A stretch of DNA of 64,000 nucleotides from an uncultured Candidatus Saccharibacteria bacterium. Lineage in GTDB: Bacteria > Patescibacteriota > Saccharimonadia > Saccharimonadales > UBA10212. The notes beneath the pieces were generated by a model. The model was not told the origin of the DNA. It was given only the letters and a program-made list of their open reading frames with translations, and searched no databases. Position 1 is the first letter of the stretch. The number at the start of each line of letters is the position of its first letter. The translations under genes and the position numbers were made by a program. The DNA is taken from contig CAYWQH010000007.1 in the NCBI GenBank assembly GCA_964460855.1, forward strand, positions 5,628-69,627, given 5' to 3'. Of this stretch, positions 1 through 64,000 are shown piece by piece.

Positions 1-81
1 CTTGCCTTTATGGTCGAATACGGCGAACAAAGTTTTAGTGCCGCCGACATCAATAGCCAGGAAGTGTGGCGATTTAAGCAT
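1..81 (-). CDS. ROK/ASKHA-type sugar kinase-like protein, first 27 codons only (gene continues left of the window)
   Basis: The reverse complement of 1..81 starts with ATG and reads MLKSPHFLAIDVGGTKTLFAVFDHKGK. DxGGT(K) is the phosphate-1 motif of ROK glucokinase-like proteins. It is absent from the ORF track because it is open at the window edge. Confidence 0.5.
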   Translation of the reverse strand, partial: MLKSPHFLAIDVGGTKTLFAVFDHKGK

Positions 82-261
82 TATTAGCTCCTATTCTATC
101 ACGCTACTGCTTGGGCCCTAACAGATAACGTACTCTTTACATTAGCGGCTAAATTAACTACAATTGACAGTAATCTTGAGAGTGTATTTGAGGCGTGCCG
201 GATTTATCCGGTTAGCTCGGATGCGCCCGAAGGAAATATTTTATAAGGAGGCATGTAATAC

Positions 262-1320
262 ATGTCAAAGAGCCTAACTATGGACGAGTTGCTCGCGTCC
301 GTTGATATACCAAATATTAAAACCGGTGATGTCGTGGAGGGTATGGTTACGTCCGTACGCAAACACGAAGTATGGGTAGACCTGGGCCCCAACGGGGTCG
401 GAATTGTCATGCGCCGCGAAGTCGGCCATAACCCGATTGAAGCTGGCCAAACCATAACCGCCAGCGTGGTTGACCCCGAATTGGATGAAGGCCATGCCTT
501 GCTGAGTATGCGCCGGGCCGCCAAAGACCGCGGCTGGGACGAGCTTCAGCGATTGTTTGAAGCCCAGGAAATCATAGAAATTACCGCCTACGATGCCAAC
601 CGCGGCGGATTGTTAGTGGAGCTGGAAGGCATCCGCGGCTTTTTGCCGGTCAGTCAATTGGCTGCCGAACATTATCCGCGTGTTTCCGGTGCCGATAAAG
701 ATGAAATTTTGCAAAAGCTTAACTCTTTGGTTAATAAGCCGATCCGCGTCCGGATTTTAGACGTCAGCCGCAAAGACAATAAGCTAATATTCTCTGAAAA
801 AGAGGCCGTTAAAGACGATATGCAATCACGGCTGGAGAACCTTAAAGTCGGCGACGTCGTTAAAGGTATCGTTACCGGCGTAATAGATTTTGGCGCTTTC
901 GTAAATGTTGACGGCATCGAAGGTTTGATCCACATATCCGAAATATCATGGGAGCGGGTAGAAGATCCCCGCAAATACATTAAAAACGGCGACACCGTAG
1001 AGGCTAAAATAATCGCCATCGACAAAGACCGCTTAAGCCTTAGCCTCAAGCAAATGACCGAAGACCCTTGGTTAGAGGAAGTTAAGAAGTTTAAAAAAGG
1101 CGAACTTGTAGACGGCAAAATAACCCGTATTACACCGTTCGGGGCATTCGTTCAGCTATCACCGAGCGTAGAAGCTTTGGTGCATGTTTCGGAAATGAGC
1201 GACGACGAAGGTATTGACCCGGAAAAAATCTTTAAACTTAACGAGAAGAAACAGTTTAAAGTAATTGATATCGATACCGAAAACCGCAAGATCGCGCTCA
1301 GCCTGAAAGAAGTAAAATAA
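262..1320 (+). CDS. rpsA: S1 RNA-binding domain protein (short ribosomal protein S1 homologue with four S1 domains)
   Basis: 352-aa ORF with AAGGAGG at 245-251, 10 nt before the ATG. It has four ~70-aa S1/OB repeats (GDVVEGMVTSV.., ..RGFLPVSQL, GDVVKGIVTGVIDFGAFVNV..GLIHISE, GELVDGKITRITPFGAFVQL..ALVHVSE). Confidence 0.85.
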   Translation: MSKSLTMDELLASVDIPNIKTGDVVEGMVTSVRKHEVWVDLGPNGVGIVMRREVGHNPIEAGQTITASVVDPELDEGHALLSMRRAAKDRGWDELQRLFEAQEIIEITAYDANRGGLLVELEGIRGFLPVSQLAAEHYPRVSGADKDEILQKLNSLVNKPIRVRILDVSRKDNKLIFSEKEAVKDDMQSRLENLKVGDVVKGIVTGVIDFGAFVNVDGIEGLIHISEISWERVEDPRKYIKNGDTVEAKIIAIDKDRLSLSLKQMTEDPWLEEVKKFKKGELVDGKITRITPFGAFVQLSPSVEALVHVSEMSDDEGIDPEKIFKLNEKKQFKVIDIDTENRKIALSLKEVK

Positions 1321-1367
1321 GCGCAGCCGGCAGCGGTTGCCCGGAATAAGCCCAGGAGTTTAACGAA

Positions 1368-3131
1368 TTGGCCAGAACCATTGAAATTGACAATGCCATC
1401 ACAGTCGGCGCCCTGTCCGAAGCTTTAATGCTGCCGGTCAGCCGGGTAATCACCGAGCTGTTTAAAAACGGCATTATGGCAACCGTTAATGAGCGGATCG
1501 ACTACGAAACGGCCCAAATCATTGTTAGCGACCTGGAACTTGATGTTGAACTCAAGGCCAAAGAGCACGAAGCGCCGGCTAACCACCGCGAAGCCCGCCA
1601 GGTTAGCGATAAGGCCGTAGCCCGGCCGCCGGTAGTTGCTTTTATGGGACATGTTGACCATGGCAAAACCAGCCTGATGGATGCTATTCGAGGAGCTGAA
1701 GTAGTCAAGGAAGAAGCCGGCGGCATCACCCAGCACATATCGGCTTTTCAAATTGACCATAACGGCAGGTTACTGACGCTGCTAGACACTCCCGGGCACG
1801 AAGCATTCGCCGCATTGCGCGAACACGGTGCCCAGCTGACCGACCTGGTGGTAATTGTGGTGGCCGCCGACGACGGCATTAAACCCCAAACCATAGAAGC
1901 CATCCGTTTTGCCAGGCGGGCCAACGTAAAGATGATTGTGGCCGCCAATAAAATGGATAAGCCCGAAGCGGACATTAACCGCTTAAAACAGCAATTGGCT
2001 GAAAACGATTTGCTTATCGAAGAGTGGGGCGGCGAAATTATCTTGCTGCCGGTCTCGGCTAAAACCAAAGAAGGCATTCCGCAGTTGTTGGATATGATTT
2101 TGCTAGTGGCCGACGTTGAAGAGCTGAAGGCTGATGTGGATGGCCCGGCCCAAGGCTTAGTAATTGAATCGCATATGGAAACCGGCCGGGGGCCAATCGC
2201 AATAGCTATGGTCGAAAACGGGACGCTGCACCAAGGTGATTTTATAGCCGCCGGCGGCTCTTACGGCAAAGTCCGGACATTAGAAACTTCCGAAGGCAAG
2301 CCGATAAAATCGGCTGGCCCGTCTACGCCGGTGCGGATTAACGGCTTAAAAAACCTGCCGGAATTCGGCGACGAATTTATTGCCCTCAAAGACGAAAAAA
2401 CCGCCCGTAACCAGGCAGTGGGCGCCGCCCAGTCGCGCCGCGCCGAAAACCAAAGCTCCAATATGAGCGGCCAGGAACTTTTGCGCATTATCAACCGCAG
2501 TAACGAATTACAAGAGTTGAACATTATCGTTAAAGCCGACGTACAGGGTTCATTGACCTCTGTAATTGACAGCCTCAAAACCTTAGCCAACGAGGAAGTG
2601 GCCGTACGGATAGTAGGTTCGGGCATTGGCGTGGTAAACGAAAACGACATTCATATGGCGGCCACCAGCAAAGCTATTATCTACGGTTTCCACGTATCGC
2701 TGCCGCCAAGTATCAGGCAATTGGCTTTGCGCGATAAAGTATCGGTCCGCTTATACAGCGTCATTTATGAGCTTATAGATGACGTAAAACTAGAGCTGGA
2801 AACTATGCTATCGCCGGAAGTTATCGAAACCGAACTTGGTTCTTTGGAAGTTAAAGGCATATTTAAGATCACTAAAACCGAAGTTATATGCGGCGGTGAA
2901 GTTAAGTCAGGCAAATTATCTTTGCCGGCCATGGCCAGCGTAACCCGCGGCGAAGAAAAAATTGCTGATGACCTTGAAGTTATAGGCTTAAAACGCGGCC
3001 CGCAAGAAGCTAAAGAGGTGGTAGCCGGAGAAATGTGCGGCCTCAGTTTTAGCAGTAAATCTAGAGTTGAAGTCCAGGAAGGCGACGTTATTAAGTTTTA
3101 CAACCGCGAAGCCAAAGCCCGCTCACTTTAA
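1368..3131 (+). CDS. infB: Translation initiation factor IF-2 (short form, 587 aa)
   Basis: TTG start 9 nt after AGGAG (1354-1358). GTPase motifs GHVDHGKTS, DTPGH and NKMD are present, and the IF2 C-terminal domains are recognisable (VKADVQGSLTSV, GEVKSGKL). Confidence 0.95.
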   Translation: MARTIEIDNAITVGALSEALMLPVSRVITELFKNGIMATVNERIDYETAQIIVSDLELDVELKAKEHEAPANHREARQVSDKAVARPPVVAFMGHVDHGKTSLMDAIRGAEVVKEEAGGITQHISAFQIDHNGRLLTLLDTPGHEAFAALREHGAQLTDLVVIVVAADDGIKPQTIEAIRFARRANVKMIVAANKMDKPEADINRLKQQLAENDLLIEEWGGEIILLPVSAKTKEGIPQLLDMILLVADVEELKADVDGPAQGLVIESHMETGRGPIAIAMVENGTLHQGDFIAAGGSYGKVRTLETSEGKPIKSAGPSTPVRINGLKNLPEFGDEFIALKDEKTARNQAVGAAQSRRAENQSSNMSGQELLRIINRSNELQELNIIVKADVQGSLTSVIDSLKTLANEEVAVRIVGSGIGVVNENDIHMAATSKAIIYGFHVSLPPSIRQLALRDKVSVRLYSVIYELIDDVKLELETMLSPEVIETELGSLEVKGIFKITKTEVICGGEVKSGKLSLPAMASVTRGEEKIADDLEVIGLKRGPQEAKEVVAGEMCGLSFSSKSRVEVQEGDVIKFYNREAKARSL

Positions 3132-3209
3132 AACAGGCGTAAGCATTATTGACAATTGACCTCTGTATTGCTACTTTAAGCGTAGTAATCACTAAAATAA
3201 AAACCAAAA

Positions 3210-4553
3210 ATGTCCGAAAAAGTAGCGACTCCAACCGCTGAAGCACTGCCATCAACAGCGGAAGCTAAACCCAAACCCAGTCCCCAAGAAAGACTTGCCA
3301 GCCTTAAAGATGCCGCTAAATTCGCGGATATCGTATCCATAGATAAAGCATTGTCCGACGAACAAAGAGACGTTGCCCTTGATGAAATTATGAGCGCCAT
3401 GGACGACGGCACAATTAGCGAAAAGTTGGCTGAATATGAAGCCTACCGTGACCATATGAAAGGCTTGTCGGAGAAGCATGTCAAACCTACGGAAGATGAC
3501 CCGCAAGCAGACATTAGAGCCCAAAGGGAAGCTGGCCAAAAGCACCGAAACCGTTTGTATGATGAATCTTTAGCTAAAATGGAGCCGGCCCCCGAATATA
3601 GTGCCGACACCATAGAAGAAGCCTTTAACCAAGGCAATTCTTTAAGCCTGGAAAGCCAATTAGCTGAACTTAGTTTGTCCGACTCCTTAAAGCTGGCCCG
3701 CCAGGCAATAAAGGACGAAAAACCGGAATTAGCTCAGATGCTGCTAAAGCAAGCCACAGACAATAAAGTAGATCAAATCGATATGAGCAATGAGCAGCTG
3801 GACCGCACCATGGCTTTAATAGAAGGCCTGGAAACGCAAGCTCAAGAGCTAATGCCGGAAAAGAATCGCGGCTTACTAGTAGCTTTACACGAAAAATACG
3901 AGGTAGCCAAAGACAAGCTCAAAAAATATTCTCCAGCCGAATTGGGCCGGATGGCCTACGTATCAATTAACGGCAAAATAATGGATTTTGGCCAACGCGG
4001 CAGTACTTCGCATGAGAGCGAGGCAAACACAGAAAGCAAAACAAAGAGTAGGGCGATAAAAGCAGGCGTTGTTATCGGCGGTATTGCTGTAGCTATGGTG
4101 TCATACCGTTATGGCGTATCGGTGGGGCGCCGCGGCTTGCACGAAATTGCCGATACGGCCCAACAACACCTGGGCGGCGGCCACGGCGATAAAATGCCAA
4201 AAACTGAAGTAGCCAGTTTAGTTAGTAATAAAGGTGAGGCCGGCAAACACATTGAAACTGCCAGGCATGCCCGAAACTCTTTGCCGCGCAGCTTTACACC
4301 CAAACATGGGGAAAGTGGCGAAAGCGCAATTGCCAGGTTGCGTAGCATACATGAACATCGCCATATAACAACTGAACAGACCGAAAAGTTTATGCATAAG
4401 CATTCCAAGCTTTACGATAGGTTATACCACCATCCCGGTTTGCGGGGAGTATTTAAACGGGGACCGAAAGGTAGTTCCGATATCCGGATTTACGGCTCGA
4501 TGAACAAGCGGCAATTAAAAATCTTTTATGACATCTTCTATAACAGGAAGTGA
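3210..4553 (+). CDS. Hypothetical protein with acidic/coiled N-terminal half, one predicted TM helix (AIKAGVVIGGIAVAMVSY) and a basic His-rich C-terminus
   Basis: 447-aa ORF filling the gap between infB and the next gene. No recognisable catalytic motif. A-rich leader without an obvious SD. Confidence 0.5.
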   Translation: MSEKVATPTAEALPSTAEAKPKPSPQERLASLKDAAKFADIVSIDKALSDEQRDVALDEIMSAMDDGTISEKLAEYEAYRDHMKGLSEKHVKPTEDDPQADIRAQREAGQKHRNRLYDESLAKMEPAPEYSADTIEEAFNQGNSLSLESQLAELSLSDSLKLARQAIKDEKPELAQMLLKQATDNKVDQIDMSNEQLDRTMALIEGLETQAQELMPEKNRGLLVALHEKYEVAKDKLKKYSPAELGRMAYVSINGKIMDFGQRGSTSHESEANTESKTKSRAIKAGVVIGGIAVAMVSYRYGVSVGRRGLHEIADTAQQHLGGGHGDKMPKTEVASLVSNKGEAGKHIETARHARNSLPRSFTPKHGESGESAIARLRSIHEHRHITTEQTEKFMHKHSKLYDRLYHHPGLRGVFKRGPKGSSDIRIYGSMNKRQLKIFYDIFYNRK

Positions 4554-4610
4554 TTTAACTTGCCCCGGCAATTTTGTTAAGATAAACGTAAGCTAAGAGG
4601 CCAGATAAAA

Positions 4611-5090
4611 GTGTTCAAACTTGATAACAATTTGCTTGAAGAGCTCGGACTGGGGCAATTGCCGGTAGCCGAAAAGAACAAGATGCTGGCCCATATTTAC
4701 CAGACGCTCGAAATGCGGGTAGGCATGCGGCTGGCCGAAAAAATGAGCGACGAACAACTGGATGAATTCGAGCGTTTTATAGACGGTGATTTAGACTATG
4801 CCCGCCAATATTTAGATAACCATTTGCCCGGATGGCAGCAACAGCCGGACTACGTCAACCAGGTTTCGGCCGCCCAGCAACAGGGTTTAGCGCCCGATAA
4901 AGTGCTGCCGGAATATACCGCCCTTAAATGGCTGGAAAAAAACTTCCCAAATTATAAAGATGTTGTCGCCGAAGAACTCGATAAGCTAAAAACCGAAATT
5001 AAAGACCAGTCACCTGCCATTATGGCCGCTACCATGGCCGAGCTGGACGGCCCGCCGGCTCAAGCCGGCAGCCATTCACAAGCCGCTTAA
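4611..5090 (+). CDS. Conserved hypothetical small acidic protein (pattern resembles the DUF5663-type proteins I associate with CPR genomes)
   Basis: 159-aa ORF with a GTG start after AAGAGG (4594-4599). N-terminus is MFKLDNNLLEELGLGQLPVAEKNKMLAHIYQTLEMRVG. Its 3' end overlaps the convergent fmt by 15 nt. Confidence 0.5.
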   Translation: MFKLDNNLLEELGLGQLPVAEKNKMLAHIYQTLEMRVGMRLAEKMSDEQLDEFERFIDGDLDYARQYLDNHLPGWQQQPDYVNQVSAAQQQGLAPDKVLPEYTALKWLEKNFPNYKDVVAEELDKLKTEIKDQSPAIMAATMAELDGPPAQAGSHSQAA

Positions 5091-6011
5091 TTTATCTTTA
5101 TATCCGGCTATAAAAGCCGCGCCGGTCATTTCTTGTTTGCCGGCCGGCACCAGCCGGTCGATTACCAGGCTGCCTTGGGAAGTGCCGACTTTTAACAGGT
5201 TGCCCGCAGTATCAAGCAGGCCCTCGTTTATGGCAGATTCATCCGTATGGGCCGCAGTAACTACAACGTCCAGCCCGCCAAAACTGGCATAACTTTTGGG
5301 CCAGCCGGCATAAGCCCGGATTTCTTTTTCTAGCTGTTCAGCCGGTTTATGCCAATCCAGCTGGCCGTCGGCTTTGGTGATCGGTTTATCATAAGAAGCT
5401 TTGGAGACATCTTGCGGCACGGCTACGGCACTGCCATTGATAATACGAGGCAGCAGGTCCAGCAACATCGCCCGGCCGGTTTCCAATAACTTATCGGCCA
5501 ACTGCTGCTTGGTTTCACGGCTGTTTAGGGGCAGGGTGCTTTGGGCGTAAACCGGCCCGGCATCAAGTTCTGAAGTTAGCTTCATTATTGATACTCCAGT
5601 TTGGTTGTCGCCGCTTAAAATGACGCTCTCGATTGGCGTTGGCCCGCGGTGTTTCGGCAATAATGATGGGTGGATATTAATTATGCCGTGAGGGAATAGC
5701 GCGATTAAGTCGGTTGGAATTATCCGGCCGTAAGCGGCTAATATGCCAATGTCCGGTTGCAGCTCATTAACAGTTTTAAGCAATTCCGCGTTTTCTAAAG
5801 ATTTAAATACCGGTACGTTGTTTTGTGCGGCTGCTGATTCGACGGAGAACTGGGTTTGGCGCCGCGATTGGACAGCCCGGGCGTTATTAATTAAAGCTAA
5901 AACCGGGTATCCGGCTTCGATTAAGCCGTTTAAAACTGGCGCTTGGCTGGTTACGCCGGTAGCCAGGCATTCATTACCGAAAAATATCAGCTTGGGCAAC
6001 ATCTTTGTCAT
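5076..6011 (-). CDS. fmt: Methionyl-tRNA formyltransferase
   Basis: 311 aa. N-terminal formyltransferase fold with HPSLLPKHRGPTPI and a C-terminal tRNA-binding domain. Classic def-fmt pairing. The start may be the second Met (6002). Confidence 0.9.
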   Translation of the reverse strand: MTKMLPKLIFFGNECLATGVTSQAPVLNGLIEAGYPVLALINNARAVQSRRQTQFSVESAAAQNNVPVFKSLENAELLKTVNELQPDIGILAAYGRIIPTDLIALFPHGIINIHPSLLPKHRGPTPIESVILSGDNQTGVSIMKLTSELDAGPVYAQSTLPLNSRETKQQLADKLLETGRAMLLDLLPRIINGSAVAVPQDVSKASYDKPITKADGQLDWHKPAEQLEKEIRAYAGWPKSYASFGGLDVVVTAAHTDESAINEGLLDTAGNLLKVGTSQGSLVIDRLVPAGKQEMTGAAFIAGYKDKLSGL

Positions 6012-6549
6012 AATCTAGCTCTTCTAATTTTCCGTCGTCTTTTAGCCGGTAAAAGGCGTCGCGGCGGCCTTTGATGTGGTCGACAAACATCACGCCGTTT
6101 AAATGGTCGATTTCGTGCTGGAAAACCCGGGCTAAAAAGTCGCTGACTTTAAATTTAACCGGCCGGCCGTTTTCATCCATGGCCTTGACCCTGATTTTAG
6201 TATGGCGCGGCACCCGGCCGTATAAATTCGACACGCTAAGACAGCCTTCGTAATCTTCTTCTACGGCGCCTTCCAGTTTAGTAATTTCGGGATTAATTAA
6301 CACTGTAAATTGTCGGTTATGTTTGTCATTAAAATCGTCGCGGATAATGATTATGCGGTAGAGCTTATCAATCTGGACGGCGGCTAAAGCCACGCCGACT
6401 TCATGCTGTCGGCTGTCTTCCCAATCCAGCGTAGCGGCCTTCATATCTTCGATGATGCCCTTAATTTCCGGCGAAATATCGCCGACGCGTTCTGATTTTT
6501 GCCGCAAACGGGAATTCGGCAACGAAATGATATTATCTTTGCTGGTCAT
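5974..6549 (-). CDS. def: Peptide deformylase
   Basis: 191 aa with all three deformylase motifs: GVALAAVQI, EGCLS, QHEIDHLNG. The 3' end overlaps the fmt start by ~30-38 nt. Confidence 0.95.
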   Translation of the reverse strand: MTSKDNIISLPNSRLRQKSERVGDISPEIKGIIEDMKAATLDWEDSRQHEVGVALAAVQIDKLYRIIIIRDDFNDKHNRQFTVLINPEITKLEGAVEEDYEGCLSVSNLYGRVPRHTKIRVKAMDENGRPVKFKVSDFLARVFQHEIDHLNGVMFVDHIKGRRDAFYRLKDDGKLEELDYDKDVAQADIFR

Positions 6550-6596
6550 AATTTTTTACCAGTATAGCTTAGGGGCTATCGGTTGGCTATGTTTGG

Positions 6597-8570
6597 TCAA
6601 AGCAAATGCATCGGATCAATATCTACCGTCCAGTTAGGCGGAACGGCCCGGGCGATGGCAACTAAGTTAGCCCGGTCTTTGCTTTTGATAACGATCTGCC
6701 AATAATAAGCATTATTGCGCTTTTCTAAAAAGCAAGGTGAGGGCCCGATAATTTGCACATGGCGGCCCCATTTTTGGCTGATTTTATGGTGCAGCTGGGC
6801 GGCGGCTTTTTCGGCGCCGCCCCGTGTGCGTCGCTTACAGGTCAGTTTTAACAAATAACTGAATGGCGGAAATCGAAAAGCCCGGCGCTCTATTAATATT
6901 TGTTCGTAAAAATTATGCCAGTTCCGGTTTATGGCTGCCTGTAGTATTGGATTGTCGGTATTGTAAGTTTGGACAACTGCCTGGCCGCGGGTGTGGCCGC
7001 GGCCGACCCGGCCTAGAACTTGATACAGCAGTTGGAACGTCCGTTCGTCGGCCGTGTAATCAGGTATAAACAGTGAAGAGTCGGCGGCGATTACGCCTAC
7101 CATGCCCAGCTTGGGCAAATCCAAACCTTTGGCCAGGATTTGGGTGCCGACAATAATATCGGCTTTACCGTCTTTTAAATTTCCATACTGGGCTTCTATA
7201 CGTTCTTCGGGGCGGTTATCGCTGTCGAAGCGCAAGATAGCCGCGTCGGTGAAAAAACGGCTAAGGGCGTCGGCTACCGTTTTAGTGCCGATGTTTTTGT
7301 AAATCAGGTCCGGGTTTTGGCATTGCGGGCAGCTGGTTGGCGGAACCTGTCGGAAACCGCAAATGTGGCACAGCGCGGCATGCAGGTCGCTGTGGTAGGT
7401 GAGCTGAACGTCGCAGTTCTGGCAGGTAAGGTGCCAGCCGCAATTGGTGCAAAAAACCAGCCTGGCAGTCCCGCGGCGGTTTAAATATACCAGCGCCTGG
7501 CGGTTTTCGTTTAAGGCGCTTTTTATTGTCTCGACCATAGGTTTGGACAAAAAAGGATAGTTTGTAAGCTGGCTTTTATCGCGCAGGTCAACCAATTTAA
7601 TTTGCGGCTTGGGGTGGTCGCTGGTAACGGCTGGCATAACCATCCGGACGATCGAATTTTTCTGGCTTGCCAGGTAATAATCGGTAACCAGCGGCGTAGC
7701 GGTGCCTAATATAGCTTTAGCGCCGGTTAAGGCGGCGAGTTTGCTGGCCACCCGGTTGGCGTGGTAATGGGGAGTTTGTTCCTGCTTATAAGAGGGTTCG
7801 TGGGCTTCATCGACGATTACATATCCTAGGTGGCGTACCGGCGCGAACAGGGCTGAGCGCGGCCCGATAACAATTAGCGGTCCGGTTGATTCTAATACCT
7901 GGAACCAGATTTTTTTGCGCTGGGCGGCCGTTAAGTTGGAGTGCAATACATATAAGGGCACCGGCAGGTCGCTGAGCATCATCAACAGCTGGGCGGTTAA
8001 AGCGATTTCGGGAGTTAGCACAATTACCGATTTTTTATCTTCAATCGCCCGCTTGCACAGCTCGGCATAAACCCTGGTTTTACCGCTGCCGGTTTCGCCG
8101 TGTAATAAAATGGTGTGCGACTGCGAACTGGCGATGGCCGTTAAGGCAGCCGCCTGGTCTGCAGTGAGTGGAAGGTTAAGCTCAATTGCCAATTGGGATT
8201 TATCTATCTGCTTTTGGACTAAATTTACCGTCCGGACGCTAGGTTTAGTCGGGGCGATTTGGCGCAGCGCTTCGCCCAGGCTGCAGGCATAATAAAACTG
8301 GATCCATTTAGCCAGACTTATTAAATGGGCAGGCAATAAGGCGCTGGAATTAACCTGGATTACCGGCTTGACCCTAAAGCCAGGCTTGCGGACTTTTTTA
8401 GATACAAAGCCAGTTACCCTGCGCTGCAGCAAAGGCACGGTAACGACCGTATTTTCGGCCAGATCGGTATCCGAAGAATAAGTTAAAGCTTCGTCTCCGC
8501 GGTATTTACTGTCGGCTATCAGCACCTCGTAGTATTTAGGGGCGGGCATTTCCTCATTATAACTTGCCAA
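6597..8570 (-). CDS. priA: Primosomal protein N' (replication restart helicase PriA)
   Basis: 657 aa. Has Walker A GETGSGKT, DEAH-like VDEAHE, and a Cys-rich zinc-binding insertion (CTNCGWHLTCQNCDVQLTYH..CHICG..CPQC). Confidence 0.9.
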   Translation of the reverse strand: MASYNEEMPAPKYYEVLIADSKYRGDEALTYSSDTDLAENTVVTVPLLQRRVTGFVSKKVRKPGFRVKPVIQVNSSALLPAHLISLAKWIQFYYACSLGEALRQIAPTKPSVRTVNLVQKQIDKSQLAIELNLPLTADQAAALTAIASSQSHTILLHGETGSGKTRVYAELCKRAIEDKKSVIVLTPEIALTAQLLMMLSDLPVPLYVLHSNLTAAQRKKIWFQVLESTGPLIVIGPRSALFAPVRHLGYVIVDEAHEPSYKQEQTPHYHANRVASKLAALTGAKAILGTATPLVTDYYLASQKNSIVRMVMPAVTSDHPKPQIKLVDLRDKSQLTNYPFLSKPMVETIKSALNENRQALVYLNRRGTARLVFCTNCGWHLTCQNCDVQLTYHSDLHAALCHICGFRQVPPTSCPQCQNPDLIYKNIGTKTVADALSRFFTDAAILRFDSDNRPEERIEAQYGNLKDGKADIIVGTQILAKGLDLPKLGMVGVIAADSSLFIPDYTADERTFQLLYQVLGRVGRGHTRGQAVVQTYNTDNPILQAAINRNWHNFYEQILIERRAFRFPPFSYLLKLTCKRRTRGGAEKAAAQLHHKISQKWGRHVQIIGPSPCFLEKRNNAYYWQIVIKSKDRANLVAIARAVPPNWTVDIDPMHLL

Positions 8571-8624
8571 CCAATCTGGCGATGCGCTATACTTATCGTT
8601 GTTCGAATAACAATAATCAAGCTT

Positions 8625-8912
8625 ATGTTAGATGTCTTTATCACTTCTCGGGTCCGGCGCAAAATCATAGTTGTCTATGCTAAATATCCTGATTTTAAAA
8701 CCCACGTCCGGGGCCTGGCCAAACTTATCAAAGAGGACGCCGGCAATATCCAGCGCGAATTAAAGCGCTTGGAGAAAATCGGCTTTTTAATTTCGGAGCG
8801 CCAGGGCAATACCAAGATTTACCATACCAATAAGCACTTCGCCATTTTTAAAGAGTTGCAAAGCATTGTACTTAAATCGCAGCGAATGAACCAAAAAAAG
8901 AACCAGCTTTAA
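8625..8912 (+). CDS. Small winged-helix (ArsR/MarR-like) DNA-binding protein
   Basis: 95 aa. The pattern HVRGLAKLIKEDAGNIQRELKRLEKIGFLISERQGNTKIY matches a wHTH recognition helix plus wing. It is divergent from priA. Confidence 0.6.
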   Translation: MLDVFITSRVRRKIIVVYAKYPDFKTHVRGLAKLIKEDAGNIQRELKRLEKIGFLISERQGNTKIYHTNKHFAIFKELQSIVLKSQRMNQKKNQL

Positions 8913-8923
8913 CCACGCACCAA

Positions 8924-9056
8924 CCGCCTGCCAACCAAGCAAAGCATGGTTTCAGGCGGTTTTTTGGCGCATCGCGTTGTCGCCAGCTCCAGTGCTCCCT
9001 CAACGTATGTTAAATACGTTTCGGTCCGCGCTTCGCCGGCTCCTAGCGCTGCATCC
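8924..9056 (-). ncRNA. Copy C of an unassigned four-member structured RNA element family (see findings)
   Basis: The reverse complement reads GGAUGCAGCGCUAGGA..GACCGA-AACGUAU-UUAAC-AUACGUU-GAGGGA..GACAACGCGAUGCGCC, followed by a long hairpin CCGCCUG..GC-UUU-GC..CAGGCGG. It is collinear with copies A and B and carries compensatory changes. Confidence 0.5.
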
Positions 9057-9089
9057 AAATGCGAGGTTAAATAGTCATGTAAGGCAGTC

Positions 9090-9118
9090 TTGCCAATCTG
9101 TATCTGTTATCGTACAAT
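9090..9118 (+). promoter_or_regulatory. Candidate sigma70-type promoter of rpsU (TTGCCA-17 nt-TACAAT)
   Basis: -35 TTGCCA at 9090-9095, a 17-nt spacer, and -10 TACAAT at 9113-9118. The predicted TSS is only ~2-4 nt before the ATG at 9128, implying a near-leaderless mRNA. Confidence 0.45.
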
Positions 9119-9127
9119 ATTCAGGTT

Positions 9128-9340
9128 ATGATACAAGTTACCCGCAAAGATTCTAAAGAGTCCGTCGAAAACCTGCTGCGCCGTTTTACCCGCAAAGTGC
9201 AGCAATCCGGCGTTGTTATGACCGTTAAATCGGGCCAATATTTTGAAAAACCGATGAGCAAGCGCGAACGCCGCCTTAAGGCAATTGTCAGGCGCGAACG
9301 CAAATTGCAAAAAGCCAAGAAAATTAAACTCGGTAGATAA
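9128..9340 (+). CDS. rpsU: 30S ribosomal protein S21
   Basis: 70 aa, very basic. ESVENLLRRFTRKVQQSGV..KRERRLKAIVRRERK is typical of S21. Confidence 0.9.
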   Translation: MIQVTRKDSKESVENLLRRFTRKVQQSGVVMTVKSGQYFEKPMSKRERRLKAIVRRERKLQKAKKIKLGR

Positions 9341-9343
9341 CCA

Positions 9344-9796
9344 GTGATCAAGCAGCAGCTAGAAAGTGATTTAAAAGCTGCGCTTTTGGCCGGCGAAAAA
9401 CAAAAAGCTATGGCGCTGCGCGGCTTAAAAAGCGCCGTTTTATACGAAGAAGTGGCTTTGGGCAAAAAAGAGTCCGGCTTAAGTGACGAAGAAATTGCTA
9501 AAGTTTTTGGCCGCGAGTTAAAAAAACGCCAAGAAGCTGCCGAACTGTTCCGCCAAGGCGGCAATAACGAAAAAGCAGACAGCGAATTGGCCGAAGCCAA
9601 ACTAATCCAAGCCTACCTGCCAGAACAAATCAGCGAAGAGCAGCTGAGGGAAGCGGTAAAGGCCGAAGTAGCCAAACTGCCCAGTCGGGAACCAAAAATG
9701 ATCGGACAGGTGATTGGTGCCATCCGCGGCCGGTTTCCCGGCCAGGTCGACGGCGCAGCCGCCGCCCGGATTGCCAAAGAAGAACTGGAAAAATAA
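9344..9796 (+). CDS. yqeY: GatB/YqeY domain protein
   Basis: 150 aa. MIKQQLESDLKAALLAGEK..ALRGLKSAVLYEEV..GRELKKRQEAAELFRQGG is the YqeY family pattern. GTG start 3 nt after the rpsU stop. Confidence 0.85.
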   Translation: MIKQQLESDLKAALLAGEKQKAMALRGLKSAVLYEEVALGKKESGLSDEEIAKVFGRELKKRQEAAELFRQGGNNEKADSELAEAKLIQAYLPEQISEEQLREAVKAEVAKLPSREPKMIGQVIGAIRGRFPGQVDGAAAARIAKEELEK

Positions 9797-9797
9797 A

Positions 9798-10334
9798 GTG
9801 ATAATCTTAATTGGCGTAACCGGCGCCGGCAAAAGCGTCCAGGGCGAACAATTGGCTAAAACGCTCGGCTGCAGCTGGCTGTCGGTAGGCGAACTGCTGA
9901 GGCGCCAAAACCAGGACCATATAAAACAAATACTGCAAGCCGGGCAGTTGCTTGATGATAACGAAACCATCCGTTTGCTTGAGCCCGAATTAGGCTCACA
10001 GGGCCCGGAAGCCAAGCAAATAATTATCGAGGGTTTTCCGCGCAGTTTATACCAGGCCCAGTGGCTGGTTAAAAAAATCCGTCAAGGAGCTTTTAATATT
10101 GACGCCATAATTAACATTGCCGTACCGCCGGAAGTGGTGGCTGAGCGGTTAGCCAAACGCGGCCGGCACGACGACCACCAGGCGGCCATTCAAATCCGTA
10201 TGCAGGAATACGATAAGTCCATCCGGCCAATTAAAGATTACCTAAGCGAAAATGGCGTGCCGGTTTACGACATCGACGGCCGCGGTACTATCGCAGAAGT
10301 CCAGCAAAGAATTATCCAGGCCCTGCAAAAGTGA
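9798..10334 (+). CDS. adk: Adenylate kinase-like nucleoside monophosphate kinase (short type)
   Basis: I place the start at GTG 9798 (VIILIGVTGAGKS P-loop) rather than the track's 9714, which overlaps yqeY. Motifs LSVGELLR, EGFPRSLYQAQWL and RGRHDD match adenylate kinase, although the P-loop is atypical. Confidence 0.7.
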   Translation: MIILIGVTGAGKSVQGEQLAKTLGCSWLSVGELLRRQNQDHIKQILQAGQLLDDNETIRLLEPELGSQGPEAKQIIIEGFPRSLYQAQWLVKKIRQGAFNIDAIINIAVPPEVVAERLAKRGRHDDHQAAIQIRMQEYDKSIRPIKDYLSENGVPVYDIDGRGTIAEVQQRIIQALQK

Positions 10335-11083
10335 AAAGTTATATAAAATCGGCTAGCGAAATTGAAGCGATGCGCCATGGCGCTAAAATTTTGGCCCAGT
10401 CTTTAATTAATGCCAGGGCTAAAGCCGCCGCCGGTATGCGAACCAAGGAGCTGGCCGACAGCATCGCCCTGGATTTAAAAGGCTTTGGCGTGCGCCCGGC
10501 ATTTTTAGGTTACAACGGCTTTCCGGATGTCGCTTGCATTTCGGTTAATAACGAAGTGGTGCACGGCATTCCTGGCAGCCGGGTTATTAAGCAAGGCGAT
10601 ATAGTAAGTATCGATTTAGGCGTGGTTTACAAAGGGTTAATAACTGACAGCGCCACAACCGTATATATAGGAAGCAATGAGCCTGAAGATATTAAAACTT
10701 TAATGCGGTCTACGGAAAAAGCATTATATGACGGAATTGCCGCTATCAATGGCGAAACACCGGTAGGTACCGTAGCCGCCGCCATCCAAAAAGAACTGGA
10801 CAGCCACAAACTCGGTATTGTCAGGGATTTAGTCGGCCACGGCGTGGGCCACGGCATGCACGAGGACCCCAACATTCCCAATTACGGCATAAAAGGCGCC
10901 GGTTTCCGCCTGCAGCCGGGCATGACGGTCGCCATTGAGCCAATGGCTACTTTAGGCGGCTGGCAGGTAAATATAAATAAAGATGGCTGGACGGTCGTAA
11001 CCAGGGACGGTTCGCTCGCCGCCCACTTTGAGCATACCGTATTAATAACCGAAGGCCCGGCCGAAATCCTCACCAAAGCCTAA
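10331..11083 (+). CDS. map: Methionine aminopeptidase, type I
   Basis: 250 aa. Metal-ligand context is present (VVHGIP, DLGVVYKGLITDSATT, GHGVGHGMHEDP, AIEP, HFEHTVLIT). There is a 4-nt overlap with adk. Confidence 0.95.
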   Translation: MKSYIKSASEIEAMRHGAKILAQSLINARAKAAAGMRTKELADSIALDLKGFGVRPAFLGYNGFPDVACISVNNEVVHGIPGSRVIKQGDIVSIDLGVVYKGLITDSATTVYIGSNEPEDIKTLMRSTEKALYDGIAAINGETPVGTVAAAIQKELDSHKLGIVRDLVGHGVGHGMHEDPNIPNYGIKGAGFRLQPGMTVAIEPMATLGGWQVNINKDGWTVVTRDGSLAAHFEHTVLITEGPAEILTKA

Positions 11084-11138
11084 TTGTTATCACCCCTTGA
11101 CTTGCCAGCATTAAACTATTAGCGCTATACTTCTCTTG

Positions 11139-12374
11139 ATGAACGAACAACAAATTTCGTACTTTGTTGGTATTGATATAGGTACCACGGCTGTCCGCTG
11201 CGTCGTGGGCGAATTACGCCTGGAAGCCATGAAGCCAAGTATTATCGGTTACGCCGAAATTGAAAATAGCGGCATGCGCCGGGGCAACATCGCCCATACC
11301 GACGAAGTCGCCCAAGCTGTAATTAATGCTACCAACGAAGCCGAGCGGATGAGTGGCCGGCAGATAAAGACCGCTACGGTCAATATTAATGGCGCGCACG
11401 TCCAGGGTTTGGGCTCTAAGGGAGTGATTGCCATTAGCTCGGCCAACCGGCAAATTACCGCCGAAGACCGCTTTAGGGTGGAAGAAGCGGCCACGATCGT
11501 CCAATTGCCGCCTAACAAAGAAATAATCCAGGTGTTTGCTAAAAATTATCATCTGGACGGCCAGGACAACATTAAAGACCCGATTGGCATGCACGGCGTA
11601 CGTCTGGAAGTTGATACGGAAATTGTCGTTGCCTCCACGCCGGCCCTGAAAAACCTCGATTTAGTATTGCAAAAAGCCGAAGTAACGGCGGCTCACCGCA
11701 CGGTCTCGGGCTTGGCCGCCGCCGAAGCGACCCTCGACCGCAAGCAGAAAGAATCGGGCACGGCTGTGCTGGATATCGGCGCTTCTACTACCAACCTGGT
11801 AGTCATCGAAGACGGCGAAATCGAACACGTGGCGGTAATCCCGATGGGCGGCATGCACGTAACCAACGACCTGGCTATCGGCCTAAAAACCGAACTTGAT
11901 ATAGCCGAGACCATCAAAATCAAGCAAGCAACCCTGATAGGTAACCCCCGGGGCGAGACATCATTATTAAAGGACGGCATCGAGCACCACTTTGACCGCA
12001 AACTTATGTATATGGTCGTCGAAGCCCGCATGGAAGAATTGTTGGAATTCGCCGATAAGGAACTTAAAAAAGTCCAAAAATCGAAAAAATTGCCGGGCGG
12101 CATCGTGCTGGTCGGCGGCGGTTCCAAAATCCCGGGAATGGTGGAATTTACTAAAGAACAAATGCAGCTGCCAGCCCGGCTGGGCAGCTGGAAACATATT
12201 GAAAGGGTAGTGGACGGCCTGGACGACCAGACATTCGCCACGCCAGTTGGCTTAATGATGCTGGATATGCTGCTTGGCCCGCCGGCTGAAATGCCCGAAT
12301 TCGGTAATAAAATTTTTGGTAATATTCAAAATTCGGTTAAAAGTTTACTCAAAAGAAATAAGCAGCAATCTTAA
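11139..12374 (+). CDS. ftsA: Cell division protein FtsA
   Basis: Actin-like ATPase motifs (VGIDIGTTAVRCVVG, VLDIGASTTNLVV, VLVGGGSKIPG) and a position immediately upstream of ftsZ. ATG at 11139 (the track starts at TTG 11136). Confidence 0.9.
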   Translation: MNEQQISYFVGIDIGTTAVRCVVGELRLEAMKPSIIGYAEIENSGMRRGNIAHTDEVAQAVINATNEAERMSGRQIKTATVNINGAHVQGLGSKGVIAISSANRQITAEDRFRVEEAATIVQLPPNKEIIQVFAKNYHLDGQDNIKDPIGMHGVRLEVDTEIVVASTPALKNLDLVLQKAEVTAAHRTVSGLAAAEATLDRKQKESGTAVLDIGASTTNLVVIEDGEIEHVAVIPMGGMHVTNDLAIGLKTELDIAETIKIKQATLIGNPRGETSLLKDGIEHHFDRKLMYMVVEARMEELLEFADKELKKVQKSKKLPGGIVLVGGGSKIPGMVEFTKEQMQLPARLGSWKHIERVVDGLDDQTFATPVGLMMLDMLLGPPAEMPEFGNKIFGNIQNSVKSLLKRNKQQS

Positions 12375-12449
12375 ATTTGGCCCGGGAGTACTTTAATTGT
12401 TCGATTTTTTGATGTTGGCTTCAGGGCGTTTTTAGCCTGAGTATTTATT

Positions 12450-12479
12450 TTGCATCTATAGCCAGCCTTAAAGTATAAT
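12450..12479 (+). promoter_or_regulatory. Candidate promoter of ftsZ (TTGCAT-18 nt-TATAAT)
   Basis: Perfect -10 TATAAT at 12474-12479 and a weak -35 TTGCAT at 12450-12455. AGGAG at 12489-12493 precedes the ATG at 12504. Confidence 0.4.
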
Positions 12480-12503
12480 CTAGCTGATAGGAGTTTTTAA
12501 TTT

Positions 12504-13787
12504 ATGCCCCAAGTAGTGCCAGAGGTAGAGACTTTTGCGCTGATAAAAGTCGTAGGTGTCGGCGGTGCCGGCGGCGCGGCTATTAACCGGATGGTAGACG
12601 CCGGAATTGAAGGCGTTGAATTTATTGCCGTAAACACCGATGCCCAGGCTTTGCACCACAGCCGGGCCCACCGTAAAATCCATATCGGCAAAGAAACAAC
12701 CCGCGGATTGGGCGCCGGCGCCGAACCGTCTGTCGGCCAAAAAGCCGCCGAGGAATCCAAAGAAGAAATCGCCGACGTATTAAAAGACGCCGACATGGTA
12801 TTCGTGACAATCGGGGCGGGCGGTGGTACCGGCAGCGGTGCCGGCCACATCGTAGCCAAAGCCGCCAAAGAAAGCGGTGCCTTAGTGGTAGGCTTTGCCA
12901 CCAAACCATTTGCCTTCGAGGGCGAAAAGCGCCGGCGCAATGCCGATGCGGCCATCGATAACTTACGCCGCAATGTAGACACACTGATAATTATTCCCAA
13001 CGACCGCTTACTCCAAACCATAGACCGGCGGACGCCTTTGCTAGAAGCTTTTAAAGTTGCCGACGATGTTTTACGCCAAGGGGTCCAGGGCATATCTGAC
13101 CTGATAACCGTGCACGGCCTGATTAACCTCGACTTTGCCGATGTAAAAACGGTTATGGCCAGCGCCGGGTCGGCACTGATGGGTATCGGCCGGGCCAGCG
13201 GCGAAAACCGGGCCGTGGAAGCCGCGCAGCAGGCTATTGCCTCACCATTATTGGAAGTATCCATAGATGGCGCCCGCGGCATACTGTTTAATGTCATTGG
13301 CGGCCACGATATGTCCATGCATGAGATAAATACCGTGGCAGAAACCATTACAACTGCCGCAGATCCCGAAGCTAATATCATATTTGGTGCAACAATTAAT
13401 CCTGACCTGGACGGTGAAATTATTGTTACGGTAGTCGCCACCGGTTTTGAAGCTTCTTACTACAGCAACCGCAGCTCGGTGCGGCGGGTATCGGCGCCTG
13501 AAACGGACTATAAAGAAGAAGAACGTAAAGCAGAGGCACCCCAACCGGCTAAAGTTACATCGGTAGATGATAAAGCCATGGCCGACATCGACATGGACCT
13601 CGAAAAAGAAACTGATGCCGCCCAGCTTCACGCCGAATTCCATAAAGAAGAAGACGACGTGCCAAATATCTGGGCTTTGCCCGACAAAGAAGCCGAGTCA
13701 GATACTAATTTGCCCTCTGACGACCAAGAAGCCGAGTTGGAAAAACCATCGTTTTTACGCCGTTTGAAAAAACGAAGTAAAGATTAG
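12504..13787 (+). CDS. ftsZ: Cell division protein FtsZ
   Basis: Tubulin signature GGGTGSGAG plus NTDAQAL. A long acidic linker is followed by the C-terminal peptide [10 protein letters not shown] (the FtsA-binding-type tail). Confidence 0.97.
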
Positions 13788-13858
13788 CAGTTTGTATTTA
13801 ATACAGCATATAAAAGCTTGCCTAAGCTCCATAAATAGCGTTAATATACTTGCTGTAT

Positions 13859-13874
13859 ACACTATATATAGTGA
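13859..13874. promoter_or_regulatory. NrdR-box-like palindrome upstream of nrdR-nrdJ
   Basis: cactatatatagtg (13860-13873) is a perfect 14-nt palindrome. With its flanks (acactatatatagtga) it matches the published NrdR box consensus acaCwAtATaTwGtgt. It lies 41 nt before the nrdR ATG. Confidence 0.55.
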
Positions 13875-13914
13875 TAAGAACCTTGCAATAATTGCTAGAA
13901 AGAGATAAAAAACT

Positions 13915-14373
13915 ATGAAATGCCCGCATTGCCAATCTGTAGAAAGTAAAGTCATCGAATCAAGGGACGTAGCTGATGGTGATGCGATTCGGCGCCGGCG
14001 CGAATGCCTGCATTGCCAGTACCGATTTACTACCTACGAACGTATCGAGCGGCCCAACCTGGTAGTTGTAAAGCGCAATGGAGACCGGCAGCTGTTCAAC
14101 CGCGAAAAATTGCTTAGCGGTTTGCAGCGGGCAATCGAAAAGACACCGGTAACCAATATGCAGCTGGAGGCTTTCGTGGCTGACATAGAACGCGAGCTTT
14201 ATGCCCGCGGCGACCCGGAGGTTTCATCGGTAGATATCGGCGAGCTGGTTATGGACCACTTAGCCGACTTGAACGAAGTGGCTTACGTAAGGTTCGCCAG
14301 CGTTTACCGGAACTTTAAAAACATTTCGAGTTTCGAAAAAGAATTATCTCAATTCCGGCAACGCAAAGCCTGA
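13915..14373 (+). CDS. nrdR: Transcriptional repressor NrdR
   Basis: 152 aa. N-terminal zinc ribbon MKCPHCQ..CLHCQYRFTTYE plus an ATP-cone domain. Confidence 0.95.
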   Translation: MKCPHCQSVESKVIESRDVADGDAIRRRRECLHCQYRFTTYERIERPNLVVVKRNGDRQLFNREKLLSGLQRAIEKTPVTNMQLEAFVADIERELYARGDPEVSSVDIGELVMDHLADLNEVAYVRFASVYRNFKNISSFEKELSQFRQRKA

Positions 14374-14524
14374 TTTTGTGTGTTGCCCTGGGCGACTTTT
14401 GCCGCTAATATTAAGGTTGTCTAGGGGAGCACATCGCCTATCCTGCAAGTGAGACAGGGCACGCGGGCCGACTCTAAATAAAAACTATTTAAAAATACAA
14501 ATTAACTTAAGTGAGGGTATTATT

Positions 14525-17356
14525 ATGGCGCAAGCTACAAGCTTAGGGGTCAAGCGTTTTTTTACTAAACCTAAACAAACAGCTTATGAGCTGTTGGATT
14601 GGGTAAAACGCGACTCGATTATTACTAACCCGATGACCAGCAAAGCGGTTTTCGAACAAAAAGGCGTGGAATTTCCTAATGGCTGGTCGCTAAACGCCAT
14701 TAACATTGTGGCCCAGAAGTACTTTACCGGCACGCCCGGCAAAAACGACCGCGAAGCATCGCTGAAGCAATTGATCGACCGGGTAGCCAATACGATTACC
14801 CGCCAGGGGCTGCAAGAGGATTACTTCGAAACCGAAGCTGAAGCTAACGACTACAAAGAAGAACTTAAATATATCCTGGCTACCCAACGCGCGGCCTTTA
14901 ATTCGCCGGTGTGGTTTAACATTGGCGTCCCCAGCCGGGCCCAGCAGGCCAGCGCCTGCTTTATACTGGGCATCGAAGACAATATTGAATCTATCTTGAA
15001 CTGGTATGTAGAAGAAGGAATGATTTTTAAAGGCGGATCCGGGGCCGGCCTAAACTTAAGCCCGCTGCGCTCCTCTTATGAGAAGTTAGGCGGCAGCGGC
15101 GGCACATCATCAGGCCCGGTCAGCTTTATGCGCGGCGCTGATGCCAGCGCCGGCACAATCAAAAGCGGCGGCAAAACCCGGCGGGCAGCCAAAATGGTCA
15201 TTTTAAATTCCGACCACCCTGACGTAGAAGATTTTATCTGGAGCAAAGCACTGGAAGAGCGCAAAGCCAGGGTGCTGCAAGAAGCCGGCTTTGATATGAG
15301 CCTGGACGGCAAAGATTCTTTCTCCGTGCAATATCAGAACGCCAACAACTCCGTACGGGTAACCGACGACTTTATGCAGGCTGTAATCGATGACAAAGAC
15401 TGGGATTTAACCGCCGTTACAGACGGGCGGGTAGTAAAAACCGTTAAGGCCAAACAGCTTTTTAGGCAAATCGCCGAAGCGGCTTGGGAATGCGCCGATC
15501 CCGGCATGCAGTTCGACACTACCATTAACCGTTGGCACACGGCGCCTAACGCCGGGCGGATAAACGGCAGTAACCCCTGCAGCGAATACATGCATCTAGA
15601 TAACTCGGCCTGTAACTTAGCTTCTATCAACCTTCTAAAGTATTTGCGCGACGATAACTCATTTGATATCGAAGCTTTCAAACATACGGTAGAAGTAATC
15701 TTTATGGCCCAGGAAATCCTGGTGGGCTACTCAACCTACCCGACAAAGAATATAACTAAGAATGCCAGGGCATACCGCGAATTAGGCATCGGATACGCCA
15801 ACTTAGGCGCGCTGTTGATGGCCCAGGGCCTGCCTTACGATTCTGAAGAAGGCCGTGCCCAAGCCGCCGCCGTGACGGCCGTGATGACCGGGCATGCTTA
15901 TGTGACCAGCGCAAAAATGGCGCGGCGGGTCGGCCCGTTTGCCGGCTACCATAACGACCGCGAAGCCATGAACAAGGTGCTGCGTATGCACCGCGACCAG
16001 GTAAACGCTATAAATCCTTCTATGGTGTCCGAGGAGCTGTTGAGCGCCGCCGCTACTACTTGGGATGAGGCCGTTGAGCTTGGCGAGCGCTACGGCGTCC
16101 GCAACAGCCAGGCCAGCGTATTGGCGCCTACCGGCACTATCGGATTAATGATGGACTGCGATACTACCGGCATTGAGCCCGATTTGGGCTTGGTAAAAGT
16201 AAAAAAGCTGGTTGGCGGCGGCACCATGAGCATCGTCAACCAAACCGTGCCGCGGGCCCTTAAAGCCCTGGGCTATAACAAGGCCCAAGTTGAAGATATC
16301 GTTAACTATATCGACGTCGAAAAAACCATAATGGGCGCCCCGCATCTCAAGAAAGAGCACGAAAACGTGTTTGCCTGCTCGATGGGCGACAACCCGATCC
16401 ATTACCTTGGCCATGTCAAAATGATGGCGGCCGTCCAGCCTTTTATATCCGGCGCTATCAGCAAAACGGTCAATATGCCGGAAGACGTATCGGTTGAAGA
16501 TGTTGAGCAGATCCATATCGACGCCTGGCGGATGGGCCTTAAAGCGGTAGCTATTTACCGTGACAACTGCAAAGTTGCCCAGCCTTTGTCGATGGCCAAA
16601 AAAGAAGGCGCTAAAGAACCGGCCGCCGAAACCGCGCCAGCCGTAACTGACGTAACCAGTATGGTTAGCCAGGCCCTGGCGCCGGCCCACGAAGGCATCA
16701 TCATCAAAGGGGCCTTTAAGCGCGAAATGCCGCGCCGCCGCAGCAGTAAAACCTACGAATTCCAGGTAGCAGACTTAAAAGGCTACTTTACCGTTGGCGA
16801 ATACGAAGACGGCTCGCCTGGCGAACTGTTCATTAATGTGTCTAAGCAAGGCTCGACTTTGTCCGGTTTACTGGGCAGTTTTGGCATCGCCGTTAGCCAT
16901 GGTTTGCAATACGGCGTACCGCTGCGCAGTTACGTTAAGGGGTTAATTAACACCGGTTTTGCGCCTTCGGGACTGACCGACGATCCCGATATTAAAATTG
17001 TCAGCTCAATTACGGACTACATTTTTAGGCGCCTAGCTATGGATTACCTAAGCTTTGACGACCGGTTAGAGTTAGGTATGGCCAGTATCGACGACATGCC
17101 CGACGACCAAACCAGTTTGCTTACCGAAGAAGAACCGGCAGCGGCGGCTAATGCAAATACCCAGGTTAGCGCCCAGGTTTTGGAAGTATCACCGCCCAAG
17201 GCTCCGGAACCAGCGAAAGATAAAACCAAGAGCCCGGTTAAGTCTGCCCGGCAAGATGATACGGCGCCGTTATGCTACAACTGCGGCAACCGTACCCAGC
17301 GGGCCGGCAGCTGCTATGTCTGTACCAGTTGCGGGTCAACTACCGGCTGCAGTTAA
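14525..17356 (+). CDS. nrdJ: Ribonucleoside-diphosphate/triphosphate reductase, class II (adenosylcobalamin-dependent)
   Basis: 943 aa. Active-site context SNPCSEYM..CNLASINL, no separate beta subunit nearby, and a low-complexity linker followed by the Cys-rich C-terminal tail CYNCGN..CYVCTSCGSTTGCS typical of NrdJ. Confidence 0.9.
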   Translation: MAQATSLGVKRFFTKPKQTAYELLDWVKRDSIITNPMTSKAVFEQKGVEFPNGWSLNAINIVAQKYFTGTPGKNDREASLKQLIDRVANTITRQGLQEDYFETEAEANDYKEELKYILATQRAAFNSPVWFNIGVPSRAQQASACFILGIEDNIESILNWYVEEGMIFKGGSGAGLNLSPLRSSYEKLGGSGGTSSGPVSFMRGADASAGTIKSGGKTRRAAKMVILNSDHPDVEDFIWSKALEERKARVLQEAGFDMSLDGKDSFSVQYQNANNSVRVTDDFMQAVIDDKDWDLTAVTDGRVVKTVKAKQLFRQIAEAAWECADPGMQFDTTINRWHTAPNAGRINGSNPCSEYMHLDNSACNLASINLLKYLRDDNSFDIEAFKHTVEVIFMAQEILVGYSTYPTKNITKNARAYRELGIGYANLGALLMAQGLPYDSEEGRAQAAAVTAVMTGHAYVTSAKMARRVGPFAGYHNDREAMNKVLRMHRDQVNAINPSMVSEELLSAAATTWDEAVELGERYGVRNSQASVLAPTGTIGLMMDCDTTGIEPDLGLVKVKKLVGGGTMSIVNQTVPRALKALGYNKAQVEDIVNYIDVEKTIMGAPHLKKEHENVFACSMGDNPIHYLGHVKMMAAVQPFISGAISKTVNMPEDVSVEDVEQIHIDAWRMGLKAVAIYRDNCKVAQPLSMAKKEGAKEPAAETAPAVTDVTSMVSQALAPAHEGIIIKGAFKREMPRRRSSKTYEFQVADLKGYFTVGEYEDGSPGELFINVSKQGSTLSGLLGSFGIAVSHGLQYGVPLRSYVKGLINTGFAPSGLTDDPDIKIVSSITDYIFRRLAMDYLSFDDRLELGMASIDDMPDDQTSLLTEEEPAAAANANTQVSAQVLEVSPPKAPEPAKDKTKSPVKSARQDDTAPLCYNCGNRTQRAGSCYVCTSCGSTTGCS

Positions 17357-17371
17357 AAAACGAAATCATCC

Positions 17372-17415
17372 AAGTCTCCTGAGCACTGATAGATCAAGGT
17401 TCAGGAGACTTTTTT
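17372..17415 (+). terminator. Rho-independent terminator after nrdJ
   Basis: A perfect 11-bp stem (aagtctcctga 17372-17382 / tcaggagactt 17401-17411) runs directly into a T-tract (17410-17415). Confidence 0.75.
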
Positions 17416-17481
17416 AAGTGCAATTACCACTAATCTGGGTAAATTGACGGTTCATGCTTAATTTTTTGTGTAAATTTAGGT

Positions 17482-17510
17482 TTGTAACAAGGGGAAGTGG
17501 GGATTATAAT
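17482..17510 (+). promoter_or_regulatory. Candidate promoter of the secreted-enzyme cluster (TTGTAA-17 nt-TATAAT)
   Basis: -35 TTGTAA at 17482-17487, a 17-nt spacer, and a perfect -10 TATAAT at 17505-17510. AAGAGG lies at 17532-17537. Confidence 0.5.
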
Positions 17511-17542
17511 TTAGCTTAAGAGTAATAGCTTAAGAGGTGTTG

Positions 17543-18613
17543 ATGGCTAAAAAGCTGTCTAAAAAGCTTAAAAAAATTCGCGCTGACCGGTTTTCCAGGA
17601 CCCGGCTGTTAGTATTTGCCGGCATTTTCGCCATTATCGGTTCTATACTTTTAATCCGCAGTTTCGCATCTGGATTTTCGGCCGCCATAGAACCCGAAAA
17701 CGGCACAGTTACATCCCCGGCAGTTGTCGGCAGCGACGCCAATGCCTCGGGCGGTAAATACGTCCAGTTTGGCGGCACCGTTGCCACCGGCAGCGACGTT
17801 ACCTTGCCGGCCACCGCCGCTTTTTACTATCCCTGGTTCCCAGAAACCTGGGTAGTTAATGGCGCGCATGTATCTTATACGCCCACGCTCGGTTACTATG
17901 ACTCTTCTACCCAAAGCGTGGTAGACAGCCATATCCAGGCTTTGAATTACGCCAAAATTAAGGTCGGCATAGCTTCTTGGTGGGGTAGCGGCACGCATAG
18001 CGAAAACACCCGCATACCTCTGCTAATGAATCGTACGGCGGCTTTAGGTTCGCCGGTTAAATGGGCTTTGTACTACGAAAAAGAAGGCCAGGCTGACCCT
18101 ACGGTTGCCGAAATACAGTCGGACCTGGATTATATAACGGCCAATTATGCCAGCAACCCCAGCTACGCCCACGTCGGGGGCAAACCGGTGCTGTTCGTTT
18201 ATAACGCTTCGGCCAACGACAATACCTGCGCGATTACCGACAAGTGGAACCAGGCCAATACCGGTAAAAATTTCTACATAGTACTTAAAGTGTTTACCGG
18301 CTATAAAACCTGTGCCAACCAGCCGTCTTCCTGGCACCAATATGGTCCGGCTACGGCATTTTCTGACCAAAGGCCATATTCGTATACTGTCAGCCCCGGT
18401 TTTTGGCGGGCCGACGAAGCAGCGCCGCGGCTGGCCCGCGACCCGACTACATTCCAGCAAAACGTCAACGCCATGAAAGCCTCGGGTGCCACCTGGCAGC
18501 TGATTACAACCTTTAACGAGTGGGGGGAAGGTACCGCCACCGAGTCAGCTACGGATTGGTCTACAGCCAGCGGCTTCGGCACTTACCTGGATATCCTTCA
18601 TAACAGCCTATGA
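17543..18613 (+). CDS. Secreted GH99-like (endo-alpha-mannosidase-like) glycoside hydrolase
   Basis: Basic N-region plus a hydrophobic helix (signal peptide/anchor). The motif series FYYPWF, GYYDSS, ASWWG, KPVLFVYN and ITTFNEWGEGTATE parallels GH99 family landmarks. Start is ATG 17543 (the track gives GTG 17537). Confidence 0.6.
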   Translation: MAKKLSKKLKKIRADRFSRTRLLVFAGIFAIIGSILLIRSFASGFSAAIEPENGTVTSPAVVGSDANASGGKYVQFGGTVATGSDVTLPATAAFYYPWFPETWVVNGAHVSYTPTLGYYDSSTQSVVDSHIQALNYAKIKVGIASWWGSGTHSENTRIPLLMNRTAALGSPVKWALYYEKEGQADPTVAEIQSDLDYITANYASNPSYAHVGGKPVLFVYNASANDNTCAITDKWNQANTGKNFYIVLKVFTGYKTCANQPSSWHQYGPATAFSDQRPYSYTVSPGFWRADEAAPRLARDPTTFQQNVNAMKASGATWQLITTFNEWGEGTATESATDWSTASGFGTYLDILHNSL

Positions 18614-20751
18614 AATTAATATCAGCAACAAATAAAAAATGGCTGGGCATAAGCGCGCTATCAGCAGTTATGCTGGTTGGCTTAGCCGTTGCTGCATACC
18701 AACACGAGTATAAAAACTCGCCTAAAGCTTACGCTGCTACGCCCAGCTCTACTACACCCTGTGTTGGTAATCCCGCCCCGGCCAAATGGAACCACGTAAT
18801 TGTATTGATGTTCGAAAATAAAACTTACGCCCAGGTTATCGGCAGTTCGGTCGCGTCAACCGCGCCGTTTATTAACGGCCTGGCAACCAAGTGCGGCACG
18901 GTTTATAGCGGCACTACCGGTACGGCTCCAAAAAACAACTGGCACGACGCCAACTTTAAAGTCAACGGCGCGACCGATGGCAACTATAACAGCAAACCCA
19001 GCTATGCCACCTTAACCAGCGGCGTGTCGCCCAGCGTCCATGGTTTGAAAGACGATACTTATGGCACCCAAACGGCCGTTGAGAACATTTATGACGAAAT
19101 AAATAAAGCCGGCAAAACCGCTAAAAACTATTACGAAGGATCGGCCAGCGCCACGCCTTGCGCCAGTTCTAACTTTAGCGGTGCCTACCACGACCCGATC
19201 CGATATTTTTCCGATCTGAGCGCCGCCTATTGCAATGCCCACGACGTGCCGATAAGTACCTTCATGACCGACGTTAATAACGGTACCTTACCGAACTTCT
19301 CATTTATATTGCCAACCAATAGTTCCAACATGCACGACAATTCTATTTCGTCGGGCGATACCTGGGCTAAGAACTTCTTAACGCCGTTGCTGGACAGCGC
19401 CCAGTATAAATCTGGCGACACGGCAATTTATTTCTTATGGGACGAAGACACGCCGACGCCAAACGTGCTGCTGGCCCCGTCAGTGGCTCCCGGCTCTAAA
19501 GTTCCGGTGCCAGCAGGCAACCCCATTGGCCATATAGCCGCCACCCGGAGCTGGGCTGAGATGCTGGGCTTACCTTTTTGGGGTGACTTGTCGCAGGCGC
19601 CGAGCTTACTGAGCTTCTTTAACGGCTGCGGTACAAGCTGCACGCCGCCGCCGCCCGACAACCCGCCAACTGTTAGTATTACCGCGCCCGCCGCCGGTAC
19701 CACCTTAACTACCAGCCCGGTGACCGTTTCGGCTAATGCCGCCGACGACCATGGGGTGGTTAAAGTTGAGTTTTATTCTGGCACTACGCTTCTGAATACG
19801 GATACGGCCGCGCCATTCAGTTTTAGCTGGGATGTCAGCAAGCTTTCGGGCAGCCAATCGCTAACGGCCAAAGCTTATGATACTGCCAACCAGATAACTA
19901 CATCGGCGGCTGTAACAGTAACGGTATCTATACCGCCCAGCTGCAGCGTACCTACAACTTTGGGCGTGGTCACCCAAACTGTCAGCGTACCTGCCGGCAG
20001 TACTTACCATGTCTGGAGCCGGATTATGGCGCCCGATACTACCAATAATTCATACTATCTGCAGATAGACGGCGGCTGCCCGATATTGGTTGGCGATTCT
20101 ACGAGTATTCCGGCCAATGCCTGGACGTGGCTGGATTACCAGGGCGGGTCTACTACTACGCATACCAGCGCCACGTTAACCGCCGGCAACCATACTTTAA
20201 CGATGATCGGCCATGAAGCTGGTGTTAAGCTCGACCGGGTTTTGCTGCTGTCTGATACCTGCGTGCCAAGCGGTAATGGCCAAAACTGTTCTGATTCAAC
20301 CCCGCCTACCGTCCAAATTACATCGCCTACCGCCAGCCAAACAGTAAGCGGCAGCGTAAATATAGCCGCTACAGTGGCAGATAATTCCGGCGGCAGCGGC
20401 TTACAAAAAGTCGAATACCTCATAGATAACGGTTTGCTGGCAACCCAAACCACCGGGCCATTCCAGACCGCCTGGAATACCGCCTTAACCGCTGACGGCA
20501 GCCATGCCGTAAACGTCAGGGCGACGGATATCGCCGGGAATGTCAGCACAGGCACAGTAACAGTTACGGTAGCCAACAATACGGCCGGAATAGTGGGCGA
20601 CTTAAATTCGGACGGCCATGTGAACATCTTTGACCTGTCATTATTGCTAAGCAAATGGGGGTCGCCAACTCCGGGTAGCAGCGACCTTAATAACGATGGC
20701 AAAGTCGACCTCACCGATCTGTCATTATTACTAAGCCACTTTGGCGTCTAA
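18610..20751 (+). CDS. Secreted phosphoesterase-family protein (phospholipase C / acid phosphatase type) with Ig-like domains and a C-terminal dockerin-type module
   Basis: ATGA overlap with the upstream gene and a signal peptide. WNHVIVLMFENKTYAQVIG resembles the phosphoesterase family N-terminal motif. Two Ig-like segments (PPTVSITAP.., PPTVQITSP..) flank a jelly-roll-like insert. Confidence 0.65.
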   Translation: MKLISATNKKWLGISALSAVMLVGLAVAAYQHEYKNSPKAYAATPSSTTPCVGNPAPAKWNHVIVLMFENKTYAQVIGSSVASTAPFINGLATKCGTVYSGTTGTAPKNNWHDANFKVNGATDGNYNSKPSYATLTSGVSPSVHGLKDDTYGTQTAVENIYDEINKAGKTAKNYYEGSASATPCASSNFSGAYHDPIRYFSDLSAAYCNAHDVPISTFMTDVNNGTLPNFSFILPTNSSNMHDNSISSGDTWAKNFLTPLLDSAQYKSGDTAIYFLWDEDTPTPNVLLAPSVAPGSKVPVPAGNPIGHIAATRSWAEMLGLPFWGDLSQAPSLLSFFNGCGTSCTPPPPDNPPTVSITAPAAGTTLTTSPVTVSANAADDHGVVKVEFYSGTTLLNTDTAAPFSFSWDVSKLSGSQSLTAKAYDTANQITTSAAVTVTVSIPPSCSVPTTLGVVTQTVSVPAGSTYHVWSRIMAPDTTNNSYYLQIDGGCPILVGDSTSIPANAWTWLDYQGGSTTTHTSATLTAGNHTLTMIGHEAGVKLDRVLLLSDTCVPSGNGQNCSDSTPPTVQITSPTASQTVSGSVNIAATVADNSGGSGLQKVEYLIDNGLLATQTTGPFQTAWNTALTADGSHAVNVRATDIAGNVSTGTVTVTVANNTAGIVGDLNSDGHVNIFDLSLLLSKWGSPTPGSSDLNNDGKVDLTDLSLLLSHFGV
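20596..20748 (+). other. Dockerin-type duplicated Ca-binding segment
   Basis: GDLNSDGHVNIFDLSLLLSKWG..SDLNNDGKVDLTDLSLLLSHFG: two DxNxDGxVxxxD EF-hand-like loops, each followed by a helix. Confidence 0.7.
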
Positions 20752-20877
20752 TGGCCAAAGAGCGAAATTAATGTATCCCAGATTTATGCAATGTATAATT
20801 AATTGACATACGCGCCAGGTTACAGCACACTTTTACTTAAGCATTAAATACGTAACTTTCATCAATTTGAGATAACA

Positions 20878-22314
20878 GTGAAAATTACCGGTACTAAGCA
20901 GAAAAAAACTTCTAAATCCAGCAGTTTTAAAATCGGCAAATTTTCTACAATGAATCTACTGGTTTTAGTATTAGTTTTCGCTGCTGCAGGCGGTTATTTT
21001 ATCCACCGCAGCTATGCGGCTACTAACTTTTACGTATCTACCACGGGCAATGACAGCAATGCCTGTTCACAGGCGGCCCCTTGCTTAACTTTTAACCGGG
21101 CGTATGCCGTCGCCTCGGCCGGCGACACGGTTATAGTCCAGCCCGGTAGTTATCCCAGCCAAACCGTCAGCGGCACTAAACCCAGTTGCTGCGTAATATT
21201 TGACTTGCAAAATTCGGCGACGGTCTCCGGTATTACGGTTCATTCCAACAATGTCGAGTTCCGAAATGGCACAATCAGCGATTATGGCTGGAACGGTACA
21301 GCCACCAATCCTATTCCAAGCAACGTCACTTTCAGAAACATTACTGCCCAAAGCGCTTTTTTCAATGCCGGTACTAATCTTTCAATAATTGGCGGCAGTA
21401 TCGGCAACTATGTTGCCTCTTCCGGTTTAGCCAGCGCCGTTACAATCGAGGGAACTAGTAACCCGCTAACCAATGTATTGTTCGATGGCGTGGATTTCCA
21501 CGATATTTCCCATGCCGTATCCACGGACCACTTTGAAGGTCTCCGGGTGGAAGTAGGCGTCAGCAATTTAACTGTCCGTAATTCTAAATTCCGTAATATC
21601 TTAGTCAATACGGCCGTAATATTTATAACTAATGTGCTGACCGATCCCGGCGATCCGCATGACATTACATTTGAAAATAACTGGTTTGGCGATCCGGTTT
21701 CCGGGGCCGGCGGTGGCGCGTTCTTTGATATCAGTACCCAAAACCCGGTTATCCAGACCTGTACTAATCTTAAATTTCGCTATAATAGTTTCGTAAGCGA
21801 AGGGGTGAGTCTGGCTTGCGCTAGCGCGTCGGGCACTCAATTTGTAGGCAATACCGGTCCATCTCCGGCAGGAACTTCCGCGCATTGTCCGACTTTAAGC
21901 GGCGGAATTATATATAGCCACAATGTCTTTACCGACCAAACTTGCGGCGCGACGGATAAACATTCTGCTGCCTTAAATTATGTAAATTCGGCGACTACGG
22001 CGCTGGATTTACACCTTACGGCCGGTTCGGCGGCTATTGATGCCGGCGATCCCGGGGATTTCCCAGCCAAAGATATTGACGGCCAAAACCGCCCGGCCGG
22101 GGCCGGGCCGGATGCCGGCGCCGATGAATTCGGGGCGGCTACCGGGCCTAAAGTCGGAGACCTTAACGGCGATGGCAGCGTAGACATCATCGACCTGTCG
22201 ATATTACTTAGCCACTTCGGGGGTGCCGGCACGCCGTCTACCGGAGACTTAAACAGCGATAATACGGTGAATATTACCGACCTATCGATTTTGCTGAGCC
22301 ATTACGGGACTTAA
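20878..22314 (+). CDS. Secreted right-handed beta-helix (pectate-lyase-fold / DUF1565-like) protein with C-terminal dockerin-type module
   Basis: K-rich N-region plus a hydrophobic helix. NFYVSTTGNDSNACSQAAPCLTFNRAYAVASAGDTVIVQPGSY is the typical beta-helix N-cap pattern, followed by repeated short N/G/V-rich coils. GTG start; an alternative ATG lies at 20950. Confidence 0.6.
   Translation: MKITGTKQKKTSKSSSFKIGKFSTMNLLVLVLVFAAAGGYFIHRSYAATNFYVSTTGNDSNACSQAAPCLTFNRAYAVASAGDTVIVQPGSYPSQTVSGTKPSCCVIFDLQNSATVSGITVHSNNVEFRNGTISDYGWNGTATNPIPSNVTFRNITAQSAFFNAGTNLSIIGGSIGNYVASSGLASAVTIEGTSNPLTNVLFDGVDFHDISHAVSTDHFEGLRVEVGVSNLTVRNSKFRNILVNTAVIFITNVLTDPGDPHDITFENNWFGDPVSGAGGGAFFDISTQNPVIQTCTNLKFRYNSFVSEGVSLACASASGTQFVGNTGPSPAGTSAHCPTLSGGIIYSHNVFTDQTCGATDKHSAALNYVNSATTALDLHLTAGSAAIDAGDPGDFPAKDIDGQNRPAGAGPDAGADEFGAATGPKVGDLNGDGSVDIIDLSILLSHFGGAGTPSTGDLNSDNTVNITDLSILLSHYGT
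22156..22311 (+). other. Dockerin-type duplicated Ca-binding segment
   Basis: GDLNGDGSVDIIDLSILLSHFGG..GDLNSDNTVNITDLSILLSHYG. It is near-identical in pattern to the module at 20596..20748. Confidence 0.7.
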
Positions 22315-22333
22315 TCGTTTATAATTACCGCTT

Positions 22334-22600
22334 ATGAAAGCAGTTATCCTTTATAGGCCTAATAGCGACCACGAGCGGACGGTTTTGGATTACGTGCGCG
22401 ATTATAAGCGGCTACATCCGGATAAAAATATTGATCTGCTAAGCCTCGATACCGTAGATGGCGCCGACAAGGCCAGGTTGTACGACATAACCCAGTATCC
22501 CTCCGTAATGGTTTTAACTAACGACGGCCAGCTTCAAAAGTTTTGGCAAGGGGAGCTGTTTCCGTTATTCAATGAACTAGATTCTTACATGCTGGTTTAG
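22334..22600 (+). CDS. Small conserved hypothetical protein (thioredoxin-fold-like pattern without CxxC)
   Basis: 88-aa ORF with compact spacing. Function unknown. Confidence 0.5.
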   Translation: MKAVILYRPNSDHERTVLDYVRDYKRLHPDKNIDLLSLDTVDGADKARLYDITQYPSVMVLTNDGQLQKFWQGELFPLFNELDSYMLV

Positions 22601-22640
22601 TTGTCATTATTAACAGATTGGGTTATAGTAAATTCAACAA

Positions 22641-22837
22641 TTAGTAGAGGCATTTGAGCGGTTATCAGCCGCGAGCCATAGGAAGAACGGCATTACGCTT
22701 ATTAGAACCTATCGGGGAAGCCCGTTACAGCCGAAATTAAGTAAAGAGCCATCTCTTTTGAATAGCTGGATGGTACCGGTTGCCAAAGCAACCTCCAGCC
22801 AATCGAACGAGGTGGCTTTTGGCTTAGAAGGGAGCAG
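22641..22837 (+). promoter_or_regulatory. T-box riboswitch leader of ileS (Ile AUC specifier, very short Stem I)
   Basis: Four landmarks are present. (1) A K-turn-like base (ggc/gcc stem, bulge auuu, tandem G.A at 22656-57/22673-74) carries a 4-bp stem with the 7-nt loop UUAUCAG (AUC at 22664-22666, followed by a purine). (2) F-box CCGUUA at 22722-22727. (3) T-box core UGGUACCG at 22771-22778. (4) An antiterminator-type fold: A1 gctgg 22765-69/ccagc 22795-99, a bulge containing UGGU, A2 ggttgc 22778-83/gcaacc 22788-93. A competing helix (22782-22795 with 22809-22823) also forms. Confidence 0.8.
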
Positions 22838-25714
22838 GTGGTGAAATTCAAGAAACTGGATAAGAAACCGTACGCCGAGATGGAGCACGAAGTAATAAAT
22901 TATTGGAAAGCCAATAATACTTTCGTGAAATCGGTAGAAAACCGGCCGCCCGAAAACAGCTACGTTTTTTACGACGGACCGCCGTTTATAACCGGGGTGC
23001 CGCATATGGGAACTTTACTTAGCAGCATCGCCAAAGACGTCATACCGCGCTACCACACCATGCGCGGCAAACGGGTAGAACGCGTTTGGGGCTGGGATTG
23101 CCACGGCTTGCCGGCCGAAACTTTTGTAGAGAAACAACTTGGGATCAAAGATAAGCGCGACGTCGCCAAAATCGGCTTGGCCAAATATATTGAAACCTGC
23201 CGGGCAGCCATGATCCAAACCGGGTCGGAATGGGAAGATACCATCGAGCGTATCGGCCGCTGGGTGGATTTTCAGGGCGCTTATAAAACTATGGACAAGC
23301 CTTACATGGAATCAGTCTGGTGGGCCTTTAAACAGCTGTATGACAAGGGCAAGATATATGAAGGCGAAAAAGTACTGCTTTACTGTACGCGCTGCGCTAC
23401 GCCCCTTTCTAAGGCCGAAATCGCTATGGATAACTCGTACGCCGACGTTACCGACCCGTCGGTTTACGTTAAATTAAAAGTAGCCAGCGAAGATTACTAT
23501 TTACTGGCGTGGACGACCACTCCCTGGACATTGCCGGCTAACACTGCCGCCGCCGTCCATCCCGACCTGGAATACACTTTTGTCGAGCATGAAGGCATTA
23601 CTTACGTAGTGGCCAAAGATCTGGTAGAAAAAGTGTTCAGCGATAACCGCGGCAATCCGCTGGAATACAATGTACAAAAAACAGTTCCGGGGCTGGAACT
23701 GGTTGGTAAAAAATACGAGCCGCTGTTTGACAGCCGCGGCGACAATGCCCACCGGGTGTTATCAGCCCCATACGTTACAACCGAAGAAGGTACTGGCATA
23801 GTCCATCTGGCTCCGGCCTACGGCGAAGAAGATTATGAACTGGCCAAAAAAGAAGGCCTGCCGATATACGTAAATATCGATGAGAACGGCTTTTTTAAAG
23901 AAGGCCAATGGCAGGGCACATATGTTTGGGATGCCGACCAGCTAATAGCCGATGCACTTCATCAGCAAGGAAAAGTCTGGCGTATCCAACCCATCCGCCA
24001 CAGTTACCCCCACTGTTACCGCTGCGGCACAAAATTAATGTACCGGGCCCATCCCAGCTGGTTTATGGATATAACCGGCCAGCGCGAGTTAATGCTGGAC
24101 CAGAACGAAAATATATCCTGGTACCCGAAGCATATAAAGCATGGGCGTTTCGAACACACGGTGGCCACCGCTCCAGATTGGAACTTGTCGCGCGACCGGT
24201 TCTGGGCGACGGCCATGCCGGTGTGGCGCGGCGTAAAAGAAGACGGCTCAATAATCACCAAAGTTGTAGGCAGTTATGCCGAGTTAAAAGAGTTATCCGG
24301 GGCCGAATTAGAAGACTACCACCGCCCTTACGTAGACGACGTTACTTTCGAGTACCAGGGCGTGCATATGTCGCGCATAGATAAAGTACTTGATTGCTGG
24401 TTTGAATCCGGCTCGATGCCTTTCGCTCAATTCCACTATCCGTTTGAAAACAAAGAAAAATTCGAAGCCAATTTCCCTGGTGACTTTATCGTCGAATATG
24501 TCGGGCAGGTCAGGGCCTGGTTTTATTACTTGCACGCCGTATCTGTCGGCTTGCAAGGTACCAATAGCTTTAAGCACGTGGTAGTTACCGGCACGCTGGC
24601 CGGCAATGACGGCCGCAAAATGAGCAAATCGCTGGGTAATTTTACCGATCCGATGGTGCTTTTGGACCGCTATAGCGCCGATGCCCTGCGTTTGCTGTTA
24701 ATGAGCTCGCCGGTTATGCACGGCGATGACTTCGCACTAATGGACAAGGATGTGGCTGACATGCAGCGGCGCCTGAATACCTTGCGCTCAACACTGGAAT
24801 TTTTCTTACTATATGCCGAAGCCGATAACTGGGAGGCCCAAGAGGCTGATCTGCAAGTGCCGGACGTCAGTCAGGTGATGGACCGCTGGGTGCTGGCCAG
24901 GCTGTTTGAGGCCCAAAAAGAGGTAGAAACAGCCATGGAAGGCTATGATACTACAGCTGCCACAAAACCCCTGCTGGAATTCATAGAAGACTTATCTAAC
25001 TGGTATGTGCGGCGCAGCCGCAAACGCTTCTGGAAAACCCAAAATGACAGTGACAAGCATGATGCTTACCGCACGTTATACTTCGTACTCATCCATCTAT
25101 CTAAACTAATGGCACCGCTGGCACCTTTTTTGGCCGAAGATATATACCGGACCTTAACGGGCAGGGAATCCGTACACCTGGAAAACTGGCCGGAAAGGGT
25201 AAAACCAGATAATGCTAGCCGGATAATGCTAGAAGAAATGCATAAAGTCAGGGAACAGATAACCGAAGGCTTAGCCCGCCGGGCTGAAGCTAAAATAAAA
25301 GTCCGCCAGCCCTTGGGTCTGGTAAAAATTCCACTGGCAGTTAGCGATAGCGCGCTTTATTCGGAGGTCATAGCTGAAGAGTTAAACGTCAAAACCGTAG
25401 ACTGGATAGAGTCCGGAGAACAGTTACAGCTAGACACTACCGTTACTGACGAGCTAAAAGCCGAGGGCTTAATGCGCGATATTGTGCGACAGGTACAAAG
25501 TACCCGCAAGGCAGCCGGACTTAACGTCGAAGACCGGATATTGCTGGGGCTGGAAACTGGCGATCCGGAGTTGCAATCGGCCATCAATCGCTTCGAATCG
25601 GAAATTGACGCCGAAACACTGGCTACCGGCCGGTTAGCTGGCGATGGTGACAGCTACCAAAACGAAGTCCAAATCGAAAACAAACCTCTAAAAATCCAAA
25701 TCAAAAAGGTTTAA
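22838..25714 (+). CDS. ileS: Isoleucyl-tRNA synthetase
   Basis: 958 aa. HIGH-type motif PHMGTLLS, KMSKS present (GRKMSKSLGN), an editing-domain insertion, and WDCHGLP. GTG start at 22838 or 22841 after GGGAG. Confidence 0.97.
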   Translation: MVKFKKLDKKPYAEMEHEVINYWKANNTFVKSVENRPPENSYVFYDGPPFITGVPHMGTLLSSIAKDVIPRYHTMRGKRVERVWGWDCHGLPAETFVEKQLGIKDKRDVAKIGLAKYIETCRAAMIQTGSEWEDTIERIGRWVDFQGAYKTMDKPYMESVWWAFKQLYDKGKIYEGEKVLLYCTRCATPLSKAEIAMDNSYADVTDPSVYVKLKVASEDYYLLAWTTTPWTLPANTAAAVHPDLEYTFVEHEGITYVVAKDLVEKVFSDNRGNPLEYNVQKTVPGLELVGKKYEPLFDSRGDNAHRVLSAPYVTTEEGTGIVHLAPAYGEEDYELAKKEGLPIYVNIDENGFFKEGQWQGTYVWDADQLIADALHQQGKVWRIQPIRHSYPHCYRCGTKLMYRAHPSWFMDITGQRELMLDQNENISWYPKHIKHGRFEHTVATAPDWNLSRDRFWATAMPVWRGVKEDGSIITKVVGSYAELKELSGAELEDYHRPYVDDVTFEYQGVHMSRIDKVLDCWFESGSMPFAQFHYPFENKEKFEANFPGDFIVEYVGQVRAWFYYLHAVSVGLQGTNSFKHVVVTGTLAGNDGRKMSKSLGNFTDPMVLLDRYSADALRLLLMSSPVMHGDDFALMDKDVADMQRRLNTLRSTLEFFLLYAEADNWEAQEADLQVPDVSQVMDRWVLARLFEAQKEVETAMEGYDTTAATKPLLEFIEDLSNWYVRRSRKRFWKTQNDSDKHDAYRTLYFVLIHLSKLMAPLAPFLAEDIYRTLTGRESVHLENWPERVKPDNASRIMLEEMHKVREQITEGLARRAEAKIKVRQPLGLVKIPLAVSDSALYSEVIAEELNVKTVDWIESGEQLQLDTTVTDELKAEGLMRDIVRQVQSTRKAAGLNVEDRILLGLETGDPELQSAINRFESEIDAETLATGRLAGDGDSYQNEVQIENKPLKIQIKKV

Positions 25715-25733
25715 CTATTTAGGTTTCGTACAT

Positions 25734-25868
25734 GGATGCACCGCTAGGAAGTAGCGAATTTTGAATGAAGCGTATTACACATACGCTGAGTGAAAAATTT
25801 TAGCGTACTGACAACGCGGGGCGCCATGAGTCGCCAAAGCGGCCGGCTTTGCCGGACGATTGGGCGAC
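25734..25868 (+). ncRNA. Copy A of the unassigned four-member structured RNA element family
   Basis: Reads GGAUGCACCGCUAGGA..GAAUGA-AGCGUAU-UACAC-AUACGCU-GAGUGA..GACAACGCGGGGCGCC (25734-25825), then a long hairpin GUCGCC..CCGGC-UUU-GCCGG..GGCGAC (25830-25868). By hand alignment, 81 of 92 core positions are identical to copy B, while the 3' hairpin stems are completely re-written but still pair. Confidence 0.55.
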
Positions 25869-25961
25869 GCTACGAAAGCTAAAAGCTTAACACCTCTGGA
25901 CAGGTGAGAGGATAAGTGGTAACATCTGTTGGTAACTTTTTAACTGTGTAAGGCCAAAAAG

Positions 25962-26288
25962 ATGAAAAAAGCAGTCATCGCCACCGGCGGTAAGCAATAT
26001 CTTGTTTCAGAAGGCGAAGAGCTGGAAATTGAACTTTTGCCCGAAGGGACCAAGCCGGAGTTCCAGCCCTTGCTGGTAATTGACGGCGAAAAAATCAGTG
26101 TTGGCAAACCAATGGTTGAAAATATTCTCGTTAAAGCTTCTGTAGTCGAAGCCGAGGTCAAAGCTGATAAGGTAGTAGCCATCCGCTATAAGGCTAAAAA
26201 GCGGGTCCGTAAAGTCCGCGGCCATCGCCAGCGCCACATGAAAATCAAAATTTCCTCTATCGCCAGCAAAACCGCCGCCAAAAAATAG
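25962..26288 (+). CDS. rplU: 50S ribosomal protein L21
   Basis: 108 aa. MKKAVIATGGKQYLVSEGEEL..KVVAIRYKAKKRVRKVRGHRQ is typical of L21. No rpmA follows it. Confidence 0.95.
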   Translation: MKKAVIATGGKQYLVSEGEELEIELLPEGTKPEFQPLLVIDGEKISVGKPMVENILVKASVVEAEVKADKVVAIRYKAKKRVRKVRGHRQRHMKIKISSIASKTAAKK

Positions 26289-26326
26289 TTATCCACAAAC
26301 TTCCTGGTTATTATTCATATATAGGG

Positions 26327-26355
26327 TTGACAGGCAAAACAGGGGTAGTTATGCT
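26327..26355 (+). promoter_or_regulatory. Candidate promoter of the giant-gene-1 operon (TTGACA-17 nt-TATGCT)
   Basis: Perfect -35 TTGACA at 26327-26332, a 17-nt spacer, and -10 TATGCT at 26350-26355. A G-poor A/C-rich leader follows, up to the ATG at 26417. Confidence 0.5.
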
Positions 26356-26416
26356 TTAGTTAACTGTCGTAACAAAACAAACAGTCGAAACAAAAACAAA
26401 CTAAACACCTCCCATC

Positions 26417-27274
26417 ATGAAGCAACCGACTCGCAGCGGTTCTCAAAAGCCAGTATTTCCTATATCCGCAGGAAGGACATTCCTGTGGTTTTTTGGCGTG
26501 TTAAGCACGCTTGTTGTTATCGGCGGAATGGCAGCCGCCTTATCGCAAGGCTATGCGGCTAAAGATTCATCTGTAATTACAGGCATGGTGGTAAGGCTTA
26601 GTTCGGAAAGCAGCGCTAGCCACTTGGTCGTCGAAGCCGCCGACAACAGCGTTTTAGCGCCGCCGCTGGGTGTGGTAATCCGGGACGACCAAAGCTTATT
26701 AGCCGTCGGTTCGGCCAGCAACAGTGTATTTATAACCGATAACGGCCAAGCTAGGGTTTATGTTTCGGATATTAACGGCCAAATTAAACACGGCGACCAG
26801 CTAACAGTTTCGCCCTTAAAAGGCGTTTTGCAAAAAGCCGATAGTTCCAGCCAGCTAATTATGGGCGCTGCCCTAGAAGATTTCCCGAATAGCGGCGCTA
26901 AATCAGTAGTCGTTAAAGGCGCTAATGGCAAGGACACTTCAATTCAAAGCGGATTGGTAAACGCTAATATCAGTATTAAACCCCTGGGGAATCTCCAGCA
27001 AACCAGCCAAAGCTGGCTAAAAGAAATTGGCAGGTCGATTACCGGCCATTCCATCAGCGAAGAACGCATTTTGGCCGCCTTTATAATTTTTGTGACTTTG
27101 CTGGTGATAGAGGGGGTTGTTGTACACGGAACCATCAGCTCTACCATAGCCGCCGCCGGCCGCAACCCAATGGCCCGCGGTTCTATCGAGCAGCAGTCTT
27201 TTAAAGGCGTTTTAATCGCCATGGTAATTTTAATAACCGGCATCACCACGATAGCCATAATGTTGTGGGCTTAA
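26417..27274 (+). CDS. Membrane protein of unknown function, first gene of the giant-gene-1 operon
   Basis: 285 aa. It has an N-terminal TM helix (FLWFFGVLSTLVVIGGMAAAL), a ~180-aa predicted external domain, and a C-terminal helical hairpin (ILAAFIIFVTLLVIEGVVV..AAAGRNPMARG..GVLIAMVILITGITTIAIMLW). Its stop is 9 nt before the giant ORF's ATG. Confidence 0.6.
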   Translation: MKQPTRSGSQKPVFPISAGRTFLWFFGVLSTLVVIGGMAAALSQGYAAKDSSVITGMVVRLSSESSASHLVVEAADNSVLAPPLGVVIRDDQSLLAVGSASNSVFITDNGQARVYVSDINGQIKHGDQLTVSPLKGVLQKADSSSQLIMGAALEDFPNSGAKSVVVKGANGKDTSIQSGLVNANISIKPLGNLQQTSQSWLKEIGRSITGHSISEERILAAFIIFVTLLVIEGVVVHGTISSTIAAAGRNPMARGSIEQQSFKGVLIAMVILITGITTIAIMLWA

Positions 27275-27283
27275 GGCGCGAAA

Positions 27284-30200
27284 ATGAATCCTGACCTGAT
27301 ATCGCCAAACGAGCCAGACCACAGCAAAATTCCGACTATCGGTCCGGATTCGATCGAGCTGTCAAACGACGCGATTACAACCGAAGTAAGCACTTACAAG
27401 TCGCCTAAATTGTCGTTCAAAGAAGAAGAGAGCCAGGCAAAGATACTGAGCAGCAATTTCCGATCGCCATCTACAATCGCGCTGCTTATTTTGGCGCTGC
27501 TGTCGATAATTTTCGTATCGGCAATGTTCGCTTTTCTGCAAAACAAGCAAGATACCGGCGGGTTACAGACCACAGCCAGTAAAATACCAGTCCAAAAAAT
27601 CAGTTTGCCACTATTATCTTCACAAAAAAGCACGCTTCTGGACCAGACCAAAAAAGACACTTTGCTGGTTAACGGCGACATTTACTCGCAAGGTAACATC
27701 CGCTTGTACAAAGGTGATTACCATATCGATATCCAGGCCGATAATTTGACCGGCAACCAAACGTTCGTGCTGCCCGACGCATCCGGAACAATTTGTTTGA
27801 ACAGTAACAACTGCCAACTGGCTTCGCTTGCCCAACTGAACAAATTAGCGGCCCAGCTGAACACATTACAAGGCCAAAGCGCCGGGGTTGTGAACCTGCA
27901 GGCCGGAACCGGCATTACAATTGCCGGCAACAAGATCAATAATGCCGGCTTGCGGTCGCTAAACGGCTTAACCGGTGGCATTACCCTGCAGGGCACGGCC
28001 AACCAGATAGCAGTTAGCGTTTCTGGCAGCACAATAACCTTAACCACTCCTCAAAATATTGATTTGTTGGCGACCCCCACATTCCAGAGCATTAATTTAA
28101 GCGCAACCGGTACCCAGGGAGGCAACCAGATTTGCGACAGTTCCAATAATTGTGGTTACGCATCTAGTGTCGGCTCCGGCACGGGCGATGTAAACCAGGG
28201 CGGCAACAGCTTTGGCGCGACATTCGCCGTCGGCGCCAACGATAACTTCGGCTTTAATATCAAAACCAATAACACCGTGGTAGCCAGCTTTACCAATACC
28301 GGGCTGGCATTATTTAAACCGGCCGTAAACAGCGTGTCGGCCTTCCAGATCCAGGATAACTCCGGAAATTCGGTTTTGGCGGCAGATACGGCCGGCGGCC
28401 AGCTGGTATTAGGTACGGCTAACAATGTTACCGGCAAAATAAAGTTTATGAGCGCGGCCGGCGCCGGCAGCGTTAGTTTAGCCGTGGCGAATCCGGCAGC
28501 TTCTAACTTCAACCTGGTATTGCCGGCCGAAAACGGTACGCTATGTTCGACGGCCGGCTCGGCCGCCTGTTTGTCGGTGTATGCCGCATCCTCCGGTTCA
28601 GCAAATTATATCCAAAACCAAAATGCCGCGGACCAGGCAGCCGACTTTAGGATTTCCGGCAGCGGCCGGGCCAACACCTCGATTACTACACCGCTGCTCG
28701 ATACGCCAAGCGCGGCCGCCCTCAATATAGGAACGAGCAACGCCACGGCCATAAACTTAAACCAAAGCACCGTAATTGCCACCGGCAAAAGCTTTTCGGC
28801 GTTTGGTAGCGGCTTGTTCCGCGACAACGCCAACTCGGCAACGGCCTTCCAGGTCCAAAACTCGGCCAGCAACAGCGTTTTGACTGTTGATACAACCAAT
28901 GCCTTATTAATACTAGGCAAAGGTTCGACGCTGGCTGGCAAACTGGTTTTAAATAACTCCAGCAATAATTTTAACGGCACCCTTCAAACAGCGGCGCTCG
29001 GCCAAAATACAACTTATACTTTGCCCGATCCCGGCGCCGTTAGTGCCAATATATGTTTAAGTACCGGCAACTGTGCCGCTGCCGGGGCTGCGGGCGGCGA
29101 TTTGACCGGCAATTATCCGAACCCCACAATCGCCAAACTGCAGGGCACAACGGTAACAACCGCCAGCCTGAATGCCGGCGACATATTCTTATATAATGGC
29201 GCCGCCTGGGTCAACCAGGCCGTCAGCGGAGATATTGTATTTAACGGTTCAGGTGTTGCGTCCATCCAAGCAAACAGCGTTGCCCTAGGCACGGATACCG
29301 TAGGCAATTATGTCGATTCGCTGGGCAGCTTAACCGGCTTGACTACTTCGGGCAACAGCGGCGAAGGCAGCACGCCGACCTTGAGCGTTATATATGGAGC
29401 AACAGCGAATTCGGCGGTGCAGGGAAACGTTGCGATTACTTGCCCTAGCGGCTCCGGCAACTTAAGCGGCGGCGGCAACTCGATTACTCTCGGATCGGGC
29501 GGCAGCTGCAACAACATTACAATCAGCAACAGCCCGACTTTCTCGGGGACTTTGGCGGTACAGGGCGCGACCATAACTGTCGGCGCGGCCGCCCAGCAGG
29601 GTTCATTAATATTGAATGACGGCAGCTCCAATACTGGCACGCTACAGCTGGCTGCTTTGGGCCAAAACACGGTTTACACATTACCGGATCCCGGAGCGGG
29701 TTCGACATCAATTTGTTTGACCACCGGCAACTGCGCCGGCCTGGGCGGCGGCATTACCGGCAGCGGTACATCAGGTAAAATCGCTAAATTTACGGCCGGC
29801 GGCGCGATTGGCGATTCTACCTTGAGCGAATCGGGCAGCACTTTAACTGCTTCAGGAAATATTATTATCCAGGGCAGCAATGCCCTGGCGCTAGGCACTA
29901 GCAGCTCAATAGACGGCTCGATTAAGTTTTATAATTCGCTGGGGGCGCATACTGTTACCTTGCAAGCCCCGGCAGCCGACCCGCTGGCCGACTTGACCTT
30001 TAAATTGCCATCATCATACGGCGGCAACGGCGATTGCTTGCTCTCTAACGGCATAGGCGGCTTATCATTCAGCGCTTGCACCGGCGGGGCCGGCGGCGGT
30101 GTTACCAACTTAGACAGCCAAACCGGTGTGGTTACGCTGGCTAACAGTAGCGGTAGCGGCGGCACGGTCACTATCGATGACGCCTCGACCGCCCAAAAAG

Positions 30201-33200
30201 GTATCGTCCGGTTTAACAACACCAACTTCAGCGTGGCCAGTGGCATCGCCAATACTATCCAGGATATAGCTACGACTTCCAGCCCGACGTTTACGGCTAT
30301 CAATACCAATACGATTACACCTTCCGGAGCCTTCACGCTTGGCGCTACCGGCCAGAGCTTCACCCTGCAGGGCAGCAGTGCCAGCAAGCTAACGGCTACC
30401 GGCGGCGGCTTTACGACTACTATCGGCTTCACCGGCGTAGCTACGGCTTCGCAAACGTTTAACTTCGACCGCACGGCTGCGGCCGGCACCTACACAATCT
30501 GTACTACCGCGGTTGTATGTGCCGGATACGCGGCCAGTTCCGGTTCGGGCAATTATATCCAAAACCAGAATTCGGCCGACCAAAGCGCCGACTTCCGCAT
30601 CAGCGGCACCGGCCGGGCCAATACTTCCATCCAAACGCCATTACTGGATACAGCCGCCGCCGCCGCCTTAAACATCGGCACCAATAACGCTACGGCCGTT
30701 AATTTAAACCAAAATACTAATGTCGCCAGCGGCAAGATTTTCTCGGTGCTGGGCACCAGCCTATTTAAAAATAATGCCGATTCAGCTACGTCATTCCAAA
30801 TCCAGAATGCCGGCGGACGCAACGTCTTTACCGCCGATACCAGCAGCGCCCAGATAATATTGGGCGATGGCACCCACTTAAACGGCAAATTGGTATTTAA
30901 AAACAGCACCAATAACTTCAGCGCCATTGTCCAATCGGCAGTAATTGCCCAGGATACGACCTATAATTTGCCGGACGGCGGCGGGGCCAGCGTTGATTTT
31001 TGTTTGAGCAGCGGTAACTGCGTAGCAGCCGGCACGGCCGGCGGCGACTTGACCGGTTCTTACCCGAACCCGACAATTGCCAAGCTCCAGGGCGCCAACC
31101 TTAATACTTCCAGCCTGACTGCCGGCGACCTGATGTTATACGACGGTTCGCAGTGGCTAAACCAGGCCCTATCCGGTGACGCTTCGGTAAACGGTTCCGG
31201 ATCAGTTACGATTTCGGCTAACGCCGTTGCATTAGGTACCGATACGACCGGCAATTATGTGGCTACGCTAGGCTCGCTGACCGGTTTGAGTACTACCGGC
31301 AACAGCGGTGAAGGCAGTTCCCCGACGCTTAGCGTTCTGTACGGCGCGATCGCGAATACGGCGGTGCAGGGTAATGTAACTTTGACTTGCCCGGGCGGCA
31401 CCGGCAATGTCGGTGGTGGCGGCAATACTATCACGCTCGGCAGCGGCGGCAGCTGTAGCAACATTACATTCAGCAATAGCCCGACTTTCTCCGGTACGTT
31501 AACTGTCCAAGGGGCAACGGTTACTGTCGGCACGGCCGCCCAGCAAGGATCATTGGTATTAAATGATGGCAGCGCTAACACCGGTACCCTTAAGACTGCC
31601 GCTTTAGGCCAGGACACAATTTATAGCTTGCCGGATCCAGGCGCTGGTTCTACGACTATTTGTATCAGCACCGGCAACTGCGCCGGCGCCGGCGGCGGTA
31701 TAACCGGCAGCGGCACCGATGGCAAATTGACCAAATTCGCCGGCGGCGGCACCCAGGTAGTTGATTCAACCTTGAGCGAATCAGGCAGTACATTAACGGC
31801 CAGCGGCAATATAGTTATCCAAGGCGGCAACAGCTTAACGCTGGGCACTAGCAACTCACTGGATGGTTCAATCAAGTTCTACAACTCATCCGGCACCCAT
31901 ACGGTTACGCTTCAGGCTCCAGCCGCCGATCCGTTATCCAACCTGACATTTAAATTGCCGTCAGCGGACGGGAGCGCCGGCGACTGTTTATTAACCGACA
32001 GCTTTGGAGGCTTGTACTTTAATGCATGCCCGGGCGGCGGGGGCGGCAGCGTAACCAGCATTGATTTATTGAGCGGCGCTTTAACTATCGCTAACAGCAC
32101 AGGCAGCGTCTCAACTATAACGATCGATGACGCCTCTACCGCCCAAAAAGGCATCGTCCGGTTTAACAACACCAACTTCAGCGTGGCCAGCGGCATCGCC
32201 AATACCATCCAGGATATCGCTACCACATCCAGCCCGACATTCGCATCAATAAACACTAATACAATAACGCCGTCCGGCGCCTTTTCGCTGGGAGTGACCG
32301 GCCAAAGCTTTACACTTCAAGGCAGCAGCGCCAGTACCGTAACCGCTACCGGCGGAGGTTTTACTACGACCGTTGGTTTTGCCGGTGTAGCCACGGCTTC
32401 GCAAACGTTTAACTTCGACCGCACGGCCGCCGCCGGAACATATACTATCTGCACCACGGCAACAGTTTGTGCCGGTTATGGCGCGGCGTCGGGCAGCGGC
32501 AACTATATCCAAAACCAAAGCGCATCCGACCAGTCTGCCGACTTCCGCATCAGTGGCACCGGCCGGGCCAATACCTCGGTCCAAACACCGTTGCTTGATA
32601 CCGCTACCGGCGTAGCCTTAAACATCGGTACGACCAATGCCACCAGTATCAACTTAAACCAGTCCGTAAGCATCGCAGCCAACAAGAGCTTATCTTACGC
32701 CGCAGGTTCGGGCACGTTCGACCAAAGCGCCAGCAGCGGCACGTTCTCGACAGGTTCGGGCAATGTCTCTATAAACGGCAATGCGACCGTAGCCAATAAC
32801 AAAAGCTTTACCGCCAATGGAGCAGCTGTATTCCAGGACGCTACCAATGGTACTTCAGCTTTCGTGATCCAAAAAGCGACCGCCTCGGACATTTTATTCA
32901 CCGCAGATACATCTAATAACCGGGTAATAATCGGTAATGCCACGGCGTCTGCCGGCTCGGATACGACTGCGCTGGTTTTGGATTCAGCCGCTACAGCTAA
33001 CGCCCCAAGCGGCATTAATGGCGCCATGTATTACGATACTACCTTGAATAAATTCGAATGTTACCAAAATGGAATTTGGGTAGACTGTATTACCAATACC
33101 GGTGCCGGCGGCCCGACTTTGCAATCGGCCTATAACAACTCTACCGGCGGCACCACGCCCGAAATTAAACTCGACAGCACCCGCGGCGCATTGGATATCC

Positions 33201-36200
33201 AAGACGCCAACTCTACAATTGGCGGCAACTTATTAAATATCCGGGCCAGCAATGGCAGCGGCTTGGGCCAGATACTATTTGGGGTCGGCAATACCGGCGC
33301 CATAACCGCCCAAAACAGCTCCAATTCGACGGCCGCCTTCCAAATCCAAGACGCCGCCGGGACCTCGCTGTTAAATGTCGACACTTCAACGGCTCTAAGT
33401 GTGCTGGCCAATCCCAGCGCCGAACAAGCCCTGGCCGGCAACTGGATAGCCAAAGGCGGCGCCACGGTAACCCAGGACAGCACCCAGAAGTGGATTGGCA
33501 ATAACTCCATAAAAGTCATAACGACTGCTTCTAATGTGGATGGCGTCCAGCAAAACATTACCTTAACCGACGGCCCGGCCGTAACTTACGGCCTGACTTT
33601 CATGGCCAAGCTGGATGGTGCCAGCGCCGCCTTTAACACCATTATTGCCCGCTACAATAACGGCACGGCTGATACGGCTTGTTTGGCCGGCGGCGGGGTA
33701 GTATCGACGGGCTGGCAGCGCTACACTTGTACGTTCAACTCGCCAAACTCGCATTCCGGCACTCCATACTTATATATCGGCCAATCAGATAATACCGCCC
33801 ACACCTTCTATATTGATGCCATCCAACTGATCCAGAACTCCACCTTGTCGCCATATACGGACGGCGTAATTTCACTAAACGGTGTTATAAGTTCGCCGGC
33901 TATTTTCCAAAACCAAAGCGACTCCACCAATGCTTTCCAAATCCAAAACTCCACAGGTACCAGCAACGCGCTTATAGTAGACACGGTTAACAGCCGGGTC
34001 GGCATTGCCGGCCGGCCGTCGATACTTTCGACATCTGGCCTGGAAGTAACCGGCACAACTTACTCTTCGACTGGCTTTGTCATCGGCACCAGCACCAGTG
34101 CCGGCAACATCACCAAGTTCTTTACGGTTGGAACCGGCGGGGTAACCGCCTCCCATCCGGTTGTCCTTAATACAGACAGCGGCAACCCAAGGGTGATGGA
34201 AACAACCGTTGCCCGCGACCAGCATGTTATTGGCGTAGCTGGCACGACTGCCGCCGCCACAGGAACAGCCTGGGTAACTATTTATGGGGCAGCCCAAGTT
34301 AACGCTGATGCCCACGTCTTCGGCAGCGCCGGCGGTGCCATTGCCCCTGGCGACCGCTTGGTTGTAAGCGCTTCGGGCACAGTATATAAGGACAATAGCG
34401 CTACTTCCGGAATTGTTGGTATCTCGCAGGGCACATTGGCCTTAAACGGCACCAGCTCCACCTTAAACATTTGGGTCATGCCCCAAACCGGCAATGATAA
34501 CGCCCGGTTCCAAAACACTGTCGATAACGGTACGTCATTCGCCATCCAAAATGCCGCCGGCACCAGCCTATTAAACTCAGATACGACAAACAGCCGGATT
34601 TCTATCGGCTCTACAGGTACTAACACCGGCCAGTTATACGTCAGCGGCTTGGTAAACTCAACGGCCGTCAGCTCGACCGCGGTTAATGCCGGTGACTTGC
34701 GCATCCAGGGCAAGTTCGGCTATGAGCTGGACGGCAGCACTAACAGCTTCTTTATCTATGACTTTACCAACCCGGCCAGCCCGACTCTGGTTAACACTGT
34801 TAATACCAACACCACCGGATCTTGCGTTTGGCCGTCGGCCATAGTGATTGGCGGAAAATATGCCTATATAACTTGCCAAACCAACGACAAGCTGGGCATT
34901 TACGATATATCGAATCCGAAATCAGTCACTAGCGTTTCGACGACATCCACCGGTAATGCCGACGAGCAGGGCCTATTCTTATCAGGCCGCTACCTTTACC
35001 ATGCCACCGGCTCAGCCGGAACGCTGCAAGTCTGGGATGTCGCCAACCCGGCCCTGCCGGTACTTAAAGGTACAAAGACCTTTGCCGCCAATACCAGGAC
35101 TTACAGCGTGTTTGTCCAGGGCCGCTACGCTTATGTCGCGTCGCGCGACTCGGTAACTGCCGCTAACTCTAAGTTTTACATCGTTGACGTGGTTGATCCG
35201 ACCAACCCGACCCAGGTCGGTTCATTTACTACGGCCGATACTCCGATAAGCGGTTTTGAAACCGGCTACCAATATGTTTATGTCCAGGGTATTTACGCTT
35301 ACGTGACAATTGCCGGCTCAACTGATGCCGTCAAAGTGTTAAATATTTCCGACCCGACCAATCCTACGTTGGTAAGCACTATCAGCGGCGCCGGCGCCGG
35401 GCCGACATCTGTCGTAGTTCGCGGCAAATACTTGTACATTGGCTTTTATAACTCTACTCGAATTGTCATATATGACATTTCTAACCCGGCCGCCCCGGCA
35501 TCAGTAAATACTGTTGGTACTACAAATGGCGTGATAAGTATGCAGATCCAGGGCCGCTACGCCTACACCACCAACGCCGGCAACACCATGCGGGTTTACG
35601 ACCTGGGCGGCGCCTATATCCAGCAGCTGGAAGCCGGCGGCATTGAAACCAGCGTGCTGCAAGTAAATAATTCGGCAAATATTTTGGGCGATGCCAACAT
35701 TGCCGGCGGCTTATCAATCGGCCAAAGCCTTCAGCTAAACGGCAACTTAGGCGCCAGCGGCCAGGCTATGTTCCAAAACGCCGCCAACTCCACCAGCGCC
35801 TTCCAAATCCAAAACGCCGCCGGTGGCAGTATATTTAACGCCGATACTACTAACGGCGGAGCTATTACGGTACTCGGCCAAAATAGCGGCGAAGTCGGTT
35901 CCTGGACAACCCAAGCCAGCAACTTGAATACTGCTTTGCAAGACAGCTCAGCTGTATACGCGAACGGTTACATATATATCTTGGGCGGCGCAAACGGCAC
36001 CCCCACGGCCCAAACTACTACCCAATACGCCAAAGTAAACGCCGATGGCAGCTTGGCGGCATTCACGGCCGGACCGTCGCTGCCAGCCGCCCGGGTAAAC
36101 GGCACCGCTGTTTACCTAAACGGTTATATATACTACATATCCGGCGGAAGCAGCAACGGCTCGATTTATTACAGCAGGGTTAACCCCGACGGAACACTTA

Positions 36201-39200
36201 ACGCCTGGCAAACTAACCCGCTAGTTTATCCTGTATCAAACAACGGCACACGAACCGGCTTAACTTCCTTTACCTACAACGGCTATATTTATACCTGGAG
36301 CGGCAGCAACATTCAGGAATACACCTTCGTTAAGCCAAACACCGACGGTACTTTAAGCAACTGGACGTACGTACAGAACTTCGCAAACACTAACAACCGG
36401 TCATTTACCGGCTTAGCAGTCGCAAATGGCTTCGTTTACTGGGTCGGCGGCCAAAACAATACTGGTACTCCAACAACAAGCGTCACATTCTCCACCATTA
36501 ATAGTGACGGGACTCTTAGCACGCCAACTTCAACCACCGCTTTGCCGGAAGCCCGTTCAACATACGGCGGCCGGGTAGAAGTGGTTAACGGCTACTTGTA
36601 CGTAATGGGAGGCGTCAACGCCTCCGGCACCTTACGCAGTACTGTTTACTATGCCAAGCTTAACTCTAACGGCACAGTCGGTAACTGGAATACCGCTGTG
36701 AATAATTTACCGGTGGCAACTGGTATTTCCGACAACGAGACAATGAGCGCAAATGGTTACTTGTACGTTATTGGCGGTAACCTGAATGCCTCGAATGCAG
36801 TCTCTGCTACGACGTACTATGCTTCGGCCTCGCGCTTAAGTGTCGGCGGCGCACTTGATCTGGTAGGCTCCACCGCAAACAGCGGTTCTATCGCTAGCGG
36901 CGGCGGCTCATTAACTTCCGGAAATACCAACGTATTAGGATCACTTAATGTGGCTGGCGAATCATCATTTAGCGGCGGCGCGTCGTTTGCCGGTTTACTT
37001 TCAGCCGGAGCCGGCATTAACGTCCAGGGCAGCGCCAACGCCACTGCGCTATCTACTACTACTTTGTCCGCTCCATCCGGCTCGGTAACAGTTGCCACCG
37101 CTGGCTCGGCCGGCGGTGCTACTTGGTCATATAAGATCACGGCAGTTGACGGTAATGGCAACGAATCCACTACTTCGGCAACCGGATCAATCGGTACCGG
37201 AAACGCAAACCTTGACACCTCAAACTTTAACAAGATTACTTGGAATACCGTCCGTGGCGCCAGTTACTACAACATTTACCGAACAGCAGTAGGTACGTCG
37301 CCAGCCACAACCGGCTTAATTGCTACTGTTGCCGCCGGCCCGAACGCTACTCAAACAGCCTTTGACCAAGGCGCCCAAGGCGCAACCGGTTCGACGCCAG
37401 TGACTACCACTAAATCCGGCAGCCTATCAGTTGCCGGCGCCATCCAGGGCCAGGCTTCATTCGTCGGCGATATCTTGTCCAGCCAACTTACTCCGGTCGG
37501 CGGCGTATCTGTCAACACTAACACAACGGGCGCAACCAGCTACACGTACGCCGTAACTGCTGTAGACGTTCAGAATAACGAAACGTCAGCAACTTCCGTT
37601 ACCTATGGAAGCGGTAATGCCAACATTGCTACGAGCAACAACGTAATAGTCTGGAGCCCGGTACCCGGCGCAGCTAAATATAAGATTTACCGCACGGCAT
37701 CAGCCGGTTTGCCGGCTACCACCGGCCTTATTGGTACGAATACTATCAGCAACAACAACACTAATATCGGCCCGCAAACCTTCATTGATACAGGTATTGC
37801 TGGTGACGGCAGCATCGCGCCTTCTACCAATACCACCGGCGTCGCGGTGTTTAACGGCTACTCAACTACGTCAAAAAGCGCCGTTAATAACTCTACGGCC
37901 TTCCAAATCCAGAATGCAGCGGGAAGCAGCCTGTTTACGGCCGACACCAGTAGGTCTAGCATTACCATTTTAGGAAACAACAGCCCAGAAACGGGCACTG
38001 GCTCCGGTAACTGGACAACTGCCGCAAATACCTTTACAGGTATTAGAAGCGGTGAGGCGGCCGTAACCGCTAACGGCTACATTTATGTGCTGGGCGGCAA
38101 TACTTCGACCACCAGCGTCCAATACGCTAAATTAAATGCCGACGGCAGTCCGGGAACTTGGGCGGCTACCACCGCTTTGCCATCAGCCCGGGCCAACATC
38201 GCCGCAGTATTCTATAACGGTTATATCTGGATATTTGGCGGAACTTCCGATACTAACGTATATAGCGCTAAAGTTAATACTGACGGCACGCTAGGTTCAT
38301 GGAACCAGACCACTTCGCTAACAGCCGCCACAAGCTTGGACCGAATTGCCGCCGTGACGGCCAATGGCTATGTATATATCATCGGCGGCCGGACAACCAG
38401 CGGCACGGTCGTTAGCAGCCAAACGCAGTGGGCTAAGTTAAACTCTGATGGTACGATTACCAGCTGGACCCAAGGATCCGGCGGCCAGCTGCTGCCGGCG
38501 GCCCGCGAAGGCGGCTCGGCCGTGATTGCCAACGGCTACGTCTATTATGTCGGCGGCTTAAATGTAAACCCGCAAAACAACGTATATATCGCCCAGGTTA
38601 ACGCCGACGGCTCTCTAGGTAACTGGTCGACCAGTGGCAATCCGCTGCCAGATTCTAACGCGCCGGGCGCCGGCCGGGCTTATCATGGCTTGGTCCAACT
38701 AAACGGTTACTTATACGTAATAGGCGGGCGCTTGAATGGTTCAGGCACCGGTACAAATACAATCGAATACTCTCAAATCACCGCTGCCGGTACAAATAGT
38801 AGTTGGTCGACATCCGGCCAAACTTTACCAGCTACCCGTTATATAACCCGGGCAGTTACCGAAAACGGCTATATTTACTTGCTGGGCGGTGTCGACAACG
38901 TCGGCCCGACCGACCAGAACACAACGTATTACACCTCAACCCAGCGCCTTAAAGTCGGTGGTTCGCTAGACTTGGTGGGCCTATCCGGGATAAACCTGGC
39001 CGATAGCGGCGCTACGGGCGGTAACTTAACAGCTGGCAATGGCTACTTCGTAGGCCGGCTGCAAGTTAAAGACCAGGCTACATTTGACGCGGGTCTTTCC
39101 GTAGAAGGCGAAACTGTTGCAAGGGGCGGTTTGACGATCGTCAGCACCGGTACGGGTAATATTCCATTGCAGATAAATAACACCACCACCGGCATTAACT

Positions 39201-40888
39201 TACTGCAAGTCAAAGACCTGAACACTAATTTTGGATCGGCCGTTACCGGCGGCGCCTTTATCGGCCGCAACAGCTACTTCGGCGAAGAGTTTAATAACTA
39301 TCGCGGCACGGCGGCTACTGCCGATTGTATCCAGGGACGCGGTGACTTTGGCGACCCCGGAACGGCTGCCTGTACCACCGGCACAGGTGAATTAACGCTC
39401 GACGTAACCACAACTGGCGGCGGCACCAACAGCGTGTCTTCGGTAGCCGATACCGTTAACGGCATCGAAAGCATCGGCGCTACTTCTGCCATAGGCGGCA
39501 CGTCGGTGGCCGAAGAATACCTTGGCTCGGCTACCATCAATGATGCCCAGCGCAACTGGCAACTCGGCAACCTGCCGGTAATGACTTTCAAATTCAAGCC
39601 ATCAGTTGCGGCAGCCGGGCAGTCATTCTACCTGGGCTTAACCGACCAGGATACGCCGGCGATCTCCACGGCCACGGCCAACGGCGTCTGGTTCAGCAAC
39701 TGTTCAACGGCCGCCGCTACGCCAACCTGCGACGGAACCTTGAGGGGTGTCGTTGCCAACGGAGCAGGTACAGTTACCACCGTTTCTTGCGGCGCGGTCA
39801 GCACTACCAAGTACACTTACGGCCGCATCGAAGTCCGCAGCGCCACCGATATCCACTTCTTTGTTGACCTGGATGTCAGCGACGGCATAGTTGAAACGGA
39901 GTGCGGCAGCGGCATTACTACCAATATACCTACCGGTACGACGGCCATGACGCTGTTTGCCAAAGCGGCCGACGGCAACTCAGCCGCCGAAACAACCACA
40001 CTATTAGTCGATTACATGCGGGCCTGGCAGGATGACAACTTGCCACCCAACGACCCCGACCAAAAAGCCCCGGCTACTTCACCGGATGGCCAGCCTGTCG
40101 AGACTGCGGCCCCATTGTCGCCGGATTCAGCCGATCCAACCGTTTTAGGCAGCTTCTTCAACTTCAATGCCGCTACGAGCGAAGATGTAGTATTCAACCA
40201 CAATGTTTATGTCCACGGTACCCTATACGCCGACAAGATCAAAGCCAATGAAATAGATGGTTTGAGCATCTTTACCGACCAAATAACCAGCCTGCAACAG
40301 CAAATCGCCGCCAACCTGGCTGCCCAACAAACTGCCGGCAACCCCAACGATCAAAAATCGGGTGGCGCGGCAACTACGCCGGTTATGCCGGCTGCTAAAT
40401 ACAGCATTAATCTGAGCGCCGGAGGCCTAAGCGTTGGCGGCGACGCTGAGTTCCACGGCAATGCGATGTTCTATAAACTTGTAACGTTTGTCGAGAAATC
40501 GGTCTTTAATAACGATATCCGCTTCAATGGCCATATTACTACCGGCGGCGGGGTACCGTCAGCCACATTGGAAAGCGGAGCTGGCTTAACTACAGCCCCA
40601 AATACCGATCCGACGGCCGCGGTGGCCCAAGCAGCGTTAGATGGCAACGATAACTCCGGCCAGATAAACGTTAAAGTTGGCAGTTCGCCGGCCATCGGTA
40701 AACTCTTAACGGTCAACTTTAGCCGCGCTTACGAAAAAGCCCCGCAGGTGTACTTAACCGCCCAATCAGGCGACTCGGCCGGCGTCAGGTACTACGTACA
40801 GTCAACTAACAGCGGTTTCACTATCTTTATCTTAGATACGCCGGCAGCCGGCACCAACCTGTCATATAACTATCTGGTTATCCAGTAG
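27284..40888 (+). CDS. Giant membrane-anchored surface protein 1 (4534 aa): fibre-like repeats + CBM4/9-like module + LVIVD propeller + two Kelch propellers + FN3-like pair
   Basis: An uninterrupted 13.6-kb ORF with a single N-terminal TM helix. The T/S/G/A/N-rich composition and the domain calls come from motif reading (see sub-features). It is paralogous in long blocks to the 6044-aa ORF. Confidence 0.9.
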   Translation: MNPDLISPNEPDHSKIPTIGPDSIELSNDAITTEVSTYKSPKLSFKEEESQAKILSSNFRSPSTIALLILALLSIIFVSAMFAFLQNKQDTGGLQTTASKIPVQKISLPLLSSQKSTLLDQTKKDTLLVNGDIYSQGNIRLYKGDYHIDIQADNLTGNQTFVLPDASGTICLNSNNCQLASLAQLNKLAAQLNTLQGQSAGVVNLQAGTGITIAGNKINNAGLRSLNGLTGGITLQGTANQIAVSVSGSTITLTTPQNIDLLATPTFQSINLSATGTQGGNQICDSSNNCGYASSVGSGTGDVNQGGNSFGATFAVGANDNFGFNIKTNNTVVASFTNTGLALFKPAVNSVSAFQIQDNSGNSVLAADTAGGQLVLGTANNVTGKIKFMSAAGAGSVSLAVANPAASNFNLVLPAENGTLCSTAGSAACLSVYAASSGSANYIQNQNAADQAADFRISGSGRANTSITTPLLDTPSAAALNIGTSNATAINLNQSTVIATGKSFSAFGSGLFRDNANSATAFQVQNSASNSVLTVDTTNALLILGKGSTLAGKLVLNNSSNNFNGTLQTAALGQNTTYTLPDPGAVSANICLSTGNCAAAGAAGGDLTGNYPNPTIAKLQGTTVTTASLNAGDIFLYNGAAWVNQAVSGDIVFNGSGVASIQANSVALGTDTVGNYVDSLGSLTGLTTSGNSGEGSTPTLSVIYGATANSAVQGNVAITCPSGSGNLSGGGNSITLGSGGSCNNITISNSPTFSGTLAVQGATITVGAAAQQGSLILNDGSSNTGTLQLAALGQNTVYTLPDPGAGSTSICLTTGNCAGLGGGITGSGTSGKIAKFTAGGAIGDSTLSESGSTLTASGNIIIQGSNALALGTSSSIDGSIKFYNSLGAHTVTLQAPAADPLADLTFKLPSSYGGNGDCLLSNGIGGLSFSACTGGAGGGVTNLDSQTGVVTLANSSGSGGTVTIDDASTAQKGIVRFNNTNFSVASGIANTIQDIATTSSPTFTAINTNTITPSGAFTLGATGQSFTLQGSSASKLTATGGGFTTTIGFTGVATASQTFNFDRTAAAGTYTICTTAVVCAGYAASSGSGNYIQNQNSADQSADFRISGTGRANTSIQTPLLDTAAAAALNIGTNNATAVNLNQNTNVASGKIFSVLGTSLFKNNADSATSFQIQNAGGRNVFTADTSSAQIILGDGTHLNGKLVFKNSTNNFSAIVQSAVIAQDTTYNLPDGGGASVDFCLSSGNCVAAGTAGGDLTGSYPNPTIAKLQGANLNTSSLTAGDLMLYDGSQWLNQALSGDASVNGSGSVTISANAVALGTDTTGNYVATLGSLTGLSTTGNSGEGSSPTLSVLYGAIANTAVQGNVTLTCPGGTGNVGGGGNTITLGSGGSCSNITFSNSPTFSGTLTVQGATVTVGTAAQQGSLVLNDGSANTGTLKTAALGQDTIYSLPDPGAGSTTICISTGNCAGAGGGITGSGTDGKLTKFAGGGTQVVDSTLSESGSTLTASGNIVIQGGNSLTLGTSNSLDGSIKFYNSSGTHTVTLQAPAADPLSNLTFKLPSADGSAGDCLLTDSFGGLYFNACPGGGGGSVTSIDLLSGALTIANSTGSVSTITIDDASTAQKGIVRFNNTNFSVASGIANTIQDIATTSSPTFASINTNTITPSGAFSLGVTGQSFTLQGSSASTVTATGGGFTTTVGFAGVATASQTFNFDRTAAAGTYTICTTATVCAGYGAASGSGNYIQNQSASDQSADFRISGTGRANTSVQTPLLDTATGVALNIGTTNATSINLNQSVSIAANKSLSYAAGSGTFDQSASSGTFSTGSGNVSINGNATVANNKSFTANGAAVFQDATNGTSAFVIQKATASDILFTADTSNNRVIIGNATASAGSDTTALVLDSAATANAPSGINGAMYYDTTLNKFECYQNGIWVDCITNTGAGGPTLQSAYNNSTGGTTPEIKLDSTRGALDIQDANSTIGGNLLNIRASNGSGLGQILFGVGNTGAITAQNSSNSTAAFQIQDAAGTSLLNVDTSTALSVLANPSAEQALAGNWIAKGGATVTQDSTQKWIGNNSIKVITTASNVDGVQQNITLTDGPAVTYGLTFMAKLDGASAAFNTIIARYNNGTADTACLAGGGVVSTGWQRYTCTFNSPNSHSGTPYLYIGQSDNTAHTFYIDAIQLIQNSTLSPYTDGVISLNGVISSPAIFQNQSDSTNAFQIQNSTGTSNALIVDTVNSRVGIAGRPSILSTSGLEVTGTTYSSTGFVIGTSTSAGNITKFFTVGTGGVTASHPVVLNTDSGNPRVMETTVARDQHVIGVAGTTAAATGTAWVTIYGAAQVNADAHVFGSAGGAIAPGDRLVVSASGTVYKDNSATSGIVGISQGTLALNGTSSTLNIWVMPQTGNDNARFQNTVDNGTSFAIQNAAGTSLLNSDTTNSRISIGSTGTNTGQLYVSGLVNSTAVSSTAVNAGDLRIQGKFGYELDGSTNSFFIYDFTNPASPTLVNTVNTNTTGSCVWPSAIVIGGKYAYITCQTNDKLGIYDISNPKSVTSVSTTSTGNADEQGLFLSGRYLYHATGSAGTLQVWDVANPALPVLKGTKTFAANTRTYSVFVQGRYAYVASRDSVTAANSKFYIVDVVDPTNPTQVGSFTTADTPISGFETGYQYVYVQGIYAYVTIAGSTDAVKVLNISDPTNPTLVSTISGAGAGPTSVVVRGKYLYIGFYNSTRIVIYDISNPAAPASVNTVGTTNGVISMQIQGRYAYTTNAGNTMRVYDLGGAYIQQLEAGGIETSVLQVNNSANILGDANIAGGLSIGQSLQLNGNLGASGQAMFQNAANSTSAFQIQNAAGGSIFNADTTNGGAITVLGQNSGEVGSWTTQASNLNTALQDSSAVYANGYIYILGGANGTPTAQTTTQYAKVNADGSLAAFTAGPSLPAARVNGTAVYLNGYIYYISGGSSNGSIYYSRVNPDGTLNAWQTNPLVYPVSNNGTRTGLTSFTYNGYIYTWSGSNIQEYTFVKPNTDGTLSNWTYVQNFANTNNRSFTGLAVANGFVYWVGGQNNTGTPTTSVTFSTINSDGTLSTPTSTTALPEARSTYGGRVEVVNGYLYVMGGVNASGTLRSTVYYAKLNSNGTVGNWNTAVNNLPVATGISDNETMSANGYLYVIGGNLNASNAVSATTYYASASRLSVGGALDLVGSTANSGSIASGGGSLTSGNTNVLGSLNVAGESSFSGGASFAGLLSAGAGINVQGSANATALSTTTLSAPSGSVTVATAGSAGGATWSYKITAVDGNGNESTTSATGSIGTGNANLDTSNFNKITWNTVRGASYYNIYRTAVGTSPATTGLIATVAAGPNATQTAFDQGAQGATGSTPVTTTKSGSLSVAGAIQGQASFVGDILSSQLTPVGGVSVNTNTTGATSYTYAVTAVDVQNNETSATSVTYGSGNANIATSNNVIVWSPVPGAAKYKIYRTASAGLPATTGLIGTNTISNNNTNIGPQTFIDTGIAGDGSIAPSTNTTGVAVFNGYSTTSKSAVNNSTAFQIQNAAGSSLFTADTSRSSITILGNNSPETGTGSGNWTTAANTFTGIRSGEAAVTANGYIYVLGGNTSTTSVQYAKLNADGSPGTWAATTALPSARANIAAVFYNGYIWIFGGTSDTNVYSAKVNTDGTLGSWNQTTSLTAATSLDRIAAVTANGYVYIIGGRTTSGTVVSSQTQWAKLNSDGTITSWTQGSGGQLLPAAREGGSAVIANGYVYYVGGLNVNPQNNVYIAQVNADGSLGNWSTSGNPLPDSNAPGAGRAYHGLVQLNGYLYVIGGRLNGSGTGTNTIEYSQITAAGTNSSWSTSGQTLPATRYITRAVTENGYIYLLGGVDNVGPTDQNTTYYTSTQRLKVGGSLDLVGLSGINLADSGATGGNLTAGNGYFVGRLQVKDQATFDAGLSVEGETVARGGLTIVSTGTGNIPLQINNTTTGINLLQVKDLNTNFGSAVTGGAFIGRNSYFGEEFNNYRGTAATADCIQGRGDFGDPGTAACTTGTGELTLDVTTTGGGTNSVSSVADTVNGIESIGATSAIGGTSVAEEYLGSATINDAQRNWQLGNLPVMTFKFKPSVAAAGQSFYLGLTDQDTPAISTATANGVWFSNCSTAAATPTCDGTLRGVVANGAGTVTTVSCGAVSTTKYTYGRIEVRSATDIHFFVDLDVSDGIVETECGSGITTNIPTGTTAMTLFAKAADGNSAAETTTLLVDYMRAWQDDNLPPNDPDQKAPATSPDGQPVETAAPLSPDSADPTVLGSFFNFNAATSEDVVFNHNVYVHGTLYADKIKANEIDGLSIFTDQITSLQQQIAANLAAQQTAGNPNDQKSGGAATTPVMPAAKYSINLSAGGLSVGGDAEFHGNAMFYKLVTFVEKSVFNNDIRFNGHITTGGGVPSATLESGAGLTTAPNTDPTAAVAQAALDGNDNSGQINVKVGSSPAIGKLLTVNFSRAYEKAPQVYLTAQSGDSAGVRYYVQSTNSGFTIFILDTPAAGTNLSYNYLVIQ
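27470..27540 (+). other. N-terminal signal-anchor TM helix of giant protein 1
   Basis: STIALLILALLSIIFVSAMFAFL follows a ~60-aa polar N-terminus. It is the only strongly hydrophobic stretch in the protein. Confidence 0.7.
28604..32690 (+). repeat. In-frame tandem duplication of a 1947-nt (649-aa) super-module: two full units plus the first ~190 nt of a third
   Basis: The landmark aaYtatatccaaaacca recurs at 28604, 30551 and 32501 (offsets 1947 and 1950 nt). The protein units are collinear (..NYIQNQ..ADFRISG.GRANTS.. ..GDLTG.YPNPTIAKLQG.. ..DDASTAQKGIVRFNNTNFSVASGIANTIQDIATTSSPTF..). Confidence 0.85.
33408..33836 (+). other. CBM4/9-like (galactose-binding-like jelly roll) module in giant 1
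   Basis: NPSAEQALAGNWIAKGGATVTQDSTQKWIGNNSIKV..YGLTFMAKL..GWQRYTCTF..FYIDAIQL fits the CBM_4_9 pattern (W.....sl.v ... Y.lsf..k ... W..y...f ... fyiDdv.l). Confidence 0.55.
34700..35615 (+). other. LVIVD-repeat beta-propeller
   Basis: About 6-7 blades of the pattern G.YAY(V/I)....(L/V).(I/V)(Y/V)D(I/V)SNP..P, for example GKYAYITCQTNDKLGIYDISNPKS, GRYAYVASRD..FYIVDVVDPTNPT, GKYLYIGFYNSTRIVIYDISNPAAP. Confidence 0.6.
35944..36830 (+). other. Kelch-type beta-propeller 1 of giant 1
   Basis: Six repeats of NGY(I/L)Y(I/V)(L/M)GG......YYA(K/R)(V/L)N.DG(T/S)(L/V)..W. Confidence 0.6.
37060..37790 (+). other. Pair of FN3-like domains
   Basis: TWSYKITAVDGNGNEST..ITWNTVRGASYYNIYRT and SYTYAVTAVDVQNNETS..VIVWSPVPGAAKYKIYRT. 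Confidence 0.5.
38050..38950 (+). other. Kelch-type beta-propeller 2 of giant 1
   Basis: Repeats ANGYIYVLGGN..VQYAKLNADGSPGTW, YNGYIWIFGG, ANGYVYIIGG, ANGYVYYVGG, LNGYLYVIGG, ENGYIYLLGG. Confidence 0.6.
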
Positions 40889-40936
40889 CGGTAACATTGC
40901 CCGGTTAAGCTTAATCGGCTAAACTCTTAGTTAACT

Positions 40937-41443
40937 ATGAACCCCCGCTCGCAACATTCTAGAGGGACCATGCCCAGGCCGGTAAACCGTTACCGCCAGC
41001 CGGACAGCCAGGCGCCCATGCCCAAGCAACACCAGCCGCCAACCCCTAAAAACGGTTGGCTGACAGAACATTGGAAGCTGGCTATAGGCGTAGCAATTGC
41101 TATAGCGGTCACCGGAGTACTGGCCTATGGTTATGTAACTACCAAAGATCAGTTAACCAGCCTTAAAAACGGAAATAGCGCTAAACATTCCGCCCAAACC
41201 GAAGCAGGGCAGATAACCGCTAAAGTAGGCCAGTACGTAGACCTGCCAACCGGCGAAACACCGACTCTGGCCACCGTAAACGACGTATCCAAACTTAAAA
41301 AACAAGCCTTTTTTGACCAGGCGCAGAACGGCGATAAAGTCTTAATCTATGCCAAAGCCGGCAAAGCCGTGCTATACCGGCCATCCACCAATAAGGTGAT
41401 ACTTTACAGTTCGATCAACCTCGGCGGCAACCCATCTAAGTAA
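40937..41443 (+). CDS. Small single-pass membrane protein of unknown function between the two giant genes
   Basis: 168 aa. Basic Pro/Gln-rich N-terminus, a TM helix (WKLAIGVAIAIAVTGVLAYGYV), and a ~90-aa C-terminal domain. Confidence 0.55.
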   Translation: MNPRSQHSRGTMPRPVNRYRQPDSQAPMPKQHQPPTPKNGWLTEHWKLAIGVAIAIAVTGVLAYGYVTTKDQLTSLKNGNSAKHSAQTEAGQITAKVGQYVDLPTGETPTLATVNDVSKLKKQAFFDQAQNGDKVLIYAKAGKAVLYRPSTNKVILYSSINLGGNPSK

Positions 41444-42048
41444 ATAAATTACATCTGTTAGTTCGCCAACCGCCAGTTTTATATTATCGATGCTAAGTAA
41501 ATTACACCTTCGATTATATATTCACCCCTGTTAATCAATTGTATAGGCATAAAGTACCAAATTACCTTTTTGGGTTAAAATCGTTTTAATCGCTTGCCTG
41601 TATGTTTACTGGCGTACTTGCCTCAAAATCGATAGTAAGCATTGATAAGCTTAACGGCAATTATCATTTCAGGCTAAATTTATAAACCGGGCGGTTGATG
41701 TTAAGTACCAAACCAAGTTAAACCTTTTAATCAAGCCGCGGGCTTCGCGGTATCAGAGCGCGGAATTTAGGCCGGGCAGGCCAGGCTGCCGCCAAACCAA
41801 ATTTTTTATAAAACTGTGGACAAATCCAAACACTAATTCAACGCAATATAAAGCCTTATATTACAAACGCATAAAATTATTGCGATTTTTCATACAAAAT
41901 TTAAACTTGAGATTAACAGCTTAAAAAGCAGCCATTTACCCGTATTGAATAAATAATGTATTCACTGGTTTTGTATTTTTATCCCTATAAGCCGAGTGTA
42001 TGAACCTAAAGCTTGGGCCAAAAGTATATATAAATATCTATACGGGGC

Positions 42049-42077
42049 TTGCGTCAGATTACAGCTTGGGGTATATT
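42049..42077 (+). promoter_or_regulatory. Candidate promoter of giant gene 2 (TTGCGT-17 nt-TATATT)
   Basis: -35 TTGCGT at 42049-42054, a 17-nt spacer, and -10 TATATT at 42072-42077. A ~115-nt A-rich leader follows, containing the direct repeat gtacaaaaaca (42128, 42141). Confidence 0.4.
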
Positions 42078-42195
42078 CGGTTTACGTCTTAGTTTTGGGA
42101 AACTCTAAAGACAAAAAGCACTGAAAAGTACAAAAACAAAGTACAAAAACACGTGCTAAAACAATCATAAAAATCCAAAAGGAATAACTTCGCTA

Positions 42196-45100
42196 ATGCC
42201 GAATCGCAACGGTATTAAGAGGGTAGGGAGCCCTATGCTAAAACTGGCACTAACAGTGTCAGTCTTTGCATGTCTGGCGATTGGCGTGTTTGTTAGCAAA
42301 ACTACCCCTGTTGACGCGACCTCCAGCAATTACCTGAACTTCCAAGCCAGGTTACTTAGTACCGCGGGCGCGGTCGTGCCGGATGGAAATTATAACGTCG
42401 AGTTTAAGATCTACGATGCCAGTGCCAGCGCCGGTTCGTCACAGGGATCCTGTGCCGGTGACGCCAACTGTTTGTGGACCGAAACCAGGACCGGTGGCAA
42501 CAAGGTGCGGGTGGTTAACGGTTACTTAACGGTGGACCTGGGCGCCGTAACCGGCTTCCCGGTGATTAACTGGGACCAACAACTTTACCTGACGATGAAC
42601 ATCGGCGGCACCGGCGCGGCAAGTTGGGACGGCGAAATGAGCCCGCGTCTGACCTTGACGGCAGTGCCTTACGCGTTCCGGGCCCAGCAGTTGGCCCTGC
42701 AAACCGGCGCCAACGAAAGTACTTTGAGCTTTGCCACCCAAACGGCGGCCAACAGCATATTGCTGCCGGACGAAGCGGGTACATTGTGTATTCGAAATTC
42801 CGCAAACTGTGGTTTCGCTGCTGCAACCGGCAGTTCGGCTTACATCCAAAACGGCACCGGGCTGCAAACCAACGCCAACTACAACATCCAGTCGGCCGCT
42901 ACCAACAGTGTCGGGGCTGTCATCAGAGGGGCTAGCGGCCAAACCGCTGACTTGTTCGATTTGCAGCACGGCGCATCGGGCACAAATGTGGTTAGCGTCG
43001 GCCCCGACGGCCAGGCGCTGTTCCAGAATAAAAACAATAGCTCCACAGCCTTTAGGATCCAGGATGCCAGCGGTAAAAATTACCTTGCGGTTGATACTGT
43101 CGGAGCTTCCATATCGGTCGGCGATACCGGCATAGCCTCATCTATCCAAGTTGGTAATACCACTGGCGCCGTAACCCAAACAATCAACATCGGCACTAAC
43201 AGCACGGCCAGTTCCACCAACAACATAAACATCGGCTCCAGCATTGCCGGGACCACCGCCATTACCGGCCCAACAACAATTACCAGCCGCACCAGCGGGT
43301 CAGCAACTGGATTAGCTATCACCAGCAGCAGCACCGGCAACGGAGAAGATGTCAGCCTGACTAACACATCCGGTACCCAAACCAACGGTTTGTCGATTGA
43401 CCGGAATGGTGCCGGCGGTGCAACAACTAATTTGTTGAGCTTGAGCAACACTGCCGGTACAGCTACCAACGCCATAAACATCACAGGTACTTTCGGTAAT
43501 AACCTTATCAATACTCCATCCTTCAACGTGTCAAATGGCGGCAGCGTCCAAGCTAACGCCGGCTATTTAATAAATTCAATAACCACCGGTTCGTTCGCCA
43601 AGAGAATTGTAGCCGGCACCGGCGGCGTTACAACTAACGACGTAGTTATCTGCGCCGTCGACTCCAGCAACTTCCGAGTACTCGACACAACTACTGCCAG
43701 AGACATTAGGGTTTGTGGTGTCGCTACCGCCGGTGCCGCGTCGGGTTCTAACGCCCAGGTTGCTTTCGTGGGCAACGTTACAGTAAACGCCGATGCTGCA
43801 GCTGTAGCCATCGGCGACCAGTTGGTAACTTCTACCACCAGCGGTGCTGTTACTGTTAATAACAGCGCAACCAACGGTATCTTGGGTATAGCCTCATCAG
43901 CCAAGGGCGCGGGTGCCGCCACGGTTACCGTCCAGCTGGGAATTTTCCGCGGCGTAACCAACCCCGACTTTGGCGGCGGCAACCTGACTACAACCGGCAC
44001 CTACAATACCAACACCTTCAACAGCAGCACCCTGCAATTTGGAGCGGCCGGTACGGCTACCATCGATAGCGCCAGCGGCCAAACGCTGCAAATCGGCACC
44101 GGCGCCAATGCCCACAACGTAACTATCGGCAACACAACCGGTAGCACCGGCCTGAGCCTGCTAACCGGCACCGGCAACTTCTCGCTAGACGGAGTAGGGG
44201 CATCTACCTACCAACTGGGCACCAGCACTACTAACGGGACTATCGCTATCGGCGGTACCGCCCAAACAGGTACGTTAACTCTTGGACGCAGTACAGCTAC
44301 CAATACGATATCTATCGGCGCCAGCGCCGGTAACGGCAACACCCAAACCATCAATATTGGTAACAGCGGTACGGCCGGCTCTACCACCAACCTGGTCCTT
44401 GGCTCGACTATTGGCGGCAGCACTACTATCCAGAGCGCCGGCGGTTTAGTACTGACTACGCTTGGTACCGCCGATAACAACACTACACTTTGCCGTAACT
44501 CCAGTAATATCGTGGCGACCTGTACAAACGGCGGCAACACTTTGCAATCGGCCTACAACGCTTCGACCGGCGGCGCGACGTCAGAAATCATTTTGGATAC
44601 TACCCGCAATGCGCTAGACATCCAGGACCGCAGTACCAGCAACGGCGGCACCATTGGCGCAAACCTGCTTAATATCCGGGCCACGGCCGCCACTGACGCT
44701 ACAGCCGGCGCTACGCTCTTAAGCGTTGGCAATACCGGCGCTGTGTTATTACAAAACTCTGCAAACTCGGCTAATGCCCTCCAGGTGCAAAACGCGATTG
44801 GCGACCAGCTCCTTAATATAGACACTACTAATTCGAATCTTATTACTAACAGCAGTATTGAAATCAGCCCGCTTAGCAACTGGACTTATTCCGGTACGGC
44901 CGGATCAGTAACCCGCGATACTTCACAGTTCTACTTTGGCAATGCCTCGCTTAATGTAACTACCAACAACGGCGCTAATGATGGGGCCAAGCAAACCCTG
45001 GCAACTACTTTGGCGGCTTCAACTACGTACTTTATCTCCTGGTGGGACAAGTTATCTGCCAGTACATTCACGGATGTAAAGGCCCAGTTCTCGTATGACG

Positions 45101-48100
45101 GTACCACCGGCAATGCCGCCAACTGCGCGACATTTAACACCCAAACAGTATTAACTACCGGCTGGACCCGGCACACTTGCTCGTTTACTACCGGCTCGGG
45201 CGGCACTGCGCCGACTGCCAGCAATGCCATATATATAGTGCAAACCGCTGCCGCTGTCCGGACATTCTGGATCGACGGCGTACAACTCGAACAAACGGCC
45301 GCTACGCCTTACAACGACGGCAAGATCCAATTAAACGGCGTTGTAACCTCGCCTACCACTTTCCAAAACACTAATAACTCGCTGATGGCTTTCCAGATCC
45401 AAAACGCCGCCGGCACTAGCAACCTGTTTGTAGCTGACACTATTAACGGCCGCATCGGTATTGGCAAGGCTACCAACTTATCGGCAACTTTGGACGTTAA
45501 CGGCACGGTTTATGCTTCAAGTGAATTCTCATTATCCAATGCCACGTTCGGTAATATAAAGAAAGCATATACAGCCGGTACGGGCGGGGTGACCGCTAAC
45601 GATGTAGTCGTACTGGCCAGCGATAGCGGCAACTCCCGGGTTATAGATACAACTACCGCCCGCGACCCGCGGGTCTTCGGTGTTGTTGCGTCTACGGCGT
45701 CGGCCGGCAACACCGTATTTACGGCTATTGCCGGCCAGGCAACGGTTAACTACACCGGTACGGCTCCGGTTATTGGTGACCAATTAGTTACATCAACGGT
45801 TGCCGGATCAGTGATAGTCGATAACAACGCCACCAGCGGCGTACTTGGCTATGCCGTATCTAACGGCTCTTCTGGCACTGTCAGCGTAATGATCGAGCAG
45901 ATACATGGCGTAACAAATCCGATATTCAGAAATAACAGCAACAGCACCAATGCCTTCCAGGTACAGAACGCAACGGGCGACACCGAATTCAACATAGATA
46001 CAACTCAAACCAGTTTGCTGTCTAACCCAAGTGCCGAACAAGCATTTAGCGCAAGTAACTGGCAGGTTAAAGCCGGCGGAGAAACTGTAACTCAGGACAG
46101 CACCCAAAAATACATCGGCAGTAAATCAATTAAAGTCATAACTACCGGCTCGGCATTAGACGGTGTCAAACAAAACATTACCCTTAATGACGGCCCCGCT
46201 GTTACATACGCGCTAAACTTCGAAGCCAAGCTGGATTCGGGCAGCGCGGCCTTTAGCACTTTGATAGCCCGCTACAATAACGGCTCGGCCGACACCAACT
46301 GTGTGACAGGCGGCAGTATCTTATCAACCGGCTGGAAGCGCTTTAGCTGTACGTTCAGCTCGCCAAACAGCCACTCCGGCACTCCTTATATATATATCGG
46401 CCAGTCCGACGCTAACGCCCACACGTTCTATGTCGATGCGGTCCAACTTACTTTATCGTCAACAAACTTGCCGTATACCGATAGTAACTATCAGCTAAAC
46501 GGGGTAATTAGCTCACCGGTAACCTTCCAAAACCAGAGCGACTCTAATACAGCCTTCCAGATCCAAAACGCCGCCGGCACCGGCAACACATTCATAGTTG
46601 ATACTACAAATACCCGCGTAGGCATAGGCGCCCAACCATCTGTATTAGGTACAACCGGCCTGGAAGTAACCGGTACTACATATTCTTCTACCGGTTTTGT
46701 CATCGGCACCAGTACCAGCACCGGCAACATCACCAAATTCTTTACGGTAGGAACGGGTGGGGTTACAGCCTCGCACCCGGTAATACTTAACACTGACGGC
46801 GGCAACCCGAGAGTTATGGAAACAACAACAGCCCGCGACCAACATGTTATAGGTGTAGCAGGGACAACTGCCGCCTCAACCGGTACGGCTTGGGTAACTA
46901 TCTACGGAGCGGCCCAGGTTAACGCCGACGGCCACGTATTTGGCAACGCCGGTGGCGCAATAGCTCCGGGCGACCGCTTGGTAATTGGCGCTTCAGGCGC
47001 GGTATATAAAGATAATAATGCAACATCGGGCATCGTCGGCATTTCGCAGGGCACATTAGCCTTAAACGGCACCAGTGCTACCTTAAACGTCTGGGTTATG
47101 CCCCAAACCGGCAACGATAATGCCCGCTTCCAAAATACAACTGATAACACTACCGCTTTCCAAGTCCAAAATGCCGCCGGCAATAACTACATATCGGTAA
47201 GTACATCCGGCGCTTCAGTATCGATTGGCGACACCGGTATCGCCTCTACCATCCAAGTCGGTAACACAACTGGTGCCGTAGCCCAAACAATAAATATCGG
47301 CACTAACGCCACTGGCAGCAGCACCAACACCATACATATCGGTGACGGCGCTAATGCCACCAATACGATTACTGAAGGATCGTCATCGAACACCGCGAAT
47401 ACATATACATTAGAAGCCGGAACCGGAGCTACAGCCATACAAATCGGCAACGGCGCCACCGCCCACGGCATACAGATCGGTACCGGCGCGGCCGTCCAAA
47501 CTATCGTGCTTGGCTCGACAAATACTACAAGCGCCACCAGCATCCAGGGCGGGGTCAGCGGCGCTATAAATATCGGCAGTGTCGGCTCATCGACCTTGGC
47601 TTCAACTACTCACATCGCTGATACCACCGACGCCACCGGCACCCAATTAGTAACCATTGGCTCCAACGCCAAATCAGCTAACACTTTGACGCTGCAAGGC
47701 CAAACGATAAATACCGGGGCGGTAGGCAGCGCTACAACGGCAACGGCCGTGCACATTGCCGATACTTCCGACGGCACCAGCACCCAAGCGGTAACTATTG
47801 GCAGCAACGCCAAAACAACAAATACGCTTACTTTGCAGGGCCAGACCGTAAGTGTCGGCTCTATCGGCAGCTCAACCACTGCAACGACCGTTCACATCGC
47901 CGATACTACAGATGGCACCAGCACCCAAGCGGTAACTATTGGCAGCAACGCTAAATCTACAAATACGCTTACCTTGCAGGGCCAGACGGTTAATGTCGGT
48001 ACGGTTGGCAGCGCTACCACAGCTACCGCCGTTCATATTGCCGATACCAGTGACGCCACCAACGCCCAGGCAGTTACTATCGGCAGTACAGCTGCCAATG

Positions 48101-51100
48101 CCGGTAACGTGCTGAACTTGCAGGGTGGTACCAATGCCTCTACGGCGATCGTACTGCGCACCGGCGCTACCGGCGGAAATGCCGGCGGCATAACCATTGG
48201 CAATACAACAGGAGCCAACACGCAGGCTATAAATATCGGTACAAATGCTACCGGTTCATCAACTACCAATGTAACGATTGGTTCGACTGTAGCAGGTACT
48301 ACTACTTTGCAAAGCGCCGGCGGGGTGAAAGTTACGACGCTGGGCACGGCAACGTCCAACTCCGCATACCTGTGCCGCGATAGTTCGACCACTATTCTTA
48401 CCGCCTGTAATACGACTGGCACTGGCGTGGCGTTCGTAAATGGCGGCAATAGCTTTGGTGGAGTTGGAGTACTCGGAACCCTGGACGCTAACGGCCTGCA
48501 AATTGTTACCGGCGCCAGCGGACCTAACGGCCGGGCCTTCTTCTCGGCTACCAGCAACGATTTATACTTCGGTAATGCCAGCACCGGCGGCACGGCTGCA
48601 ACACCTAATGATTTCAACGTTTCCGGTACTGGCAGCTCGACAGCCGGCACAACCGGCGGCGCCCTGACTGTCAGCGGCGGGGCCGGCGCGACCGGTACTA
48701 CCGGCTCTAACGGCGGCGCACTTAACTTGCAGGGCGGTACTGCTTCCGGTACCAACGCCCGGACCGGCGGCGCGGTAGCCATTACTGGCGGCACGCCTTC
48801 GGCTACCGGCGTTGGTGGCGCCATCAGCTTGACTTCCGGGGCCGGCGGCTCAACCTCTGGCAACTCCGGCGCCATTACCATTGCTACCGGCAATACCACC
48901 AGCGGCACGGCCGGCAACATTTCTATCGACGTCGGTACCAGCACCAGCGGTAATGGCACAATATCTATCGGCACCGCCTCCCGCGCCCAAACCATAGCAG
49001 TCGGCAACACTAACGCCAGCACCGGCGTGTCAATCGAGGCCGGCACCGGCGCCTCGGCCATCCAAATCGGCAACGGCGGTACAGCCCATGGCATCCAAAT
49101 CGGTACCGGCGCGGCCGTCCAAACCATCGTTATCGGCTCAACCAATTCCACCAGCGCCACCAGCATCCAGGGCGGCGTTAGCGGCGCGATTAACATCGGC
49201 AGCGTTGCCAGCTCAACATTGGCTTCTACGACAAATATCGCTACAACTAGTGACGCTACCGGCACCCAAGTAGTAAATATCGGCTCCAGCGCCAAGACCA
49301 ACAACGCCGTAACTATCGAAGCGGGCAATACCGGCACGATTGCTATCGGCAATGGCGCGACTGCCCATACCATAAACGTCGGCACCGGCGCAGCCGTCCA
49401 GGGCATAACGATTGGCTCGACTAACACTACCAGTGCTACTAATATCCAAGGCGGCGTTAGCGGCGCGATCAATGTCGGCAGCGTCGGTTCTTCTACTCTG
49501 GCTTCCACCACTCACATCGGCGATACGACCGATGCCACCGGAACCCAATTAGTAACCATCGGCAGCAACGCTAAAGCCGCCAACACTCTAACCTTGCAAG
49601 GCCAAACCGTAAATGTCGGTTCGGTAGGCGCCTCTACAACTGCCACGGCCGTCCATATCGCTGATACTTCCGACGCCACCGGCACCCAAGCCGTTTCTAT
49701 TGGCAGCAACGCCAAGGGAGCCAACAGCCTTACCTTAGATGCCGGAACCGGGGCAACGGCCATCCAAATCGGCAACGGCGGTACAGCCCATGGCATCCAG
49801 ATCGGAACTGGCGCGGCCGTCCAAACATTAGTTATCGGCTCTACGAACACCACTAGCGCCACTAGCATCCAGGGCGGCGTTAGCGGCGCGATTAACATCG
49901 GCAGCGTTGCCAGCTCAACTTTGGCTAGCACTACGAATATCGCTACAACTAGCGACGCTACCGGCACCCAAGTAGTAAATATCGGCTCCAGCGCCAAAGT
50001 TAACAACGCTATTAATATCCAAGGGGGTACTACCGGCGGCATTAATGTGGGTACAGTCGGTTCAGCTACTGCCGGTTCAACCATCCATATCGCTGATACT
50101 TCTGACGGAACGAACACCCAAGCCGTTACCATCGGCAGCAACGCTAAGACAACTAACACCTTAACGCTTCAGGGCCAGACAGTAAGTGTAGGTACAGTAG
50201 GCAGCGCCACTACAGCCACCACCATCCATATCGCCGATACCAGCGACGGCACCAACACTCAAGCAGTTACCATCGGTTCGAACGCCAAAACAACCAATAC
50301 GCTAACGCTTCAAGGCCAAACGGTAAGTATCGGCACCGTAGGTTCGGCTACCACGGCCACCACCATTCACATCGCCGATACTACGGACGCTACCAACTCG
50401 CAAATAGTTACAATCGGTTCAAACGCCAAGAGCACCAACGTCACGTCTATCCAAGGCCAAACGCTTAACCTGGGAGCTGTTGGTTCGGCCACTACTGCCA
50501 CTACGGTTAATATTGCCAATACTTCGGATGGAACGAATACCCAAGCGGTAAATATCGGTAGCAATGCTAAAAGTACTAACACCTTATTACTCGATGCCGG
50601 CACGGCTGCCAATGCCGTCCAAATTGGTAACAGCGCCACAGCCCACGGCATCCAAATCGGTACCGGCGCGGCAGTCCAAACTATCGTTATCGGCTCAACT
50701 AACACCTCTAGCGCCACTAGTATTCAAGGCGGGGTAAGCGGCGCGATCAATGTCGGCAGTGTTGGCAGCTCAACCTTGGCTTCAACCACGCACATCGCTG
50801 ACACTACAGACGCAACTGGTGCCCAGGCAGTTACCATTGGCAGCACCGCCGCTAATGCCGGAAACCTGACGACTTTGCAAGGCGGTACCGACGCTGCTAC
50901 TGCCATCTTGCTAAGGACTGGCGCAACGGGCGGCGCTGCCGGCGGAATAACTATCGGCAACACAACCGGCGCCAATACCCAGACAATTAATGTTGGTACT
51001 AACGCCACTGGCTCGTCGTCTACCGCCGTAAATATTGGCTCAACGGTAGCTGGTATTACCACGCTGCAAAGCGCCGGCGGCGTTAAAGTAATTACCCTCG

Positions 51101-54100
51101 GAAGCGCCGACACCAACACCATTCTTTGTAGAAACTCCAGCAACTTTATCGCCACTTGTACCGGCGCCGCCAACACCTTACAAACCGCTTATAACGCTTC
51201 AACCGGCGGCAGCACTTCGGAAATAATCCTCGACACCACCCGCAATGCCGTAGATATCCAGGACCGCAGTACAAGTAACGGCGGCACAATTGGCGCTAAC
51301 TTATTGAACGTCCGGGCTACAGCTGCCAACGACAGCACTGCCGGCGCCTTACTATTCGGTATCGGCAACACCGGCGCCGCGACATTCCAAAACAGCGCCA
51401 ACTCATCCACGGCCTTCCAAGTCCAGAACGCCACTGGCGAACAAATGCTAAATATCGATACCACAAACTCTAACTTAATTACTAACAGCGGCATCGAAGC
51501 CAACCCGCTGGCTAACTGGAGTTACAACGGCACGCCGGGCTCGGTTACCCGCGACACTTCCACGAGCTACCTGGGCAGCGCTTCGCTTAATGTAACCACT
51601 GCCGGCGGTGCCCTAGACGGCGCCAAGCAAACACTGGCAACTACGCTATCGGCTTCTACGGCTTACTTCATATCCTGGGAAGACAAGCTATCAGCCTCTA
51701 CATTTACCGATGTTAAAGCTATGTTCTCTTATGACGGTACTATCGGTAATGCCATCAGCTGTAGCTCACAAAATACCCAAACGGTTGTAACTACTGGCTG
51801 GACCCGCCATTCCTGCACCTTCACCACAGGCTCGGGCGGCACCGCTCCGACTTCCAGCAACGCCATCTTCATAGTCCAAACCGCCGGCGCTACCCGTACT
51901 TTCTGGATAGACGCCGTGCAGCTTCAACTAACTGCCGCGACCCCTTACACAAACGGTGGAATACAAGTCGGCGGCTCAATAACCTCGCCGACCGTCTTCC
52001 AAAACGCCGTTAACAGCACAACCGCCTTCCAGATCCAAAACGCTGCCGGCACCGGCAACATCTTTGTTGTCGATACGATTAACGGCCGGATTGGCATAAA
52101 TAAGGCTATTCCAACTAATGCGGTTGATGTTATCGGCTCGGTGGCCAGCGACAGCGCCTTCGTATTAGGTACCAGCTCGCTGACTTCCGGCCAGATCCGT
52201 AAAACAATGACCGTCGGCGCGACTAACGTGGCCGCTAAAGACGTAGTTGTATTCGGCCTCGACGGCGCCAGCAATACCAGGGTATTTACGTCTACCACTG
52301 GCCGTGACCCGCGGGTCTTCGGTGTCGCCCAAAGCGCCGTCAGCTCCGGCTCTTCCGTTGACGTAATTATCAGCGGCATGACTCAAGTTAATGTAAACAC
52401 CGGCGATACGATTGCCGTCGGCGACCAATTAGTTGTCAGTACAACCGGCGGCGTGGCGGTTGTCGATAACAATGCTACGCAGGGAATTATCGGCTACGCC
52501 ACCCAGGCCAAAAACAACACCACCCCCGGACCGATCGGCATCTACGTCAAACCCATTAACGGCGTAAACAACCCGATATTTAAGAATACTTCCGACGGCA
52601 CCACGGCCTTCCAGATCCAAAACGCCAACGGCAATAACTACTTATTGGTTAATACTACCGGCGCCACGATCTCGGTCGGCGACACCAGCATCGCTTCAAC
52701 CGTCCAAATCGGTAACACTACCGGAAACGTCACCCAAACTATCAACATCGGCACCAACGCAGCAGGCGGCAGCTCCACCGAAAACGTCAATATCGGTTCC
52801 AGCGTGGCCGGCACCACCGCCATTACCGGGGCTACTACCATCACCAACCGCACGTCAGGTTCAGCCGACACATTGGTAGTAAACAACTCGTCCAGCACCG
52901 GTACCATCGCCAAGTTCCAGGATAACGGCGCTACTGTCTTCCAGTTGGCTGACGGCGGCGCAGCCACCTTCTCCAACCAGACTAACTCGGCTTCGGCCTT
53001 CCAGGTCCAAAACGCTTCGGCCGAACCGCTAATTAACGTCGATACCACTACCCAAAACCTGGTAACCAACGGCAGCTTCGAAACCAACACCACCGGCTGG
53101 GCCTTGAAGGGCAGTGCCAGCATTGCCCGGATAACCAGCGACAGCGCCGTCGGCAACGCCAGCCTGGACGCTACTACTACCGCCGCGGCTAACGACGGTA
53201 TGAAGTACGCCATATCCTTGGTAAGTAACACCAAATATAGCCTGAGCTTCTACGCCAAAGTGTCCGGTACCCCCGGCGCGTTCTTAAGCTACGGTTACGC
53301 CCAAGACGGCTCGACCGAAACCGGTTCGACCACCAGCCTGACCCAAAACGTACTTTCCAACGGCTGGACCAGGTACAACCTGACATTTACTACGGCTACT
53401 GTCAGCGGCTCGCCTTACGTATTCATTAAACAAAGCGATGCCACAATCCGCGAACTTAAGATTGACGGCGTCATGCTTACCAAATTCAGCCAGCTAACCA
53501 ACGCCGGCGGCGAATTGGCTGTTGCCGGCAACTGGGTCACCAAATCAACTGCCGCTGTTACCCAGGATTCAACCTTCTTCTACGCCGGTGCTGACTCGGT
53601 TAAAACGGTTACTACCGCCGCCAACAACGACGGTGTTAAGCAGGCAATTACTTTAAGCGATTCATCCTTCTACACCCTTAGCTTCTACGCTATGCTGGGC
53701 TCCGCCAGCAACGCCATGGCGACCATGGAAGCCGGCTATTCGTCGGATGGTTCTACCGACAATACAGTTTGTACGACTGCTAAGACCTTATACACAGGCT
53801 GGATCAACTATACCTGTACATTCGTTACGCCGTCTTCGCACTCCGGCACGCCATACATATATATCAAGCAAACCGATAACGTAATCCATACGTTCTACAT
53901 TGACGAAGTCCAATTGGTCGCCGGCAATATTCCTAACCAGTACCAAAGCGGCACTATCCAATTAAACGGCGTACTTAACTCGCCGATCGCTATCCAAAAC
54001 GCGACTAACTCAACCACTGCATTCAGCATCCAAAACGCTAGCGCAACTAATGTATTCAATGTTGACACCACCAACGGCGGGGCAATATCGGTCTTTGGCA

Positions 54101-57100
54101 CAACCAACGGCGAAGTCGGCCCGTGGACAACCCAAACTAACAACTTGGCAACCGGATTGAACGACAGCTCCGTAGTTTACGCCAACGGTTACATTTACAT
54201 CCTTGGCGGCGGCGATTCAGGCAATACTGCCCAAACGACCACCCAGTACGCCAAGGTAAATGCCGATGGCAGCTTGGGCAGCTTTACTGCCGGCCCGGCT
54301 TTACCAGCCGGACGCCGGCTGGGCACTGCCGTCTTCTTAAACGGCTACTTATACTACATGAACGGTAGCGGAACAGGCGCGGCCGGCCAGGTTTACTACA
54401 CCCGGGTAAATCCCGACGGCGGGCTTAACGCTTGGCAGACCAACCCGGTTAATATGCCGCAAGCTAACCGCACCGGCATGGCGGCCTTTACTTACAACGG
54501 CTTGATATATGTTTGGGGCGGCAGCGCCACTCAGGACTACACGTTTGTTAAACCCAATACTGATGGCTCCCTAACCAACTTTACTTACGTAACCCAGTAC
54601 ACCCTAAACAGCAACCGCGACTTTACCGGTGTAGCCGTAGCCAACGGTTTCGTTTACTGGGTTGGCGGCCGCAACAATGTGCCTACCGGAACAGCGGTAG
54701 TATCTTACGCGGCAATAAACTCCGACGGCACCCTGGGCACAGCATCAACGACTTCTTCGCTGCCAGAAGCCCGCACGTTTAACGGCCGCGTCGAAATTAT
54801 AAATGGCTACTTATACGCTATTGGCGGCGGCAACGCGTCCGGTACAGCCCGCAACACCGTTTACTACGCCAAGATTAACTCTACGACCGGCGGTGTAGGT
54901 ACTTGGAACACAGCGGTAAATAACCTGCCGATGACTACCGGTGTAACTGATAACGAGACTATCAGCGCTAACGGTTACTTATATAGCATCGGCGGTATCA
55001 TAGACGGTTCGAGCGCACAAAGAACGACTTACTATGCTTCGACCTCCCGGCTTACCCTGGGCGGATCTTTAGACTTGGTAGGAGCTTCGGCAACCAGCAG
55101 CACGATCGCCTCCGGCGGCGGCTCCCTGGTCGCCGGAAATTCCAGCATCCTGGGCAATCTAAACGTCGCCGGCGAATCATCCTTTAACGGCGGCGCGACA
55201 TTTGCCGGCATAATATCTGCCGGGTCAGGCATTAATGTTCAGGGCAGCGCCAATGCCACCTCCATATCAACATCGGCATTATCGGCGCCTACCGGCACTC
55301 CAACAGTTACTCAAACTGGAGCTACCGGAGCCGCCCAGTGGAAGTATGTTGTTACGGCAGTAGATGCTAACGGCAACGAATCGACTACTTCTGCTACGGG
55401 TACTGTAAATAATGGCAATGCCACTGTAAGCACCACAAACTACATTACGGTTACGTTTAATACGGTTCGAGGCGCAAGTTTCTATAATATCTACCGCACC
55501 CAATCTGGCGGTACTCCTAGTAGTACCGGTTTAATATCTTCAGTACCGGCTGGCCCAAATTCCACGCAAACAGTTACCGATATAGGTTACCAGGGCGCCA
55601 CTGGTTCAACCCCGGTTACAACTACTAAATCCGGCAGCGTATCAATAGCCGGATCCATCCAGGGCCAGGCTTCATTCGTCGGCGATATCTTAAGCAGCCA
55701 AATAAACCCGGTCGGCGGCATATCAGTCAACCCGACCCTTGGTTCTGGTACTAGCTATACTTACGGGGTTACCGCGGTCGACCCACAAAACAATGAAACG
55801 GCTGTTGTTACCGCAGCCACGGCAACCGGCGCCGCTACGCTTGATGCCTCGCACTTTAATACTATTGCCTGGAGTCCTGTTCCCGGCGCCGCTAAGTATA
55901 AGATTTACCGTACGGCTTCGTCGGGTACCCCGGCAACAACCGGTTTGATCGGCACTAATACGATATCTAATAACTTTACGAATATAGGCCCGCAAACCTT
56001 CGTCGATAACGGCATTGCCGGCGACGGCAGCACAGCTCCGTCTACAAACACAACCGGCGTGGCAGTCTTTAATGGCTACTCAACAACATCCAGAAGCGCC
56101 GTTAACAACACCGCGGCCTTTGCCGTCCAAAATGCCACTAGCTCAGCCGCGCTGTCGGTTGATACAACCGCGGTCAATACATTCGTCAGCAACAGCAGCT
56201 TTGAAAATAACTTGGTCACCGGCTGGACAGCCAGCGGTACCGGCGCCTCGATTGCCGCCACCACTGCAGAAAAATACGTCGGCAGCTATAGCATGGCCTT
56301 CACCACCGGTACGGCCGTCGGCAACAGCGCCCGCTTAACTATCGGTGCCGTCCTTTCAACCAGCACAACCTATACCCTAAGCTTCTACGCCAAGACCAAC
56401 ACCGCCTTTAACACTATCAGCGCCTCATACGCTTCGGGCGGCTCAACCGCGACTGAAACTGACTGCGCGGTATTAACTCCGGTAACCCGCCAGGTAATAA
56501 CAACTGCCTGGACCCGCTTTACTTGTACGATTACCACCAGCGCGACCTCGCCGACCGGTTCGGCCTATATCGCCATCAAGCAAAGTGACTCAACTTCTAG
56601 GATCCTGTACATCGACGGCGTCCAGATAGAAGCCGGCAGCTCCATTACTACTGGCCAGATTTCCAACACCGGTTTCGAAACCAACACTACCGGCTGGGCT
56701 TACTCTACTGGCGTCGGTACTGGTACTATCGCCCAAAACGCCACGCCATATAACGGCGCCCAGTCGATGAGGCTTAATATTACAGCCGGCGCTATTAATG
56801 CCGGTACCCGCTTCGTAACCAACAACACCGGCGCCACGGCGCTGGCCCAAAACACCGATTACATCCTGAGCTTCTGGGCCAAGTCGACCGGCGCGGTAAC
56901 TAACTTAGCTGCCGCTTATGCGGTTGACGGTACTAACCAGGTAGATTGCCGGCTAAACTCAAATACAGTCAGCTCATCGGCCTGGACCTATTACTACTGT
57001 ACGATTTCAACCGATAGCACTGCCGTTAACGCCGGCGCTTACATTACTATTAAAGAATCTTCCTCGGCTGTTGAGACTATCGATATTGATAACGTCTTGC

Positions 57101-60100
57101 TTACCAAGGCCACTTCGGTAAGCTCGCCGTCGGCCTTCCAGGAAACAGCTATTTCCTTAAACGGGGCAGTTACTTCGCCGACCAGCTTCAAGAACCAGTC
57201 CAACTCCACCACTGCCTTCCAGATCCAGAACTCGGCCGGCGGCAACTTGTTCAGCGTAGACTCCGCTTACTCTAACGTCAGCATCCTGACCAATAACTCC
57301 GGCGACGTAATGCCGTGGCAAACCAACAGCTACCCGTTAAATGCCGCCCGCACTACTGTTAGCAGCGCCGCCTGGAACGGCTATATGTATACGGTTGGGG
57401 ACAACACCACAATCGTAAACTATGCCAAGATTAACTCTAACGGCTCGCTGGGCACCCAAAATACGACAACCGCCTTACCTGTCGCCCGCGAGCGCCAAGG
57501 CCTGGTCGCGGTTAATGGGTATCTCTACTTGGTAGCCGGTTCTAATAGCGGTACCGAAGTAAATAATGTTTACTACGCCAAGATATATAACGACGGCACG
57601 CTAAGCACCTGGGTATTGAGCCCCAACACTTTGGCTAATGCGCGCCGTAACTTAAGTGTTATAGCCGTAAACGGTTACATCTACGCCATCGGCGGTACCA
57701 GCGGCGCAGGCACCTACTACACAGACGTCTCATACGCCAAAGTAAACGCCGACGGTACTACCGGTCCATGGCTAGCTACGACAAGTATGCCGACAACCCG
57801 GCAGCTGGCTGGGGTCGCAGCGGCAAACGGTTACTTATATATACTTGGCGGTTTCAACGGCACGGCATACGACAACGTCACTTACTTCGCGCCTATCAAT
57901 GCTGACGGTACGATAGGCAGCTTCCAAACTACTACCGTACTGCCGGGAACCAGGGGCGCCGGCGCCGCGTATGTAGCCAACGGTTACATATACTTTGTCG
58001 GCGGCGCTACATCCTCAACGCAAGGCGTTGAATACGCCCAGCTAAATCCCAACGGCCAAATCGGCAGCTGGACGGCTTCAAATAACCAATTGCCGAATCC
58101 CCGAGGTTTCTACGGTTATTCGTTCGTAAACGGCTATATGTATGTAATTGGCGGTTATGATGGATCGGCGGCCGCCGCGACCGTTTACTACACGTCAACC
58201 TCGCGTATCAGCGCCGCCGGTTCTATCGACCTGGTTGGCACAAGCTCCGAAAATCTAGCCGATGTAGGCCAAACCACCGGCGGATCAATCACGGCCGGCA
58301 ACGGTACGTTCGTAGGCGACTTGAATGTAAACGGCTTGGCCTACTTCAACAATAACGTGACGGTAAATAAAGAATTGCGCGTCGATGGCAGCACAACAAT
58401 TAAAAATGTCACCGGCAGTACTAATATGCTGCAAATCCAAAATGCCGGTGGCAGCAACGTATTCACCACGAACACGGTCAACTTAATCCGTAACAGCAAC
58501 TTCGAAGGCGGCACCAGCGGCATAGATAATGAGGTAGATTTCTGGGCCAAGCGCGGCGCTACGACTACCCTGGCTGTTGATAACACCCAGTCTTACTTTG
58601 GCCAGCAATCGATGAAAGTAGTAACTTCGGCCGCTACCACCGACGGCGTTAAATATAACTTCGTCTTTACGCCGAGCACCAGCTACGCCATGAGCTTCTA
58701 TATTAAAGATACAACTGGCACCATAGCCACCATGAGCTACGGCCGCACCGACACCGGCGCCGGAGCAGGCGAAACTGCTTGCCAAAGCTCGCAAACCATC
58801 AGCAGCACCTGGACCCGCTTTACCTGCAGCTTTACCACCGGCGCGACTATCGGCGCCAGCGGCACGCCATACATATATATAAATGCCGGTACCGCATCCC
58901 ACACATTCTACGTCGATGGCGTCCAGTTAGAGCAGGTGGGCAGCACTTCTGTCAGCGCCAGCGACTACCGCGGCGGCGACGTAACGGTTGATGGCATCGC
59001 CACCTTCAAGTCGACCGCCGACACGGCCACCGTACTGCAAATCCAAAACAGCAACAGCGCCAACCTGCTGTCCGCCGACTCAACCGGCAATGCTCCAACA
59101 GTTAACTTGGTTTCCGATAGCGGCGCCGAAGTAGCCGGCAGCACATCTACGACCTTCCCGAGTTCGACCTGGGCCGCCCAGGCTTCGTCTACCGTCGCCC
59201 GCGACGTCAGCATATATAACAGCGGCACGGGCAGTGTCAGCGTCAATATGGGTACCACCGCCAACAACGGCGTTAAGAATACCTTGGTATCCAGCCCGGC
59301 AACTAACACCGAATACATCGTATCGTTCAACGCCAAACTGATTGCCGGTACGGCCTGGACAACTATGGACGTCGAATATTCCGCCGACAACGGCTCAACA
59401 CTGGTAGCTTGTAGTAACTACAATACCCAAACCATCGTAACCACCGGCTGGACAAAAGTAACCTGTATGATTGCCAGCACCGGCGCCACCGCCGTCACAA
59501 CACCACTTCTGATCATCCGCCAAACCGACACGCCGGGCTCCGGCCGTACCTTCAACATCGATAACGCCAGCTTCATTAAGCAAGACGCCGGCACCAACGC
59601 CGTCAGCACCATCCGCCTGGGTGGCAACACCGGCCAGGGCTTAACCTTGCTAACACTGGATTCCTTCGCCGACCGGCCGTTTACCGGCGCCACCAACACT
59701 TCGCTGCTGGGCAGCATGTACTACGACACTACCATCGGCAAGATCCAGTGTTACGAAGCCGCCGGCTGGGGTACTTGCGGTTCGCGCCTACCGCAAACCG
59801 TAACACTTAACCCCGAATATCCGGGCGCCGTACTAACCGGCGACGGCACCAACAACACCGGTAGCATGACCTCCGACTTCTGTTCGGGCACCGGCCGGTT
59901 GAACATCAACGTTAGCGGCTCCAACTGTGGTACCAACGACGAATTCAACTACTACGCTTGGACCGCCCAAGCTACAAACGACTATGACATCTACGTTAAG
60001 TACCAGCTGCCGAGCGACTTCAACGGCTGGAGCAGCGACACCTCGATTAAGATGTACGGCTGGGTAACGGCTACTTCTACCGATAAGGTCGAGCTGGCTA

Positions 60101-60330
60101 TGTTCAACGCCGCCGGCACCCAGTGTGGCTCAACTACTACCCTTAACTCCAGCAACCTGACCTGGCAGCAAACCAACATGACCGGCAGCGAATCGTCCGA
60201 CTCGGCCTGTAACACCACCAACATGGCGCCGGGCAGTATCGTGACCTTCCGCATCAAGATGACCGTCGGTACTAACAACGACTTTGCCCGCGCCGGCTAC
60301 CTGCAATTTACATATAACAGCTTGTTCTAA
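42196..60330 (+). CDS. Giant secreted/surface protein 2 (6044 aa): fibre-like repeat arrays + at least nine CBM4/9-like modules + two Kelch propellers + FN3-like pair
   Basis: An uninterrupted 18.1-kb ORF. A signal-peptide-like N-terminus (MLKLALTVSVFACLAIGVFVSKTTPVDA) begins at the second Met (42235, preceded by GGGAG), which may be the true start. CBM-like modules by motif reading lie at ~44860, 46021, 51490, 53060, 53490, 56170, 56650, 58480 and 59100. Confidence 0.9.
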   Translation: MPNRNGIKRVGSPMLKLALTVSVFACLAIGVFVSKTTPVDATSSNYLNFQARLLSTAGAVVPDGNYNVEFKIYDASASAGSSQGSCAGDANCLWTETRTGGNKVRVVNGYLTVDLGAVTGFPVINWDQQLYLTMNIGGTGAASWDGEMSPRLTLTAVPYAFRAQQLALQTGANESTLSFATQTAANSILLPDEAGTLCIRNSANCGFAAATGSSAYIQNGTGLQTNANYNIQSAATNSVGAVIRGASGQTADLFDLQHGASGTNVVSVGPDGQALFQNKNNSSTAFRIQDASGKNYLAVDTVGASISVGDTGIASSIQVGNTTGAVTQTINIGTNSTASSTNNINIGSSIAGTTAITGPTTITSRTSGSATGLAITSSSTGNGEDVSLTNTSGTQTNGLSIDRNGAGGATTNLLSLSNTAGTATNAINITGTFGNNLINTPSFNVSNGGSVQANAGYLINSITTGSFAKRIVAGTGGVTTNDVVICAVDSSNFRVLDTTTARDIRVCGVATAGAASGSNAQVAFVGNVTVNADAAAVAIGDQLVTSTTSGAVTVNNSATNGILGIASSAKGAGAATVTVQLGIFRGVTNPDFGGGNLTTTGTYNTNTFNSSTLQFGAAGTATIDSASGQTLQIGTGANAHNVTIGNTTGSTGLSLLTGTGNFSLDGVGASTYQLGTSTTNGTIAIGGTAQTGTLTLGRSTATNTISIGASAGNGNTQTINIGNSGTAGSTTNLVLGSTIGGSTTIQSAGGLVLTTLGTADNNTTLCRNSSNIVATCTNGGNTLQSAYNASTGGATSEIILDTTRNALDIQDRSTSNGGTIGANLLNIRATAATDATAGATLLSVGNTGAVLLQNSANSANALQVQNAIGDQLLNIDTTNSNLITNSSIEISPLSNWTYSGTAGSVTRDTSQFYFGNASLNVTTNNGANDGAKQTLATTLAASTTYFISWWDKLSASTFTDVKAQFSYDGTTGNAANCATFNTQTVLTTGWTRHTCSFTTGSGGTAPTASNAIYIVQTAAAVRTFWIDGVQLEQTAATPYNDGKIQLNGVVTSPTTFQNTNNSLMAFQIQNAAGTSNLFVADTINGRIGIGKATNLSATLDVNGTVYASSEFSLSNATFGNIKKAYTAGTGGVTANDVVVLASDSGNSRVIDTTTARDPRVFGVVASTASAGNTVFTAIAGQATVNYTGTAPVIGDQLVTSTVAGSVIVDNNATSGVLGYAVSNGSSGTVSVMIEQIHGVTNPIFRNNSNSTNAFQVQNATGDTEFNIDTTQTSLLSNPSAEQAFSASNWQVKAGGETVTQDSTQKYIGSKSIKVITTGSALDGVKQNITLNDGPAVTYALNFEAKLDSGSAAFSTLIARYNNGSADTNCVTGGSILSTGWKRFSCTFSSPNSHSGTPYIYIGQSDANAHTFYVDAVQLTLSSTNLPYTDSNYQLNGVISSPVTFQNQSDSNTAFQIQNAAGTGNTFIVDTTNTRVGIGAQPSVLGTTGLEVTGTTYSSTGFVIGTSTSTGNITKFFTVGTGGVTASHPVILNTDGGNPRVMETTTARDQHVIGVAGTTAASTGTAWVTIYGAAQVNADGHVFGNAGGAIAPGDRLVIGASGAVYKDNNATSGIVGISQGTLALNGTSATLNVWVMPQTGNDNARFQNTTDNTTAFQVQNAAGNNYISVSTSGASVSIGDTGIASTIQVGNTTGAVAQTINIGTNATGSSTNTIHIGDGANATNTITEGSSSNTANTYTLEAGTGATAIQIGNGATAHGIQIGTGAAVQTIVLGSTNTTSATSIQGGVSGAINIGSVGSSTLASTTHIADTTDATGTQLVTIGSNAKSANTLTLQGQTINTGAVGSATTATAVHIADTSDGTSTQAVTIGSNAKTTNTLTLQGQTVSVGSIGSSTTATTVHIADTTDGTSTQAVTIGSNAKSTNTLTLQGQTVNVGTVGSATTATAVHIADTSDATNAQAVTIGSTAANAGNVLNLQGGTNASTAIVLRTGATGGNAGGITIGNTTGANTQAINIGTNATGSSTTNVTIGSTVAGTTTLQSAGGVKVTTLGTATSNSAYLCRDSSTTILTACNTTGTGVAFVNGGNSFGGVGVLGTLDANGLQIVTGASGPNGRAFFSATSNDLYFGNASTGGTAATPNDFNVSGTGSSTAGTTGGALTVSGGAGATGTTGSNGGALNLQGGTASGTNARTGGAVAITGGTPSATGVGGAISLTSGAGGSTSGNSGAITIATGNTTSGTAGNISIDVGTSTSGNGTISIGTASRAQTIAVGNTNASTGVSIEAGTGASAIQIGNGGTAHGIQIGTGAAVQTIVIGSTNSTSATSIQGGVSGAINIGSVASSTLASTTNIATTSDATGTQVVNIGSSAKTNNAVTIEAGNTGTIAIGNGATAHTINVGTGAAVQGITIGSTNTTSATNIQGGVSGAINVGSVGSSTLASTTHIGDTTDATGTQLVTIGSNAKAANTLTLQGQTVNVGSVGASTTATAVHIADTSDATGTQAVSIGSNAKGANSLTLDAGTGATAIQIGNGGTAHGIQIGTGAAVQTLVIGSTNTTSATSIQGGVSGAINIGSVASSTLASTTNIATTSDATGTQVVNIGSSAKVNNAINIQGGTTGGINVGTVGSATAGSTIHIADTSDGTNTQAVTIGSNAKTTNTLTLQGQTVSVGTVGSATTATTIHIADTSDGTNTQAVTIGSNAKTTNTLTLQGQTVSIGTVGSATTATTIHIADTTDATNSQIVTIGSNAKSTNVTSIQGQTLNLGAVGSATTATTVNIANTSDGTNTQAVNIGSNAKSTNTLLLDAGTAANAVQIGNSATAHGIQIGTGAAVQTIVIGSTNTSSATSIQGGVSGAINVGSVGSSTLASTTHIADTTDATGAQAVTIGSTAANAGNLTTLQGGTDAATAILLRTGATGGAAGGITIGNTTGANTQTINVGTNATGSSSTAVNIGSTVAGITTLQSAGGVKVITLGSADTNTILCRNSSNFIATCTGAANTLQTAYNASTGGSTSEIILDTTRNAVDIQDRSTSNGGTIGANLLNVRATAANDSTAGALLFGIGNTGAATFQNSANSSTAFQVQNATGEQMLNIDTTNSNLITNSGIEANPLANWSYNGTPGSVTRDTSTSYLGSASLNVTTAGGALDGAKQTLATTLSASTAYFISWEDKLSASTFTDVKAMFSYDGTIGNAISCSSQNTQTVVTTGWTRHSCTFTTGSGGTAPTSSNAIFIVQTAGATRTFWIDAVQLQLTAATPYTNGGIQVGGSITSPTVFQNAVNSTTAFQIQNAAGTGNIFVVDTINGRIGINKAIPTNAVDVIGSVASDSAFVLGTSSLTSGQIRKTMTVGATNVAAKDVVVFGLDGASNTRVFTSTTGRDPRVFGVAQSAVSSGSSVDVIISGMTQVNVNTGDTIAVGDQLVVSTTGGVAVVDNNATQGIIGYATQAKNNTTPGPIGIYVKPINGVNNPIFKNTSDGTTAFQIQNANGNNYLLVNTTGATISVGDTSIASTVQIGNTTGNVTQTINIGTNAAGGSSTENVNIGSSVAGTTAITGATTITNRTSGSADTLVVNNSSSTGTIAKFQDNGATVFQLADGGAATFSNQTNSASAFQVQNASAEPLINVDTTTQNLVTNGSFETNTTGWALKGSASIARITSDSAVGNASLDATTTAAANDGMKYAISLVSNTKYSLSFYAKVSGTPGAFLSYGYAQDGSTETGSTTSLTQNVLSNGWTRYNLTFTTATVSGSPYVFIKQSDATIRELKIDGVMLTKFSQLTNAGGELAVAGNWVTKSTAAVTQDSTFFYAGADSVKTVTTAANNDGVKQAITLSDSSFYTLSFYAMLGSASNAMATMEAGYSSDGSTDNTVCTTAKTLYTGWINYTCTFVTPSSHSGTPYIYIKQTDNVIHTFYIDEVQLVAGNIPNQYQSGTIQLNGVLNSPIAIQNATNSTTAFSIQNASATNVFNVDTTNGGAISVFGTTNGEVGPWTTQTNNLATGLNDSSVVYANGYIYILGGGDSGNTAQTTTQYAKVNADGSLGSFTAGPALPAGRRLGTAVFLNGYLYYMNGSGTGAAGQVYYTRVNPDGGLNAWQTNPVNMPQANRTGMAAFTYNGLIYVWGGSATQDYTFVKPNTDGSLTNFTYVTQYTLNSNRDFTGVAVANGFVYWVGGRNNVPTGTAVVSYAAINSDGTLGTASTTSSLPEARTFNGRVEIINGYLYAIGGGNASGTARNTVYYAKINSTTGGVGTWNTAVNNLPMTTGVTDNETISANGYLYSIGGIIDGSSAQRTTYYASTSRLTLGGSLDLVGASATSSTIASGGGSLVAGNSSILGNLNVAGESSFNGGATFAGIISAGSGINVQGSANATSISTSALSAPTGTPTVTQTGATGAAQWKYVVTAVDANGNESTTSATGTVNNGNATVSTTNYITVTFNTVRGASFYNIYRTQSGGTPSSTGLISSVPAGPNSTQTVTDIGYQGATGSTPVTTTKSGSVSIAGSIQGQASFVGDILSSQINPVGGISVNPTLGSGTSYTYGVTAVDPQNNETAVVTAATATGAATLDASHFNTIAWSPVPGAAKYKIYRTASSGTPATTGLIGTNTISNNFTNIGPQTFVDNGIAGDGSTAPSTNTTGVAVFNGYSTTSRSAVNNTAAFAVQNATSSAALSVDTTAVNTFVSNSSFENNLVTGWTASGTGASIAATTAEKYVGSYSMAFTTGTAVGNSARLTIGAVLSTSTTYTLSFYAKTNTAFNTISASYASGGSTATETDCAVLTPVTRQVITTAWTRFTCTITTSATSPTGSAYIAIKQSDSTSRILYIDGVQIEAGSSITTGQISNTGFETNTTGWAYSTGVGTGTIAQNATPYNGAQSMRLNITAGAINAGTRFVTNNTGATALAQNTDYILSFWAKSTGAVTNLAAAYAVDGTNQVDCRLNSNTVSSSAWTYYYCTISTDSTAVNAGAYITIKESSSAVETIDIDNVLLTKATSVSSPSAFQETAISLNGAVTSPTSFKNQSNSTTAFQIQNSAGGNLFSVDSAYSNVSILTNNSGDVMPWQTNSYPLNAARTTVSSAAWNGYMYTVGDNTTIVNYAKINSNGSLGTQNTTTALPVARERQGLVAVNGYLYLVAGSNSGTEVNNVYYAKIYNDGTLSTWVLSPNTLANARRNLSVIAVNGYIYAIGGTSGAGTYYTDVSYAKVNADGTTGPWLATTSMPTTRQLAGVAAANGYLYILGGFNGTAYDNVTYFAPINADGTIGSFQTTTVLPGTRGAGAAYVANGYIYFVGGATSSTQGVEYAQLNPNGQIGSWTASNNQLPNPRGFYGYSFVNGYMYVIGGYDGSAAAATVYYTSTSRISAAGSIDLVGTSSENLADVGQTTGGSITAGNGTFVGDLNVNGLAYFNNNVTVNKELRVDGSTTIKNVTGSTNMLQIQNAGGSNVFTTNTVNLIRNSNFEGGTSGIDNEVDFWAKRGATTTLAVDNTQSYFGQQSMKVVTSAATTDGVKYNFVFTPSTSYAMSFYIKDTTGTIATMSYGRTDTGAGAGETACQSSQTISSTWTRFTCSFTTGATIGASGTPYIYINAGTASHTFYVDGVQLEQVGSTSVSASDYRGGDVTVDGIATFKSTADTATVLQIQNSNSANLLSADSTGNAPTVNLVSDSGAEVAGSTSTTFPSSTWAAQASSTVARDVSIYNSGTGSVSVNMGTTANNGVKNTLVSSPATNTEYIVSFNAKLIAGTAWTTMDVEYSADNGSTLVACSNYNTQTIVTTGWTKVTCMIASTGATAVTTPLLIIRQTDTPGSGRTFNIDNASFIKQDAGTNAVSTIRLGGNTGQGLTLLTLDSFADRPFTGATNTSLLGSMYYDTTIGKIQCYEAAGWGTCGSRLPQTVTLNPEYPGAVLTGDGTNNTGSMTSDFCSGTGRLNINVSGSNCGTNDEFNYYAWTAQATNDYDIYVKYQLPSDFNGWSSDTSIKMYGWVTATSTDKVELAMFNAAGTQCGSTTTLNSSNLTWQQTNMTGSESSDSACNTTNMAPGSIVTFRIKMTVGTNNDFARAGYLQFTYNSLF
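47611..48120 (+). repeat. 141-nt (47-aa) in-frame tandem repeat array, about 3.5 copies
   Basis: Unit starts at 47611, 47752, 47893 and 48034 (exact 141-nt spacing). Unit protein is HIADT(S/T)D(G/A)T.TQ(A/L)VTIGSNAK..NTLTLQGQT(V/I).(V/T)G.(V/I)GS.TTAT.V. Confidence 0.85.
50083..50590 (+). repeat. 141-nt (47-aa) in-frame tandem repeat array, about 3.6 copies
   Basis: Unit starts at 50083, 50224, 50365 and 50506 (exact 141-nt spacing). A further 1.6 copies lie at 49513 and 49654. Confidence 0.85.
54165..55065 (+). other. Kelch-type beta-propeller 1 of giant 2
   Basis: ANGYIYILGGG..TQYAKVNADGSLGSF, LNGYLYYMNG, YNGLIYVWGG, ANGFVYWVGG, INGYLYAIGG, ANGYLYSIGG. It is collinear with 35944..36830 of giant 1. 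Confidence 0.6.
57355..58215 (+). other. Kelch-type beta-propeller 2 of giant 2
   Basis: WNGYMYTVGD, VNGYLYLVAG, VNGYIYAIGG, ANGYLYILGG, ANGYIYFVGG, VNGYMYVIGG, each followed by (V/Y)YA(K/Q)(I/V/L)N.(N/D)G..G(T/S)(W/F). Confidence 0.6.
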
Positions 60331-60382
60331 AGGATAACCATGAAAATATTCACCACAACACTCACAACGGCCAGCCTGCCAC

Positions 60383-60495
60383 CCAGCAGAGCTGAGTGTA
60401 CTGCTGGCCTCTTGGCTATTTCCGGCTTGCGCCATCAAAAGGCTCACTCACCGTATGTCTATATACGGCTCGTTCGCCATTTGTGGCACTGCACC
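60383..60495 (-). ncRNA. Copy D (shorter, most diverged) of the unassigned structured RNA element family
   Basis: The reverse complement reads GGUGCAGUGCCA..GCGAACGA-GCCGUAU-AUAGAC-AUACGGU-GAGUGA..UUUUGAUGGCGCA, then the hairpin CCAGCAG..CUGCUGG. It keeps the GAACGA/GAGUGA tandem-GA loop and the CGUAU/AUACG hairpin but lacks one internal helix. Confidence 0.4.
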
Positions 60496-60889
60496 GAAAC
60501 TAGCTCAAGTGTGAGCGCCGTGGAGAATATTTTTCACAAGTTCATCAATCAGATTTCGATCTCAAACCTAGTACTGCCAACTATCCAATTTTTTGCGGCC
60601 GGCAACGCCGCCTTACAATCGTCACTTACTATTTACGTCCGCGAGGGCAGAATGGTTAGTGAAAATAAGTGGATTTGCGGGGGGCCGCTTATGTGAAGCG
60701 TAAATAAATAAACCCCCACAACAAACACTAAAAATAAGAGTAATAGGTAGATTATCCGGCGGCCAATGGTCTCGCAGCCGCAGCCGGCCTGGATTAATAT
60801 TGCTCAAAAACCAACAGCAAAAAAGCTGCCCGTACCTTAAGCAAAAAGAATGCAAAAATAGCTTACACAAAAACTTAAAAAACCTTCCA

Positions 60890-60926
60890 ACGTTCCGGTA
60901 ACACCTCCCAAAACTAACCGGAACGT
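60890..60926 (+). other. Perfect 10-bp hairpin displaying an anti-Shine-Dalgarno-like loop (AACACCUCCCAAAACUA)
   Basis: acgttccggt (60890-60899) pairs with accggaacgt (60917-60926). The 17-nt loop contains CACCUCCC. It lies 37 nt upstream of RNA copy B. Confidence 0.5.
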
Positions 60927-60962
60927 ACAAACAAACATTAAAAACTTCATTCGCACGTACTT

Positions 60963-61100
60963 GGATGCACCGCTAGGAAGAAGCGAATTTCGAACGAATC
61001 GTATCGAACATACGGTGAGAGAGAAATTTTAGCGCACTGACAACGCGGGGCGCCAAGAGTGTTTTTATAAACTTGGCTTTGCCAGGTTTGGTAAAAACAC
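60963..61100 (+). ncRNA. Copy B of the unassigned four-member structured RNA element family
   Basis: Reads GGAUGCACCGCUAGGA..GAACGA-AUCGUAU-CGAAC-AUACGGU-GAGAGA..GACAACGCGGGGCGCC (60963-61054), then a long hairpin GUGUUUUUA..UUGGC-UUU-GCCAG..UAAAAACAC (61059-61100). The U-G wobbles (U.G in the CGUAU hairpin and in the 3' hairpin) fit only + strand RNA. Confidence 0.55.
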
Positions 61101-61323
61101 GTTACGCGTGAATGAAAAAAACGTCGTAACACAAAATAACTCTTTAAAAAACCTCCCAAAACAATTCCTCCCAAGGAAAACAAACAGTTTCCCAAAACTA
61201 AAATTAAAATCTCTTCAAAAAAGAGTTAGCCTACCGGCAGCAGGCCGTAACTCGTAAAAATTCAAAACCAAAAACCGTAAAAAGCAAACAAACATCCAAA
61301 TGTTTAAAACCAAAATTATCCGA

Positions 61324-61360
61324 AGCGGGTAGTCTAAACAGATTACCCGCTTTAGATTTA
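61324..61360 (+). terminator. Terminator-like hairpin upstream of giant gene 3
   Basis: A 12-bp stem (agcgggtagtct 61324-61335 / agattacccgct 61340-61351, with one G.U) and loop aaac, followed by tttagattt. Confidence 0.45.
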
Positions 61361-61415
61361 CAGGTGGATAACTTAAGCAGTTCAGTTATAATGATGGTAT
61401 AAAGTGAAAACGCAA

Positions 61416-64000
61416 ATGAGGGATGTGCTAACTCGCATTAAGCAAACCAACAAGCGGTTATTTTTTATACTGACCGGCGTGCTTGTAGTTGCCAGCCAAT
61501 TATTATCTATCCAACCGGCAGGCGCCGCAATTACCCAGAGGGGAACGGTTACTAGCGCAAACTCAAGTACTAACAATGTCACCTCAATTGCAGTCAATAA
61601 ACCTACTGGTGTAGTAGCCGGAGACGTGATGGTTGCGACTATCACTGTTAGCGGCGTACCGGCTCTAACCGTACCCACTGGTTGGAACCTGGTAGAAGCA
61701 TCAGTAACCACAAATACTACGTTAGAAATGGGTGTTTGGACCCGTGTGGCCGGAGCTAGTGAGGGAGCAAATTATACCTGGAGCTGGACTGGCACCCAGC
61801 GGGCTGCTGGCACAATCGTAGCTTACACGGGAGTCGACAACTCAACAGTAGTCGATAACAGCGGTGCTGCACACTCTAAAAATACGGGAACAAGCGCTGC
61901 TCCTAGCACAGCTACTTTTACAACTACTAGCGCTAATACAGTACTTGTTGCCTCGTTTGCTGATACTACCAATGCATCTAACTTCGCGGTCGCATCAGCA
62001 GCGACAGCCGGCGCGTTTGATTCCGAACTTACCGAAACTGCGAGTAATAGCGTAACCACCCCCAATGTCGATACTTCGGTAGATGTAAAGGCATGGTCAG
62101 GCAGCGGGGCAACAGGAGCAGTTTCAACAACTTCAACCAATACGGCTTGGATTGCCCAGGCTTTCGCGCTTAAACCGGCAGGCGCGCCAACATTTGACCA
62201 GACCGGATACCGTTTTTCGGTTAATGCCGATAATACTTTCCCGCACTATATGAAAGACAATTTAACCGGTGTAGACGATACGATCCGCGGCGTAACCAAC
62301 GACACAATAAACGGCTATATGTACGAAGTTGGCGACAACGGTGCCAACTGGGTTATCGAAAAACGCCGGATCGCGGATGGGGCATTATGTACCAGCACGA
62401 ACTGCGGAACCACTTTCGGCACGGCCGGGCGGGTAACAGAAGACGTCGCCGCCAGCGCCACCGAAATCGCCTATTCGGTAGCTGTCGACCCCAGCCTTAA
62501 CTCTATATTCGTAGTAGGAATGGATAACGTAACTGGCGGCGGTGAGTGGCGCATCGAAAAACGCGACGCTTTGACTGGTAATCTAGATACTACTTTTAAC
62601 AGTACCGGTATTGTGCAGAGCAACCCTTCATCCCAAATAGACGAAGCTTTGCAGGTATTGTTAGATAACATTAACGGCTATTTATATGTCGGCGGTTATG
62701 ACGGAACCGGAAACAACCAATGGCGCTTAGAAAAATACAAAGCCAGTACCGGCCTAATATGTACGGCGATAAACTGCGGTACGCTGTTCGGCACTGGCGG
62801 CGCGTATTCCAATAACATTAGTAATAGCGACGATAAAATATCTAACCTGGCTATCGACCCCACCAACTCCTATTTGTTCGTATCCGGCTATAGCACGGCT
62901 AATAACGGTAAAACCCAGTGGACCATGATTAAAATGCGCACCAGCGACGCGGCGCTGTGTACGGCTGCCAACTGCGGCACCCAATTTGCCAGCTCAGGTA
63001 CATTTACCGAAGACCCGACTAACGGCGACGACAAAATTCTGGCATTGCAGGTCGATTCGGCGGCCAATGCCATATATATTGGCGGCTCCGAAGAATACTC
63101 GAATGGTAAGTTCCAATGGCGGATAGATAAGTTATCGGTTGATGCCGGCGCGTTGGTTACGGCTTTTGGCGGCAGCGGCTGCAACTCTAATGAAGCCGGA
63201 GCTTTGTGCACCGTTTTTAGCTCGGGAACAGATAAATTATATGACTTGGCGCTGGACGGGGCGGGCGGTTATATATATGTATTTGGTACCGCTGATGAAA
63301 CGGCAAGTAACTCAACGTGGCGGGTCCAAAAAAGGCAGCGCAGCGACGGTTCGCTAGTTTCTGCCTTTGGAACCAGCGGGACAACGTCAGTCGACCCCAG
63401 CACTGGTAAAGACACAATCGCCCTGATGGCCCTCGATACTACCCGCGGCTTGATGTGGGTAGCCGGCAATGACCGTTCGCTGGGCACAACCAATGCCGAA
63501 TGGTATATGGAGCAGTTGCAACTCGACACCGGCACCAAGTGGCTGGCGGCCGCCAATACCGTAGGCGGTTTGAGTTCGGGCGTGACTTTCCGGCTGCGGC
63601 TGCTGCTGCATGTAACTACCGGCAACAATTACATTACCGATACTAACTCTTTTAAACTTCAGTACGCCGTTAAAAGCGGCACTTGCGACACGGCTTTTGT
63701 CGGCGAAACATATGCCGATTTAGCTACTGCGGGTACGGCGGATTTACTTTGGCAGGATAACCCGAGCAACGCCAATCCTGTAAACATGGTTGCAATTAGC
63801 GGCGAAGACCCGACGCACAGCACCGATACCGTTGTACCCCAGTCTTTATACGAATCTAATAACTTTACTAATGGAGTCGCCGATGTTTTGAACGGCCAGG
63901 ACGGCATGTGGGACTTTGCCATTAAAGATAACGGCGCTTTCGGCGCCTACTGCTTCCGGGCCGTTACCAGCGCCGGCGCTACTTTAGCAAATTACTCGAT
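61416..64000 (+). CDS. Giant surface protein 3, N-terminal >861 aa (open at the window end): signal peptide + ~60-aa Cys-containing propeller-like repeats
   Basis: I translated the frame of ATG 61416 by hand to position 64000 and found no stop, so it is absent from the ORF track only because it lacks a stop in the window. The upstream in-frame stop is at 61392 and GTG 61404 is an alternative start. N-terminus is MRDVLTRIKQTNKRLFFILTGVLVVASQLLSIQPAGA. The minus-strand ORFs listed in this interval are antisense artefacts. Confidence 0.8.
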   Translation, partial: MRDVLTRIKQTNKRLFFILTGVLVVASQLLSIQPAGAAITQRGTVTSANSSTNNVTSIAVNKPTGVVAGDVMVATITVSGVPALTVPTGWNLVEASVTTNTTLEMGVWTRVAGASEGANYTWSWTGTQRAAGTIVAYTGVDNSTVVDNSGAAHSKNTGTSAAPSTATFTTTSANTVLVASFADTTNASNFAVASAATAGAFDSELTETASNSVTTPNVDTSVDVKAWSGSGATGAVSTTSTNTAWIAQAFALKPAGAPTFDQTGYRFSVNADNTFPHYMKDNLTGVDDTIRGVTNDTINGYMYEVGDNGANWVIEKRRIADGALCTSTNCGTTFGTAGRVTEDVAASATEIAYSVAVDPSLNSIFVVGMDNVTGGGEWRIEKRDALTGNLDTTFNSTGIVQSNPSSQIDEALQVLLDNINGYLYVGGYDGTGNNQWRLEKYKASTGLICTAINCGTLFGTGGAYSNNISNSDDKISNLAIDPTNSYLFVSGYSTANNGKTQWTMIKMRTSDAALCTAANCGTQFASSGTFTEDPTNGDDKILALQVDSAANAIYIGGSEEYSNGKFQWRIDKLSVDAGALVTAFGGSGCNSNEAGALCTVFSSGTDKLYDLALDGAGGYIYVFGTADETASNSTWRVQKRQRSDGSLVSAFGTSGTTSVDPSTGKDTIALMALDTTRGLMWVAGNDRSLGTTNAEWYMEQLQLDTGTKWLAAANTVGGLSSGVTFRLRLLLHVTTGNNYITDTNSFKLQYAVKSGTCDTAFVGETYADLATAGTADLLWQDNPSNANPVNMVAISGEDPTHSTDTVVPQSLYESNNFTNGVADVLNGQDGMWDFAIKDNGAFGAYCFRAVTSAGATLANYS

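Follow-up and report, generated by a model that had tools for sequence, protein, structure and literature searches.

Upstream of a 958-codon ORF (22838–25714) in the 64,000-nt stretch of DNA analysed here (the window) lies a gap of 237 nt, bounded on its other side by a small ORF (22334–22600). The question raised by this locus is whether the gap holds a T-box regulator of the downstream gene and, if so, by what expression platform such a leader would act. An earlier note on this DNA had described an Ile-specific T-box with an ultrashort Stem I, a mutually exclusive helix near the ribosome binding site, and a platform that it called unclear. Every motif named there lies at the coordinates it had been given (Table 1); the reading of the platform, as set out below, changes.

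The ileS locus and its T-box leader

The protein encoded downstream of the gap is an isoleucyl-tRNA synthetase (TIGR00392 equivalog, 828.9 bits; cutoff, 621.4), which, together with the AUC specifier of the leader, bears out the assignment of an Ile-specific T-box upstream of ileS. The enzyme is of type 2; its best solved relatives, 8c8v and 1ile, score 650–694 bits, whereas 1ffy, a type-1 enzyme, reaches 335 bits. In an N-terminal alignment the proteins of relatives open with MKFK, suggesting that translation starts at the second of the two GTG codons, 6 nt downstream of the Shine-Dalgarno (SD) sequence. Transcription from a promoter-like site ahead of the leader would begin a few bases upstream of the leader itself; promoter-like sites as such showed no enrichment over shuffles. 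An antisense ORF (22709–23005, minus strand) overlies the conserved structured leader and was judged to be a chance ORF. No tRNA genes were found in the 64-kb window, and no tRNA-Ile gene in any of the fetched ileS loci.

Table 1. Features of the ileS leader and flanking sequence, in window coordinates
Feature	Position	Strand	Remarks
Promoter-like site, TTGTCA-17 nt-TATAGT	22601–22629	+	10/12 consensus matches; consensus match only
T-box leader	22644–22826	+	Upstream of confirmed ileS
Ultrashort Stem I	22649–22677	+	Basal helix, GA motif, 4-bp stem, 7-nt loop; within R1 match
Stem I basal helix	GGC 22649–51 / GCC 22675–77	+	3 bp
Stem I upper stem	GCGG 22658–61 / CCGC 22669–72	+	4 bp
Stem I terminal loop, UUAUCAG	22662–68	+	7 nt
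Specifier AUC (Ile) and conserved purine A	22664–22667	+	AUC 22664–66, A 22667; gene is ileS
Stem II	22678–22712	+	AUAGG 22678–82 / CCUAU 22708–12; distal GGC 22689–91 / GCU 22697–99
Stem IIA (CGGG/CCCG) and F-box CCGUUA (22722–27)	22713–22733	+	RNAalifold, R1 alignment; possible IIB partner inside
RAG linker motif, AAG	22739–22741	+	5' of Stem III; nearly invariant, alignments A1 and A4
Stem III, AAAGAG / CUCUUU, loop CCAU	22743–22758	+	ON-state partner of the shared strand
Nested helix, 5' arm	22747–22763	+	A22747 and G22748 of Stem III 5' strand, Stem III loop, 3' strand, linker
A1/bulge/A2 discriminator	22765–22799	+	Covariation; bulge invariant
A1	GCUGGA 22765–70 / UCCAGC 22794–99	+	99.8% of cells paired
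T-box bulge, UGGUACC	22771–77	+	7 nt, invariant
T-box sequence, UGGUACCG	22771–78	+	Position as in the earlier note
A2	GGUUGC 22778–83 / GCAACC 22788–93	+	95.8% of cells paired
Lineage-specific alternative helix	22782–95 with 22809–23	+	Loop 13 nt; non-random in window
Nested helix, 3' arm, AAUCGAACGAGGUGGCU	22801–22817	+	Pairs with 22747–63; encloses A1/bulge/A2
Weak U-tract, UUUUGGCUU	22817–22825	+	U22817 may also pair with A22747, closing the 3' arm
Shine-Dalgarno, GGGAG	22830–22834	+	In no conserved helix
ileS, type-2 IleRS	22841–25714	+	Probable start GTG 22841; a further in-frame GTG at 22838

The best IleRS relatives are all MAGs of Saccharibacteria/Saccharimonadales, which agrees with the CPR organism supposed in the earlier note. 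Identity to these relatives does not exceed 63%, and a metagenome scan for nearer relatives returned none above 63% IleRS identity. Identity this low makes the source organism a rather isolated representative of the Saccharibacteria within the CPR group.

Scanned against Rfam, the window yielded no match at or above a family's gathering score. In a permissive local search of 451 nt, RF00230 nonetheless aligned to the leader from end to end, at 21.9 bits (E 0.0068) against a gathering score of 93; 78 distal Stem I positions of the model correspond to 7 nt in the window, and the absence of the distal Stem I from the leader accounts for the low score. The earlier note had proposed to drop the T-box assignment should RF00230 return no significant score. 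The score does fall below the gathering level, while the alignment spans the full length of the model; since RF00230 models a long Stem I, it makes a poor ground for refutation here, and comparative data were used in its place.

Protein-guided searches yielded 160 ileS loci, nearly all labelled Saccharibacteria or Saccharimonadales, and 107 T-box instances were catalogued within them. Two covariance models were built from these relatives with the window left out: R1 for the decoding domain, and R2 for the discriminator and the nested helix described below. R1 matches the window at 22648–22745 with 75.0 bits (E 7.9e-17) and R2 at 22734–22830 with 49.3 bits (E 4.6e-9), the latter score being comparable to those of divergent members of the family, with every modelled pair standard. 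Over the 64 kb there was no other significant match to either model (next best E 1.9). Stems I, II, IIA and III, A1, and A2 all show covariation among the related leaders. Judged by sequence and covariation, the leader is almost certainly a T-box upstream of ileS, well beyond what chance would produce.

The same leader is widespread among relatives, as a survey of the kind proposed in the earlier note makes clear. The R1 decoding domain lies upstream of ileS in 71 of the 80 species-representative Saccharibacteria genomes, and the R2 platform was recovered in 64/80 species-representative loci and 60/80 metagenome loci. The T-box is present in cultivable Nanosynbacter relatives as well (L057 and L059). 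Weaker R1 matches in MAGs labelled Moraniibacteriota, Paceibacterota, or Patescibacteria group hint that the ultrashort ileS T-box may extend to CPR lineages outside Saccharibacteria.

Within the decoding domain, a 4-bp stem capped by a 7-nt loop of the form NNAUCNN is kept in 97 of 107 related leaders; the earlier note was right about the ultrashort Stem I with its specifier in the terminal loop. The commonest loop variants are CUAUCAA (33), UUAUCAG (23, the form of the window), and CUAUCAC (19), and AUCA is invariant among the 54 relatives of alignment A3. The 4-bp stem varies in a compensatory manner (GCGG/CCGC, GUGG/CCAC, GCAG/CUGC, GUAG/CUAC, AUGG/CCAU), as does the basal helix (GGC/GCC, UCC/GGA, AAC/GUU, GAC/GUC); RNAalifold pairs Stem I columns 11–14 with 22–25. 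At the level of sequence, the stem is flanked by a K-turn-like GA motif (UGA 22655–57 and GA 22673–74), with the same flanks in relatives. A long Stem I, with an AG bulge and a distal loop forming the elbow platform, is absent from the window leader. Stem II retains conserved S-turn-type motifs, GAAGAA and AUUAGAAC (family form AGUAGAAC), and RNAalifold finds strong covariation in both of its segments (e.g., columns 55/98, with CG 28 and UA 23). A candidate IIB pseudoknot gave pairing runs of 3.5, as compared with 2.9 in shuffles, and comprises only 2 bp in the window.

The discriminator is similarly well preserved: A1 and A2 carry double changes in 9 of 11 pairs. A22762 and A22764, which follow Stem III, are invariant and fit the "Stem III-AA" motif. 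By complementarity, the UGGU of the bulge would base-pair with an ACCA end; bacterial tRNA-Ile generally carries A73. The role of the RAG linker motif upstream of Stem III has been described previously (PMC11297988). Two departures are seen in the window: a one-base insertion in the linker between Stem III and A1, and a G-C pair at the bottom of A2, where the family usually has G-U. These departures, along with the low RF00230 score, the weak IIB pseudoknot, and the weak U-tract, might be expected of a decaying relic, that is, a T-box-derived sequence from which regulation has been lost. The helices and invariant motifs are all intact, however, the leave-one-out matches remain strong (E 8e-17 and 5e-9), and the bottom pair of A2 is variable throughout the family (GU 34, AU 17, UA 16, GC 3); decay is accordingly a very remote prospect.

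Stem III and the nested helix

The complement of the strand downstream of A1 lies in Stem III (its loop and 3' strand) and in the linker that follows, rather than in the 3' sides of A1 and A2. In the window, the resulting nested helix has a duplex energy of −25.9 kcal/mol (z = −7.2 against shuffles), and the unconstrained minimum-free-energy fold, at −44.1 kcal/mol, combines it with intact A1 and A2; the ON fold, in which Stem III stands beside A1/A2, reaches −24.8 kcal/mol. The nested fold of the window comprises approximately 26 pairs, A1 and A2 included, and is nearly perfect, with the extended helix stopping at 22826.

Comparative evidence for this helix is extensive. It was predicted by RNAalifold, unguided, from the family alignment. 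As the lower helix of the nested structure, it is paired in 86% of cells, with double changes in 12 of 13 pairs; for the nested structure as a whole, 91.5% of cells are paired, as compared with 71.2% in shuffles (none of 500 shuffles was as good) and at most 56.8% in slid controls. At columns 33/107, a position of the Stem III loop pairs with the downstream arm as AU in 32 leaders, UA in 20, GC in 4, and CG in 3; since loop positions are unpaired in the ON fold, this covariation counts for the nested helix specifically. When 106 leaders were sorted by type, 86 were nested (mean z = −5.4), 10 canonical-looking, and 10 ambiguous. Stem III, for its part, shows double changes in 5 of 6 pairs, with 80.5% of cells paired. 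That Stem III and the nested helix both covary implies that both alternatives are under selection, with the 3' strand of Stem III in common. The conserved alternative helix of this family excludes Stem III and keeps A1 and A2 folded inside it.

The earlier note had overlooked this stronger conserved helix and had named a different competitor, listed in Table 1 as the lineage-specific alternative helix. That helix is indeed present in the window, where it exceeds chance (duplex −19.3 kcal/mol, z = −3.9 against shuffles) and, as observed there, has no U-tract after it. It does not prove to be conserved: across 72 relatives 50.6% of its cells are paired, no more than in shuffles (51.4%), of which 390/500 do at least as well. 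We see only a slim chance that it acts as the functional competitor in the lineage of the window, with the 3' sides of A2 and A1 captured by the downstream strand in the canonical manner, either on its own or as a kinetic intermediate on the way to the nested helix. Its pairing is local, and the short loop might permit quick nucleation; canonical-type platforms also occur in about 10 family members. Yet its conservation does not rise above that of shuffles, it leaves the SD uncovered and lacks a following U-tract, and folds forced to contain it (−25.8 to −31.2 kcal/mol) fall short of the nested fold in stability by 13–18 kcal/mol.

Level of control and proposed mechanism

Once the conserved nested helix and the U-tract behind it are seen, the platform no longer appears unclear, as the earlier note had left it: in the relatives it has the design of an intrinsic terminator and not that of an SD sequestrator. 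At least 6 U within 8 nt directly follow the helix in 101 of 107 leaders, as compared with 11.7% of random segments, and a run of at least 5 U occurs in 92/107 leaders (5.6% of random segments). By a folding-independent best-tail statistic, the family median tail score is 4.60, a value reached by approximately 1% of random segments. Two relatives (L044 and L108) are without a U-tail. In the window, UUUUGGCUU directly follows the G+C-rich core of the nested helix (stem end GGC 22814–16) and contains UUUU, with 5 U in 8 nt; its tail score of 3.34 is the fourth lowest of 107. This score nonetheless lies in the top 5% of 45-nt segments from the organism's own genome, which is richer in GC (51.9% vs. 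45.8%). A generic scan for hairpins followed by U over 20 kb of the window found 32 sites where 30.7 were expected, and hence no enrichment; such a scan cannot detect a helix with a structured insert of 50 nt and says nothing of how terminators are used. Because the U-tract of the window is weak, termination there is argued from homology; support for the nested-terminator mechanism, good across the family, is moderate in the window itself.

A translational T-box acting in the actinobacterial manner, with the ribosome binding site of ileS hidden or exposed and the long helix serving as a sequestrator or steric block, is the first alternative to be weighed. All ultrashort-Stem-I ileS T-boxes known so far regulate translation (PMC1262725; PMC7583486), the extended helix ends just 3 nt from the SD, and the weak tail of the window, like the two leaders devoid of one, would fit such a reading. 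However, the predicted accessibility of the SD in the window is the same in either state (mean P(unpaired) of 0.54 in the ON fold vs. 0.53 in the OFF fold), and throughout the family the SD lies farther downstream, past the U-tract that so regularly follows the helix. In about 35 loci, moreover, the platform and ileS have a small unrelated gene between them, which argues that the platform is independent of the ileS SD. By these fold predictions the SD of the window is not sequestered by the switch, and we consider translational control unlikely.

A second alternative is that in this GC-richer lineage the nested hairpin works by some other route, such as RNase III cleavage, an effect on mRNA stability, a pause signal, or Rho entry. 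The great length and near perfection of the helix, as well as its weak U-tract, could be read in this way, and RNase III cleaves a T-box leader in S. aureus (PMC7913692). Against this, the window aligns to a family model whose members have strong U-tracts, with all pairs standard; its tail stands out within its own genome; and there is no positive evidence for an RNase III, stability, pause, or Rho route. Such a function has a correspondingly slight likelihood.

Control of ileS by transcription attenuation, through a tRNA-Ile-sensing T-box in which Stem III is opposed to the base of a terminator, is the reading that we hold to be probable. In this scheme, the 4-bp Stem I would display AUC and the adjacent A in its 7-nt loop to tRNA-Ile, and the RAG linker, Stem III, A1, the UGGUACC bulge, and A2 would jointly bind the uncharged 3'-NCCA end. 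Without uncharged tRNA, the downstream arm would invade Stem III from its A1-proximal side, producing a long helix that coaxially extends the intact A1/bulge/A2 hairpin and is followed by the U-tract, whereupon RNA polymerase would terminate. When uncharged tRNA is bound, its duplex with the bulge would serve as the docking site for Stem III and the RAG linker, and Stem III would withstand invasion, allowing read-through into ileS. Binding of tRNA-Ile by the leader, the direction of the switch, and actual termination are what we infer in this scheme, termination being the least secure of the three in the window.

Structural work on other T-boxes is consistent with a role of this kind for Stem III. 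Stem III stacks coaxially on A1 and, with its flanking purines, is indispensable for binding of the tRNA 3' end (PMC7583486; PMC5570125); when a mimic of charged tRNA is bound, the linker loses its docking and Stem III departs, with NCCA still paired to the bulge (PMC12647780). In the saccharibacterial family, this charge-sensitive docking element is the very one that the downstream arm can capture, and it is on this basis that a Stem III-capture switch is proposed. Transcriptional T-boxes are described as generally needing a long Stem I for fast capture of tRNA (PMC7583486); the saccharibacterial ileS family is without the long Stem I said to be needed, an observation that counts against attenuation.

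Relation to known T-boxes and implications

The leader shares much with the actinobacterial ileS T-box of M. tuberculosis and M. smegmatis (Seliverstov 2005; Sherwood 2015): the regulated gene and AUC specifier; a truncated Stem I that lacks a distal platform for binding the tRNA elbow; and the succession of an S-turn-type Stem II, Stem IIA, RAG linker, Stem III, and A1/UGGNACC/A2. In the actinobacterial system, an SD-sequestering hairpin competes with an antisequestrator, "instead of terminators" (PMC1262725). In the window, by contrast, the SD is predicted to be free in both folds, and the alternative helix, with a U-tract behind it, has Stem III and not A1/A2 as its competitor; the host phylum, Saccharibacteria (CPR), differs as well.

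With canonical transcriptional T-boxes (RF00230; e.g., Bacillus subtilis tyrS and glyQS), the leader shares the discriminator core, the bulge, the order of domains, and, as proposed here, tRNA-dependent read-through of an intrinsic terminator. The canonical Stem I is long, with an AG bulge and a distal loop resting on the tRNA elbow, whereas here that distal portion is reduced to a few nucleotides. The canonical features missing from the leader also include a conserved terminator formed from the 3' strands of A1 and A2 and a score at the Rfam threshold. In the canonical switch, the 3' strands of A1/A2 become the 5' strand of the terminator while Stem III persists (PMC7583486; PMC5570125); here, A1/A2 would persist while Stem III is dismantled.

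One subgroup of relatives (L153–L160, comprising L153, L154, L156, L158, and L160) carries a canonical terminator with U7 on the same T-box. These leaders have the ultrashort Stem I, decoding domain, and discriminator seen in the window. Their downstream arm, AAUUGGAA, repeats the 5' strand of A1 and pairs with its 3' strand, in the classical topology, and U7 follows; the window, in contrast, belongs to the nested majority. In the open-access literature that was searched, we found no paper linking a T-box with Saccharibacteria, Patescibacteria, or TM7, and no description of a nested-terminator T-box that works by Stem III capture.

T-boxes serve as a model of RNA–RNA sensing, and the logic usually taught for them opposes a terminator to an antiterminator, with the 3' strands of A1 and A2 in common. 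Whether Saccharibacteria possess a distinct class of T-box is, in our estimation, evenly balanced. Such a class would read aminoacylation by strand exchange at Stem III, keep A1/bulge/A2 folded in both states, form its terminator by capture of the Stem III 3' strand, and act transcriptionally without contact to the tRNA elbow. If true, the use of Stem III as the shared strand would be a second natural solution to T-box switching, and it would agree with single-molecule data in which docking of Stem III and the linker, not NCCA pairing, is sensitive to charge (PMC12647780). It would likewise provide a counter-example to the requirement of transcriptional T-boxes for a long Stem I and elbow contact (PMC7583486). 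The nearest ultrashort T-boxes of type-2 ileS genes occur in Actinobacteria, and this raises the possibility that the ileS T-box was acquired from actinobacterial hosts and then rewired.

Actinobacteria are the known hosts of cultivated Saccharibacteria, and CPR bacteria are generally viewed as genome-reduced epibionts that rely on their hosts for amino acids. For the biology of these organisms, the leader would represent a native, compact regulator through which a genome-reduced epibiont senses the charging of its tRNA-Ile. Its occurrence in cultivable Nanosynbacter relatives opens the ileS T-box to experiment. A 2024 review of the phylum, in which riboswitches appear only as prospective tools, proposes riboswitch control as a step toward the inducible expression systems that Saccharibacteria still lack; the ileS T-box may become a genetic tool of this kind.

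Switch topologies and leader variants

Among the ileS loci of relatives (L-numbers), a subgroup of the ultrashort-Stem-I T-box family (L153, L154, L156, L158, and L160) carries a canonical terminator, in which the 3′ strand of A1 pairs with AAUUGGAA, followed by U7. Because this subgroup is built on the same ultrashort ileS T-box, two switch topologies coexist within one family.

Stem III is wholly absent from six leaders (L003, L013, L014, L069, L089, and L108). In these leaders, the AAGCNCC linker region and a GGGG(A/U) segment located downstream form a short helix, with a U-run after it; this arrangement seems to substitute for Stem III in all six. Two family members, L044 and L108, lack a U-tail 3′ of the discriminator (the A1/bulge/A2 region that binds the tRNA 3′ end). 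In L044, a GCCGGAG segment adjoins the SD and could potentially pair with AUCCGGC farther upstream. Both members may represent translational or degenerate variants.

Matches in other CPR groups

The R1 decoding-domain model, a covariance model built from relatives with the window left out, returned weaker matches (38–62 bits) in L015, L032, L040, L054, and L055, all MAGs labelled Moraniibacteriota, Paceibacterota, or Patescibacteria group. Three of these loci (L032, L040, and L054) have GGUGGUACC in place of GAUGGUACC. The range of the ultrashort ileS T-box in CPR may extend past Saccharibacteria.

Other features of the window

One of the two dockerin proteins also contains phosphoesterase and Big_7 domains; such large dockerin-bearing proteins are unexpected equipment for a Saccharibacteria-like genome. 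The ORF that follows the non-coding stretch downstream of ileS starts MKKAVI, as does the ORF after ileS in L089, and the stretch itself may be a structured leader. Rfam gave no family at gathering score in this stretch or anywhere else in the window (1–64000), and no tRNA gene was found across the same 64 kb.

Positions of features in the window and in related ileS loci
Sequence	Feature	Position	Strand
Window	Large protein, C-terminal type I dockerin domain, just upstream of T-box/ileS	18610–20751	+
Window	Large protein, C-terminal type I dockerin domain, just upstream of T-box/ileS	20878–22314	+
Window	Non-coding, 250 nt, partly G+C-rich, between ileS and next ORF	25715–25961	+
Window	Next ORF (MKKAVI)	25962–26288	
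Window	Single ORF, 4534 codons	27284–40888	+
L153, L154, L156, L158, L160	Canonical terminator	about 1390–1490 in each	
L044	No U-tail	about 2870–2995	
L108	No U-tail	about 1257–1400	

Genes between the T-box and ileS

In L006, L017, L018, L045, L052, L056, L064, L094, L118, L136, and about 25 further loci, the T-box terminator is separated from ileS by an inserted gene, small and highly variable, that frequently overlaps the ileS start. Examples include NUDIX, cupin, GNAT, GDSL hydrolase, DUF4145, T5orf172, inositol monophosphatase, and Trp-repressor-like genes, as well as an ORF without a Pfam match; an IleRS-GNAT fusion model is present in NCBIfam. The T-box/ileS interval looks like an insertion hot spot that would place cargo genes under tRNA-Ile control.

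Follow-up and report, generated by a model that had tools for sequence, protein, structure and literature searches.

Dispersed hairpin-forming repeats in Candidatus Saccharibacteria that resemble the palindromic elements of Rickettsia

The four structured elements described in this study, which are located in a stretch of genomic DNA of 64 kb termed the window, are members of a large family of dispersed hairpin-forming repeats of 120-200 nt that is common in assemblies of Candidatus Saccharibacteria. The behaviour of this family matches that of the Rickettsia palindromic elements (RPEs) and we thus read it as selfish, non-autonomous mobile DNA, assigning a probability of about 0.72 to the view that it constitutes a new group of palindromic mobile elements of the RPE-like kind. 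The window encodes a type-2 IleRS and giant Kelch/LVIVD surface proteins, and the closest database relatives of its L21 protein, which are 70-76% identical, are named Saccharimonadales.

Results

Four copies of a three-way junction element

The initial annotation of the window had proposed four collinear copies of a structured element, all of which were recovered at the same places and on the same strands. A search of the window with a covariance model (R1) constructed from copies A, B and C and 29 foreign copies, carried out with filters off, has returned exactly four matches, which correspond to C (99.3 bits), A (72.9 bits), B (63.7 bits) and D (42 bits, E = 2e-10), the last of which was detected although it had been left out of the model. 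The best score of any other sequence of the window was 12.7 bits. Similarly, the window contains three occurrences of the core pattern CGTATNNNACATACGNTGAGNGA, compared to an expectation of 0.04. The copies and their parts, as defined by minimum-free-energy folds, are located as follows:

25724-25877, + strand: copy A, whole three-way junction element (folds; R1 72.9 bits)
25731-25828, + strand: copy A, rod with helices P2-P6, GA-rich internal loops and a CGUAU-loop-AUACG apex (folds)
25830-25868, + strand: copy A, side hairpin with GGCUUUGCC apex (folds)
60946-61116, + strand: copy B, whole element (folds; R1 63.7 bits)
60960-61057, + strand: copy B, rod (folds)
61059-61100, + strand: copy B, side hairpin with GGCUUUGCC apex (folds)
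8908-9071, - strand: copy C, whole element (folds; R1 99.3 bits)
8964-9058, - strand: copy C, rod (folds)
8922-8961, - strand: copy C, side hairpin with UGCUUUGCU apex (folds)
60340-60537, - strand: copy D, whole element, the most divergent copy (folds; inverted repeat I1; R1 42 bits)
60411-60509, - strand: copy D, rod (folds)
60369-60409, - strand: copy D, side hairpin, apex diverged to GCUCUGC (fold)

All four copies are intergenic. Copy A, whose palindrome may extend to 25718-25883, starts 10 nt past the stop codon of ileS (25712-25714), and copy D starts 10 nt past the stop of a gene encoding a protein of 6044 residues, to which it is antisense. Copy C resides in the divergent spacer between priA (6597-8570, - strand) and a yqeY-like gene (9344-9796, + strand), and copy B in the spacer preceding the third of the giant genes, upstream of a promoter-like site at 61365-61392. 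These giant open reading frames follow each other on the + strand at 27284-40888 (4534 residues), 42196-60330 (6044 residues) and 61404-64000 (more than 865 residues, continuing past the end of the window). The first of them contains LVIVD and Kelch repeats, and relatives carry Kelch or Laminin_G giants at the same place behind rplU.

The flanks of copy B (60700-60950 and 61117-61230) are G-poor tracts rich in A and C, which hold a perfect 10-bp hairpin (ACGUUCCGGU, a 17-nt loop and ACCGGAACGU) at 60890-60926, upstream of the third giant gene. Open reading frames also run across copy D (60340-60696, + strand) and copy B (60947-61195, - strand), and a further one (9121-9600, - strand) adjoins copy C, where it overlaps the Pfam-supported yqeY-like gene on the opposite strand. 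These three frames, which comprise between 82 and 159 residues, are probably spurious, and the real genes in the vicinity of copy C are the yqeY-like gene (9344-9796), adk (9714-10334) and map (10331-11083).

Fold, covariation and strand preference

Each of the four copies folds far better than its shuffled counterparts, with z-scores ranging from -4.4 to -6.0 and none of 200 shuffles being as good. The folds reproduce the features described in the initial annotation, which include the pairing between the 5' and 3' segments, the two tandem G.A loops with two covarying pairs between them, the CGUAU/AUACG hairpin, the exchange of AAUUUU/AAAAUU for AAUUUC/GAAAUU and a 3' hairpin with GCUUUGC apex, whose stems differ in sequence yet pair. 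They also reveal an outer helix (P1) that had been missed, in which the sequence 5' of the rod pairs with the sequence 3' of the 3' hairpin in all four copies to form a tight three-way junction. As P1 encloses both the rod and the side hairpin, the elements are larger than first reported, and the original extent of about 115-135 nt describes the core part of elements that in fact span 150-200 nt. The strands of P1 are unrelated between copies (UUUCGUA, UUCAUUCGC.CGUA, UUUAACC.CGCA and CCACGGCGCUCACA), and each pairs with its own partner. In copy D, the outer stem is long, with arms of 24 nt that are 83% complementary.

The different parts of the element have diverged unevenly. The high identity of A and B, previously counted by hand as 81 of 92 positions of the core, was confirmed in a recount over the rods, which are identical at 85 of 98 positions (87%). 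In contrast, the side hairpins of the two copies share 52% and their P1 helices 56% of their bases, compared to 47% in aligned random 40-mers. The similarity of the rods next to a side hairpin and a P1 helix that are close to random is not predicted by a simple decay of transposed copies.

In the family as a whole, the fold comprises an outer stem and a rod, which contains purine-rich internal loops and ends in an apical hairpin that hardly varies, with stems that covary freely, whereas the side hairpin is an extra part found in the lineage of the window. The compensatory base changes noted initially are abundant. In a MAFFT alignment of 32 copies, 90% of the cells at paired positions form standard pairs, compared to 22-39% with partners slid, and double changes are found at 14 of 22 pairs with 140 compensatory cells, whereas none of 500 shuffles matches the observed covariation. 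The invariance of the apex in this set is a consequence of the search pattern that imposed it, and copies found by the model alone covary also in this region (CCGUAC/GUACGG, GGUAC/GUACC).

The original statement that wobble pairs fit only one strand has turned out to be weak, since apart from a single conserved G.U position (present in 30 of 47 copies), GU/UG and AC/CA combinations occur at similar frequency (20 versus 16). Of 54 copies, 50 fold better on the assigned strand, a number that falls to 41 once the core is masked, and this advantage stems mostly from the purine-rich loops. The conserved loops are rich in G and A, as found in functional RNAs.

Two interpretations of parts of the element were discarded. 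The side hairpin does not appear to be an independent element, as its GGCTTTGCC apex is absent from the free-standing spacer hairpins of the window, and a function of the apical TTGACA as -35 promoter box was rejected because the sequence is not kept in the copies of the window and has no -10 partner.

Distribution of the family

Extending the search beyond the window, as suggested by the initial annotation, R1 has identified 70 matches in 52 fetched loci, all of which fold as long hairpins or three-way junctions. Individual searches with R1 gave 47, 14 and 4 copies, and copy A was recovered a second time from two short contigs that belong to the organism of the window. The exact core pattern of 22 bases is present in 28 loci of a genome collection containing one genome per species, with several genomes carrying more than one locus. 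In 24 cases, the carriers are titled Candidatus Saccharibacteria, Saccharimonadia or Saccharimonadales, and the remaining four include two titled only 'bacterium', one Gammaproteobacteria and one Bdellovibrionales. The carriers with the latter two labels, CAZOPY010000042.1 (L002) and CAXREJ010000044.1 (L026, 325 kb), could reflect mis-binning or transfer between phyla. Another 12 loci with the exact core pattern were found in metagenomes, where a scan for the window's own subtype (GGATGCA...) gave no match.

In agreement with the initial annotation, which could not match the element to a familiar RNA family, none of the Rfam 15 covariance models matches the window at gathering score, and a search around the copies at E-values up to 10 returned only noise (mir-1954, ZTP with 14 bits, isrB). 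Likewise, only tRNAs were matched by Rfam in 18 other loci bearing copies.

Occupied and empty sites

The gene order ftsA-ftsZ-nrdR-RNR-...-ileS-rplU is kept in relatives of the window, which permits a comparison of the spacer between ileS and rplU:

247 nt, window: copy A present
45 nt, L033: no copy
82 nt, L035: no copy
224 nt, L031: no copy

A search of 53 kb of these three relatives with R1, with filters off, did not yield a match. The initial annotation had regarded polymorphism in the presence of copies as evidence against an RNA gene, and such polymorphism is illustrated by the absence of copy A from the corresponding spacer in all three relatives. It is equally found in a loop of PolA described below and in the spacer between map and ftsA, which contains three tandem copies in L025 but is devoid of them in the window and in L033, where it measures 52 and 87 nt, respectively. 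A putative empty site beside the window's gene for a protein of 587 residues was dismissed, as this gene is not orthologous to that of L001 and L011. Two near-identical copies of one genome (L001 and L010) differ by a compensated pair.

The ileS-rplU spacer of L031 contains structure of its own, with a 13-bp palindrome (GAGTTAACTAGC..GCTAGTTAACTC) at 9768-9802, right behind ileS, and a second structured stretch at 9872-9975, past a promoter-like site, neither of which is matched by R1.

Genomic context and transcription signals

The comparison of context across copies, which had also been proposed initially, has placed them in spacers, where they occur singly or beside stop codons, in tandem arrays, between tRNA genes and in frame inside genes. 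Two arrays of L025 (2297-2851 and 6643-7126) each contain three tandem copies at a distance of about 220 nt, the middle of which carries an extra inserted hairpin. Since both arrays share identical flanks in part, they point to a segmental duplication. Copies alternate with tRNA genes in L002 (1581-1977) and L019 (24-329 and 1788-2134), and those of L019 are oriented as the tRNAs and would thus belong to the tRNA precursor transcript. For nine of the 13 intergenic copies examined, the distance between a stop codon and the start of the element is about 12 nt or less, and TAG is the stop codon in nine of the 13 cases. Intergenic copies are mostly antisense to the adjacent gene.

A promoter-like site of rplU (TGGACA-17-TAACAT, 25897-25925) is located downstream of copy A and aligns with sites of the type TTTACA-17-TAAGCT in relatives, which places copy A outside the leader of this gene. 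On its own strand, copy C is preceded by a promoter-like site (9157-9128) and followed by a run of seven U, whereas scans for a preceding promoter-like site and a following U-tract found neither in A, B and D. The elements thus do not qualify as intrinsic terminators, which consist of a GC-rich hairpin with a U-run directly behind it on the transcribed strand, since such a run is present at C only.

Copies inside genes

In other genomes, about 20 copies, corresponding to approximately one third of the total, are located in frame and free of stop codons inside genes, whereas the scan with R1 found no such copy in the window. The hosts include genes encoding PolA, Fpg (with two copies), ArgRS, DnaG, Mur ligases, IleRS and DnaE, and the reading of translations has added another class I aminoacyl-tRNA synthetase and a MurD-like ligase. 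In PolA, Fpg, DnaG, IleRS and the Mur ligase of L021, the insert is flanked by Pfam domain matches on either side. The copies are read through as an extra loop of 35-50 residues with recurring peptides (..SxDALLxxRMSNTxRSxTP.. and ..SSDSPVRSHRTSSTAPLRASNLP..) that are set by subfamily and reading frame. A profile of the inserted peptide provided seven candidates and one match in a protein database, whose word index misses short serine-rich queries of this kind.

The positions of the inserts vary between homologues. Two ArgRS proteins from two species, which are 60% identical, contain them at different positions. PolA homologues with 66-76% identity range in length from 773 to 945 residues, and the lengths of the set P0122-P0241 cluster near 790, 810, 825, 865 and 920-945 residues. 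A loop in the 5'-3' exonuclease domain of PolA is empty in P0123, P0124 and P0129, reads QADEAGGYETYIV in the closest homologue, whose locus (L052) shows no R1 match, and is filled in L007, L042, L049, L050 and L051. As the copies in this loop belong to different subfamilies and are inserted in two codon phases, they suggest repeated insertion into a permissive or preferred loop. Their stems are perfect and differ in sequence, which could instead reflect selection in place. In the PolA protein P0144, an insert of the family type (..SPVRSHRTGSTAPLRASNLP..) is found in the linker between the exonuclease and polymerase regions rather than in the exonuclease loop.

With one exception, the coding insertions lie antisense to the strand that folds. 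Read in sense orientation, which is that of the fold, the core contains UGA in all three frames, which explains why coding inserts survive almost only as antisense. Correspondingly, frames are open in 8% of cases in sense and in 38% in antisense orientation, compared to 24% in shuffled sequences. In the lone sense insertion, located in the DnaE gene of L027, GAGUGAG is replaced by GAGGGAG.

The ArgRS of L023 contains a further insert of 37 residues (7308-7457) that is absent from the ArgRS of L014. The underlying DNA forms a long hairpin with an energy of -64 kcal/mol on the antisense strand and is not matched by R1. It probably belongs to a second, unrelated palindromic family.

Ends of the elements

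Whereas the centre of the element is conserved, its termini are variable and the outer stems differ completely between copies. Conserved terminal inverted repeats were not found, and the ends contain only subfamily motifs, with (T)CGAACCC on the 5' and GGC-pyrimidine run-TA on the 3' side. There is also no fixed flanking word at the foot of the hairpin. In a permutation test of 53 copies, which is crude since element boundaries were taken from energy folds, no signal of target-site duplication was detected, with flank repeats averaging 2.74 nt compared to 2.49 +/- 0.15 nt in permutations, and repeats of at least 5 nt in one copy compared to an expected 2.2. A clean AAAAAC direct repeat is limited to copy B, which it flanks at 60940-60945 and 61117-61122, and a TTAAC pair near copy A (25711-25715 and 25887-25891) is offset by 2-3 nt. 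Both were rejected as target duplications, being single cases in A-rich sequence that are not accompanied by a family-wide signal. Ten neighbouring genes that were scanned, which are housekeeping genes or do not match Pfam, include no transposase. Together, the absence of duplications, the variable ends and the lack of a neighbouring transposase argue against a classical miniature element moved by a cut-and-paste mechanism.

Discussion

The distribution of the copies is best accommodated by mobile elements of the RPE-like kind. They would spread as selfish DNA, mobilised by an activity supplied in trans, with the conserved centre serving as a cis-acting site that is recognised on the folded single strand and with outer stems that would only be required to pair. 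The lack of duplications combined with the better folding of one strand, found in 50 of 54 copies, would fit such recognition. The copies of the window would in this case be passengers, with A residing in the 3' region of ileS ahead of the rplU promoter, B and C in spacers and D behind a giant surface-protein gene. The conserved GA-rich centre and the strand bias in folding would also be compatible with a function of the element as a single-stranded structure, consisting of either RNA or DNA.

Of the two options offered by the initial annotation, a multi-copy small RNA or a dispersed structured element, the latter has stood up, whereas the RNA gene has not, in light of the empty orthologous sites and the in-frame inserts in genes. 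A structured small RNA that acts in trans or binds protein and that is transcribed from the assigned strand, with copies in genes being exapted or dead, would account for the strong covariation, the conserved GA-rich loops and apex, the preference for one folded strand in 50 of 54 copies, the promoter-like site and U-run on the strand of copy C, and for the rods of A and B being much better kept than their stems. We still consider it quite improbable, because empty orthologous spacers and antisense in-frame gene inserts do not fit a dedicated small-RNA gene, or for that matter a riboswitch. The occupancy of the examined sites differs between genomes, and roughly one copy in three is part of the reading frame of a gene that runs antisense to the folded strand, an orientation that most intergenic copies likewise show relative to the gene next to them. 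A, B and D show neither a promoter-like site before nor a U-tract after the element, and the tandem arrays and their segmental duplication equally speak against it. A leader or riboswitch controlling the downstream gene, which would be rplU for A and priA for C, each located on the strand of the gene, appears hardly credible. Copy A lies upstream of the promoter-like site of rplU, and this position together with the empty spacers of three syntenic relatives has led us to reject an rplU leader of the L21 type. Moreover, D is found in antisense orientation behind a gene, family members are inserted into unrelated coding sequences, and Rfam contains no matching riboswitch or leader.

The proximity to stop codons in nine of 13 intergenic copies, exemplified by copy A 10 nt past the end of ileS, the copies among tRNA genes, which in L019 share their orientation, and the U7 run behind copy C would all agree with a cis-acting element of mRNAs that has originated from a mobile repeat and was adopted by the host as 3'-end hairpin, processing site, terminator or insulator beside stop codons and in tRNA operons. 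However, most stop-adjacent copies are antisense to the upstream gene, whose mRNA consequently bears the weaker fold, a U-tract is missing behind A, B and D, the same spacers are empty in relatives and copies in coding sequence could not perform such a task, and we thus regard this adoption as improbable. Possible, if unlikely, is a structured mobile module of an undescribed kind, where the GA-rich rod would work as folded single strand of RNA or DNA, with its fold selected in place even in essential genes, and where movement without terminal repeats or duplications would rely on an activity specific to the candidate phyla radiation, or where the rod would be a protein-binding RNA module used by the host. 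This proposal is motivated by four observations: the parts of A and B have diverged unevenly, stability is biased towards one strand, copies in the PolA loop have stems that are perfect yet differ in sequence, and the centre of the element is conserved while its ends vary. It is the family's overall likeness to RPEs that leads us to favour selfish palindromic repeats.

Irrespective of their mode of spreading, the elements are a source of variation in protein length in proteomes of the candidate phyla radiation. They can also mislead gene callers, both through spurious open reading frames, of which 60340-60696 is an example, and by adding unexplained inserts to genuine genes. The presence or absence of copies could mark strains apart and thus be of use in typing, and the conserved structured core offers a handle on the mobilising activity.

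Comparison with known repeats

The ERIC/IRU elements of enterobacteria and the BOX, RUP and Correia (NEMIS) elements are similar in being imperfect palindromes of about 100-150 bp. They are transcribed within neighbouring mRNAs in either orientation and are sometimes intragenic, although in-frame invasion of essential genes is rare, and ERIC also has a conserved central inverted repeat. In contrast, terminal inverted repeats are conserved in Correia elements and in most miniature inverted-repeat elements, which also show duplications of TA or other targets. Neither feature was found in the family described here, whose variable termini and conserved centre are the opposite of the classical arrangement. 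REP/RAYT systems and palindrome-associated elements derived from IS200/IS605, which depend on HUH Y1 transposases, resemble the family in the absence of target duplications. In these systems, a hairpin with non-canonical features is recognised on only one of the two DNA strands in single-stranded form, which would fit the strand-biased fold of the family. REPs are 20-40 nt long, and relatives of IS200/IS605 have separate hairpins at the left and right end and insert 3' of a fixed tetra- or pentanucleotide, whereas the repeats of Saccharibacteria constitute one long fold without conserved flanking word, and no Y1 gene is found among the ten neighbouring genes scanned. Integron attC sites, which have conserved R''/R' ends (GTTRRRY), a variable centre and arrays behind cassette genes, were excluded since here the centre is conserved and the ends vary, and the neighbours are core housekeeping genes. 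The QMITE1 and QMITE2 repeats of Coxiella burnetii are small non-autonomous repeats of an obligate intracellular host that are reported to affect the evolution of proteins and small RNAs (PMC5896051). They differ in being described there as classical miniature inverted-repeat elements, a comparison that is based on description.

Full-text searches of one literature library did not reveal a description of such an element for Saccharibacteria or the candidate phyla radiation, and the listed papers that combine the term 'palindromic' with Saccharibacteria deal with CRISPR, viromes or microbiome surveys. The family thus apparently represents unreported RPE-like palindromic repeats with unusual anatomy in a new phylum. 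The RPEs comprise RPE-1 to RPE-10 (Ogata et al., 2000; Ogata et al., 2002; as summarised in PMC10969869). They measure about 150 bp and insert into unrelated genes of a reduced genome while keeping the reading frame (PMC10969869). As judged from description, the likeness concerns palindromic repeats of about 100-150 bp that are dispersed through the genome of a reduced bacterium dependent on a host. They are placed in spacers and also in frame within unrelated housekeeping genes, whose products thereby gain a short peptide. The likeness also extends to the apparent coexistence of several families, here suggested by the second hairpin insert in the ArgRS of L023. The two groups differ in their hosts, which are Alphaproteobacteria in the case of RPEs, and in features particular to the Saccharibacteria family, which include its very conserved GA-rich centre combined with freely varying outer stems, the three-way junction variant, the tandem arrays and a strong antisense bias that is explained by the UGA codons of the core. 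That palindromic repeats invade essential genes in frame has been regarded as particular to Rickettsia (PMC10969869), and an analogous family in Saccharibacteria, which are likewise a reduced lineage dependent on hosts, would suggest that such invasion is a recurrent outcome of genome reduction.

Follow-up and report, generated by a model that had tools for sequence, protein, structure and literature searches.

The spacer between giant genes 2 and 3 carries two structured hairpin elements, copies D and B, which on balance we take to be old copies of a selfish hairpin repeat, dispersed and non-autonomous, that resembles Rickettsia palindromic elements (RPEs) or ERIC repeats. We favor a dispersed repeat over a locus-specific regulator because its copies are found in both orientations within ORFs unrelated to one another, among clustered tRNA genes, in an rRNA operon and at gene ends, and also because truncated remnants are left and copies are present or absent between relatives. 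The 118-aa ORF predicted over copy D is very probably an artefact of the repeat and spurious.

Copies of the repeat in the window

The whole stretch of DNA analysed here, a window of 64 kb, was searched with R1, a covariance model built solely from window copies A, B, C and D, with filters off. Exactly these four copies of the hairpin repeat were found. Copy D scored 117 bits at 60366-60502 on the minus strand and copy B scored 154 bits at 60957-61102 on the plus strand. A second covariance model, R2, whose training sequences came mostly from other genomes, returned the same four copies and no others and still recovered D (61.5 bits) and B (89 bits). The same four, and no others, were also found with a sequence-only HMM. 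When the reverse complement of 60383-60495 was aligned with 60963-61100, the two shared a common core CGAACGA..CGTAT...ACATACGGTGAG.GAG, followed by GCCAAGAG. The parts common to D and B appeared as inverted repeats in an inverted-repeat search as well. The original prediction of two copies of a structured element in opposite orientation is thus borne out by the alignment, both models and the HMM, and the head-to-head arrangement of D and B was confirmed; their divergent transcription, as had been stated, is putative.

The limits first assigned to the two copies were too narrow. The copies exist, but the true elements are larger and are closed by copy-specific outer stems (Table 1). Because the outer stem enlarges the element, D begins 12 nt after the stop codon of the 18-kb giant gene 2 (60328-60330), not 53 nt after it as had been stated. 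The window elements are 160-190 nt long and each folds as a long rod. A and B are the closest pair in the window, with 87% identity over the rod; they differ by compensatory pairs, and the stems of their second hairpins are entirely different. The outer stem of copy C overlaps a TAA stop codon at 8910-8912.

Table 1. Positions of the repeat copies, their parts and other features in the window
Feature	Position	Strand	Evidence and remarks
Copy D, whole rod	60343-60533	-	R1, R2, outer stem, fold
D outer stem, 24 bp	60343-60366 with 60510-60533	-	Inverted repeat
D conserved core	60366-60512	-	
D apical module	60443-60476	-	CGAACGAG-CCGUAU-AUAGAC-AUACGG-UGAGUGAG; pattern match and folds
D second hairpin	60369-60409	-	Apex GCUCUGC; inverted repeat and fold
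Copy B, whole rod	60946-61116	+	R1, R2, outer stem, fold
B outer stem, 14 bp	60946-60959 with 61103-61116	+	Inverted repeat
B conserved core	60957-61102	+	
B apical module	60991-61023	+	CGAACGAA-UCGUAU-CGAAC-AUACGG-UGAGAGAG
B second hairpin	61059-61100	+	Apex GGCUUUGCC; folds
Copy A	25722-25880 (R1 match 25728-25872)	+	Between class I aminoacyl-tRNA synthetase gene 22838-25714 and rplU 25962-26288
Copy C	8911-9071 (R1 match 8919-9062)	-	Antisense, between winged-helix ORF 8625-8912 and rpsU 9128-9340
Predicted 118-aa ORF	60340-60696	+	Judged very probably spurious
Small hairpin, outside the family	60893-60925	+	GTTCCGGT...ACCGGAAC, loop with CACCTCCC; in A/C-rich tract upstream of B
G+C-rich hairpin	61318-61357	+	Followed by UUUAGAUUU; terminator-like with weak U-tract; inverted repeat
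Sigma-70-like promoter match TGGATA-16-TATAAT	61365-61392	+	10/12 positions; single match, no more than chance

Fold of the copies

In each window copy, an outer stem particular to that copy encloses a long rod together with a second hairpin. The apical module is the most conserved portion of the family, and in D it is a hairpin with a GA/GA internal loop on either side. The minimum free energy of D was -110 kcal/mol on the minus strand versus -79 on the plus strand, and that of B was -67 on the plus strand versus -54.6 on the minus strand. Over the window copies, the sense strands were more stable than the antisense strands by 12-31 kcal/mol (MFE), and the fold z-scores ranged from -2.8 to -5. 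On the plus strand, D is a long hairpin, 12 nt past the gene 2 stop codon, with AUAUUUUU at its end, and the complement of B ends in UUUUU. A terminator scan called neither the D nor the B antisense hairpin, and U-tracts are inconsistent across the family.

The 118-aa ORF over copy D

Copy D lies wholly within the predicted ORF, as had been noted, and the first 66 codons of the ORF are the stop-free antisense frame of D. Protein-level homologues of the ORF were sought, and none was found beyond the ORF itself. It had no Pfam match, and among 5.8 billion proteins it had only self-matches, which came from one strain assembled in three metagenomes. When 1.84 billion representatives were searched in full with phmmer, the ORF was returned along with one weak match (E=2.7e-5), whose matched part lies outside the element. 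The ORF had been described as having no SD-consistent features, which is not quite so: a weak AAGGA is located at 60330-60334, 5 nt before the ATG at 60340.

At least one antisense frame is free of stops in 62 of the 88 copies, and the same is true of the sense strand in 32. Copy D has exactly one antisense frame without any stop. Elsewhere, orphan ORFs of 56-72 aa are called on copies of the repeat, and three were retrieved with a profile of element-encoded peptides, which is too short for useful E-values. The scarcity of stops on the antisense strand would lead gene callers to place orphan ORFs there, presumably including the 118-aa ORF. Since this ORF follows the stop-poor antisense strand of D and has no homologues, we agree with the original prediction that it is spurious. 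The ATG with AAGGA ahead of it and the calling of the same ORF in three assemblies, all of one strain, would fit a real 118-aa protein to which the likeness of D and B is incidental. Against such a protein stand the lack of homologues in both protein sets, the lack of a Pfam match, the 66 codons antisense to a structured repeat and the translation of equivalent copies elsewhere in different frames. We regard a real protein as extremely improbable.

The repeat in other genomes

One genome per species was scanned for the pattern CGTATN{3,6}ACATACGNTGAGNGA, which gave 78 loci. Most of these belong to Candidatus Saccharibacteria and other Patescibacteria (Paceibacteria, Uhrbacteria, Campbellbacteria, Peribacteria), and about ten are from Smithella and other Syntrophaceae, whose version of the repeat is a related one. 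From its gene content and the nearest relatives of its repeat copies, the window itself probably derives from a Saccharibacterium or another Patescibacterium. The pattern is anchored on the apex, so this sample is biased and the invariance of the apex follows in part from the retrieval itself; further copies that the models brought in show compensatory variation there. In the loci from other genomes, R1 found 76 further copies, and R2 found 90 copies in 81 loci. Copies reach a density of 6 per 8 kb and occur in tandem arrays, including arrays of three at locus L063.

In the family alignment, 90.8% of the cells are paired and double changes are seen in 34 of 36 pairs. The observed covariation values were reached by none of 500 shuffles and collapsed when the partners were slid. 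In well-defined helices G-U pairs are far commoner than A-C, which indicates that a single strand folds, either as RNA or as single-stranded DNA. The family fold is a rod of 120-190 nt with fixed features on one strand. They comprise a U-G pair with an adjoining bulged A, a G-A mismatch, an internal loop of the form nAGG/RACR, GA/GA loops (one or two) and, at the apex, CGUAU and AUACG around a pentaloop. The helices between them vary through compensatory change. Loop conservation extends from Saccharimonadia to Peribacteria and Syntrophaceae.

No Rfam 15 family matched the window or 19 related loci at the gathering score, and at E<=10 only chance-level matches appeared. We found no description of this repeat in Rfam or in the literature that could be searched, and no copy in viral contigs, phage records or plasmid records. 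Judged by eye on defining motifs and gene contexts, the repeat does not fit a riboswitch, T-box, 6S, SRP, 5S, Y RNA, C/D-box or K-turn RNA, nor a group II intron domain V, retron ncRNA, omega or bridge RNA, attC site or self-cleaving ribozyme.

Copies within one genome are 60-78% identical and none are near-identical, which lends no support to a recent burst of a mobile element. Orthologous copies are kept between species at 89-92% identity, and truncated remnants adjoin full copies. No conserved promoter was found in the 90 nt upstream of 60 copies; copy C alone has a plausible promoter match, TTGGCA-17-TATTTA. The ends show no consensus terminal inverted repeat, the closing stems being specific to a copy or a subfamily. 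No target-site duplication or target motif was found at the fold-derived (MFE) ends, which are imprecise, and neither a transposase nor a reverse transcriptase was found in the 8-kb loci.

Genomic settings and copies inside protein genes

Both orientations are seen among the intergenic copies, most of which are at the 3' ends of genes, and the neighbors are unrelated housekeeping genes. By ORF calls that are crude, the element has its 3' end up against the stop codon of a convergent neighbor in about 26 of 60 intergenic cases, 14 copies lie between convergent and 2 between divergent genes, and those with co-directional neighbors are antisense in about 24 cases and sense in 13. Other copies are located between tRNA genes (loci L041 and L004) and between the 23S and 5S rRNA genes (locus L050). 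Four of the five copies in such clusters are co-oriented with the stable RNAs, and one tRNA-cluster copy is inverted. A cis-regulatory leader was rejected: the downstream or convergent genes are unrelated, and half of the copies are antisense to their neighbors.

About a fifth of the copies in relatives lie within real genes and leave the reading frame open; none of those in this window does. Open frames of at least 250 codons in the relatives contain 18 of 94 copies, 13 of them antisense to the host frame. Pfam domains are split around copies in MutM/Fpg (two copies), PolA, DnaG (two genomes), ArgRS (two copies) and a Mur ligase (two copies). The in-gene copies are read in several frames as S/T/A/R/P-rich peptides.

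MutM homologues range from 288 to 445 aa. Some carry an insert following MTGQLIWR and others, at about 80% identity, are missing it; partly deleted forms also occur. Because the insert at this site is read in different frames in different species, the nucleotide element is conserved and not the peptide. Element DNA is found at the site in six species, at 67-83 bits for five of the copies and 17 bits for the sixth, which has decayed. These copies differ by compensatory changes, a sequence pattern that points to selection on structure beyond a one-off insertion. Alternatively, the variants match subfamilies at other loci, and replacement by other copies could account for them. An AlphaFold model of one MutM protein (P0002) has a confident fold outside residues 88-134 and 342-421. 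Its pLDDT falls below 50 only at 88-134, 281-285, 289-291 and 342-421, and the two long segments cover the inserts. The model indicates that the inserted peptide is tolerated as a surface or disordered loop.

Comparison with known repeats

In behavior, RPEs come closest among known elements, with ERIC repeats next. RPEs make in-frame insertions into many unrelated genes, and Correia and ERIC repeats affect mRNA processing (review PMC10969869). RPEs and the present repeat are alike hairpin-forming units of about 100-150 bp, and the bacteria that carry them are host-dependent and have small genomes. Multiple copies of each are scattered over intergenic DNA and RNA genes. Both are often found within unrelated housekeeping ORFs with the frame unbroken, present in some homologues and absent from others, and the resulting peptide loops are tolerated. 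Neither has a known transposase. However, the present repeat belongs to another phylum and is likened to RPE-1 through RPE-10 as a kind, not by sequence homology. RPE inserts encode conserved peptides, whereas this repeat is read in multiple frames and keeps its nucleotide structure. Unlike RPEs, it also spans a whole phylum and the Syntrophaceae, with fixed GA/GA loops and strand-specific G-U pairs.

Like the present repeat, the ERIC/IRU repeats of enterobacteria are imperfect palindromes (about 127 bp) that occupy intergenic regions near gene ends in both orientations. As here, the copies are old, stable and orthologous rather than recent bursts, and some ERIC copies are intragenic. The two differ in that taxa and sequence are unrelated and that the present repeat has a higher share of copies in ORFs and forms tandem arrays. 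Correia/NEMIS, BOX, RUP and other MITEs are similarly small, non-autonomous and clustered, form rods in RNA and may occur several to a spacer. MITEs share conserved terminal inverted repeats, are flanked by target-site duplications and have a parent insertion sequence, whereas none of these was found for this repeat, whose ends differ from copy to copy. The RAYT-mobilised REP/REPIN sequences are extragenic hairpins likewise concentrated at gene 3' ends and recognised as single-strand structures, as may also be the case for this repeat. In contrast, REPs are 20-40 nt long with a GTAG or CGTC tag, REPINs are doublets of them, and REPs do not lie inside ORFs; the family consensus holds no 20-40 nt REP unit with either tag. 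Compared with the families of Rfam 15, the covariation-supported structure has the quality typical of genuine RNA families, but none of those families matches it at the gathering score.

Explanations for the repeat

If D and B are copies of a selfish repeat, the conserved structure would be recognised on a single strand, RNA or ssDNA, by a putative mobilising or copying activity, and copies would persist where they do least harm. The long spacer of giant genes 2 and 3 would then be a permissive site that has accumulated two copies, with effects on the giant genes, if any, as by-products. The plus-strand D hairpin could incidentally help to form the 3' end of giant gene 2, and as a side effect the antisense of D may possibly act locally as the 3' hairpin of that gene. 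Several results are unfavorable to the selfish reading. At the fold-derived ends and in the 8-kb loci there is no sign of a terminal inverted repeat consensus, a target-site duplication, a transposase or a reverse transcriptase. The identities of within-genome copies make them old, and orthologous copies have been retained. Compensatory differences are seen at the MutM site and between A and B, and conservation of the loops over a whole phylum is unusual for junk DNA.

An alternative is a stable non-coding RNA useful to the host, in which the sense strand gives a rod of about 130-190 nt whose GA/GA loops and apex bind a conserved protein and in-gene copies are a by-product of spreading. Strong covariation with strand-specific G-U pairs, 5' and 3' ends that pair as in processed stable RNAs, orthologous copies that are kept, compensatory changes at one orthologous site and loops shared from Saccharimonadia to Syntrophaceae are all consistent with it. 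So are the tight spacing and co-orientation of the tRNA-cluster copies and the copy between the 23S and 5S rRNA genes, co-orientation of four in five being as expected for a processed RNA gene. However, one tRNA-cluster copy is inverted, the copies have no conserved flanking promoter or terminator, about a fifth of them are in ORFs, and decayed and truncated copies are present. At a genome size of about 1 Mb, keeping tens of dispersed genes for one RNA would be costly, and the rod offers no long unpaired variable segment for a guide role. We consider such an RNA unlikely. Similarly doubtful is the bolder proposal of a phylum-wide RNA that is under structural selection, is not junk and possibly moves via an RNA intermediate. 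Each copy would then give a stable sense-strand rod RNA with a protein-binding module (GA/GA loops, CGUAU apex), and copies antisense to housekeeping ORFs or gene ends would be antisense or RNP-recruiting regulators. A role as cis-acting gene-boundary elements (terminators, RNase processing sites, 3'-end stabilisers or insulators), with D and B separating the transcription units of giant genes 2 and 3, is the earlier view of the spacer in general terms and seems to us quite improbable. The abutment of element 3' ends on convergent stop codons, the 14 copies between convergent versus 2 between divergent genes, and the known effects of Correia and ERIC repeats on mRNA processing (PMC10969869) would agree with it. 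Locally, the AUAUUUUU end of the D hairpin, the UUUUU of the B complement, and the separate hairpin and promoter-like site ahead of gene 3 would agree as well. But both neighbors run antisense to the element in about half of the intergenic cases, U-tracts are inconsistent, and copies in ORFs, between co-transcribed tRNA genes and in the 23S-5S gap cannot be terminators. Termination does not need conserved loops, and any tolerated insertion is equally expected to avoid divergent promoter regions.

Selfish hairpin repeats that invade ORFs are already known as a kind; new here are the phylum, the phylum-wide loops with RNA-like covariation, and the multi-frame inserts. In-gene repeats of this sort were previously regarded as a peculiarity of Rickettsia. 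The genomes concerned are streamlined to about 1 Mb, yet they hold dozens of copies, some inside essential genes; extrapolation of the density in the window gives about 60 copies per Mb, which puts the element at about 1% of the genome. The structure may serve the spread of the element or the host, and the phylum-wide loops and the compensatory changes at orthologous sites bear on that choice. If the phylum-wide RNA reading is true, ultra-small (CPR) bacteria would have in this repeat a core RNA component of their biology, hitherto undescribed. For annotation, a gene that is very probably false is removed, a class of orphan short ORFs can be explained, and so can odd differences in protein length in Patescibacteria such as that of MutM. 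The covariance model is a direct means for a census of the element and for RNA-expression tests in cultured Saccharibacteria.

Other features of the spacer

The spacer between the giant genes is about 1.1 kb long. It had been called A/C-rich, and within 60331-61403 the skews agree at 60800-60950 and 61100-61300, with a GC skew of -0.3 to -0.54 and an AT skew of +0.4 to +0.5. Comparison of the A/C-rich tracts flanking B gave no duplication, and ACCTCCC motifs are not enriched window-wide. The only Rfam signal of the small hairpin upstream of B is a chance-level isrB-like match. When the C-terminus of giant protein 2 was used to look for the orthologous locus in metagenomes, the only matches were relatives at 37% identity, all without the element.

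The spacer had also been seen as a dedicated RNA-rich regulatory or insulating region. This view is unsupported, the same repeat being dispersed in many settings; because of that dispersal, no locus-specific function is needed for the presence of D and B. The terminator-like hairpin proposed just before giant gene 3 is a real hairpin, and the 76-nt stretch around it (61300-61375) folds with -28 kcal/mol, but the U-tract behind it is broken (UUUAGAUUU) and the terminator scan did not call it. The promoter-like match that follows it lies directly upstream of giant gene 3, which starts at GTG 61404 or ATG 61416.

Comparison of the element copies

Copies A and B of the hairpin-forming element were compared over their rod and second hairpin. 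Their rods are 87% identical and their second hairpins only 34% identical. The second hairpins have a common GGCUUUGCC apex, but the stems beneath it are entirely unalike. This suggests a modular element, or else a rod homogenised through gene conversion.

In copy C, the outer stem overlaps the TAA stop of a convergent winged-helix ORF. A sigma-70-like sequence, TTGGCA-17-TATTTA, lies on the minus strand immediately upstream of this copy. Transcription from this match would begin within the outer stem.

Features discussed in the window
Feature	Positions	Remarks
Copy A, compared region	25729-25872	
Copy B, compared region	60958-61103	
Copy C, overlap of outer stem and stop	8909-8921	
TAA stop, winged-helix ORF	8910-8912	
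TTGGCA-17-TATTTA	9068-9096	minus strand
Giant gene 1	27284-40888	many diverged internal repeats
Giant gene 2	42196-60330	many diverged internal repeats
Giant gene 3	61404-64000	many diverged internal repeats
Spacer upstream of giant gene 2	41444-42195	750 nt, A/T-rich, non-coding
118-aa ORF, residues 66-113	60535-60678	outside the element
CACCTCCC / ACCTCCC / TTCCTCCC motifs	60903-60909, 61151-61157, 61166-61173, 26407-26413	
Motif-bearing hairpin	60893-60925	motif in loop

Element copies in other genomes

Among loci from other genomes, the relative with the top-scoring copy (94 bits with R1, the covariance model from the four window copies) was L050. There the 3′ end of the 23S rRNA gene is followed by the element and then, after a further 12 nt, by the 5S rRNA gene, with all three on one strand (L050:3186-4815). 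Two further loci have element copies alternating with tRNA genes (L041:21-2134 and L004:1581-1980), in the orders tRNA-Phe–element–tRNA-Gly and tRNA-Cys–element–tRNA-Leu, with every member on a single strand. In L004, tRNA-Gly is flanked by an inverted pair of copies. Tandem arrays were found at L063:2298-2885 and 6644-7162; each has three co-oriented copies, spaced about 150-230 nt, and occupies the whole of an intergenic gap of 600-700 nt.

A related rod, CAGAUGC-AAGG...GCAGAUG, with one GA/GA loop only, occurs in Smithella and other Syntrophaceae (L012, L014, L027, L038-L040, L048, L052, L072, L075) at intergenic, non-syntenic sites. Either the element family is wider than Patescibacteria, or it moved between co-resident anaerobes by transfer.

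Giant genes and the 118-aa ORF

The giant-gene repeats have periods of 141, about 600 and about 1950 nt, and their recurring units include ...AFQIQN... and a Kelch-like NGY.Y..GG. The start of giant protein 3 gave no Pfam match. The spacer upstream of giant gene 2 had neither an element copy nor an Rfam match. The portion of the 118-aa ORF outside copy D weakly matched a 627-aa protein (P0125; E=2.7e-5, 26% identity, seven stretches), which is probably low-complexity similarity.

Anti-Shine-Dalgarno-like motifs

The ACCTCCC-type motifs have the same sense as the 16S rRNA 3′ tail and are sited in A/C-rich non-coding tracts; three of the four exact matches are intergenic. Across the whole window the motif was not enriched (4 observed, 4.6 expected). 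One motif lies 4 nt upstream of the ATG (26417) of a 285-aa ORF, at the position expected for a Shine-Dalgarno sequence.
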